A stretch of 64,000 nt of DNA from Mytilus californianus (Eukaryota): positions 71,796,001 through 71,860,000 of the forward strand of contig NW_026262723.1 of NCBI RefSeq assembly GCF_021869535.1. The letters run 5' to 3'. How positions within the stretch are numbered: position 1 is the stretch's first letter; each line of letters starts with the position of its first letter. The translations under genes were made by a program, and so were the position numbers. This document shows positions 1 through 64,000 of the stretch, one piece after another. A model generated the notes under the pieces. That model did not search any database. It was given only the letters and a program-made list of their open reading frames with translations, and was not told where the DNA came from.

Positions 1-694
1 GCATTTCTTATGTAAGAAAAACCCCAAATTGGTAAATCAAACCAGAGAAAAAGGTTTTTACTAAATGTTTTATGTTTGGGTATTTTCGTTTTCATCTACT
101 ATATGTAGTTTTAGATTTGCCTATCTGTATCTATTCATCTCAACAATCTCTATTATCTTGTGGTAGTGAAGATTCTAAATCATAATATACAGAAACTAAG
201 AGCAATACCAGTCAATTAGTGATTCGAGACCACGGGCCAGGTGCCTGGTTTTCGAAAGTATCTTAGGACTAAGACATGTCTTAATACGGTCTTACGGGCG
301 TGTCCAGTCTTAAGACACGTTTTGGAAAGTGTTACAAGTTTAGATATGTATTAATTTTAATCGTAATCGTAAGACACCTCACCACATGTTTTAGGATGTC
401 TTTTAAAAGATTGTATTTGACTGTCGTTTAGATGCACATTCGACAGCGGACTGAAAACGTACGCCAAAAACGGTGTTCTGAGATAGAAATAACAATTTAT
501 GTAGGGATGAGAGGGAAAGTCGGTATGGATGAGCAGATGAAACATCCAATACCCCACCCTTTTCATATAATTTTTTTGAATAAACGACACAAAATCAGTA
601 TGTGGACAGTAAAAATCTCAAAAAGCAAAGGAACAGCGCTTGTATTGCTGTTCTTCATCTCAAAGTCAAAGTGAGGCCTTCAACACGGAGCAAA

Positions 695-1200
695 ATAAAC
701 TGTTGACACAGAGATATGTCTCGCCTATCTGCATAAAATTCAGAAATAGACAATCTGATAGACAGCAAAATTACTTATTAATTCAGCCACTGGACCATGA
801 TCTAGTGGGCAGGGCCTGAAAATGGTCGACACATTGAGATGTACAGATAGTAATGTAACTTTATAGAAAATATCGTTGTTTATTGTAAGAAGTTCCTATC
901 AATATAACTTACGCAGAAAAACTTAACATTGAAAATTGCTAATTAATTCAAAGTCACAGGACCATTTCCTAGGGGGCAGGACATCAAAATAGCCGTCAAA
1001 CTGATATGCACTGAAAGTAATGCAACTTTATACAAAATATCATTGATAGTTGACAGTTAGCCCTTATCAAACTGACTTAAGCAGAAAACTTAACATTGAA
1101 AATTGCTAATTAATTCAAAGTCACTGGACCATGACCTAAGGAGTGGGGCCTCAAAATAGTCATCAAACTGATATGAACTGATAGTAATGCAACTTTATAT
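695..1200 (-). mobile_element. Truncated non-autonomous Helentron-like (HINE) element with about 3 tandem ~167-bp units
   Basis: subTIR-like tgtctcgcc at 717-725; repeated ttcaaagtcac(a/t)ggacc at ~948 and ~1115; same terminal motif as the element at 3535-4190. Confidence 0.55.
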
Positions 1201-1413
1201 TCAGTTTTAAGACGATTCTTAGCACCGGTTTGAGCGGAATTCTTTGCACACTTAAGATCACGCCACAACTGTGAACATGGAGTAATATCAATAATATAAA
1301 TCTGGCAAAGAAATCAAACATGTACTGTCAGTATTAAGCACGACAATCACACTGAAGCATGCAGGCAGTTCTTAAAAATATTTTTTTCTGATGTTACCAA
1401 TTATTCTATTTAC

Positions 1414-1701
1414 CTTCGATACACCTGTACGTCACATTTAGATATTTGTATGTTCCAGGGCAAGGATCGCCGTATGTATTTGAAGACTGTGGTAAGCATG
1501 TTCGGAAAGAATTACATTTACTCGCTACACGGCTGGTAGCTGTCCTTCTACACGAGTAGGACACGCTAGACTTAACACTAGGGTGAGGACACACACTGGA
1601 ATCTGTTCTACCATAAATGGCATCTATAATGGTGATTATTTGTGTTGTAGAACATGCAAGAATTGGACTTCTTTTACTTTCACACAGAATGTAATTGAGA
1701 T
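1414..1701 (-). CDS. Internal exon encoding one SUEL/rhamnose-binding (Gal_Lectin-type) lectin domain
   Basis: Translation LCES...LAC....IITIIDAIYGRTDSSVC...C...C...YGDPCPGTYKYLNVTYRC contains the SUEL hallmarks YGR and DPCxGTYKYLxVxYxC; acceptor ttttcag|AT at 1701, donor G|gtaaat at 1414; 288 nt, phase 1-1. Confidence 0.9.
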
Positions 1702-1764
1702 CTGAAAAAAATTTAAAAAGTCCATTAAGCATATAACAGAACATTGATTTAATTTATTCTATGA

Positions 1765-1925
1765 TAATTAACTCATCAGAGACACCATGATTGAAATTGT
1801 GTACGCCAGACGCGCGTTTCGTTTACAAAAGACGCACCAATGTTGCTCGGATCAAAAATTGTTAAAAAGGTCAAATAAAATACGAAGTTGAAAAGCATTG
1901 AGGATCCAACATTCCTAAAAGTTTA
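1765..1925 (-). mobile_element. Penelope-type LTR-like fragment with a decayed minimal hammerhead ribozyme (1809-1840)
   Basis: Minus strand reads UUGGUGC-GUC-UUUUGUA-AAC-GAAA-CGCGCG-UC, a mutated form of CUGAUGA-GUC...GAC-GAAA-palindrome-UC. Confidence 0.5.
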
Positions 1926-2571
1926 CCTTTCTACTTTATAACCCGATGAATCTATTTTTTCATGAGACGAATTTCTATTGAATAGTTTACGTCATTTAAA
2001 AGAAAAATAACGTTTGTTGGTAGATTCGTGTTTGTCCTATGATTGGACTTGTTTGCTGGTTAATAAGTAGAGGCTTATTGAAACATTGGCATTATATTGT
2101 TTCGTACAAAAATTATCAATTAGGACAGAACGTGAATTCCCAAACATTTAGATTCGAGTTTCTAGCTACACATGACATATTTTGGTATCATACCCGTATG
2201 TTTATATTACTACCACTTGATTGAAACCGATGCTGATGGACAATAATATTAAAACTAAGGTCATAACTCACAGATTTGCTTTCAATAGTAACATGGGTAA
2301 CGAACGCTTATGTAATGATTTCCAAAACTTTTTAATTCGAGCGTTTCCGATAAATGTTATTTCAGAATCGAGTGTTGAGTGCAATGCATTGAAATCGGTA
2401 GCAAACGTTTAAGGTATGTTTATTTATGCCAGTATCATTCTATAAGTTATATATGGTTTACTACTGACCCTCTACGAATCTATTGAGGGTTAGTAAAATC
2501 CATAAGGATGAGGCCGGAGGCCGGTATAATACGTTTATGTTACTACCGGTAAGTTGGAATAATACGTTTAT

Positions 2572-3215
2572 AGAAAATAAGAAGATGTGATTTGATTGCC
2601 AATGAGAAAACTCTCCACCAGAGACCAAACGACGTAAAAGTTAACGACCTTCGACAATAAGTAAAATCCATACCGCATAGTAAGCTATTAAAGGCCCCGT
2701 AATGACAAATGTAAAACAATTCAAACGAGAAAACTAACGGCCTGATTTATGCACAAAATAATAAACGAAAAACAAATATGATGTACAGCAACAAACGACA
2801 ACCACTGAATTACAGGCTCATGAGGTGGGACCTTCACATACAGAATGTGGAGGTGTTAAACATGTTTGCTGGCGCCAAACCCTCTCCCTAGCCCAGTGGT
2901 GTAACAGTAATACATAAGAATAAACTATAAAAATCAGTTGAAAAGGGCTTAACTCATCAGATCGATACAATCCAGAAAAACATCCAACAAAAACAAAGAC
3001 CGGGCGTGGCATGTTATTTATACATCTCTATCAACAAAAAAGACACAATTTGAAAGTGCAGATCTGAGAGTAGTCGCAGTTACTGACAGCTAGTACAAAG
3101 TCAATAACAACTAATAAAAAATCATGTATCTAAGCCTAAAATATAAATCAGTACACATCTAACATCTAACAGTCAGAGAAAACAAGACCTTGTGCAATGC
3201 CAAAATACAGGAAGA
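2572..3215 (-). mobile_element. 5'-truncated 3' tail of the Penelope-like element family
   Basis: Collinear with 19597-20300 (aagaagatgtg...gccaatgag...ctgagagtagtcgcag...ccttgtgcaatgccaa). Confidence 0.75.
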
Positions 3216-3534
3216 TTGTAGAACCGTGAATTTGCATAACGTCATAGACCGAGTACCTAAATTGCACCCATTTAGCAAAAATAGCAGCGGAAATCTTAGA
3301 AGTTTTCATAGAGACTAAACAATTTGTCTTTTTATGATTTGACATTATGCACGTCTTTCAATATATCTAATTATATTCAAATATACACAAAACGTTCAGA
3401 GTATATATCAACAGATGAAGTATCCACTGGAATAAAGTAAAATCTATGGAAAAGTCGTAATGTAACATCCACAAAGAGTCAACTTTTAAAAACGAGCAAT
3501 TAAAATATGTTACAGGCATCCATTTCTTGAATAA

Positions 3535-4190
3535 ACTGTTAACACAGAGATATGTCTCGCCTATTTGTTATTTTTATAATGCAAATGTTGAAATTAAAAT
3601 AGCAATACTTTAACATGTAAGTTATGCAAATATTCAAAGTCAATGAACCATGACTGAAGATACAGGGCTAAACAATCTCCATGGAAATGGGATGTGCCAA
3701 TGCTAATACAACTGCATACCAAATACCATTGACTTTTCATAAGTCGTTCCCTTTAAACAAACCTAAACACATACATTAACTTGTAAACTATGTAAAGGTT
3801 TCTAATATTCCTTCATAATGAAGGGGTGGGGTTATATAATCTCCATGGAAATGAAATTTGCAAATGCCAATACATTTGTATACCAAATATCATTGACTTA
3901 ACATTAGTGGTCCATCTTAAACTGACCTAATCACAAACTAATACATGTAAACTAAGCAAAAGTTTCAAAGTCAATAGACCATGACTGAGGGGTAAGGACC
4001 AAATATTCTCCGTGGAAATGAGATGTGCTAAGGCTTATACAACTGCAAACCAAATATCATTGGCCTACCACTAGTGGTTCACCATAAACTAGACCTAATC
4101 ACATGTCAAACTAATACATTGTTGACGCTGACGCCGGAAACAGCATACTTATGTCTCGCTTTTTGACTCCGTCAAGGCGAGAAAAAAATG
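3535..4190 (-). mobile_element. Non-autonomous Helentron-like (HINE) element with about 3 tandem ~166-bp units
   Basis: tgtctcgcc subTIR at ~3553; terminal palindrome tgtctcgc...gcgaga at 4152-4182; unit marker tctcc(a/g)tggaaatg at ~3676, ~3840, ~4007. Confidence 0.7.
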
Positions 4191-4499
4191 AATAGTAAGC
4201 ATGGACTATTGTCAACTTGTTCTAAATTTTTGTAGAAATAAAACAAAACATCAGTTATTCGATTTGTACGGATGTGAATTTAAGCATGGATGCAATTTGG
4301 GTACTCCTCATTACAGAATCATGAATCGTTTGGAGGTGGTTTTAAACCCATTTTTTCTATGATTCAATATGGATTCAAAATTAAATTGGTGGAACTATAT
4401 AGTAAATAAGGATACATTTACAAAATAAACACAGAATGGAAACTTTGTCTGTATCATAAATAAACGTAGGTGAAAAAAACTGTCAAAATAGGTGCAATA

Positions 4500-4632
4500 T
4501 GTGTATAACAATAATCTTTAGTATGGTTTTATTTTACTGATAACAAAATCAATATTTATACCAATAAAAACAATATTCAAAGATTTAATTACAATGTTGA
4601 ATTAGTAACCTTTCAGAATAAGTTGATTTACA
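4500..4632 (-). mobile_element. Fragment of the C-terminus of the Penelope-like RT ORF
   Basis: Closely similar to 20330-20445 (tttactgataacaaaatcaatatt...accaataaaaacaatatt...gttgaatt.gtaacctt). Confidence 0.75.
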
Positions 4633-6324
4633 ACACATGAATTTACCCAAGGTCTTATCAAGTTGTGATTGTGTTGGTTTTGCTTTATACTTTCTATATC
4701 GTATCTTGTGATATTTTGTCCAGTGTCTGTGGTGTTTCTAACTGTCATTGTCTTGTTAATACTTTGGCCTGAGAAATGTTTTTAAAAGTTTTAGTAATGT
4801 TTAACTTTAAGTGTTAGAGACAATTTGTGTTGATGGATAATGAATTTCGTAATCACCTAGGGTTAGACAAATAAAAATACACAGATAGTCACTGCTTTTA
4901 AGATTTACCGATGCAAAGTACCTTCAAGCTAAACCAACCCATAAAGAAAAGCAATGGTCTGATTCAGAAGTTATATAGTTTTAGTCTTAAAAACTTCTTC
5001 TTAATAACAACACATTTGCAGTACACACGAAGTACACAAACTATTGGCTTGCAAAGTGCTGTGAACGGCTATTAGTCTGCTTACATGTATGTTGTATAAA
5101 TAAATCATAGGCTTTGAACAATCTATGAAAAAATATCACTTCACTTCTAGCTTAGTTTAAGTGAGCAATGTTTTTATGTGATAAGGTGAAGTTTTTTTTT
5201 CCATTGAAAAATGAGCAAAATATATAAAGAATAGAGAATAATTGGGTTGAAAAGTATAAAGAACAGCTGTGGAAAATAAAAGAATAAGGTAATACAATAC
5301 TGATTACACAAATGAACGACATACAAAATAAAGAAAGCACCAAATTACATGAAAATTTAATAGTACAATAATTTTATAGAATACGCTATTAAATCCTACA
5401 AATATGGACATGTATCGACTCAAAAAAACATTCACTGGACTAATGTGAACACGAAGTCACAGTACACTTGCAGACTCAACCGACTATGTATATTCATTCC
5501 ATGTAAACTACAGCAATATTAGGTATCATGCTTGCTTGATTTCAAAGATAAAGGGTTTTGAAGAAGGGTTTATTTCATGCTTTGGTCTTTGCAACAATGT
5601 ATTTTCTAAATAAATTGTCAAAAAACTTGGAACGCGATCGGACCCTCAGACAATACACCCAAATATTTTTGAATATTATTATTATTTTTATGTAAATGAG
5701 CAATTAATGTTTGCAAAATTCATTCTGTAATATTTCATGTTAATAAAAAGTAAAGAATCAATATAGAAAACAAAACAAACATACCAAACTAAATGTCATG
5801 TTGTCATGTGGTGTTGCAAAATGAAGTCACAGTACACAGAGAACGCGAAGGCACATTTCGTAGAGGACACCGTTTATATAGTGGGAAAATTTAAGTTTAA
5901 AAGCAAATATTATCCAATCAGGTTTCAAATATGACGGCTTCGTTGTACAATAGGTATAAAGCATGTCTATTTATTTCTAAAATGTCTAAAGGTTCGATTC
6001 GTTACCAGTTCTGGATTCGAAATATTATGTTTACAAATTAAATGTATTTGATTTATTCATTAAGTAACATGTACGATTAAAAGAGCATTAGCTACGATTT
6101 AGACAACAAATTAAAAAACGTTTTGTTTTGTTTTAAACATTCACAATAGCGGAATATTGAAATGATAATTCACCATTTGCAACCAGTTTGATTCAATTTT
6201 GAAAATATAATCTCAAAAAGAAGGCCGATGTAATAATGTCCGTATGCATGCAACCATTAATACTCCCCTTAGTTGAAGATGGGTTGTACTTTGCTTCAGC
6301 ATGTTCAGTTATCAATTAGAATAG

Positions 6325-8830
6325 AATATTCAAAAATATATATCTTTATTGTCATATAAACATTATTAGTTTGTGACAAAAAAACAAAAACAAACATTAT
6401 ATAGCAAAGAAATGAACACATGGAAAAAAATCATAAGACTTCTGCCCTCAGTTCTAATGACTGTTTTATAAAGGAGACAATATTTTTAACGTGTTCCATG
6501 AAAGAGGGGTTTAGCATTTCTTTTACTTTTTGTTCTTGGGTAAGAGACATAAAATTATGAGAAGGTAAACAATTTTCAAATAGATTATCCCTGAGTTTTT
6601 TTGTTAATTTTACGTTCAAGGAGGAAGTGTTTTTCATTCTAGCAAGTGGCACAGTTTACATAATTTATCCTTTCTAGGAATTTTATAATAGCGACCCTTT
6701 TCTATTTCTAAGTTATGGTCACTAATTCTCAACTTAGTGAAGCATTTTCTTATAGAAAAGTAATTAGAAGCTAAATAAAATTCCCTATCCAAGCTAAGTT
6801 TTAAATTTTTATAAAGTAACAGTTTACTATTTTCATCATAACTATTTATTCTATTTTCAAACATATTCAAAAAATGTTCTTTAAATTCATTTTTAATCAA
6901 GGGCTGAAAAGACTTTATTTCATTAAAGTCCCTACAGTTATTAACTTTATCTAAACGGTCTTGGTTGGGTGAAATATTCTTTGCATATGTATACCAAGAA
7001 TAAGTACAATGGGAGACAAGCAGTTTTTTATAATAATATGCTTCTTTAAGTAAAGGATTTATATTTTTTAGAATTCAGTCTTTCTAGGTAAAATAGAGAC
7101 TGTAAAAAAATAAAATGTTCAAGGGGGAGTCTTCCTAGTTCTGCTCGGACTACTATAGTCGATGCGGTTTTTTTGGTGCCCAGCAAAAATTTACAAAAAT
7201 TAATGTGAACCTTTTCGAAAGGAGTTTTATCAATAAATGAAATACTCTTTGATCAAAGTTTTTATTATTTCCGTCAGCTCTTATCTTAGCTCTGTATCGT
7301 GTTATATAGCTATCCATAGAGGATATCTCCGAGTTATAAGTTATAACTGGTTGAACTAATTTATCAAAAAGATTACTAGAAATTTCTATTGGGAGATTTC
7401 CCAATGAAGCTACCTTGGTTTTAACCGAAAACATGACTTTTCTTGCTTTTTTCGCTAGGTCTTCTAAACTTGAAATAAGGTTACCATTGCTCTTTATAAG
7501 AATTCCTAGAAATTTATATTCTAATACATTTTTTATCATATTACCATTGTAGTTAAGAAATGAAACTACACTTTTGGCACAATGTGGCTGTAAAATCATG
7601 GTTTTAGTTTTATTTATATTTAGAGTAAGTTGCCAATTTTCACAGAAACTACTAAACTTATTTATACTGTTCTGTAGACCTTCTTTACTATCTGATATCA
7701 AAGTAGATCATCTGCAAAAGATAGTGATCCAAGGGTTGAGTCTACTAGTTTTGGTAGCATGGAGTCTTCAGCACAGAAGATATTATCTAGGTCATTTATA
7801 AAGATATTAAAAAAGTGGGACTAATGGAGTCCCCCTGTTTTACTCTTCGAAAGGGTTCAAAGAAATTGGAACAAGTATTGTTCCATTTCAAGGAAGTTTC
7901 AGTTTTCAAATACTGGTTCTTATAATATTAAATATATTTTTGCCCACTCCAATTTTTGCTAATTTATACAGTAAACCTCTTCTCCACACTGAGTCAAATG
8001 CCTTTTGAAATTCAAAAAAACAAATGAGCTACGTCGGATAGAAATCGACCTTATGCAAATGAATATCAATACATTTGTTAACTTATTTCGGGTTGAAAAA
8101 ATCTTTATGCAAACTCTGTAACTGTTTGAAAATTGAGTCGATACAGGAACCCTACAAAATAGACCAAAATTCATCTTTTATTTCGTATTTGAATTTTCCA
8201 AAATTAATCAAAGTCTTATAAATGAACATGTATACGTGCACTTACATCAGGTCGATTTCTATCCGACGCAGCTCAAATATATAACTTACTATTATTCTTA
8301 TGTAATTACTTATTTATCAATGCCTTTAATATAAAGAGACTATCAGTTGTCCTGTGGTTTTCTCTGAAACCAAACTGTGTTTTTGTGTATTTATCTTTCA
8401 TTAGTGTTTTTAATCTCTCATTAAGTACTGCACTAAATATTTTTGATATGCAAGTAAAGAGAGAAAGCCCTCTATAATTTGATGGATCTGACTTGCTACC
8501 AGATTTATGTATCAAAGTCATGTGGGATAGTGTCCAGTTTTTAAAATAAGATTAAATAAGTTTGCTAAAGAGTTTAATGTGAGCATACTACTATGTGTAA
8601 ATATTTCATTTAAGATGCAATCTGGTCCACTTGCTTTACCTTGCTTTAATTTATTCAAAATATGTTTTATTTGTTTTATTATTATAGGTTTATCAGTTAC
8701 TTCATTAGAATATAGATTATTTTCAATGTTTTGTAGTTCATTAATGATATTATTTTCGAAATGACAAATTACTTTATTACATTTTCCTTGGTCCTGCACA
8801 TGTTTAATTGTTTTATCTAATATCAAAAGT
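6325..8830 (-). mobile_element. 5'-truncated, frameshifted non-LTR retrotransposon (LINE) RT, RTE-X-like by its C-terminus
   Basis: Successive minus-strand motifs KQGKASGPD, HKSG..SDPSNYRGLSL, QFGFR, KAFDSVWREGL, VKQGDSISPT, FADD (~7705-7716), LNINKTK, YKFLG, LRISDHNLEIEKGRY..IPR...CKLC; aataaa near 6345. Confidence 0.9.
8026..8274. mobile_element. 249-bp MITE (Sola-like) inserted in the LINE RT
   Basis: 26-bp TIRs gagctacgtcggatagaaatcgacct / aggtcgatttctatccgacgcagctc (1 mismatch); 4-bp TSD AAAT at 8022-8025 and 8275-8278; GAG...CTC termini. Confidence 0.85.
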
Positions 8831-9029
8831 GAAAAGAGAAAGCAAGGGAGCTACCAGGAAGATTCGGCCCACAAAATATTATTATACAGTTAAAACGTTT
8901 ATTTTTTGTTTTTAATCTATGACAAGAAATCCATTATAGATCATTATACTTCCATCATTAGGCCTAGAAAATCGTCATTATGCTTATCTATCTATTTCTA
9001 TTTATATTCAAGTCTATATTGGGTCACAT

Positions 9030-9172
9030 AGATATAAGAAGATGTGGTATGAGTGCCAATGAGACAACTCTCCATCCAAGTCACAATTTGTAAAAGTAAA
9101 CCATTATAGGTCAAAGTACGGCCTTCAACACGGAGCCTTGGCTCAGACCGAACAGCAAGCTATAAAGGGCCA
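9030..9172 (-). mobile_element. Short 3'-end copy of the Penelope-like tail repeat
   Basis: aagaagatgtggtatgagtgccaatgagacaactctcc...ggccttcaac...gctataaagggcc, as at 19603-19740; further short copies near 13084-13130 (+) and 31903-32040 (-). Confidence 0.7.
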
Positions 9173-12100
9173 CATGACCATTTGCAGCTTTGGTGTCATC
9201 TCGATGCTTAATTAGATCACATCTAGTCCTAACTGAAATACGAACTAAATTTTGCTTCTCTATTTCGATTTCATATATTCTTATTGTTTAAGATGGAATT
9301 ATTGTAATTTTGCTAAAAACTTTAGTTTGTTTAAATAAAAGAGTCCGAAGGGAATTTGGTGCCAATAAATACTACACCACACACCCCTTCTAATCAAAAT
9401 ACTAATCAACTACCAGTAAATTATAAATAGCGACTCTGTGTTGATAGTAAAATTTATCTACAACGATTCTACCTCAGCCAATATAAACCTGATTCCTACA
9501 TTTGTACTTTTAACTAATATGTTTATCGTCATGGATAGCTCTGTTTTAATAGAACAATGTGGTATCCTACTAGCTACGACGACACACTTCGCACTTGACA
9601 AGCTACTACTTACTACCTGTACAAGTGTGTTTACAACAGGCCGCACCCTGTCCTTTATTGCATTGATGAGATTTTCAATCTGAGACTACAATCTGTAAAT
9701 TTCACCCATCAGGACTTAATTAAAGAACTGTTGGTCTTTTCCTTCGTAGATTAATGACATTGAAGAAAAACTCTCGCTTGCTTCTGTTTGAATCCCAGGG
9801 CTATACTATCATCGAAAAACGGGGTATTTCCATAAAGTTACCTTGATTGCTTAAATTAGCGTTTCTCTTCAACATCCCAATACATTTAACCTGACCTAAG
9901 ATTTACCCATCTAACATAATTATACTTGTTATTTTCTATGCTTAATGTCTTTGTATTAAGATGATATGTAAACAAAGGGTTCCTTTCGAACAGTTACTAA
10001 TGTAATCGATCAAACTTATGTAGCAAAACATCAGCTATCTTCACTCTAAATAACTTTGGGATAAGCTTGTTTTGGAACAGGAAACACATTGTATAGACAT
10101 GCAGAGTCGTCATAAATAGCGAAACGCCATGAATTTTGCTTTTTTTTTCGTCACAATTACCGAAAAAATACACATAGGTATGGGCTTTTTGGTGCTAAGC
10201 ACATGACATAGGTGAAATCTCCTTGTTCTTACTGTGCTATAATTTCGATAATGCACAGCTAAGGTGAGCATTAAATACCTCAGATATACTACACAGTTCA
10301 AAAATATTCTTACCTTTAGGGACGGTCTAGAATTTGTCAAAGGGCGCGTAATTCCATAAAAAGAAAATAGGAAGAAATACCGGCGAGTGTAGCGACCCTA
10401 AAAACAATTTTGACGATTTTATGCTTAAAAATGATATACATGACCAATCAAAGGGTGTGCGGCCTCTTCGCATTCCCCTTTTTTTTTAAATCCGCCACTG
10501 ACCTTGAAGTTACGACATAAACAACTTTGTACAAACTTTGCCATTTCAAAATATGAAATAGAAAGTGTTTCTTATTCCTTGGAACATTTTATGATATTTT
10601 TATGTTGTGTACAGTGTAAATCTTAAATTAAGTGTTTCAAAGTCAAACAAGATAATATATTTTTATTGTAATTTCTGCCAAAAAAGAAATGTAAGTAAGA
10701 ATATTAAAGCAAATGAAATACGATTTGGATTATTTTTGTGCTCAATGGAATTTATTACGACTTTTAAAATATTTTTTCCTTTTTAGTGACTGTTTTGGGA
10801 TCGAATTTAATGAGGTTCACATTTAAGTATGTGCCAAAACAGGGGGGGGGGGAGGGGGGGGAGAAGAATGCCTCACGAGTTTTTCCGGCCATTTTAACTC
10901 AAATTCGGAACATTAATATTTTAATCTTTATTAGTAGAGTACAAACAGTACTAGACCCAAGACCTTAACCGATTTCAAAATATCATACAAAAGTATATAA
11001 AAACAGTATCTAGAGAAAAGGATTAGTGTCCAACGAATTAACTTGTTATCGCAAAGGTAGTTTCCAATACGACAAACATTTTAACAATTGAATTAATTAA
11101 TCACATAGAAAGGTAAAAGGTTAGATAGACGTATACTATAGCACTTAAAATATATTGTCTGAATTTGATTTATTTCTAATTCAAATCTTCTGGGTTATAA
11201 TACCATGTCAATTAATTGCTACTACTATTTGATTTATTGTAATTTTCTCAAAAGCCAACAATAGTTCTGATCAAACCTCTCCCTTCGATCATTTTTCTTA
11301 AAAATGAATAAGATTGCCAAAACAAATCAAAACACAAATAGTCTCGAAAGATCAACACTTCAATTGTAAGGATATTTAAATCAGTGAAAATCGTTTGAAA
11401 TATATTGAGGGATTCTTCAATGATCAGATTGATGGTTGTTTTCTAGTTTAAAAAACAATGAATTTATAGCAATTATTCATAATACAATGTATGTCAGAGA
11501 TATTTAATATTATATGTAAATAGGTAATATCGAATCGTAAAATCTGGATGAAGTTGACGGCGAGACAACACAGTCAAAAGTAACACATGAAGTTGTGTAT
11601 TGTCTAGTAATTGAGGGGAATTTCGAACAAGAAAAAAATAACAAAGAAGCAAAACAATTTACGTTCAATTAATTTTAATAGGATTGTATTTTTAAAACAA
11701 ATAACCTAGATTTCATATGACGTTCCTTATTCCCTATTTATCTGAGACCTATTGTGTCATTGTATCAAAAACTATTTAAACTACTAAAATGACATACCTG
11801 AATTAGCAGTGTTTTGGCCTGACGTTTGTCTAATTAGACACAGGAAACAGTAACAGACAACACACCCGAGAGTATAAAGTATTGTTCTTTTCATTATTGT
11901 ACCGTAGTATCAAAAAGTAGTTGATATCGTATTGTCACGCTAGGTCTCTTCAGTTACAAACTAAAATTATGTATGTTATTGAAATATTTAAATCGTTTGT
12001 TCATTAGTGCATTCAGTCATAACAATTTAACACTTATCTAATAAGTGCGAAAAAAGGCCTAATGGGGGGGAAACACACAAGTGACAATAGGGGTAACTAA

Positions 12101-13569
12101 TTATCACACAATTATTGTGAAATAAACGCATTTGTTTTCCTGCATAGGTAACAGGTAAAACCCACTTTTTATCTGGCTTGAACATTCTTGTGTATTCATC
12201 CCTGATGAGTCCTCATCTTTGGATGCTTTTGAATGTGATCAGTTTGCTGTTATTTCTTCTGTAATACTGGTCAAAATCTTGGATTTCACTTTAGGTTGAT
12301 ATACACTATAAACGGAACATTCAACTCTATATCTATGAGCCGCCATCTTGGAAAGTTTTCTAGCTAAATCATGAAGTCAGTACGATTTGCGATAATAATT
12401 TAATTCTAATTTTAGGAATAATGAGTGCAAAATCATTTACCACATTCTTGAACGATTTTTTCTTTTCGGCAATATACATGATATACCAAGATAAACAATG
12501 TTAATTATCACGAATCATATGAATCGTCTTTTATCAGGAAAGGTGATTTTTGAACTATTGAAGATTTACTATTACAAATTAACTAGGTTCACACTGTTTT
12601 GCTAAATATCAAAAAACAAATAAGGGTGCACCCTTATTTTATTGGTCATGTGATTCTTTATTGCCCCCCCCCCCCCCCCCCCATTATGCATATTCCGGAC
12701 GAGAACATGTTAATTTGCGCACATTGCCTCTAGACTCTGGTATCTAGGGTATACAAGACATAATCTGGACATCACACATGGAGTCCAGAAGTGAGGAGCT
12801 TCTCTTGAAGATGCAGCATTTATCCCACATGCCATGGACGAAAGTGACAGTGAGCAGAGTGCAGTTGAAGAATAGAATATTAATTTAATCATTGTTAGGT
12901 AGCGGTCACATTGACGTTTATCTCAGTACTCCTCTTGCTCATCTTTTTGAAACCTATTTGTTTATATCATACTTTTTGCAACTAAGCAAATTTTTTGAAA
13001 ACTCTTAAAACATGTTTACCGGTTTATAACATATCCATGAGAAATAGTTCACATTTCATTTCACTTTAAAGAAAACAAACATTGTGGAGAGTTGTCTCAT
13101 TGGCAATTATACCACATCTCTTTTATATATATAGACGAAAATAATTGATCTTGTATATTAATTATAGTTATTGATAATAATTACTTGAATGGACGCAGCT
13201 TACATACACTTATATCGTTACAATCAAAGCCAAATAAAAAAAAACTGATATTCATGGATATCTATTAGTTTTAAAATACATCCATATGGACACGTCATTC
13301 GGTATCTGGTTTAAAGTTGTCTTCTTTGCAATAATATCACATCTTCTTTTTTTTCATACGGATTGAGACATGAATCTGTTTAATTTGACCAAATGATAAT
13401 AAAAGTAATAAGAAAGTACACTCGAACTTTATTCGAGATAAGAATGATAGTCGTATGTGGAATACCGGAACACTTTAACCAAGAGCAAGACTACTACAAG
13501 ATAAAAGCTAGTTAAGAATAAATTGACGATTGTGAAAACCTTATAAAAGAATTTCAGTTTAAAACTTAA

Positions 13570-14248
13570 AGGGGCATTAGCTGTCAAATTCATGTTTACC
13601 GATTTGACTCAAACTCTCATATTCGACTTATAACATACTAAAACGTATATTCAAATTAAAAAAAGTGTAAAATAAACAATTTACGATGCATAGACTCGAT
13701 AGTATGTATCAGCATTTCTTGTGTATTTTAGTCTAGACGCCATCTAATTAACCATCAAGGCGACCTTCTGAAGACCGCCGACGGTCATCTTACCCGATTT
13801 AAACATAAACAAAGATATAAATAGATAGCAAACTCGTGCAATTGGATTTTTCTAGGTCTGTTTCATTTGAAATTATAGGTTAAATCAATATGTTAATAAT
13901 CGTTTTTACCTGTATAAGAATGAGTTTTTGTAGATCGAATCAGTCAACCAAATGGTTTACCCTTGTTTCACTTCCAATTCTTTTATTTTTAATACCTGAA
14001 CACGTCTAGTTCATGCGTAACCCATCTCTAGCTAGGGGGTTCAATTGAAATTCACATGAATATGGATTTAATGAGGTCGAATTATCCACTTGCAAGTGAA
14101 TAATTCATAAGCGATGTTTCTTTGCTTATTTTGACAGAACTGAACCAGACTGGCTGCTAAAAGCGAATTATTATTTCACTATTTCACTTTCATTAATGAT
14201 TGAACAAAAAAAAATCTTTTTTGTTTATATCTCGTAGCTAATGCCCCT
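13570..14248. mobile_element. 679-bp MITE, Kolobok-type
   Basis: 13-bp perfect TIR aggggcattagct / agctaatgcccct; TTAA on both flanks (13566-13569, 14249-14252). Confidence 0.8.
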
Positions 14249-14433
14249 TTAACATGTTTAACGAGAACACGAATCATAAAATAATAAAAGTATTTGTTCT
14301 TTGAAAACGTAATTGATAGAAACATGCAAAAGTAGGATAGATTCAATTGAATATAGCTAAATCTCTAAATGAAATCGTCCACAATGGACAAATGAGAATG
14401 AGTATTCTGTCAAATTTTTGAGTTTTTAAAACT

Positions 14434-17110
14434 AGGCAGTGGCTATTTTGCCGCCGTCGGTAAAATAGAAAATATGCTATGTTGTCGTCTTTAATTTAAA
14501 TATCTTAATCAAAACAAGCAAAATAGCATATTTCGATAGCAATGACTATTTTGTCGGCGCCGGCAATACAGTGAATTTGACGTGACTAGAATTTCTCCAA
14601 CATCGGAGATGAATAACATTGTTTTACAATCCAAATGATTTAGGCCCGTTTCTGATGGCAAAGGTTCCGTACTGGGAAGTTGTTGTAAATCAATACACGA
14701 GACTGGATAAATGAACGTTCACATACTTTATTTTTCCATCCAACATATATACAATCACAGTTCATAAAGTATATTTACAAAATAGTAATCATGGCAACAT
14801 ACATTAACCCGCCGCTACTCGCAGATCGAGAGCGGGGCGAACCGATGCGTCACATAGTTCTCTCTCTTTTCTCTACCTCTCTTTGGTTTCAAAATTAACC
14901 TTTATAAAACATGATCATAGAAGCGTTTTGACCAATGAAAATAGAAAAAGGTACTTCTAAACAAATAGTTTCCAAACAATGAAATATATCAAAAGCAGAT
15001 TAAATTAAGAATTAGTGTTAATTGACATTATTCACTCTATATAAAGTTCGGGTGTTGACAAATAAATTACATTGATGACCATTGTTGTCAAAAAGTATTC
15101 TCACGACATAATCTTAATCTTAATCCATAAATATTTCCATGTAACGCTAAAACGGCTTATAAATGTCTTTTGTGAAAATATTTGAAAAATAGTTCAAAAC
15201 CTTGTTTCCCTAACAAAATGCACTCCTTCCGTAATAAAAATATTGAAACTTAATTACTCATAAGAAATAATGACTTTTGATACCAAACACGACATAAAAA
15301 GATGAAAATGCTAAAATACACAATTTCACGCATTTTTACAACATGACAACTCTCCCAACATCCCTCTAGCTTCGGACCCCGAAGCTGTATACATTTTGAC
15401 ATCAACATCTACATTTGACATAAACTTTTCTCAATTTTTATAATCTTGCATATTAATTTTGAAAAAAAAAAATATATCATGCGGACGAACCTCTACTTCG
15501 TAAACGTAATTGAGAACCATTTACACGAAAATAAAAACCAAGTAATATACAAAAATAAAACATCGTCTATTTAATGCTAGGTTTTGGTCCGTTGAGGTTC
15601 GAAATTCATCTAAGGCAGGCCCCTATAACCTCCTTAAAATTTCAACCCGGACAGAATACCGTTCGCACTTTCAATAGAACAATATCTTGGTCAAAGTTAT
15701 CAGAATGCCTTCCTTAGCTTTGGATAACCTGTCAATTGCCTTAATTAGCTTTGTGACAAATACCAACGATATCCAGTTTTCTGTTTTCGTAGATTACAAG
15801 GTGCGTGATCATGGGTTTTAAATCGCTCGCCTTCATGAAGTAAAAAAAATTGCTTAAAATATTACACATTTATATTAATTTTGACTGAGCTTATACAAAA
15901 TTTCTAGTAGTTGATCAGACTACGTTTAGCACTATAAACATCAAGAAAAAAGAAACAATAGACCGGCTATTGGACTTCAACTAGATACGAAATCGTTCAA
16001 TTAAAAGCAATAAAATATGCAAGTGTGAAAAAAAAATGTTAAATATAAAGCAAATGTAATATAAATTCAAACTGAAGTTCAATACAAGTGTAAGTAATTT
16101 CCAATAGTATCTCATTTCACAATTAAAATCGAACCGTTTTCTCTTCACACGGCACATCACATCAATGGTAGAATCAAGAATTAGTGTTAATTGACATTAT
16201 TCACTCTATATAAAGTTCGGGTGTTGACAAATAAATTACATTGATGACCATTGTTGTCAAAAAGTATTCTCACGACATAATCTTAATCTTAATCCATAAA
16301 TATTTCCATGTAACGCTAAAACGGCTTATAAATGTCTTTTATGAAAATATTTGAAAAATAGTTCAAAACCTTGTTTCCCTAACAAAATGCACTCCTTCCG
16401 TAATAAAAATATTGAAACTTAATTACTCATAAGAAATAATGACTTTTGATACCAAACACGACATAAAAAGATGAAAATGCTAAAATGCACAATTTCACGC
16501 ATTTTTACAACATGACAAATTTGTTATTTTGCCGCTTCTTTGTAAAGAGTGAATTTTAATTATTTACTTGTGAAAAACACTACGAAAATGTGCATTGTTA
16601 ACATAAAAGAATCAAATTATTATTCGACATATAGTTGAATAAGATAAATGTCACAATATTTGAGATAAAATCGTTTAAAAACATTTATGAGTCCAAGTGA
16701 AAATAAGAATTTGTAAAAAGGAATAAAAATAAAAACTATTGAGCATCCATTTGTAGCAATGAAATCATATCAAAACATGTAGTTGAAATTACTTCTCAAA
16801 TCAGTCTAATGCTACATGTATGCATAAGAATAAGATCTCAATTTTTAAACTATGCTGTAAAAAAAAAATGAAAGACAAAATCTCATAGCATAACGAATTG
16901 ATAAAAACATTATACAGTCTAAAAAAATCAATCACATAGCTTCAAAATCAAAAATGTTTAGATTACATTTAGTTTTGAAGCAATAGTCAGTTTTGAATTG
17001 CATATCTGTAAACACAATTTTTTTTACTGGTATGCTGGCTTCCGCTTACCGAAAGTTGGCAAAATAGCATATTTTTAATTTTGGCGGCGCCGGCAAAATA
17101 GCCACTGCCT
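14434..17110. mobile_element. ~2.7-kb non-autonomous TIR DNA element, possibly Kolobok-type
   Basis: ~48-bp imperfect TIRs beginning aggcagtggctattttgcc; right flank TTAA (17111-17114), left flank AACT; no intact transposase ORF. Confidence 0.6.
15007..16518 (+). repeat. Two 343-bp direct repeats (15007-15349 and 16176-16518)
   Basis: Base-by-base reading shows only 2 substitutions between copies; 826-bp spacer. Confidence 0.93.
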
Positions 17111-18868
17111 TTAAACTATTACTTTATCTAGCAAAAAAGTTCCGGGAAAATATAAAAAAGGATTCATTGAACCATTTGAAAGCATTATATTTCAATTTTT
17201 ACAAATGACTACATATTTCATGCGCTTTAGGTACAATTAGAGATAGCAGTACTATGTAATGTGGTCAGTGACGTATAAATGGCAGTATTATAAGAAACTA
17301 TTGTTCATTCAAGTGTTTAATTCTGAATGTTTGCTTTGAGAGTAAGCATGTTATCCTCTGGAATGAGATGATGTTTATGAGTGGTTATGGTGTCTGATGA
17401 CTTTTGTACAATTATGATGTGTTCTATGATTATTGAAGTACATGTAATGCTATGTACTGTCTATACACAATGTTTATCTTTATCTGTGTTTTCATGTTTT
17501 ACTTCTTTACTAGAAAATAAACTTTTCTGTGTCTAAGTGAATCACGGTTTTCTTTCCATTTCAAATAAGATGATGTGGTGTGATCAACTATCTCCATACT
17601 TTTTTACGACTGTACCTCGCTCGCCAAGATATTTTACAGCTTTCAATCTAAATACCTTCTGCCCAATAGAAGACATTCATTGCTTATCTTTTAAAATCTT
17701 TTATTACTTTTAATTTAATCTATGATATAGAATTATGTTTGTTTACATGTAGTCTGCAATTTCTATTTCGTGAATATCAATACAGAAAACGAGTATTCGG
17801 GCCACTTATACAAAATTTAATTGAAGCGCTTTTCGCAGCTTAAACGTTAATATTAGTAAGTTTCTGTTAATAGAGTTAAAAAAAAAACAAGATATAGGGA
17901 CGAGATTCAAGAAATATTTTGTAAAAAAATTCTTGTGGTAAAATGATTATAAAGTTACAAGAACGTTAATGAAAACAATTTTAACGTTACGCGCAAATGG
18001 CTAAAATACCATTGTACCTTGGTCTTTTTTAACGCCTTGGAAAATTATACAAACACAGTTGCAAGTCTAATGGTTATCATTTTATGAACTACACTAGTAA
18101 GTGATCCTTCTGCAGTAATTTCGTCAATTTCTGAGACGGGGCCGTTTTTAACCCTTCGTGGCCCTACTCCTTTACTTTTCGGAACTCATTGAGTGACGTC
18201 AGTGGTCTTCGGAATAACCTTAACTGACAGAAACATGAGAAAGAAATATATAGGACATCGCTTCAAAAGTAAATCGAACCAACTAAAACACTAACGTATT
18301 GGCGAGGACTTTTTTTTCCGATAAGGTATATAACACAATTTATGTTAATATATTTGTCCACCGAATTATGATTTTATGAAGCTGAAAGTGCACTGTGGGT
18401 ACTATAAGAAGTACCCTGTGTACGCTGGGTACGTTTCATGTAAGGAAAATTACCTATGATGAAATGAAAGCTGCCAAAGATACCCAGGTTAAATTTATAT
18501 CAATCTTAAAATCGTACACAGGTTGTTTTTTTTGGAAATTTTTGGTAATTAAGTTGATGTAAGTCTTCTGCCAACAGTCTGCACCAAAATCTTTTCCGAC
18601 GTCTAGTCCGAAGACCAATATTCCAACATTTTTCTAAATTGAACAAAGTTTTGCAAAAAAAATTATTAGTCTGGGGCATCGCACTAGTGGATAACGGTGC
18701 AGACTAAGCCAATTAATTTATAAAGAGAAATAAGCATGCGAACCGAAACAAGATTAGGATCACAAACATTTTCTGTTGTTTTGTAATTTTATTTTATTTT
18801 TGAATGCTTTGAACTTTTCAATGTTTTTAGTCTTTTTCTTGTTTTTATTAAGTCTTGGAGTTCTATGT

Positions 18869-18989
18869 TTAGGCTAGAGATATGATTCACACCAAAATGG
18901 GTGGATATTGGATTAATTTATATGAAATTAGGCTAGAGATATGATTCACACCAAAATGGGTGGATATTGGATCAATTTCTATGAAATTA
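18869..18989. repeat. 59-bp tandem duplication (2 copies)
   Basis: ttaggctagagatatgattcacaccaaaatgggtggatattgga... at 18869 and 18928. Confidence 0.9.
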
Positions 18990-19112
18990 TGTCCCAATGT
19001 TAAATGCTGTATAAAAGTTTAAGAAAATCAAAGACCAATATTAGATCATTTACGATCACTTTGAATGATATAAAATCGGCTCTAGATTAATTTTACATAG
19101 AAAAAATTTCTT

Positions 19113-19230
19113 CTCTTCCATCTCCCACCCCCTTTCTCCCACCTCCCACCTCCCAACCCCATGCCTCCCACCTCCCACCACCTCTTCTCCCACTTCCCTA
19201 CCCCCTTTCTCCCACCTCACTTTTTAGCTG
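19113..19230 (-). repeat. C-rich (ctcccac)n low-complexity tract; G-quadruplex-capable on the minus strand
   Basis: More than 10 runs of 3 or more C separated by short spacers. Confidence 0.7.
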
Positions 19231-19596
19231 TCCACCCCTCATCTAAACATGAATGCATGATAAACTTCTGAGAACATTTTGAAAATACTTAGAGAGATTA
19301 AATATTGTTTCCTATATAAAGTATAAAATTGGCCAGCAAAAGATATTAACCTCATAAATATTTCAAAAATAAAAATGCTCAATTGTTTATCCATATAGAT
19401 AATTCACGCTACATCCTTTCAATTTGAAGGTTTAACTTACCTCTTTGTCTAACCATAAAATAAACAGCAAAAATAATTGATATACTACAGTAACGGGTGA
19501 AACTCTTTTTAGGATACCCACAAACTTTCTTCCCTTGTATACATTGCATATAGTTTATATACCGAGTAAGCCTCATTTCTAAAATTCTTTCAGCTA

Positions 19597-21724
19597 ATAT
19601 AAAAAAGAAGATGTGGTATGAATGCCAATGAGACAACTCTCCACAAGAGACCAAATGACACAGAAATTAACAACTATAGGTCACCGTACGGCCTTCAACA
19701 ATGAGCAAAGCCCATACCGCACAGTCAGCTATAAAAGGCCCCGAAATGACAATGTAAAACAATTCAAACGAGAAAACTAACGGCATAATTTATGTACAAA
19801 AAATTAAAGAAAAACAAATACCGGTATGTAACACAGAAACAAACGACAACCACTGAATTACAGGCTCCTGACTTGGGACAAGCACATACATACAGAATGT
19901 GGCGGGGTTAAACATGTTAGCGGGATCCCAACCCTCCCCCTAAACTGGGACAGTGGTGTAACAGTACAACATAAGAACGAACTATAAAAAACAGTTGAAA
20001 GAGGCTTAACTCATCAGATGGATAAAAATACAAATACTACAAATACAAGTGGACGTGGCCGGGTACTTGTACGTCCAAACAACAAAAAGACACTAAGTTC
20101 AGATCTGAGAGTACTCGCAGTTACTAACAGCTAGTTCAAAGCCACTTACAACTAATAAAAAAAATTATGCATCTAAGACTAAATTATCAATCCGTACACA
20201 TCCAACATCCAATGGATTTAGTGTAAAGACATCATAAACAGTCAGAAAAAAACATGACCTTGTGCAATGCCAAGATACAGGTATCGACAGATTGTAGATC
20301 CATGAATGTGTATATGTATATAACAATAATATTTAGTTTGCTTTTAATTTACTGATAACAAAATCAATATTAGTACCAATAAAAACAATATTTAATGATC
20401 TAATTACAGTGTTGAATTGGTAACCTTTTAGAATATGTTTATTTAAAGGATCGATAAGTTTACCAGGATCGTTTCTAAATATCCGGGCACGGTAAACAAT
20501 ATTGCCGTAAAAATGAGGATGTGCAATCCCGTTTGAAATAAGTTTTCTACAGGTACAACCAAACTTCAAAACCAAATCTTTATATCTGTGAAATAATTTA
20601 GTAAAGGTTTTAAGTAATTTGTGGTAACGAAATCCCTGGCTTAATAATTTACCAGTAATACATAGATTACGTTCGTTAAAATCAAAAACGTCACAACAGA
20701 CACGGGCATAGCGAACGAGTTGTGAAATATAAACACCGTAAGATAGTGCCAAAGGAACATCACCACCCAAAAAGGGAAAATTAACAATAGGGAACGAAAA
20801 ATCGTCCCTTTTGTCGTAAATTTTATTGTGGAGTTTCCCGTGTAAAACCGAAATATCTAAATCTAGGAAAGGACAGTTGTTATCGTTTAAATTTGATTTA
20901 TTTAAAGTAACTTCCTTTGGGTAAATTTCGGCAGTATATTGAGAAAATTCTTGATTATTTAACGAAAAAATATCATCAAGATAACGGTAAGTGTTGTTGA
21001 ATTTATCAATTAAATGCAATTTACACGGGTCTTTACTGAGTTTGATCATAAACTATGATTCATAACAGTACAAAAACAAGTCTGCTATTAAAGGGGGGCA
21101 ATTGGTGCCCATAGGAATACCTACAACCTGTCGATAAACTTTGCTGCCGAAACGTACATAAATATTATCAAGGAGAAAATTAACAGCTTCAGTCATCTCA
21201 TCACACCTCCAGTAAGTATATCTAGCATATTTACCTTTCTCATTAGAGAAGAAGGCTTTAAATGAGTTGTAGTAAATATATTTGCATTCAGATTTACCAA
21301 ACGACCATTTAATTAAATAGTCAAATTTTTGTTTGATAAGATTGTGTGGAAGTGTAGTGTAAAGAGTAGAAAAGTCAAAACTGTCAACAGAATCAAAAAG
21401 ACCATCAAAAGCACGTAATTTATCTAAAACATCCAAAGAATTTTTTACACTCCAAAAATAGTTAATTCCACTATTTTCATATATTTTATTACAATAGTTT
21501 ATAAGCTCTTTGATAGTAGTTAAGGAACTTGTTAAAAGCGCTGAAAGATTAGTTGTAGAACACTTACTAGAGGCCGAGATGAAACGATATTTTACTGTTT
21601 TTTTGTGTAGTTTAGGTAACCAATATATAGTAGGGACCTTAAAATGTTCAGAAGAAGCCTTAAGCTGTGATGTGGTTATGATATGTTTGTTACATGTAAC
21701 TATATGACTCTCTGTGGGGCGCAT
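19597..21724 (-). mobile_element. Penelope-like element (probably Naiad clade): RT ORF with one nonsense codon, plus a ~730-bp 3' tail
   Basis: YWLPKLHK..RFIS, SFDFSTLYT.LPH, GIPMGTNC.PLIADLFL, RYLDD, FLDLDI, KIYDKRDDF..IVNFPFL, SYGVYISQLVRYARVC; in-frame TAG at 21050-21052; no GIY-YIG domain in the retained part. Confidence 0.88.
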
Positions 21725-22415
21725 GGACTTTTTTTTAGAATTCTTACAGCGTCAATTTATATATTTAGAATTTATTTAATTTTCCAGAAAGCGTTGCCTA
21801 TATATTACAGTAATGATTTTACATTGGTCTGCTTCCTTTCCGGTGAAAATTACAAAAAAGCATTCAATTCTTATATTACATTTTAATGCTATAAAAAATT
21901 AAATTAAGCCTTTCGTTTGATTGTCTATGCATAGTTTTAACGTACATATGTAAAGCACACGCAGTCATAGATGTTGAATTTTATTGGGAAATAAAATATG
22001 ACGTTTGGAAAGCTCCGACCAATTAAAATTACGGATTCGTATGAAACTTCTATGTAATGGAGTTATAAAAAAAAAAATTCACGATTTTATCAAATCGGTT
22101 GACATGTGACAAGTGGTCAGTTATACGGGAATATTACAGTAAAATGTTTCATATAGCAATTCAGAAAGCAAACAAGGAATCGTTTGACTTTTTCTATCTG
22201 ACTTTAAATTCAATTAATAGTGTATTGAATCCTTGAGAGTAAATAGATGAACACATGTAATTCAATTAAAAAAATAAGGTCAGTGAACAGAACTTTTAAT
22301 TAACATAAAAAAATTAAATCAACCTTGTGCATGGCTACACGTAACTTCACTTGCTGATACTACTCCGCAAAAATTATGGACCTATACTATCGGTTGTCTT
22401 TTGAAGCATGTACTC

Positions 22416-23010
22416 TCAAGAAGTATCCAAGTTTTTAATTGAGCTTCTGTCAAAGCCTGTTTCTTTTGGATCAAGTACAAAATAGTCCTTCGTCTGACTA
22501 GAATTTGATTCTTTTCCAGAACTGTGACATTTATGATTTTCGTACGTAGTTTCGTTTGGGTCAAGGATAAAGTATTCGTGTGGCTCACTCGATTTCTTTG
22601 AGTGAGTATCATATTGTGAATTTGTGATGTTTGTTGCAAATTCCGCATAATCATAATGTTTGGCTCCAGTTTTTCCAAGAATTTCCGTAAAACCTTTCTC
22701 TGTTTGTCGGACTTCCTCATATGTGGCATTAGTCAATGCCGATTGTTTATTCTGGTCAAAGGAGTCATACACGGTCATATAAGAATGTGGTTCGATATTA
22801 TTGTATTCACTTTCACTTTGCGGGGAATTTTTAAATTCTCTGTAGTAATGACTATCTGTTTCATTTCCAAGTGTGGTATAGTTTTTATTATTTTCTTGAA
22901 TATCAGAAGCGTTTGAGTGGATGTAAGTAGCATTTTGATTCCCTGTGTAACCTTGTGCACCATTTTTATTTTCATAAGGGACATTCCTTGCAAAACAGGA
23001 CAAAGAAAAA
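22416..23010 (-). CDS. Lectin receptor, last exon: Tyr-rich cytoplasmic tail
   Basis: Acceptor tatattttag|T at 23010 (phase 2) is in frame with the upstream TM exon; open to TGA at 22416-22418; 16 Tyr. Confidence 0.8.
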
Positions 23011-23541
23011 CTAAAATATAAAATGATATGTTAATGAATTAGAATTTGTTCTGCAAATATTGATTATATTGATACAAAGCACTGAATTATGATAAACATA
23101 TACCTTTATAATGCTGTCATTTTTTTTTAGGTTAATGTAGGTAATGTCAATGATAAAAAATATCTAGAATTGTGGCAAAACAAATGAATCAGAGAAAAAG
23201 TTTTTAACAAGTTACGTTAAAATTTTCATGTTCTACTACTCAGTACATACAACTTGAAAAGTTGTTAACAAAACCAATAAAATACTCATAAACCAGAGAA
23301 GTGACATTTGAATTCTTTTTATAAAGCAAATTTATAAAAATGCTTATCTTCCAGTAAATGAAATTAATAAGTATATTCAGATTGCAGTCTAAATTTCACT
23401 AATGGTATAACTTTGTAGAATCAACACATTCTAAATGAACGATTTTTAAAAGTTTCAGTTTAATACCTAGTAAACGCTTAAATGCAAATCAAATACAGTT
23501 TTCAATAAATATGAATAGATCTTGAAACCCTCAATACGTAC

Positions 23542-23611
23542 CGTTTAAAAATGAAGATTAAAATTATCAAAGCAATGAAACCAACACCTGTTATAATGCC
23601 TGCAACCAATC
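23542..23611 (-). CDS. Lectin receptor, transmembrane exon (GLVAGIITGVGFIALIILIFIFKR)
   Basis: ttttttcag|G acceptor, CG|gtacgt donor; hydrophobic helix followed by KR stop-transfer. Confidence 0.85.
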
Positions 23612-24463
23612 CTGAAAAAAGAGGATTTACTTTATATCTTGTAAGTCCTTTACTTACGCATGCTTGTAAATATTAATACATATGTGCAAATTTAATTGAC
23701 ATTTGTGTATGGTCAAAGACCGTATGCGACCTGTAGATATCTTCTGGGTTTTCGTATTGTTGCGTTGCTGTCCCATTGACGTATGCAACCACACTCTCCT
23801 TTTATTTATACTTGGTTCATCACTATAATTTCCCTATAAATGTTTATATTGATTATACAAGTATTTAATTGGATATCTCCCATGCTACATTCACAGAGTG
23901 CTTTTTTCAAATTATATCTCTTCAATTCAGATTTATTAATGAAAATTAAATTATTTTTATCCACAACTACTATAACTGAAATTGTTTGTGATCTACACAT
24001 GCTTTACCAGCATACTCTTATCTGAACAGACTTGAATGGACCATGTGTGATTCATTTTTGTTTGTATGTCTTTTTTTCCGGAGCAGTCGGGTGACCCATG
24101 GTTGGTGGTTGATGCGGTATGTTGTAATGGGTTGTATTTTAGATTATTCTTGATTTTCGTTTTTTATCTACATTGCAAAAAAATAATTCATTTGTGTCGA
24201 TGTTCAATAGAAAACTTAGAAATTATTGTAAGGTGTCCTTTAGTACCTTGTAGTGACTGTCGCATCACTTGGAAGTTCTTTCGTGCTGAACTATTTGTTT
24301 TTTTCTTTGAGTACTTCATATTGTGTTAGAGACACCTTCCTCGTTTGTTTCAGGTATATCTATCCCATATCAATTATTTTCCATATACTATGATGTTGTA
24401 ATAAAATTAACATTAAGTAATGTTGAAAGTGGAAAGGCGAGATTGATTAATACATTTACTAAC

Positions 24464-24535
24464 CTGCTATGCTTTTGTTGCTGTTCATCTTCATTTGACT
24501 AGATGTGGATTGGTTGATATGTTTTGTTGATATAC
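24464..24535 (-). CDS. Lectin receptor, stalk exon (GISTKHINQSTSSQMKMNSNKSIA)
   Basis: atttatttcag|G acceptor, AG|gttagt donor; 72 nt, phase 1-1, open. Confidence 0.7.
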
Positions 24536-25164
24536 CTGAAATAAATCAATAGCACGGTAGGTATAGTGTCCGGCTAGGATCGTGGTTTTTCGAGTGAATC
24601 TGTCCATTTTTTTTCGAGTGTAGATCGGGCTTTTTCGAGTGATAAAACATGCGATTAGGTCAATTAACTGCTAATTCGTAATTAAAATAGTCTTTTACAT
24701 GACTACCCATCTTATTTGAATACTACACATGTTTTGAGTAAGTTCAATTCCTTGTATTTAACCATTAAATTCAGTGTTTGTTATTGTCCGGGTTTTTTCG
24801 AGAGGAACTGTGAAACCGTCCGGGTTTTTAAACAAATGGTCCGGGTTTTTTTTAACAGAAATTTTAATAAGAAAAAAGGAATTCTTGACTTTAAAAAATG
24901 ACTTTTCTAGTTTATAAAAGTAATTTTATGAATGACAATATCATATTTTCTCAATAAATCACCAAAACATATTACTACGTTGATCAAAATTAACCATTTT
25001 CAATTTAATGCACATTTTCTGTTCGGAAAACGTTCAACCACAACTTTCCAGTATTAAATTAGAAATTATTGGATTCTTTATTAAAAGGTCCTTAGAACAT
25101 AGTGCAGGGGGACTCATAATCATTTCAACTTCATTTTTATGGTACTTTTGTTGTCACAGTTAAT

Positions 25165-25935
25165 AGTTTTTTTCGCAGTGAACCCCGGAATTTTTATACG
25201 TATTATGGTATACCGTTGTCCGTCCGCCCGTCCGTCGTCAGCATGTCGGACAATAACTCAAAAACGCGGTAAACAATTTACATGAAACTCCGGTGAATTG
25301 TTTATATCTATTGAGGTATCCTCCCTTTAGAATTTTAAAATTTTTAGATTTTACGTTTCCGAGTTATGGGATTTTATTAAACAAACTAGAGGCTCTAAAG
25401 AGCCTGTGTCGCTCACCTTGGTCTATGTGCTGAAGTGCATATCAAACAAAGGACACTCTTCTATTTTAAAGACAAGAATAGAATTCATGACTAAATTCTG
25501 TTTTGGTGATGGTGACTTGTATGTAGATCTAACTTTACTGAACATTCTTGCTGTTTATTCTATCTATAATGAACTTGGTCCATAAGTTTCAGAGGAGAAG
25601 ATTTTTTGTTAAAAAAATTGCGTTGCTCATGATCCGCTATCCTTAACATTAAAATACAGTTATTAAGCTGCTCAGATTGTGATCTGTTCAACAGCAATTT
25701 TAAAACACTCTAGACGTATAATTCCGAGCATCACGGGACAACACAATGAAAAAATTAACGGACGTCGACGACGGACAACGACGTATGCCAAGTGATGAGA
25801 AAAACTCGCTTGACCCTTTGGGGCCAGGTGAGCTAGAAAGGGATGACTTTACAGTTTTGCTTTGCGGAGTTTTCATGAAACTTTGGTGACTGCTTTATAT
25901 AGATTAAGGTAACCTCCCTTTTAGTTTTTTTCATA
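25165..25935. mobile_element. Nested Helentron-like (HINE) pieces inside the TIR element
   Basis: (gtcc)n tract at ~25217; inner element aactagaggctctaaagagcctgtgtcgctcacc (~25385) to ccaggtgagctag (~25835). Confidence 0.5.
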
Positions 25936-25965
25936 AATTTTTTATATGGCATTGAGAAATTATTT

Positions 25966-26176
25966 ATAGGTTTCATAACGAGTGAGAATGGATATCGCTT
26001 GATATCAACTCGAGTTATTTAATTTCAATATAATAATAAACGAGCCTCCGGTGATTTTATTATTACTTTTTGAATAAAATAACGAGGGGGAAATTACTTA
26101 CTTACTTACTTACTTGAATTAAATAACGAGAGTTGATATCAAGCGATATCCCATTCTCACAAGTTGTTAAACCTAT
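25966..26176. mobile_element. ~210-bp foldback MITE
   Basis: ~60-bp imperfect TIRs (ataggttt...gtgagaatgg..atatcgcttgatatcaactc..gttatttaatt). Confidence 0.8.
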
Positions 26177-38814: not shown

Positions 38815-39250
38815 TAACATGAAATAGAGAGGGGTAGATATAAAAGAATTCATAGAGAAAATAGAATATGTAAACATTTTAATATAAATGAGGTTGAAGA
38901 TGAAACCCACTTTTTCTTAAAATGTAAAATTAATAAATCTTTACGTAATCAGCTTGAGAAAGATATAAATAATATATGTCCAGAATACTTTAAATTGTCT
39001 AAAACAGATAGATTACAATTACTTCTATCTTCATTTGATATTATGCAGCTTACTGTTCCGTTCATTAAAAAGTCATTTGCACTGAGGGGAGTGGACACAA
39101 CACCTGCATAAATATTACTGTTTACCACTTTATATATGATGTTTAATATGTTATAACTTAAGTTTTGCATTGTGTATATATTTGTATTGTATTGTTTATA
39201 TATGCCTTCAACCCCTAAGGGTATAAATGTGCATTTCATTAATAAATAGA
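38815..39250 (+). mobile_element. 3' fragment of an RTE-X-like LINE
   Basis: EIERGRYKRIHRENRICKHFNINEVEDETHFFLKC, same motif class as 6431-6900. Confidence 0.8.
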
Positions 39251-39504
39251 TAACAATCTGTCCGACTATAGAGAAATACTTATGATGAGTTTTGTATAGA
39301 TAGTATGTTGGAACTAGATGGTCAGAGGTATGCTTCACGGTCTGTTAATCAGCGATTGTATACAACTGCAGAGCGAGTCAAGTTGTTAAGACCAAATGTG
39401 TTTTTTTCAAGACTATATACATTGGCTTTATAGGTTTGATACTTTAATCCTGGTATTTGTGTTGGCTGTAAATTTGAGCCACATTTACTGGGAAATAATT
39501 CAAT

Positions 39505-40110
39505 AAAATTGAGGATGGAAATGGGGAATGTGTCAAAGAGACAACAACTCGACCAAAGCACCCGCACCAAAGAGCAGAAAACAGCCCAAGGCCATCAATT
39601 GATCATCAACACAGCGAGAAAATCCTGCACCCGGAGGCGGGATTCAGCTGGCCACTAACCAAATGTGTACTAATTCAGTGAAAATGGACGTCACACTAAA
39701 CTCCGAAACATTTAAATGAACTAAAATTAAACATACAAGACTAACAAAGGCCAGAGGCTCCTGACTTTGGACAGGCGTAAAAATGCGGCGGGGTTAAAAT
39801 GTTTTGTGAAATCTCAACCCTCCCCTATACCTCTAGCCAATGTAGAATAAACAAACACACAACAATACGCATAGTAAAACTCAGTTTAAAAGAAGTCCGA
39901 GTCCGATGTCAGAACAGGTAACAGAAGAAACTAAGCAGAAAGACAATGATACATACATTAACAAAGGACTACTAGCAGTAACTGACATGCCAGCTCCAGG
40001 CCTCAATTAAACTGATTGAAAGATTATGTCTTCATAATATGAAAAGCAAGCACAATCCCTCCCTTTAGGGGTTAAGTTAGTATCATACCATCATAAAGTA
40101 TATGAGAAGA
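39505..40110 (-). mobile_element. Second interspersed repeat family (aaaattgag.atggaaatggggaatgtgtcaaagagac end), probably another retroelement tail
   Basis: Shares a core with the Penelope tail (ggctcctgact..ggaca.gc...gcggggttaaa...caaccctcccc); otherwise different sequence. Confidence 0.55.
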
Positions 40111-40324
40111 ACAAAACTCGTAAATATAGTTCAGTAAGAGCATTTATCCTTTTGTACTGGGCTTTATCAGTCCTTTTTGTAGCTTCCCTATTCGCTGGTA
40201 TAGAAGAACTAATCAGTTTGAAAGTATTCCACACGATTTATGACCGTCTTTGCAAGATTGTGATATCAATTTTTAATTCAAATTTAGCAAAGGTAATTTA
40301 TCGATGTTCAATCACATAAACCGA

Positions 40325-42475
40325 CTTATAGGCCGACAAAGCAGCCAACAATGTGGTGGTGGTATGACGTAATTACTACACGGAAGTCCTTAATGAAATT
40401 ATACATTCAACTACATTCAAGGCCGTACGCTCCATAGAGAGTCATATAGTAAATAATCATGTCACTACCACAGTTCAGCTTAAGGCCTCCTCGAAACATT
40501 TGAAGGTCCCAACTCTGTATTGGTTACCTAAACTACACAAAAAACCCGTAAAATATCGTTTCATCTTGGCCTCTAGTAAGTGTTCTACTACTAATCTTTC
40601 GGTGCTTTTAACGAGTTCCTCAACTACTATCAAAGAACTTATCGTTAATTTTTGTAATAACACATATGAAAACAATGGAATGAACCATTTTTGGAGTGTA
40701 AAAAATTCTTTGGATGTTTTAGATAAATTACATACATTTGATGGTCATTTTGATTCGGTTGACAGTTTTGACTTTTCCACTCTTTATACTACACTTCTAC
40801 ACAATCTTATCAAATAAAAGTTTTTCTATCTAATTAAATGGTCGTTTGATATATCTGGTTGCACATTTATTTGCTGCAACTCATATAAAGCCTTTTCTCT
40901 AATGAGAAAGGTAAATATGCTAGATATACTTACTGGAGGTGTGATGAGATGATTAAAGCACTAAATTTTCTCTCCTTGACAACATTTATGTATATTTCGG
41001 CAATAAAGTTTATCGACAGATTGTAGGTATTCCTATGGGCACCAATTGTGCCCCTTTAATAGCAGACTTGTTCCTTTACTGTTTTGAATCACAGTTTATG
41101 ACCAAACTCAGATAAATTCAACAACACTTACCGTTATCTTGATGATATTTTTTCGTTAACTAATCAAGAATTCTCTAACTATACTGCTGAAATTTACTCA
41201 AAGGAACTTACTTTAAATAAATCTAATATCAACAACAATATCTGTCCTTTCCTAAATTTTGATATTTCAGTATTACACCAGAAACTCTACACAAAAATTT
41301 ACGACAAAAGGGATGATTTTTCTTTCCCTATTGTTAATTTTCCCTTTTTGGACGGTGATGTTCCTTTGGCACCGTCTTACGGTGTTTATATATCCCAACT
41401 CGTTCGCTATGCTCGTGTTTGTAGTGACGTTTGGGATTTTAATGAGCGTAATCTATGTATCACTAGTAAATTATTAAGTCAGGGATTTTGTTACCACAAA
41501 TTACTTAAAACGTTTACTAAATTCTTTCATAGATTCAAAGATTTGGTATGCAAGTTTGACTGTATCTGTAGACAACTTATATAGCACACCCTAAATTTTA
41601 CGGTGATGTTGTAAACCGAGCCCGGAAATTTAGATACGACCTGCGTAAGCTTATCAATCCTTTAAATAAACTTATTCTAAAAGGTTACCTATTCAACACT
41701 ATAATTAAATCTTTGAATATTGTTTTTATCGGTGTAAATATTGATTTTGTTATCACTAAATTAAAATCATACTAAATATTACACATATGTACTTTCACGG
41801 TACTACAATCTGTTGATACTTATAGTTTGGCAATGCACCAGGTCATGTTTTTCTCTGACTGTGAATGACGTCTTTACACTAAATCCATTTTTAGTCTTAG
41901 ATACATGATTTTTTTCATTAGTTGTTATTGTCTTTGAACTAACTGTCAGCAACCTGCGAGTACTCTCAGATCTGTACTTATTGTATTTTTGTTTTTGGGA
42001 TGTATAAGTACCCATCCACGTCCACTTTGTGTTTTTGTTAGATGTATTTCTGTTTGTATCCATCTGATGAGTTAAGCCTTTTTCAACTGATTTTTATAGT
42101 TTGTTCTTATGTTGTACTGTTACACCACTGTCCCAGGTAAGGGGAAGGGTTGAGCGCTCACAAACATGTTTAACCCCGCCACATTCTTTGTGTGCCTGTC
42201 CCAAGTCAGGGGCCTGTAGTTCAGTGGTTGTCGTTGGTTCATATCTGTCATATTTGTTTTTCGAAAACTGTTTTGTTATAAATTAGGCCGTTAGTTTTCT
42301 CTATTGAATTGTTTCATATTTTTCATGTCGGGGCCTTTTAAGCCGACCATACGGTATGGGTTTTTCTCATTGTTGAAGGTCGTACGGTTGCCTATAATTG
42401 CTTACATCCACTCCATTTGAACTTTGGTGGATAGTTGTCTCATTGGCAATCATACCACATCTTCGTATTTTTATA
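40325..42475 (+). mobile_element. Second, more decayed Penelope-like RT copy with the same 3' tail
   Basis: DKAANNVVVV, YWLPKLHK, SFDFSTLYT, GIPMGTNCAPLIADLFL, RYLDD, SYGVYISQLVRYARVC with stops and frameshifts; tail 41776-42475 collinear with 19597-20332. Confidence 0.88.
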
Positions 42476-42779
42476 AGAAGACAAAATCAAGGTAACTAAG
42501 GAATCGCATGAACCCCAAAAGGAGCAAGAGCGATTATTTCTACACGGTAAGCATCTCCTGCTATACATGCATCACCAGCCATGCTGTCCACACTCAGCCA
42601 AAATGTCACAATCGAGAATACGAAACAAAGTGGGTAAAGTTACAGATTAGACGAATACTCTGGTATCTAAACACCAAGACAGTGAAAACAAGTAACCAGT
42701 GAGTTAAGACATATATTCCGTATCTGTCAACCAATATGATGGTGACAGAAAAACTTATGTAGTGTTGATTTCAGTCGTT

Positions 42780-42930
42780 CTTCCTAAAAAACTCAAGAGG
42801 AGTTGTGGTATTTGTAAGGCGCTCATCCTGCTAATGACATCCGCATAGTGTGAACATACATAAGCGTAGCTTATCAATTTAGATATGTAAACTCCATACG
42901 ATCTTTCAATTAAGCATGGGGAATAGTGGT
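42780..42930 (-). mobile_element. Small fragment of a more divergent Penelope-like RT
   Basis: RSYGVYISKLISYAYVCSHY resembles the SYGVYISQLVRYARVC motif. Confidence 0.55.
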
Positions 42931-43386
42931 GTAAAGCGCATGCAGAAAAATCAGAAGTTTTGTTATTATTGTAAAATACGAAACTATGATCATAGTATAT
43001 AAAACTGCAGTTCATGGGTACTGGTTTAATGTATCAATAAACATACAGATGTGTGTATCTTAGAAAAAACTACTTTCGACAATTTATTTTTCAATATTAT
43101 TAATATACTGATACTCTGAAAAAAGTAGTCATACATGTACTGCTAACAAATAAAGTGAAAATACCTATAAATCTAAATACAAAATATATCAGTTTGTATA
43201 ACATAACATCAAAATCTTTTTGCATTATAATGGATAACGTAATCTGAACAGTCAAGATATAAAATGTTCATTACAGATTACATTGTAACATGTACGGTAA
43301 CACATAAGTTTAAAATCAATTACACATCTTTTTATTTGAAGTAGATGTATATCGTGTAAAATTTAAGTTCAAGATTGGAAAGCCTG

Positions 43387-45777
43387 CTACGCAATATTTT
43401 CTCCCTCCATATTAATTCCCCTGTATATCAAATGACTTTCTACAATCTCGTCTATCTTTCTTCTCATTCTGAGAACTTTTCTTCTCTCATTTAAAGAGCA
43501 CATTCGTTTTAAAAGTTTCGGAATAAAACTGACAAAAAGTGTCGTTGCGGTTTGTGTGACAACATTCAATTCTTGAAAACCATCAAAATTCACTAAAATA
43601 CCCAAAGAAATATAAAGACAAAATATTATAATACTGATTTTTATAACTGAGACAAACACTTCAACTCGTATTGGTTTGTATGTATGAACAATATATTTAT
43701 AAAGATCCAGCGGGATATTTGCACCTTCAACTTCTCTTTTGTACAAATGTTGCATAATGCCCAGCTTCTTCCCTTTTCGTTTACAAACTTTTTTGGTTTG
43801 TACAAAAAGTTGTTCATATGTATCATTTACTGAATGAATACTGTCGTATATATACATAACAATTGTTATTCCGAATATCACCCATCCTTCTGTATAACTT
43901 GGGTTTACAAATAGCCCAGTATATGTAAAAATAGCAACTTTTGCAATAAATATAAAACTGTCAACAAATATAATGGAAAACATATAAAAAGTTATCATTA
44001 ACATCACAAATATGCAAGGTAAAATAAAAACAACCAAGCATTTCCCAATAGAACCTTTGTCGCCTAGCAAAGTTATCAGATTTCTTGTGTATGCTTTGAA
44101 TACGATCAATATCCCAAAAATTGTAGGAAAACCAAAAAATGCAACAGTTAACAATAGTTCAATTAAACAAGCAAATAAATAAAATAAACCTACTATAATT
44201 AAAAAGATGTAAGTAAAAATACCACGGTGAATGCGGTTTGTGAAATACTGAAATCTGCCGAGTTGTAAATCTAATACATATCCCCAAAAGCATGGATTTA
44301 ATAATGAAAAAATATTGGCCAGCATTGTTTGGTGAATTTTTGTATACCCTCCTTGGCCATTACATAAAACACGTTTAGTTCCAAACCGTTCTCTTAATCT
44401 TAAATTCATTGTCAAGGGTGACGATGGTTCCGAATTATTTACTGGAAGTCCACTTACAAGTGTTTCTCCAAGATCTCGTGGTACAGTAATGAAAATTATC
44501 AAACATCCGATATACGCACCTAACGCAACAAATGGTCCTCCGAGAAATATTAGAAAATTGTCTTTGCTTCGCTGGTATCCAGCTATCATTGATAAGAAAT
44601 CCTTTGGGGCGCCTTGCTTGACACTTTCGATAATAAAATCTCTGTGGTATATAAAATGAACCAAAACTTTCAGAAAAATAACAAGAAGACTTGTCACTGC
44701 TAATAAACATCGAATTATTCGCGAGGTAGTGATTGGATGAATCAAACAGCAGCGTCTGATTGGACTTGCAATTATTGAAAGTACAGTGATCGGGTTATGG
44801 TTTATCCATAATATTTCAAGTGGTCCCGATTCCTGGAGCAGCGGTGTTGATTCGTTTGGATTACCTTTCTGTTGATCGACGACTGGCCTTAGAAGCATGA
44901 ATATATTGTCTATTCCATTAGCATCTAAATGCTTATAGATATATGACAGAACCCAGGCGAGTACTATTCCGAAATAAAGATAAAGCACAACACCAATCAC
45001 AAATGGACATATCCACCATACACTTCCGAATTTAAATGATTCGCCAGGACATATGATCGTCATATTCTTTGTATTGACATCAAATATCTGTTTGCAACAT
45101 TTATAGCCTATAGTTTCTACAGGGCAGATGACTTGTTTGCATAATTTGTACAAAAACAGGCTTTCGATGAAGATTCTAGTTTTGAAACACCAGTAGCTAT
45201 AGTTGTATTGGTCATGCATCTTGGCTAGATCATGGTAAAGGTCGGCAAACGCCAAAGCAAATCTTTCCGTGGTATTTTTCTGTCCAATAGCTATATTACA
45301 ATTACCTTTAACCGTTATGTTAAGCCATAGTGGTAATGAAGTGTACTTTTTTAGCATCCCCATGGAGAGAGTTTCATATTCTGCTGGCCAATCAAGATAC
45401 TGTTCACCTCCTTCAAAACCATCGAATGTCCAAACCCATTCTAATGGTTGGATTACACATCTCGTGTATTTCACCGTCGACGAATGATTACAGAACTGAA
45501 AATGCAAGTTAACAAACCTGTACTTGAATTTTGTCACTTTATATGTAAAATATTCCTTACTCTCCGGGGTAAAGTGAAACGAACAGTCTTTGTCCAATTT
45601 TCTCTGATCCTTGTATGGCCGAACATCAGCGTAGTCACTGCATCTTATTTTCGAAGATTTCGCTACGTTTGTATAACAAAAACTCTTCTTTCTGTGAGAA
45701 ACTAAATTTGTTATGCTTTCACTTAATGTTGCATTAAAAAAATAATAAAGAATGATACATAATAATCCTATTTCCAT
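43387..45777 (-). CDS. 796-aa uncharacterised membrane protein, uninterrupted CDS (signal peptide, Cys-rich ectodomain, ~10 TM); paralog A
   Basis: 2.4-kb ORF in AT-rich DNA; collinear with 46881-49379 (YFTYKV, YTRCVIQP, ICP.ETIGY.CC, ESVKQGAP, FLIFLGGP, TMLANIFSLLNP, IFTYTGLF.NPSYTEG, VVTQTATT). Confidence 0.92.
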   Translation of the reverse strand: MEIGLLCIILYYFFNATLSESITNLVSHRKKSFCYTNVAKSSKIRCSDYADVRPYKDQRKLDKDCSFHFTPESKEYFTYKVTKFKYRFVNLHFQFCNHSSTVKYTRCVIQPLEWVWTFDGFEGGEQYLDWPAEYETLSMGMLKKYTSLPLWLNITVKGNCNIAIGQKNTTERFALAFADLYHDLAKMHDQYNYSYWCFKTRIFIESLFLYKLCKQVICPVETIGYKCCKQIFDVNTKNMTIICPGESFKFGSVWWICPFVIGVVLYLYFGIVLAWVLSYIYKHLDANGIDNIFMLLRPVVDQQKGNPNESTPLLQESGPLEILWINHNPITVLSIIASPIRRCCLIHPITTSRIIRCLLAVTSLLVIFLKVLVHFIYHRDFIIESVKQGAPKDFLSMIAGYQRSKDNFLIFLGGPFVALGAYIGCLIIFITVPRDLGETLVSGLPVNNSEPSSPLTMNLRLRERFGTKRVLCNGQGGYTKIHQTMLANIFSLLNPCFWGYVLDLQLGRFQYFTNRIHRGIFTYIFLIIVGLFYLFACLIELLLTVAFFGFPTIFGILIVFKAYTRNLITLLGDKGSIGKCLVVFILPCIFVMLMITFYMFSIIFVDSFIFIAKVAIFTYTGLFVNPSYTEGWVIFGITIVMYIYDSIHSVNDTYEQLFVQTKKVCKRKGKKLGIMQHLYKREVEGANIPLDLYKYIVHTYKPIRVEVFVSVIKISIIIFCLYISLGILVNFDGFQELNVVTQTATTLFVSFIPKLLKRMCSLNERRKVLRMRRKIDEIVESHLIYRGINMEGENIA

Positions 45778-46880
45778 ATTTCAATTTGATGTTCTTCAAA
45801 TGTCCCAGTTATATGTTGACAACATACCTGTGTTTCACCTGTGTATATCTATTTTTGTGTCAAAGCCATGCCAATTTGAATTGTAATGGGTTTTCCAATC
45901 GTCATTTAAATCCCGAAATCGTGGTCGGGTTTCATATATTTACAGGACTTCTCACACTTACTTATTTAATCATATATTTAATGTACATATACTTCCTAAA
46001 TATGTATCTATTATATGCGGAAATTATGCAACTGGTTAATTGCTTTCTTCCTAAAATCTCGTGATACGTGCATCGTTATCAACGTTTTTGTAGTTATTTA
46101 TTTTTTTAAAAGCAGGATAATGAAGATGTGATTTTATTCTAAAATATGATTTTTTTTTAGTTCAATTGACTTTCTATAAGCCCGGTATACGCATTCCTTT
46201 GAAAGTCCGGGAAAAAACCACTTTATAAATCTGACACTCCATTAGTCGGACTCCATATAATCTGACAAGGTTTAACAATTACTTCATAAACTTGTACTTC
46301 TTTTACGAGTCTTTTTCTATACAATGTGGTCTTGTAGCTGTAGTGACAAAGCCAATGAAGTTCAACTATCATGGGTGAAATGGACCGTCCGAATTTGACC
46401 CCTTTTGAAGTTTGTCAAAGTAACCCATGCCGATGAGCTCAGCAGGTCAGTAGAATCGAAAACATGTGCTTTCTTTAATTTATTTTGAAATGACTAATAA
46501 TCATCAAATTTCTATGGTTTCCTTTTAAACTGACACCGAATAAAGTAATTTGGTCATTTATATTTTATTCTACTTTTAAAACAAATTGAATTCTTAAACC
46601 GTTTCTCCATTTATATATAACATAATACCCTAAGTCATTCAATGGTATAATTGAATAGTATATACCTTACAAATATCTAGACAACATGTTGAATGCACAG
46701 TATTTATAGGTCATTTATTTTGAACTTTCAGTATCGGTGTATTAAAAAACTTCCTCATGTGACTTAACACAAACGATTTAAATGTACTGAAAATTTAAAT
46801 ACACTTCCAAAAAATAACAGGTGGAAATTCCGATTTGAAAAGACTAACGCTGCTTAATTCCCATATTGAACATTTCTGTG
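45778..46880. promoter_or_regulatory. Candidate shared bidirectional promoter with Rel/NF-kB-like motifs
   Basis: GGGTTTTCCA 45888-45897, GGGAAAAAACCA 46209-46220, TGGAAATTCC 46822-46831 between two divergent start codons. Confidence 0.4.
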
Positions 46881-49379
46881 ATGCAGATATTCGCAATGCC
46901 AGATAAAAAGAATTATTTGTTATTGTTAGTATATTCTGTGTTAAATTTAAGATTGTCTTACTGTCACTATCAACAACCGAACGTTTTTCTGTCAGGTGTT
47001 ACCGATTCTGGAAATATGTCGAACATTGCCAATTCTTCTGAAGGCATACCATGTAGTCGTTACAAGGAATTAAGACCGTACAATAACAGAAATGCTTTGG
47101 ATAAAGAATGCATTATTTCTTTTACTCCTAGTAGTAAACAATACTTTACCTATAAAGTTATGAAATATAAATTCAAGTTTGTGCCAATCCATTTGAGGTT
47201 TCTGAACTTGTCATCACATAAGGAAATTCATTATACCAGATGTGTGATCCAACCCATGGATTGGATTTGGACATTTCGTGGAGTTGAGGGGAACTACGGA
47301 GGACGACAGTATCTAACCTGGCCACCGGAATATGGAACGCTCTCAATTGGCATGTTAAAAGCACACACTTCAACACCACTTCACATGAACCTAACCGTTC
47401 AAGGTAAATGTGACTTAGTGATTGGTGCCAAAAATACAACAATGCGCCTGGCAATGGCTTTTGATAATTTTACCAATGATCTTGCATTGACCAAAGATGA
47501 ATATAATTATAGTTACTGGTGTTATAAAGAAAGAATATTTGTTGAAAATTACTTTTTATATCAACTTTGTTTGCACGTCATTTGTCCAATTGAGACAATT
47601 GGTTATAGATGCTGCAAACATACATATGACGTTAACATACATGGATTTACTATCCGCTGTCCTGGACATTTCTATGTGTTTGATGGTGTATGGTGGGTGT
47701 GTCCATTTGTAATCGGCTTTATATTATATTTATACTTTGCATTAATGCTTTTTTCTCTTCTATCTGTTTTATACAAACACCTGCCGTTGATAGCTGGGCA
47801 TAGTAGCAACAACGTTCAACAAATTCCAAGTGCACGCAAACAACAATATAAAAATATGTCAGCAAACATTTACAGAAATTCAAAAGAAAAGGAAAAATGG
47901 ATTCACCATAATCCAGTTACTCTGTTTGCAATTTGTGTCATGCCGCTTAGAAAGTGCTGTCGTCTGTATCCGGTTCTGACGTCTCGAGTACTGCGTTTTA
48001 TAATTGCTGCTTTAAGTGTTGCGATTATATTTATAAAAGTGTTTGTTCATTTTCAATACGACCGCGCATACATAATAGAAAGTGTTAAACAGGGAGCGCC
48101 TATGAATTTTCTATCAATGATAGCTGGTTACCAACTGAGCAAAAATAACTTCTTAATATTTCTTGGTGGTCCGTATATTGCACTCGGGGCATATTTGCTG
48201 TGTTTTTTTGTTTTAGTTTGCTCTCCGAAATGTTTTTCAGACTTTCTTAAAGTGGGTTTACCCGAGAAAGCAAACAAACCAAGATTTGTTGTAACGATCG
48301 ATTTAAAGCTACGAGAGTTTTTTGGTTCACGCAGGATTCTTACTATTCGAGAAGACGGGTATGGAAAGATTCAGAAAACCATGCTTGCAAACATATTTTC
48401 ACTGCTCAATCCGAGGTTTTGGAAATACGCAATTTCACTTCAAATTGACCGATTCAAACATATTGCGGAAAAATTAATTGGGGAGAGTCTAGTTCTTAAT
48501 TGTTTCAAAGTGATAGCTTTTATCTTTCCTTATCTTACTTTTTGCTTCGTTGAATTGCTTTTTACATTAATGTGTTATGGTTTTCCGACTGTTTTTGCTA
48601 TTGGACTAGTCTATCGAGCTTATTCCAGGAACGTTTATGATTGGTTAAAAAACAGTAGGATAGGGTACCCAGCTATGTTTGTTGTGTTACCTGTTTGTAT
48701 TGTTCTACTAACTTTTACTGTTTATATGTTTTCTATAATTTTTATTGATAGCTTTATTTTCTTGTCGAGAGTTGCAATTTTTACATATACCGGTCTTTTT
48801 GCAAACCCAAGTTACACAGAGGGATACCTTATCTTTTCTATTACTGTAACAATGTACTTGTATGATAGCACCAACTCCATTAATGAGACTTACGAACAAC
48901 TCTTCAACCAGACAAAGAAAGTATGTAAACGATTGAATAGGCAACTTGCAGAGGATTGTCCTGTTATACTGCACACAAAGGACATTGAAGGAGCTAGAAT
49001 TCCGCTTGAGTTATACATGTTTGTAGTAGACGCTCAAAAACCAAAAAGAGTTGAAATTTTAAAATCGTTTCTTAAAGTAACCACCATATTCTTATGTTTG
49101 TACATTTCTGTTGGTATATTAACGCGATTTGATGGATTTCAGCAGCTTTCTGTAGTAACACAAACTGCAACCACAACTTTTGTGTGTCTCGTTCCAAAAA
49201 TATTTACCAGAATGTGTACTTTAAATGAAAGACGTGAAATTCTACAAATGAGAAGTAAAATTCATAAACATGTTGAACATTTTCTTCTTTGTAAAGGAGT
49301 TGATTGTGGTGGAATAAAATCATCGAGTGGAACTGAAAACATGACTATTGACTCAGATGTTGAAAATAGCTTATCCTGA
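46881..49379 (+). CDS. ~830-aa uncharacterised membrane protein, uninterrupted CDS (signal peptide, Cys-rich ectodomain, ~10 TM); paralog B
   Basis: ORF track starts at a TTG (46866); first ATGs at 46881 and 46896, the latter directly preceding the hydrophobic leader; collinear with paralog A. Confidence 0.92.
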   Translation: MQIFAMPDKKNYLLLLVYSVLNLRLSYCHYQQPNVFLSGVTDSGNMSNIANSSEGIPCSRYKELRPYNNRNALDKECIISFTPSSKQYFTYKVMKYKFKFVPIHLRFLNLSSHKEIHYTRCVIQPMDWIWTFRGVEGNYGGRQYLTWPPEYGTLSIGMLKAHTSTPLHMNLTVQGKCDLVIGAKNTTMRLAMAFDNFTNDLALTKDEYNYSYWCYKERIFVENYFLYQLCLHVICPIETIGYRCCKHTYDVNIHGFTIRCPGHFYVFDGVWWVCPFVIGFILYLYFALMLFSLLSVLYKHLPLIAGHSSNNVQQIPSARKQQYKNMSANIYRNSKEKEKWIHHNPVTLFAICVMPLRKCCRLYPVLTSRVLRFIIAALSVAIIFIKVFVHFQYDRAYIIESVKQGAPMNFLSMIAGYQLSKNNFLIFLGGPYIALGAYLLCFFVLVCSPKCFSDFLKVGLPEKANKPRFVVTIDLKLREFFGSRRILTIREDGYGKIQKTMLANIFSLLNPRFWKYAISLQIDRFKHIAEKLIGESLVLNCFKVIAFIFPYLTFCFVELLFTLMCYGFPTVFAIGLVYRAYSRNVYDWLKNSRIGYPAMFVVLPVCIVLLTFTVYMFSIIFIDSFIFLSRVAIFTYTGLFANPSYTEGYLIFSITVTMYLYDSTNSINETYEQLFNQTKKVCKRLNRQLAEDCPVILHTKDIEGARIPLELYMFVVDAQKPKRVEILKSFLKVTTIFLCLYISVGILTRFDGFQQLSVVTQTATTTFVCLVPKIFTRMCTLNERREILQMRSKIHKHVEHFLLCKGVDCGGIKSSSGTENMTIDSDVENSLS

Positions 49380-51061
49380 ATGCAATTTTAATTATTGTAA
49401 AAATTAACATGGAGATGAATATATAGATCAGTATTAATAATAAAATGATAAAATATTCATACAAAAACCACTTTTTAGTGTGGCAAAACTTGCCAATGAT
49501 CAGTAAATTGTGCTTACCAAGCGGTAACGTCATTATATTTGAAGCAATATTGCATGCGCTGCATGCAATACCGGCGAATATTACACACTTACTTTTGGTA
49601 AATTCTACAGGAATATAAATTTTCTAGTTATACGTTGCGGATTCAGGATGTTGAAAGGGGGATGGGGCTGGCAAGTCAACGTTTGGAGCGGTACTTGTAA
49701 AAAGTCTATGCATTTATCATCGATGTAGAAAGTCACATAAGATTTGCCCTTCTATTTTGATCATCATAGTCCTTAAAATTAGATTAATATATACAAAGGC
49801 AATTATGAGAAGGCAGTCGACAAAAAAATCATGAAAAGATATATTTCATTCGAATCGACAATTAGAACACAGCCAATTTTACAGACTCGATCTACTCTCT
49901 TTTTCTAACAGATAGATTTAAAATTTGTATAAAAATCCGGTTGCAATCAGGTAAATCCATTGTAAACCTTTAGTTTTCCGTGTAATATTTTATGGACACC
50001 ATTTAGTTAAGTCTTTGCTTTTGTGCGTATTTTTCAGGTAATTTTAGTATTTTCGAGGATTTTTGTTTCGATCGGGTGTCTGTCTTTCGTTGAATTATTC
50101 TTTGCATTGTCCAATTGGCATGTCCTTATGTTCTTTTTTTTACTTACCTTGTGCCACTATGTCTTACTTTGTTTAGAATTTACGCTCTCCAGACTGTTGT
50201 CACGCTCCTGTTCATTCATTCGATACATAATGTATGAAAAAAGAAAACTCGCATCTTTCTTTTTTGATTGTCATCGTAAATGTATGCTATTAAGGGATTA
50301 CAGAACAACATAAATGTATTATTTACTAGGACATATAATCAGAGTGCCTGTCACCGTTACTTTCAGTAAATTGAACGATAGCGCCAGTTCTTTTCTATTG
50401 AGAGCCTTGACTGCATGGAAGACAATCAAGAAAAACATAATGCTGGTAAGAAAGGTTCTTTTTCTAATATATCAAATTATTTTACAGATAGATAGTGATA
50501 TATGATTCTTTTTCTTTACTAAAACTTGACCTGTTTTATTCGTCTTGTATTCCCCCCTTATTCATATTCCGGTGAAGTCTTTTTTTTTTCAGTCTTAAAA
50601 ACTATAATACAATTATCATTGACAAGTAAGTCTATATATTTTACAATCGAAACGTTTCCACACCGAAGCTGTTATATACACGTAAATGGGTACATCTGGA
50701 GCATAAAAAGGGAAGAATAGTTTATCGTTTGTTTGCAAATTAATGTCCCTTTTCAAACTTTTCATTTGGTATACTCCCAATATAATGTAACGTACGATAT
50801 AAGATTTGCAGTAAACTTACACTCCCGTGAAACCTCATTGTATAATGTATGCGATGCTTTTCTTACTGCAATGAAAGCGCGTGATGGCAAGCAGTTGTAA
50901 AAAACGAAATGCTGTTGGAAATGTATATCTTAGATAACGTCCTAGTTCTCTTTTGTCTTAAAATACGAATGGTCATATTAGAATAAATAAATTGAAATTT
51001 AAATAAATATAATCGAAAATAAAAGATAAGACGTAAATGAAATAACTCTTTAGTAAATTGT

Positions 51062-51105
51062 GCTCGTCCGAAGCGCTCTTCTGGATTTACCTTCATCAGT
51101 AACGC
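51062..51105 (-). ncRNA. Minimal type I hammerhead ribozyme, degenerate copy
   Basis: gcgtta-CUGAUGA-agguaaaucca-GAAG-AGCGCU-UC-ggacga; position 15.1 A to G; weak stem I. Confidence 0.55.
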
Positions 51106-51309
51106 TCAAACCCAAAAATTTGAAAGCCAAAGATATATAAGACCTAAGCTGTGAACGTGATGAGGTATATATATATGACCATAACAGGGACCTAAAAAGA
51201 AAATCATAAATGATTTAAGGTCAGCTTTGCCTGAGGGATTCGGAACCTTATCTGTGAAATAACAAACAGCCAGCAGTGTTAGTAAATGAAACAATTTATA
51301 TAAATCCGT

Positions 51310-51351
51310 GCGTCCGAAACGATTTTCTGGAATTACCTTCATCAGGAACGC
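51310..51351 (-). ncRNA. Minimal type I hammerhead ribozyme, core motifs retained
   Basis: GCGUUC-CUGAUGA-agguaauucca-GAAA-AUCGUU-UC-GGACGC; 6-bp stem I, 2-bp stem II with an extra A on each side, near-palindromic stem III loop. Confidence 0.7.
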
Positions 51352-52049
51352 TCAAAAACCAATTAAAAAATAAGTAAGCAAGTTGTTTTTTTACAAATGG
51401 CAATTATTATGCCGAGTTACCGTATTATTATACTCGCATCGATCTGTCAAGTATTAGAGATTTAAAAAATACTCCGAAAGTACTTCAAAGGACGGTGCCA
51501 AAATAAAACAAATGCCGTTCGACGTTTGATCTTTGCAAGTCTTCTATAATATTTAACAAAAAAAGTAATTCATGGTATATATGACTCTAACTTAACATAG
51601 ATTAACTTTTGTTTTGTAATTAAATGTCAAATTCAGCCGATGTCTTCCTTTTGCAAATATTTTCTATCATTTCATATATTTCTTCTGTTTTATCAATGTT
51701 TATGTAATATAAGAACTTTGGTATTTCTTACATTTTGATTTCTTTGACAAACACATTGTTTGTAACATTTTGCTTCTCATCTTGATTGTCATAATATTAT
51801 AGCAATTGACAATGAGGATCGGTTGAGAACTAAAAAAAATGAGTTAAAGTTTTCCTTTTTCAATTTTTCAACAACATCGCAGTTATTAATATTACAGAGG
51901 TAAATTGCTTCTCCGTTATGATACAAAGTGTTGCTCCGCCTTTAGTTGTCTGTGTTTTGTTGACAGTTATATGACTTTTCGACGGTTTTTTTTCAAACAT
52001 GAGGGTCAAGATAGTGGTCTTCATTTCTGTATTTAAAAATAAAACATTT

Positions 52050-53472
52050 TTCTCTATACTTTATCTTTTTTACTTATTATCATCTCTATTCTTTATAATT
52101 CTAGCACCCCAGTTTTCTCTATTCTTTATATTCTAGCACCCCATTATTCTCTATTCTTTATACTTGTGTACCCCATTATTCTCTATTCTTTATATTCTAG
52201 CACCCCATTATTCTCTATTCTTTATATTCTAGCACCCCATTATTCTCTATTCTTTATATTCTAGCACCCCATTATTCTCTATTCTTTATATTCTAGCACC
52301 CCATTATTCTCTATTCTTTATATTCTAGCACCCCATTATTCTCTATTCTTTATATTCTAGCACCCCATTATTCTCTATTCTTTATATTCTAGCACCCCAT
52401 TATTCTCTATTCTTTATACTTGTGTACCCCATTATTCTCTATTCTTTATATTCTAGCACCCCATTATGCTCTATTCTTTATATTCTAGCACCCCATTATT
52501 CTCTATTCTTTATATTCTAGCACCCCATTATTCTCTATTCTTTATATTCTAGCACCCCATTATTCTCTATTCTTTATATTCTAGCACCCCATTATTCTCT
52601 ATTCTTTATATTCTAGCACCCCATTATTCTCTATTCTTTATATTCTAGCACCCCATTATTCTCTATTCTTTATATTCTAGCACCCCATTATTCTCTATTC
52701 TTTATACTTGTGTACCCCATTATTCTCTATTCTTTATATTCTAGCACCCCATTATTCTCTATTCTTTATATTCTAGCACCCCATTATTCTCTATTCTTTA
52801 TACTTGTGTACCCCATTATTCTCTATTCTTTATAATTCTAGCACCCCATTATTCTCTATTCTTTATATTCTAGCACCCCATTATTCTCTATTCTTTATAT
52901 TCTAGCACCCCATTATTCTCTATTCTTTATATTCTAGCACCCCATTATTCTCTATTCTTTATACTTGTGTACCCCATTATTCTCTATTCTTTATAATTCT
53001 AGCACCCCATTATTCTCTATTCTTTATATTCTAGCACCCCATTATTCTCTATTCTTTATATTCTAGCACCCCAGTTTTCTCTATTCTTTATATTCTAGCA
53101 CCCCATTATTCTCTATTCTTTATATTCTAGCACCCCATTATTCTCTATTCTTTATATTCTAGCACCCCATTATTCTCTATTCTTTATACTTGTGTACCCC
53201 ATTATTCTCTATTCTTTATAATTCTAGCACCCCATTATTCTCTATTCTTTATATTCTAGCACCCCATTATTCTCTATTCTTTATATTCTAGCACCCCATT
53301 ATTCTCTATTCTTTATATTCTAGCACCCCATTATTCTCTATTCTTTATATTCTAGCACCCCATTATTCTCTATTCTTTATATTCTAGCACCCCATTATTC
53401 TCTATTCTTTATATTCTAGCACCCCATTATTCTCTATTCTTTATATTCTAGCACCCCATTATTCTCTATTCT
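52050..53472. repeat. 32-bp minisatellite, about 44 copies
   Basis: Unit ctctattctttatattctagcaccccattatt with interspersed tacttgtgta variants. Confidence 0.97.
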
Positions 53473-54260
53473 GTATAAGTTTGGTCCAGTTTTCCCTGTT
53501 CTGTATTTCTTTCGTCCCGTCCGTTTAATAGTCTGTGTGTTTTTTAACATTATTATCTATTCTGTAAACCCCATCCAGAACCTCAGACATGGTGTTGTCA
53601 TTCTTCGACATATATGGTCACAAGTTAGCATAGATTCTTCATCGGGTATCTATTTTATTTATATAATTACTTCAATTTCAGAAGAAAAAACAATTAAAAC
53701 TATAAATATAAATTTAAGCAGGCACTTATAATACACATTGTATTATATGTCTCTGTTTTAACATTATTATATAAAAACTGCCTGCAGGATATAATATAAA
53801 TGCATTGTACCGATTACAGTGCGCACAGCATTACATTTGATCACAAAACACATAAAGAAAACAGACTTGGCAATCTGAAATCAAGACATGTAACAGCTAT
53901 CAAAACACGATGCATGCTAAACATCAATAGACAGCACAGGATGAAAAAGAAGTTCGAAATTAATGACAATTTTGTCATATGTACACCTAAATTTATATGG
54001 TTTCTGGTGTATACTCGTCTAAACTTTACAAGAAATAAAATGCTTCGCTGGGGCGCAGCTTGATACGACCGCAGAGGTCGAACCCTGAACAGTTGGGGCA
54101 AGTATGGACACAACATTCAAGCTTGATACAGCTCTGAATTTGGATTGTTATTAAATATTTGACACAGCATAGGTTTCTGACACAGAAAGAATGTGGTCTA
54201 AGAACTTGAATTTTTTTAATTTACCTATTATGGTCCAATGTCCAAAATCAAAATACATGG

Positions 54261-55855
54261 TTAGATTCAGCATATCAAAGAACCCCATATATTCAATTTT
54301 TGTTAAAATCAAACAAAGTTTAATTTTGGACCCCAACTTGGACAAACTTGAAAACTGGGCCCATAATCAAAAATCTAAACACATGTTTAGATTCAGCATA
54401 TCAAAGAACCCCAAGAATTCAATTTTTGCTAAAATCAAACTAAGTTTAATTTTGGACCCTTTGGACCTTAATGTAGACCAATTTAAAAAACGGGACTTAA
54501 AATTAAAAATCTAAATACACGGTTAGATTTGGAATATCAAAGAACCCCAATAATTCAATTTTTGATGAAATCAAACAAAGTTTAATTTTGGACCCTTTTG
54601 ACCTCAATATGAACCAATTTGATAGCGGGGCCCACAAATAAAAAATCTAAATTCATGGTTAGATTCAGCATATCAAAGAACCCCATATATTCAATTTTTG
54701 TTGAAATCAAAAAAAGTTTAATTTTGGACCCCAACTTGGACCAACTTGAAAACAGGGCCCATAATCAAAAATCTAAACACATGTTTAGATTCAGCATATC
54801 AAAGAACCCCAAGAATTCAATTTTTGTTAAAATCAAACTAAGTTTAATTTTGGACCCTTTGGACCTCAATGAAGACCAATTTAAAAAACGGGACTTAAAA
54901 TTAAAAATCTAAAAACACGGTTAGATTTGGCATATCAAAGAACCCCAATAATTCAATTTTCGATGAAATCAAACAAAGTTTAATTTTGGACCCTTTTGAC
55001 CTCAATATGAACCAATTTGATAGCGGGGCCTACAAATAAAAAATCTAAATACATGAGTTAGATTCAGCATATCAAAGAACCTCATATATTCAATTTTTGT
55101 TGAAATCAAACAAAGTTTAATTTTGGACCCCAATTTGGACCAACTTGAAAACTGGGCCCATAATCAAAAATCTAAATACATGTTTAGATTCAGCATATCA
55201 AAGAACCCCATATATTCATTTTTTGTTGAAATCAAACAAAGTTTAAATACTGGACCCTATCTTGGACCAACTTGAAAACTGGGCCCATAATCAAAAATCT
55301 AAACACATGTTTAGATTCAGCAAATCAAAGAACCCCAAGAATTCAATTTTTGTTAAAATCAAACTAAGTTTATTTTGGACCCTTTGGACCTCAATGTAGA
55401 CCAATTTAAAAAACAGGATCCAAAAATTAAAAACCTAAATACACGGTTAGATTTGGAATATCAAAGAACCCCAATAATTCAATTTTAGATGAAATCAAAC
55501 AAAGTTTAATTTTGGACCCTTTTGACCTCAATATGAACCAATTAGATAACGGGGATCCACAAATAAAAAATCTAAATACATGGTTAGATTCAGCATATCA
55601 AAGAACCCCATATATTCAATTTTTGTTGAAATCAAACAAAGTTTAATTTTGGACCCCAATTTGGACCAACTTGAAAACTGGGCCAAAAATCAAAAATCTA
55701 AATACATGTTTAGATTCAGCATATCAAAGAACCTCATATATTCAATTTTTGCTAAAATCAAACAAAGTTTAATTTTGGACCCTTTGGACATTAATGCAAT
55801 TTGAAAACTGGACCCAAAATTAAAAATCTAAATACACTGTTAGATTCGGCATAAC
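54261..55855. repeat. Satellite array of 12 monomers of 126-137 bp with higher-order ABC structure (398 bp)
   Basis: ttagatt...atcaaagaacc anchors at 54261, 54387, 54523, 54659, 54785, 54921, 55058, 55184, 55311, 55447, 55584, 55710; final partial ttagatt at 55840. Confidence 0.93.
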
Positions 55856-56838
55856 AAATAAATAAATGTGATCAAAGATTTTACAAATCTAATGCGCCAT
55901 ACTGTGCAATTAAAGATTACTTCTTGAAATTTTTCAATATTTGAAATTTGAAAAAAAAAAAATATTTGAAGAATAATTCTTTTTAATTTCTGAAATCTGA
56001 AATGAGAAAAAATTGGCCCCCCACAATTTCTTTTTATCCCCCCCCCCCCTTTTTCCCCCCAAAAAATTCTTTCCCTCAAGATATGGTCATAATCTCAATT
56101 CAAATTTCCAATGGAGTTGGCAACCATAATTACCCATTTAAATTTACCATAGTGCTAACTTAATCTATTTTATAATAGAATTAATAATAATATAGTGTCA
56201 AATCTTTCATATGGATTTTTTTGTAAAAAAAAAAGATGAAAACATTTGCAGATATTTTTACTGGTCTTCCTTTATAAATATGCATTTCTTTAAACATAAT
56301 TTAAAAGCAGTGTAAGGGAAGTAACCAAAACGTTGTATTTGGATTACCTCCCTTACACTGTTTTAGATTATCTTTATTGTTCATTAACCATTACTTTATA
56401 CATAATTTAAAAGCAGTGTAAGGGAGATAATTTCAATGATGTATTTGATTTATCTCCCTTACACTGCTTTAAATTATGTTTTGTACTAAAGTATTTGTCC
56501 ATTAACCAGGACAACCTTGTTTTTCCCCCTTTTTTGCTCCTAATTCCTAAACGGTTTGAGCCATAACCCCCCAAAGCAAATCCTAACCATCCCTTTGTGG
56601 TATGGAAACTTGTAGTATAATTTCAGAGAGATCCATACACCGTTCCACAGTTATTGTCTGGAAACTAGAAAATGCTCATTTTTGGCCCCTTTTTGGCCCC
56701 TAATTCCTTAACTGTTGGTACCATAACCCCCAAAATCAATCCCAACCTTCCTTTTGTGGTATTTAACCTTATGGTCAAATTTCAAAAAGATCCATTCACT
56801 TAAACTAAAGTTAGAGTGCGAAAACCAATATGTATTCG

Positions 56839-56909
56839 GACGACGACGCCGGACGACGACGACGACGACGACGACGCCGGACGACGACGACGACGACGAC
56901 GACGACGCC
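56839..56909. repeat. Interrupted (GAC)n microsatellite
   Basis: gacgacgacgccggacgac... read directly. Confidence 0.95.
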
Positions 56910-57383
56910 AACGTCATACCAATATACGACCACAAAATTTTTTTGCGGTCGTATAAAAAGAGCATCCCAACTACAAATACAATGATGAATGCATACAGTT
57001 TGAGCAGGGACTAACAGTATAATAGTCCAGGTTTCATCAGGTTTGAACCATCCAAAGGGAAATCATTTCTATTAATAGGCATGCAATTAGTGGAACTTGA
57101 AGATATGGAGGAAACAACAACCTTTTGTTTTACACTTTTTAACTTCCACTATGTTTTGTAAACCTTCCCATTTTGAGTCTCTTTACATTTTTTTCTGCTA
57201 GTTTTTAACACTCACATAAATGTTATTTAAATGAAATTGATATTTCTCTTAATGCATTTACAAAACCGAGACAGTGCTGACCCGAGACCGAAAACCTTTA
57301 ATCACTTTTTTAAATCAGTTAAACGCTTGTAGAGAACAAGAAAACGATCGATAAAATAAAATTATGTTTAACACTGACTCACA

Positions 57384-57427
57384 CGCATGCGCAGTGATTG
57401 CATTCCAACCAAGGCTTCATTGACAAC
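57384..57427 (+). promoter_or_regulatory. TTC26 proximal promoter: NRF1-like site and weak X-box-like site
   Basis: cgcatgcgca 57384-57393; ggcttcattgacaac 57413-57427, 45-90 bp upstream of the presumed ATG-only exon end. Confidence 0.4.
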
Positions 57428-57472
57428 AAAAATCGTTTACACTGTTGGAAAAGAATTTAAAATTATTTCAAT

Positions 57473-57475
57473 ATG
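57473..57475 (+). CDS. TTC26: Probable first coding exon of TTC26/IFT56 (start codon only)
   Basis: aatATG|gtaata donor; would give the MMLSRAKPA N-terminus I recall for vertebrate TTC26; the next ATG directly follows an acceptor. Confidence 0.5.
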
Positions 57476-57783
57476 GTAATATATCTTCAGTATTTGATAG
57501 AATCAAATAACTAAGAACCCAGTTCTTTTTGATACCAGCTCAAATATGGTTTAACGTAAAACCTTAGCCTGGCACCACAAGCACTTGTTTCCATGTTAAA
57601 AATCAGATTGAGATGAACTTTTTTTACCTTCACATCATACATAAACAATGTTTAACAAATCAACACACATTGTAATGCTTATGCTTTTGGAAAGAGAAAA
57701 AAAAATTAGTATTCTTTTCCTCTTGTCACTTTTTATCAATTAATTTAACTACTTACAGGAAAGTAATCAGTCAACATACCCCC

Positions 57784-58452
57784 TTTTTGTCGAGCCGTCG
57801 CAAAGCGAGACATAGGGAACCTACATTCCGTCGTTGTTGGCGGCGGTGTCCACAAATATTCACTCTGTGGTTAAAGTTTTTGAAATTTTAATAACTTTCT
57901 TAAACTATCCTAGATTTGTACCAAACTTGGACAGAAGCTTGTTTATAATCATAAGATAGTATCCAGAAGAAAATTTTGTAAAAAAAAAAATCCTGTTTAT
58001 CCATATTTTACTCATAAATGGACTTAGTTTTTCTGCCAGTTAACATAACATTCACTCTGTGGTTAAAGTTTTTCAAATTTTAATAACTTTCTTAAACTAT
58101 CCTGGATTTGTACCACACTTGGACAGAAGCTTGTTTATGATCAAAAGCTAGTATCTAGAAGGAAATTTTGTAAAAATTTATTTCCTGTTTTTCTGTATAT
58201 TACTTATAAATGGACTTAGTTTTATTCCAGTTAACATTACGTACAGTCTGCAGTTAACATGGTTAAAGTTTTTAAAACATTTATTAGATTCATAAACCTT
58301 CTTGGATTTTTACCAAACTTGAACAGAACTTCTTACAATCAAAAGATAGTATCTAGAGGAAAATTTTTAATAATTTTTTCCCCATTTTGTTGTGTCTGCG
58401 ACTTACAGCAAAAGTAGGCGAGACACTGGGTTTCGTGGAACCCTTACGAATT
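57784..58452 (+). mobile_element. Helentron-like (HINE) element with ~192-200-bp tandem units in TTC26 intron 1
   Basis: gcgagaca at both ends; 3' hairpin gggtttcgtggaaccc; ggttaaagtttt units at ~57869, 58061, 58261. Confidence 0.65.
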
Positions 58453-58968
58453 TTTTGGTATTTGTATCATTCGACCACATAACATGCTCACCCATAGAGG
58501 TTATTTGCCCTGATTTTTTATGTACATGTAGATACATGTAATCAGGTAAAAGAATCTTAAATTAATGAAAAAATATATTTTTTGTTTAATTTTGAGCTGG
58601 TTTTCATCTGACAATTATAGATTGGTATTTGTTAGAATATATTTTTCATGTATAATATGAGGAAGGTGTTATTTAAATTTGCTGTTACGAAAGTTGGTAA
58701 ATTTTTTTTTTTTAGATTAAAGAATATATCTCCCATATGCAAAGTTCTGATTCCTTGCAGGCTTTGGCTGTACTTTTTGTTCTTTTTGGTTTATAAGCCA
58801 TTCATTTTCTTCCTTTTATGAGACTTTGTCCTTCATTAGGTTTTAATATTTAATATGTTTGATCTCCATGATTGTTTGAATAACTTTAATTTGGTGGTTT
58901 ACATTGTAATTATGAAAGGTAAAAACTTTGGATAATGGTTCATCCCCTAGTTTGTATTTTTATTTTAG

Positions 58969-59109
58969 ATGCTCTCACGTGCAAAGCCGGCCATTGGGCC
59001 TGGCTCTACAACTCCTGCAAAAGAAGCAGATAAAAAGAAGAAAAAAATACCAAAAGTTGAAGACTTCTTAAACCTAAGGGATTATACTGGAGCAATAACA
59101 CTGTTAGAG
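58969..59109 (+). CDS. TTC26: Intraflagellar transport protein 56 (TTC26/DYF-13), exon
   Basis: MLSRAKPAIG...KKKKIPKVEDFLNLRDYTGAITLLE; ttttag| acceptor, GAG|gtaagt donor; 141 nt. Confidence 0.93.
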
Positions 59110-59784
59110 GTAAGTCATTTTATGAAGTTTACCAACAAATTGAACAAATTGACTACATCTTATGATGGGTACTCTTTAACTGTATACATGTACTATCCAT
59201 CACTGGGAATTCAACAGCCAACTATCACTTAATTCTTTATCATACATTTTTTGTTTATATTATAACTATTGTTTGAAAATAAATGACTGAAAGGAGCTGT
59301 GGGGTATAAGTCAATGTACAACATACCAATGACACAAACATTCAAACAAAATTTAGATTGTTAGGTACATGTATGTACATGAAATTGTAAGCTTTCTAAA
59401 ATTTACATCATTCTTACATGAATTTCAAGCATGATTCTGGACTACAAAACACCATCAATAAAATTGCTAGAGTTGACTTCATGGCCTGTTTTTTTTTTAA
59501 TTATGCAGCCAAAGTCTACAGACAAGAACTTGAATGTAAGGTCAAGTTTCAAATCACCCAGAAGGTGTTCACTTAAGGTGTTCACTTAAGTTGCCTACCA
59601 TGGGTTACAAGATTTGCATTACAAAATGAGGGTGCTTTTAATTGAATAAAATCAACAGATTTTTTTCTAAAAATACTTTTGTTTATAAGAAAAATTTCAT
59701 ACTGAACATATTGTGTGTTTTGAAAGAAATAATCATGTCCACTTAGAAGTACCAATGTATTAAGGATATGATTAATATTTTTAG

Positions 59785-59877
59785 TTTAACAGAAATAGTG
59801 GTAGAGGTAATGATGAATCTGACATGTGGATAGCCTACTGTGCATTTCATTTGGGAGATTATAAGAGGTCTATGGAG
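59785..59877 (+). CDS. TTC26: TTC26/IFT56 exon
   Basis: FNRNSGRGNDESDMWIAYCAFHLGDYKRSME; ttttag| acceptor, |gtatgt donor; 93 nt. Confidence 0.93.
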
Positions 59878-60559
59878 GTATGTAAAATTACAACTGCTGA
59901 AACAAACAGATGCCAAATATTCCATTTAGTGGCAATTGTCATGTATCTTAATTATCATTTTACCTGTTTGTTCACAGAGAATTTTTGATAACACGAAAAC
60001 TGTATTTAATGTATGGAAATATTCATTTAAAACCTATGAAACATCTTGTTATGTTGATAGTTTTTTTTGCAAATACTAGTACTTTTTAACATAGTCAACA
60101 CTATGAAGATGAGTAAACTCAGTAATCTTCTATTTTTATGATACATGCTTTAGTTTCTTCTGTTCATGGTTTACATGTGATTATCTAACAATGAATTAGA
60201 TTACTTGAACAAATCCATATTGATCTTGCTTTAAGGTGTGAATACAATTTGAACATCAGCTGATCACTGATCAACTTCCAGTAACTTTTAAAAAAAGATC
60301 AGCAAAAACTTTGTTCCTTTATTAATTGATCATTATTTCCTTCCCATGTGTTTCATTAGATAATGTTTGTTATCTCTTAATGTCTTAACAAGATATTGTT
60401 TCATTGATTTCATTCCATTATATTATGATTTTTGTGTTTACTTTAAATTATAATAATCAGCAACAAAAAATTCAGCATTTATATATCATTGTATATAGAA
60501 GCTGTTCTAAAAATCACAATATTTATATAACATTTCCCTTGACTTGTTCTTGATTACAG

Positions 60560-60674
60560 GAATATAGCAGATTGACAAAGAAGGATGGCTGTCATCCAGA
60601 TCTGTGGACAAATTTGGCATGCTGCTATTTTTTCTTAGGAATGTATCCAGAGGCTGATTCAGCGGTGCAAAAAG
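60560..60674 (+). CDS. TTC26: TTC26/IFT56 exon; the gene continues beyond the window
   Basis: EYSRLTKKDGCHPDLWTNLACCYFFLGMYPEADSAVQK; ttacag| acceptor, G|gtgagc donor; 115 nt. Confidence 0.93.
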
Positions 60675-63600
60675 GTGAGCAATTCTGATGAAAAAAGTTA
60701 TTAGTAGGAAAGTTGTTTAAAAAGTTTGCACATGGGTTGTTTGATTAAATGTGCAAATTGGTGTTGGATTTACAAATATACAGCAATATGTCTAACCTGA
60801 ACCTAGAGAAAAAGATAAAATTTGATCGCTTTGTATCACACAGTTCAGACTCCACACTTTATATTCATTTAACATAGTTTCAGATTTTGAACCTACATGT
60901 ATATCATTTTTTTAGTATTGAGGGGATATTGAATATGCAGCAAAAAAGGAAGGATGACCTTTATTAAATAAAGTTTAATGATATAACTGGTAAACAAGAA
61001 ACTTCTTCTGTGTTAGAAAGAATAAAAAGAAAGAAGAAATAATCATGAGTCAATTTGTGAAAATGTCATATTGAATTCATATGAATTAACTTGATCTTTT
61101 GAATTCATTGATTTATGTAAGATGTTGATAGACAATGTCAAAGTGAATTTCTTTCCCCTCTTAACAATATTAATTCAGACACTGCATGTTTGTATTACAC
61201 TAACATACCTGCAGCCTACTAGTAGCACTTTTAATTTTAACTGTTATTTTTTTTGTTTTAGGAATTCTGACTTTATTTTATCAATTCCCTATGATATAAC
61301 AAAACTGCACATAGACATTCCTCTAAGATATATTTGTTAAGTTAATAAGGTATTTCTTCAGGCTCTGTCCAGATTGACAATTGATTTGTGTGTAGATATA
61401 TAGACAATCTAACATTTCTAGGTCCTATGCATAAGTTTGGGATGTTGAAATATTTACAAGTATATATATGTACTGTTAGTTTATACAGTACACATAGAGT
61501 GGTTCAGGTAAATTATGTATAATATTATTCTAAACGAAATTTGTAAAGTAAATTAAAAAAATTATCTGTCACCTGCCATTTTCTAAATGGCCTTAAAAAT
61601 ACATAAAAAAATCAACGTGCATGGATTTTAACAAAATTTGATATCTATTACCTACATGTATGTAGAAGATGTCCTGAAATAATTCCTGTTGTCTAATTTA
61701 TTCATTGATTGTTATCTTCAAAATGGGTGTCTAAATACTCCAAAAAACTTTCATGGATTTTGGATTTTAAGGAAATTTTCAATCTAGGTAGAATAAGATA
61801 TCATGAATTGGTGTCAAAAATTATGCATTTGCTGCCACCTTCAAAATGTATTAAATAAATGTAAGTGTTTCAAGAATGTCCAAGTGGGTCCATTGCTGTC
61901 ATATCAGTTTTCTAGTTGTACTAATAAATGATTACCTTATTGACTTGCAATATCTATTAGTTTCACATTAACATATCACTGACTACACTACTTTATATTT
62001 ACTTTTTCCCATTTCGTAGTTTTATTTTCTGTTCATTTACATGCAAAACACTTTTTTTCCTTACTGTATTTTAGCGGTTGTACCCTTTGACATGTATTGT
62101 AAGTATGTGTTTACCTGTTCAAATTCCTTATTTGTTTATTTTTGTATGCATTTTTTGTCACACGTCAATGAAATATATATTTTTTTATATAGTTATTCTA
62201 AAAATTCATTTTCAGCTAAAAGTAAATTTTGTCAGTTTTCGTGTAATAAAAAACATTTGTTTGAAGTCCATATGAACGCTTGATTAAAGTATCATATGCA
62301 TGTTGAAAATATATATTTTCTTATAAGAAAAAGTAAGGTCTTGTATAAAAAACACCTTTCTGAATAAATGATGTAAATGGTTTTTGACATCAAATAATAT
62401 GTAAAGCATGACCCTTGAACTGTATATATTGTTCTGTTTCTTCAATATTACAAAGCATGTCAAATACTTTCATCTCTTTCTCAATTGATGAAAATGGTAC
62501 ATATACCTGAATAATAATTGTATTTACAAACTTGTATGTATTAAATAGTTCAAATGTAAATACTGCTATTTATGATTTTATGCAGGTTTGATTTTTATGC
62601 CTCATCTTCTATAGTAAGGGTGCAGTATGTTTTCCTTCTGTGTCTCTGTTTACCAGGAATTTGTGGTCACATCAACTTGGAACTTGTTATTATAATGTGA
62701 ACTTTTTGAAATATATGCCAAATAAGGGGTTGGACCCAGATTTTGTAGTTCACTAATTTGACACTAAACATCATGGAAACGTGATAAGCCATGAAATGTT
62801 ATCCTATGGATCCATATTCTTATGTTAATGATTTGAATAATATCTTACATAGTATGTGATCTAATAAGCCTCCCTTTTTTTATCAAAAATACCTATTTCA
62901 ACTCGACCTTATGTTTCAGTTTTATTTAAGACCTTACTTGTAAGAATCTCATTCACTGTCAAGACCTTACTTACAAGAACCCTGTTCACCACACTACACC
63001 CTACACGTCTAATACCTTTATTGTAGAGGATGTTTTTTGACAGTTTTCCCATTCATACAACTAATGTCAATACACAGAACTAACCTGTGACCTGCATGTA
63101 CAATTATTTCATTTCTTCTGTAAAAAATAACCCACTACGTTGCAAAATTCATAGTAGTTAGGATTACAACCAACCAGTCTGATATACTCTTCAGAATTGT
63201 AAAAGTCCTGAACTATTTAGGAACTTACCTGAAAGAACGACTATTTTACCTTTCAATTAATAATTTTGTGGAGCATCAAGATTATCATTTACATAAGAAA
63301 GATATTCGCACATTATTCCTAAATTGAAGATGAGGATATTTGCCATTGTGTATAAATATAGATTTGTCTTTCATGCATATTTCAATACTGTCTTTATAAC
63401 TTTTCCAATTATGGAAAATATTCTAGATCTTCAATAATGACATCAGCAAGAATTTATATAAAAAACAGCTTTGTTTTGCATATTTAAATTGAATGAGGAC
63501 ACTGAATGTATGGCTTTCCTGATTCTTAACAAAAACTTGTTAATTGTTCCATTTTTCAAAAAAAAAATTATATAGTTGAACCCCCCCCAAAAAAAACAAC

Positions 63601-64000
63601 AACAAAAATATCAAGCCATCTGTTACCTGTTTTTCTAGTGTGCAGTTTTCACTTGTTTGCATGATTAATATTATATTGAAATGAATGAGGTTATGATTTT
63701 ATTTATATTATCCCTTTTGAATTTCTAGGTAACAAGAATTATCTCCCTTCTCACAAAATCCTTTTGAACCATTGTTGTTTAATGAATATACAGTGGCAAA
63801 TATTTCATGCATGTTCAGGACATGAGAAAAATTCTTTTTATAGCCATATATAATTGTATAGCCAAAGTTATAATAAATTTTTTTCTTTACCCAACCAAAT
63901 TCAAATGTATGGGAGTTATACAAAAAGTGTTTTCTTAAGAAATTCATCTCTCTAGGTCCATAATTATACATTTTACCATGATGCTATCTATTTTAGTAAA

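Follow-up and report, generated by a model that had tools for sequence, protein, structure and literature searches.

Two neighbouring genes of the mussel Mytilus californianus, here called A and B, are members of a large and so far undescribed family of single-exon genes in Lophotrochozoa. They are the products of one duplication within a single bivalve lineage and have since kept their head-to-head arrangement, at a distance of about 0.4-1.2 kb. The pair occupies positions 43387 to 49379 of the window, that is, of the whole 64,000-nucleotide stretch of genomic DNA that was analysed. The explanation that best covers the evidence as a whole, to which we give about an even chance, is that of an old pair kept under constraint, within a lophotrochozoan family of ligand-sensing receptors or carriers.

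Gene structure, transcription and spacer of the pair

The two genes and the region between them were delimited as follows:

43387..45777, minus strand: single-exon coding sequence of gene A, stop codon included (open reading frame of 796 aa from the ATG)
46881..49379, plus strand: single-exon coding sequence of gene B, stop codon included (open reading frame and ATG positions)
45778..45986, minus strand: approximate 5′UTR of gene A (RNA depth and the end of a cDNA contig)
45987..46786, no strand: untranscribed spacer between the divergent transcription units (zero RNA depth)
46719..46758, plus strand: weak candidate for a conserved promoter-proximal block upstream of gene B (match to the spacer of contig L002)

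Both long reading frames, which a sequence-only reading had placed here on opposite strands, are present as described, together with the paralogy, end-to-end collinearity and roughly half-identical residues it had estimated by eye: BLASTP aligns the proteins over their full length with 403/773 identical positions (52%, E = 0), and every shared motif it had listed is found in the alignment. Gene B had been listed as a plus-strand frame of 837 aa with a TTG start (46866-49379), but its eukaryotic start is either the ATG at 46881 (832 aa) or the one at 46896 (827 aa), the latter being the Met in common with the ortholog.

Stranded RNA-seq revealed that both genes are transcribed, each in its predicted direction. 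Gene A is covered at a depth of 5-14 by strand-specific reads and gene B at a depth of 1-6 by reads of the opposite strand, in both cases with zero joints, so that the proposal of intron-free coding sequences holds across 43387-49379. The depths of the two genes differ by at most about 3-fold in the same RNA libraries, and both genes are covered in runs X21, X1 and X5. Besides the stranded data, a pair of cDNA-like runs carrying two species labels contains both genes. The two genes are thus transcribed divergently in the same libraries.

The gap of 1.1 kb noted between the genes stands as a distance from ATG to ATG (1103 bp), although it can be refined to about 200 bp of 5′UTR beside gene A and about 800 bp of untranscribed DNA. 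RNA depth is 5.97 in the bin 45787-45986 and zero from 45987 on, while the X5 cDNA contig of gene A ends at 45917, followed by adapter sequence, and that of gene B begins at 46838. The transcript of A consequently extends to about 45917-45986, and that of B begins at about 46787-46838. Between them, positions 45987-46786 show zero RNA depth in X21, X1 and X5 and are covered by the DNA run X15. Comparison with the spacer of an ortholog pair from another species (contig L001) gave 86% identity overall, with about 95% at both gene-proximal ends and indels in mid-spacer. In a distant species (contig L002), the entire spacer between A and B is 422 bp long, and the sole block in common is 46719-46758 (41 bp, 78% identity), which keeps the same offset and orientation some 100-160 bp upstream of the ATG of B; this block is marginal, because its 31.0 bits compare with a shuffled maximum of 30.1.

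Altogether, a divergent control region serving both genes probably drives the co-expression of A and B, a reading based on their presence in the same libraries rather than on correlation across tissues. As in known divergent (bidirectional) paralog pairs, the two genes are transcribed apart from opposite-strand starts less than 1 kb from each other, both are expressed, and the arrangement recurs in three species. On the other hand, the starts lie about 800-900 bp apart here, with a silent, indel-rich middle, which leaves a single shared core promoter hypothetical.

Age of the duplication and extent of the family

The head-to-head layout was found on contigs L001 and L002 of two other species, as the proposed check on ortholog linkage had anticipated, and in the more distant of them (L002) it is retained at saturated synonymous distance. 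A phylogenetic tree resolves an A clade and a B clade of 5 rows each as sisters, each with 100% SH-aLRT support, and both copies are retained in every one of the five taxa; the remaining A-clade and B-clade transcripts are representatives from different run accessions, only two of which are numerically adjacent. The paralog dS between A and B is saturated, and at ortholog dS values of 0.22-0.25 the dN/dS is 0.135 for gene A (against its L001 ortholog) and 0.157 for gene B, in line with the suggestion that both copies are old and have been kept open. By region, dN/dS ranges from 0.03 to 0.29 everywhere, with 0.12-0.14 in the ectodomain, which rules out a fast-evolving recognition ectodomain.

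Far from being a rare local oddity, the pair is a lineage-specific duplication within a family of at least 327 clusters across Lophotrochozoa. An exhaustive profile search recovered 327 cluster representatives at E ≤ 1e-3, 154 of them at E ≤ 1e-30, from bivalves, gastropods, cephalopods, one annelid and one nemertean; a word-indexed search with a 102-sequence alignment returned the same 10 proteins only. Named members are uncharacterized proteins of bivalves, Haliotis, Octopus, Owenia and Tubulanus, those nearest to A and B coming from bivalves, and searches of the literature by gene identifiers and for STRA6 together with mollusc found no description of the family. Paralog expansions are seen in octopus (at least 10) and Mya (3). 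The relatives checked outside the A/B clade are lone genes in scallop, Mytilus and octopus (10-kb span) or same-strand tandems in Mercenaria, and therefore the ancestral protein needed no paralog partner.

Single-exon coding sequences also characterise the family members of scallop, Mercenaria, octopus and Mytilus. This feature, amid intron-rich neighbours and with retroelement debris elsewhere in the window, could be explained if the pair were a domesticated viral or transposon-borne gene. That origin is extremely improbable, given that the model of A has no match among the viral structures of BFVD, that no terminal direct or inverted repeats of a mobile cassette were found around the pair, and that the family, which extends over three phyla and evolves under purifying selection, has single-exon genes in every mollusc checked. 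A recent origin of this kind is largely refuted. The last of these points implies that any such event predates Lophotrochozoa and is irrelevant to the present function.

Predicted structure and comparison with known proteins

An AlphaFold model of A built on the 102-sequence alignment (pLDDT 89.3, pTM 0.87) was used in place of an earlier one from 12 sequences (pLDDT 53.6), which was set aside. It predicts nine transmembrane (TM) helices with an N-out/C-in topology, preceded by a signal peptide and by an alpha/beta ectodomain that is glycosylated and disulfide-bonded, and delimits the following domains:

45025..45717, minus strand: ectodomain of gene A, residues 21-251 (AF2 model, sequons and Cys conservation)
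43498..45024, minus strand: membrane domain of gene A, residues 252-760, with nine TM helices and cytosolic helical loops (AF2 model)
46974..47684, plus strand: ectodomain of gene B (alignment to residues 21-251 of A)
47685..49217, plus strand: membrane domain of gene B (alignment to residues 252-760 of A)

Residues 60-250 of the ectodomain of A are modelled at pLDDT above 90. This region carries 5.0 N-x-S/T sequons per sequence vs fewer than 0.7 in any other region, and its cysteines are highly conserved (C65, C160, C197 and C227 in 98-100% of the sequences; C228 and C243 in 84-87%). Gene B keeps every ectodomain Cys of A in the collinear alignment and shows a matching hydropathy profile. The predicted TM helices of A span residues 252-284, 348-377, 413-433, 520-549, 551-572, 576-624, 627-648, 703-731 and 739-760. 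The count of about ten segments made from the letters thus drops to nine, as judged from the positive-inside rule and the confident model, in which residues 576-624 form one long hydrophobic helix. Loop 434-519, with a net charge of +5.9, and the basic C-tail fit the N-out/C-in orientation, whereas loop 285-347, which this topology places in the cytosol, is net acidic and counts against it. Conserved residues of the membrane domain comprise R353, R356, G413-G414-P415, F497-W498, R508, E540, P551, P626, Y642, Y654, P702 and P753. Internal duplication of TM halves is common in transporters, but hhalign gave it a probability below 1% here.

The view that the proteins belong to no named family was borne out. 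Neither A, B nor the scanned family members match any Pfam or NCBIfam entry, and searches of PDB sequences by phmmer and by hmmsearch with family profiles gave zero matches. At the level of structure, Foldseek and VIA-align found no convincing match to the model of A among solved structures, including any to solved channel and transporter folds over most of the TM domain; the query in these searches was the whole 796-residue model, a size at which single domains can escape.

The sole characterised name carried by any member is STRA6, the retinol receptor, since UniRef names the octopus proteins P0153 and P0173 'Receptor for retinol uptake STRA6' and P0153 fits the family profile at E of about 1e-36. 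STRA6 has nine TM helices, an N-out/C-in topology and cytosolic helices past the last TM, as in the zebrafish structure, and the nine helices of our model together with the N-out/C-in orientation derived from sequons and charge bias agree with it, a weak likeness because this topology is common to unrelated families; cytosolic helices likewise follow the last TM here. STRA6 is not known to have a large N-terminal ectodomain, whereas the present family has one of about 230 residues, Cys-rich and glycosylated, as well as a different helix spacing. The Pfam family RBP_receptor (PF14752) gave zero matches in about 90 members, P0153 included, at E up to 1-10 (E ≤ 1 for A, B and P0153, E ≤ 10 for sets of 12 and 60 members), and none of the STRA6 chains in the PDB was matched at E ≤ 10 either by phmmer with A and P0153 or by hmmsearch with profiles A1, A2 and A4. 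Likewise, STRA6 is not among the top 50 in Foldseek against the PDB, in VIA on the 468 chains from Foldseek or in VIA on 48,161 representatives, and its membrane-domain fold was not matched. NCBI calls the same octopus genes 'uncharacterized'. Moreover, the family occurs in an annelid, a phylum reported to be without STRA6 and its ligand carrier RBP4 (PMC5821490). STRA6 identity is rejected on the Pfam, PDB-sequence and fold tests, and it is very unlikely that the family represents a highly divergent STRA6 branch moving retinoids or other lipids across the membrane. An Aplysia gene, known here by name alone, has also been called STRA6 in an expression study. That name and those of the two octopus members suggest that, through automatic annotation, work on retinoid signalling in invertebrates may be drawing on a wrongly assigned component of retinoid uptake.

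Two other systems resemble the family in layout. The TM9SF proteins, or nonaspanins, have nine TM helices behind a signal peptide and a lumenal domain that takes up about 230-250 residues at the N-terminus. The likeness is one of layout only; Pfam EMP70 has zero matches in any scanned member, and the libraries searched are not known to include a solved TM9SF structure. SID-1/SIDT proteins are about 800 aa long and open with a large ectodomain, after which come one TM helix, a cytosolic loop and a TM block, and both their length and this order recur here. SIDT1 ranks 2 in the wide VIA list with a match covering 68 residues only; Pfam SID-1_RNA_chan has zero matches in the family members scanned, and the 102-sequence alignment has no His that reaches 80% conservation, which leaves the SID-1/CREST metal site, made of His, Asp and Ser in the TM core, without a counterpart.

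Possible roles of the proteins and of their pairing

The signal peptide would direct A and B to the secretory pathway, leaving an N-glycosylated ectodomain of about 230 residues outside the cell or in the lumen, followed by nine membrane spans with the N-terminus out and the C-terminus in. Loops 434-519 and 649-702 and the basic C-terminal helix would form a cytosolic helical assembly. The ectodomain may cover both the entrance of the helix bundle and loop 378-412, an extracellular segment that is short and highly conserved. Within the bundle, the near-invariant acidic residue E540 of TM4 would be buried; the contact with the loop and this burial are both deduced from sequence order and helix positions. 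With an ectodomain over the bundle mouth and a buried E540, the protein is most likely, as read from architecture alone, a ligand-sensing receptor or a carrier of solutes or lipids, residing either at the cell surface or in a membrane of the secretory pathway.

A signal peptide, a lumenal domain and many TM helices are also the layout of several organellar families, and an ER, Golgi or lysosomal membrane enzyme or lipid scramblase would share it. The uniform purifying selection, with an ectodomain omega of 0.12-0.14, is more in keeping with such a housekeeping role than with a recognition receptor that evolves fast. However, there is no conserved His, Asp or Ser set for catalysis, as the conserved residues are mainly Cys, Trp, Pro and Gly, plus R353, R356, R508, E540, Y642 and Y654; no solved membrane enzyme or scramblase matches the fold, and lineage-specific expansions such as those of octopus and Mya are unusual for housekeeping enzymes. 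These features render the intracellular alternative decidedly unlikely.

The family is of interest in that at least 327 clusters from molluscs (farmed oysters, mussels, clams, scallops and abalone among them), annelids and nemerteans encode it, none of them with an assigned function, a Pfam entry or a relative of solved structure. With a confident model and no solved match, it is a clearly delimited object for structural and functional study and possibly a new membrane-protein fold. A bolder and unlikely proposal is that of a structurally new animal class of membrane receptors or transporters, in which a new nine-helix fold lies under an equally new disulfide-bonded ectodomain, confined to Lophotrochozoa, in which A and B would be a conserved two-subunit version under a shared divergent promoter.

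An A-B hetero-oligomer is possible. In its strictest form, which takes up the inference of the sequence-only reading, neither A nor B could do without the other as a subunit of a hetero-oligomeric ion channel or ligand-gated receptor, and one bidirectional promoter would drive both; this is about as improbable as the organellar enzyme. The retention of both copies in all five clade taxa, the persistence of the divergent layout to saturated dS, the 422-bp spacer of L002 and depths within about 3-fold in the same RNA libraries are what such subunits would show. Nevertheless, relatives beyond the A/B clade are lone or in same-strand tandem, the family has no likeness to any solved channel, and the 34/796 positions at which the A clade and the B clade are fixed for different residues are scattered, with no surface-forming segment enriched; the separation of the transcript starts in the window by a silent spacer argues against the one promoter. 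The two copies may have split or specialised an ancestral role. As a divergent arrangement that is conserved, the pair is a natural test case for whether paralogs stay side by side for joint regulation or for assembly into a complex.

The divergent gene pair

Between 42 and 51 kb the window contains exactly two long open reading frames (ORFs), the only ones of more than 240 aa across the 64 kb, which at a G+C content of ~31-35% puts their lengths far beyond chance:

43387-45777, minus strand: gene A, ORF of 796 aa with an ATG start
46866-49379, plus strand: gene B, ORF of 837 aa as listed, with a TTG start

The eukaryotic start of B is the ATG at either 46881 or 46896, the latter being the methionine in common with its ortholog. 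Both proteins are collinear from just past the signal peptide to the C-terminus (403/773 identities, 52%, by BLASTP), and all the motifs cited in the sequence-only reading were found in them. The pair described there is thus confirmed, with a corrected start codon for B and nine helices instead of ten. Its interpretation is borne out in part: the two are real, old and constrained paralogs, transcribed divergently and belonging to a family that has no name, and the proposed channel, transporter or heteromer is a putative reading of them.

Raw reads of a stranded RNA-seq run (X21), aligned over 43387-49379, covered gene A at a depth of 5-14, with first mates nearly all on the plus strand, and gene B at a depth of 1-6, with first mates only on the minus strand, as expected for a minus-strand A transcript and a plus-strand B transcript. 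These reads revealed no splice joints across the interval, and RNA depth was zero from 45987 to 46786. Contigs from two further RNA/cDNA-like runs, X1 (same species label) and X5 (a second species label, ~97% identical), span both coding regions and not the spacer, which is covered in the DNA run X15. One X5 contig runs into adapter sequence after 45917, and a second one starts at 46838. Together with the zero-depth limits, these ends indicate a 5′UTR of ~140-210 nt for A and at least 43 nt for B, and the two transcript starts lie ~800-900 bp apart. Transcription of both genes from opposite strands is therefore as predicted.

A word-indexed search recovered ten relatives. A contig of another species (L001, ENA) has a minus-strand gene of 797 aa and, 1.2 kb away, a plus-strand gene of 831 aa, and a contig of a second one (L002, Logan) keeps the same divergent layout, with start codons just 422 bp apart, so that head-to-head orthologs do occur elsewhere. 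The minus-strand genes are orthologs of A (93% identity in L001, 70% in L002) and the plus-strand genes of B (91% and 67%). The spacers of the window and L001 share 86% identity, reaching ~95% in the ~200 bp beside each gene; against L002, the sole standout block is a 41-bp stretch that lies equally far upstream of B in both and scores barely above shuffled controls. In a maximum-likelihood tree, the A and B clades (5 rows each) have 100% support and are sisters at 100%, nested within bivalve sequences (Mytilus, scallop and Saccostrea groups), which makes the duplication specific to one bivalve lineage. This duplication is older than at least five sampled taxa, with both copies in the set of each clade. 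Mercenaria mercenaria has a same-strand tandem of two members with 60% identity and 6.5 kb between them (L007:974-3499 and 10001-12472), an independent local duplication whose orientation is unlike that of the window pair, and the scallop, Mytilus and octopus loci show no paralog within 10 kb. Local duplication is common in the family, and among the loci examined the head-to-head arrangement is found only in the A/B clade.

Nei-Gojobori estimates against the L001 orthologs gave a dN/dS of 0.135 for A (dS 0.22) and 0.157 for B (dS 0.25), whereas dS is saturated both against L002 (dN ~0.2) and between the two paralogs (dN 0.41), as proposed for old copies under constraint. Regional omega values range from 0.03 to 0.29, with 0.12-0.14 for the ectodomain in A and in B, and no diversifying selection was seen on this exposed region in either protein. 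That A and B form a heteromer is possible: both copies have been retained together, their divergent layout is conserved and both genes are present in the same RNA libraries. However, single-copy relatives evidently work alone, and just 34 scattered sites distinguish the A from the B clade.

Extent of the family and the STRA6 label

An exhaustive HMMER search with a 12-sequence profile against 1.84 billion representatives matched 327 proteins at E<=1e-3 (224 of these reach E<=1e-10 and 154 reach E<=1e-30), mostly of 740-870 aa and aligned end to end, which makes the family larger and, with three phyla, phylogenetically wider than assumed at first. All the named bivalve members (Mizuhopecten, Mercenaria, Mactra, three species of Mytilus, Potamilus, Sinanodonta, Mya and Saccostrea), as well as those of the gastropod Haliotis, the nemertean Tubulanus and the annelid Owenia, are annotated as 'uncharacterized' or 'hypothetical', and Octopus has at least ten paralogs. 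The members with genomic context at hand are encoded in single exons:

Single-exon coding sequences of family members
Scallop: 808 aa in 2427 bp
Mercenaria: 823 aa in 2472 bp
Octopus: 747 aa in 2244 bp
Mytilus: 790 aa in 2373 bp

Pfam yielded zero matches for A and B at E<=1, and only scattered single chance matches at E up to 10 for sets of 12, 10, 9 and 60 further members; NCBIfam yielded none. A search of all PDB sequences with protein A by itself and with three profiles of the family returned only a lipase fragment (E ~0.7-1.5). Residues 208-262 of a distant member (P0047), at the Cys-rich end of its ectodomain, gave a sub-threshold match to the TMEM95 sperm-protein family (E 0.017, 15 bits versus a cut-off of 27), the sole hint of kinship for the ectodomain and probably due to chance.

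Just one characterised name occurs within the family, 'Receptor for retinol uptake STRA6', given by UniRef to two Octopus bimaculoides members (P0153 and P0173); the NCBI label for the same genes is uncharacterized. The STRA6-labelled octopus protein shows neither a Pfam RBP_receptor match nor similarity to the solved STRA6 chains, the 60 distant members also lack an RBP_receptor match, and STRA6 is missing from the match lists of the PDB and BFVD fold searches. According to a Platynereis study, annelids lack STRA6 and RBP4 (PMC5821490), whereas the A/B family is present in one annelid. A STRA6 identity finds no Pfam, sequence or fold support, and we conclude that the label is an annotation artefact of automatic origin or, at best, reflects a kinship too remote for detection here. 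An expression study takes an Aplysia gene named STRA6 to be a retinol importer (PMC8195618); whatever the kinship of that gene to the A/B family, the name may be spreading through automatic annotation.

Predicted architecture and function

AlphaFold2 produced a poor model from 12 sequences (pLDDT 53.6) and a confident one from 102 (pLDDT 89.3, pTM 0.87), where confidence is low only in the signal peptide, at residues ~285-330 and in the final four residues (numbering of protein A). Within the ectodomain, residues 58-242 are modelled as an alpha/beta domain of eight strands and three long helices, followed by:

Transmembrane helices (nine): 252-284, 348-377, 413-433, 520-549, 551-572, 576-624, 627-648, 703-731, 739-760
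Helical loops: 434-519, 649-702
C-terminal helix: 764-785

In the alignment, the ectodomain has a mean of 5.0 N-glycosylation sequons per sequence and any other region less than 0.7, loop 434-519 has a net charge of +5.9, and the C-tail and the segment past TM7 are rich in lysine and arginine. Sequon density and basic segments indicate nine transmembrane helices with the N-terminus outside and the C-terminus inside, whereas reading 576-624 as two helices would place the basic segments outside; the ~10 hydrophobic segments initially counted give way to nine helices, which fit both model and charge pattern. Residues conserved at >=80% comprise six cysteines, W114, W116, S138 and L142 in the ectodomain, and R353, R356, P391, G413-G414-P415, P433, F497-W498, R508, E540, P551, P626, Y642, Y654, P702 and P753 in the membrane part, with no histidine at that level. 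Profile-profile comparison detected no internal repeat of the transmembrane halves.

Fold searches used the full-length 796-residue model as a single query: Foldseek found nothing at E<=1e-3 among 350,542 PDB chains (best match E 0.39, TM-scores 0.06-0.14), and the BFVD viral structures gave zero matches. As first suspected, neither sequence nor structure brings out a detectable relative of the A/B family among characterised families. Orphan membrane families are not rare; what makes this one a good target is its confident model with no structural match, its spread over three phyla and the conservation of its divergent pair.

The predicted protein enters the secretory pathway and carries a glycosylated, disulfide-bonded ectodomain, nine transmembrane helices and a cytosolic helical assembly. 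The ectodomain would sit over outer loop 378-412, which is short and very conserved, and over the mouth of the bundle, with a near-invariant glutamate in TM4 and conserved arginines presumably at the inner ends of TM2 and within loop 434-519. This layout best fits a receptor that senses a ligand or a carrier of small solutes or lipids. Lineage-specific expansions in octopus and Mya speak for a sensory function or one that faces the environment, the uniformly purifying selection speaks against a receptor caught up in an arms race, and a catalytic role seems unlikely from the alignment because typical catalytic residues are not conserved.

Other features of the window

A minisatellite at 52083-53477 (32-bp unit, 43.5 copies, 95% matches) accounts for the extreme GC skew (-0.57) and AT skew (-0.26) in the 52-54 kb bin, and 54244-55000 is occupied by a tandem array whose periods of 136, 262 and 398 bp are nested (80-96% matches) and which reaches at least the scanned end. 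On the minus strand, a 182-aa ORF at 7153-7701 with a weak RVT_1 match (E 8.8e-4, under the Pfam cut-off) is probably a retroelement remnant, and adjoining ORFs of 238 and 223 aa (20333-21049 and 21053-21724), separated by a single stop codon and with no Pfam match at E<=0.01, could be one interrupted gene or the ORF of a repeat element. Finally, a 54-nt inverted repeat (39779-39832 and 42135-42188, 78% complementary, arms 2.3 kb apart) lies a short way upstream of gene A's 3′ end, does not enclose the A/B pair and may represent the termini of a small mobile element.
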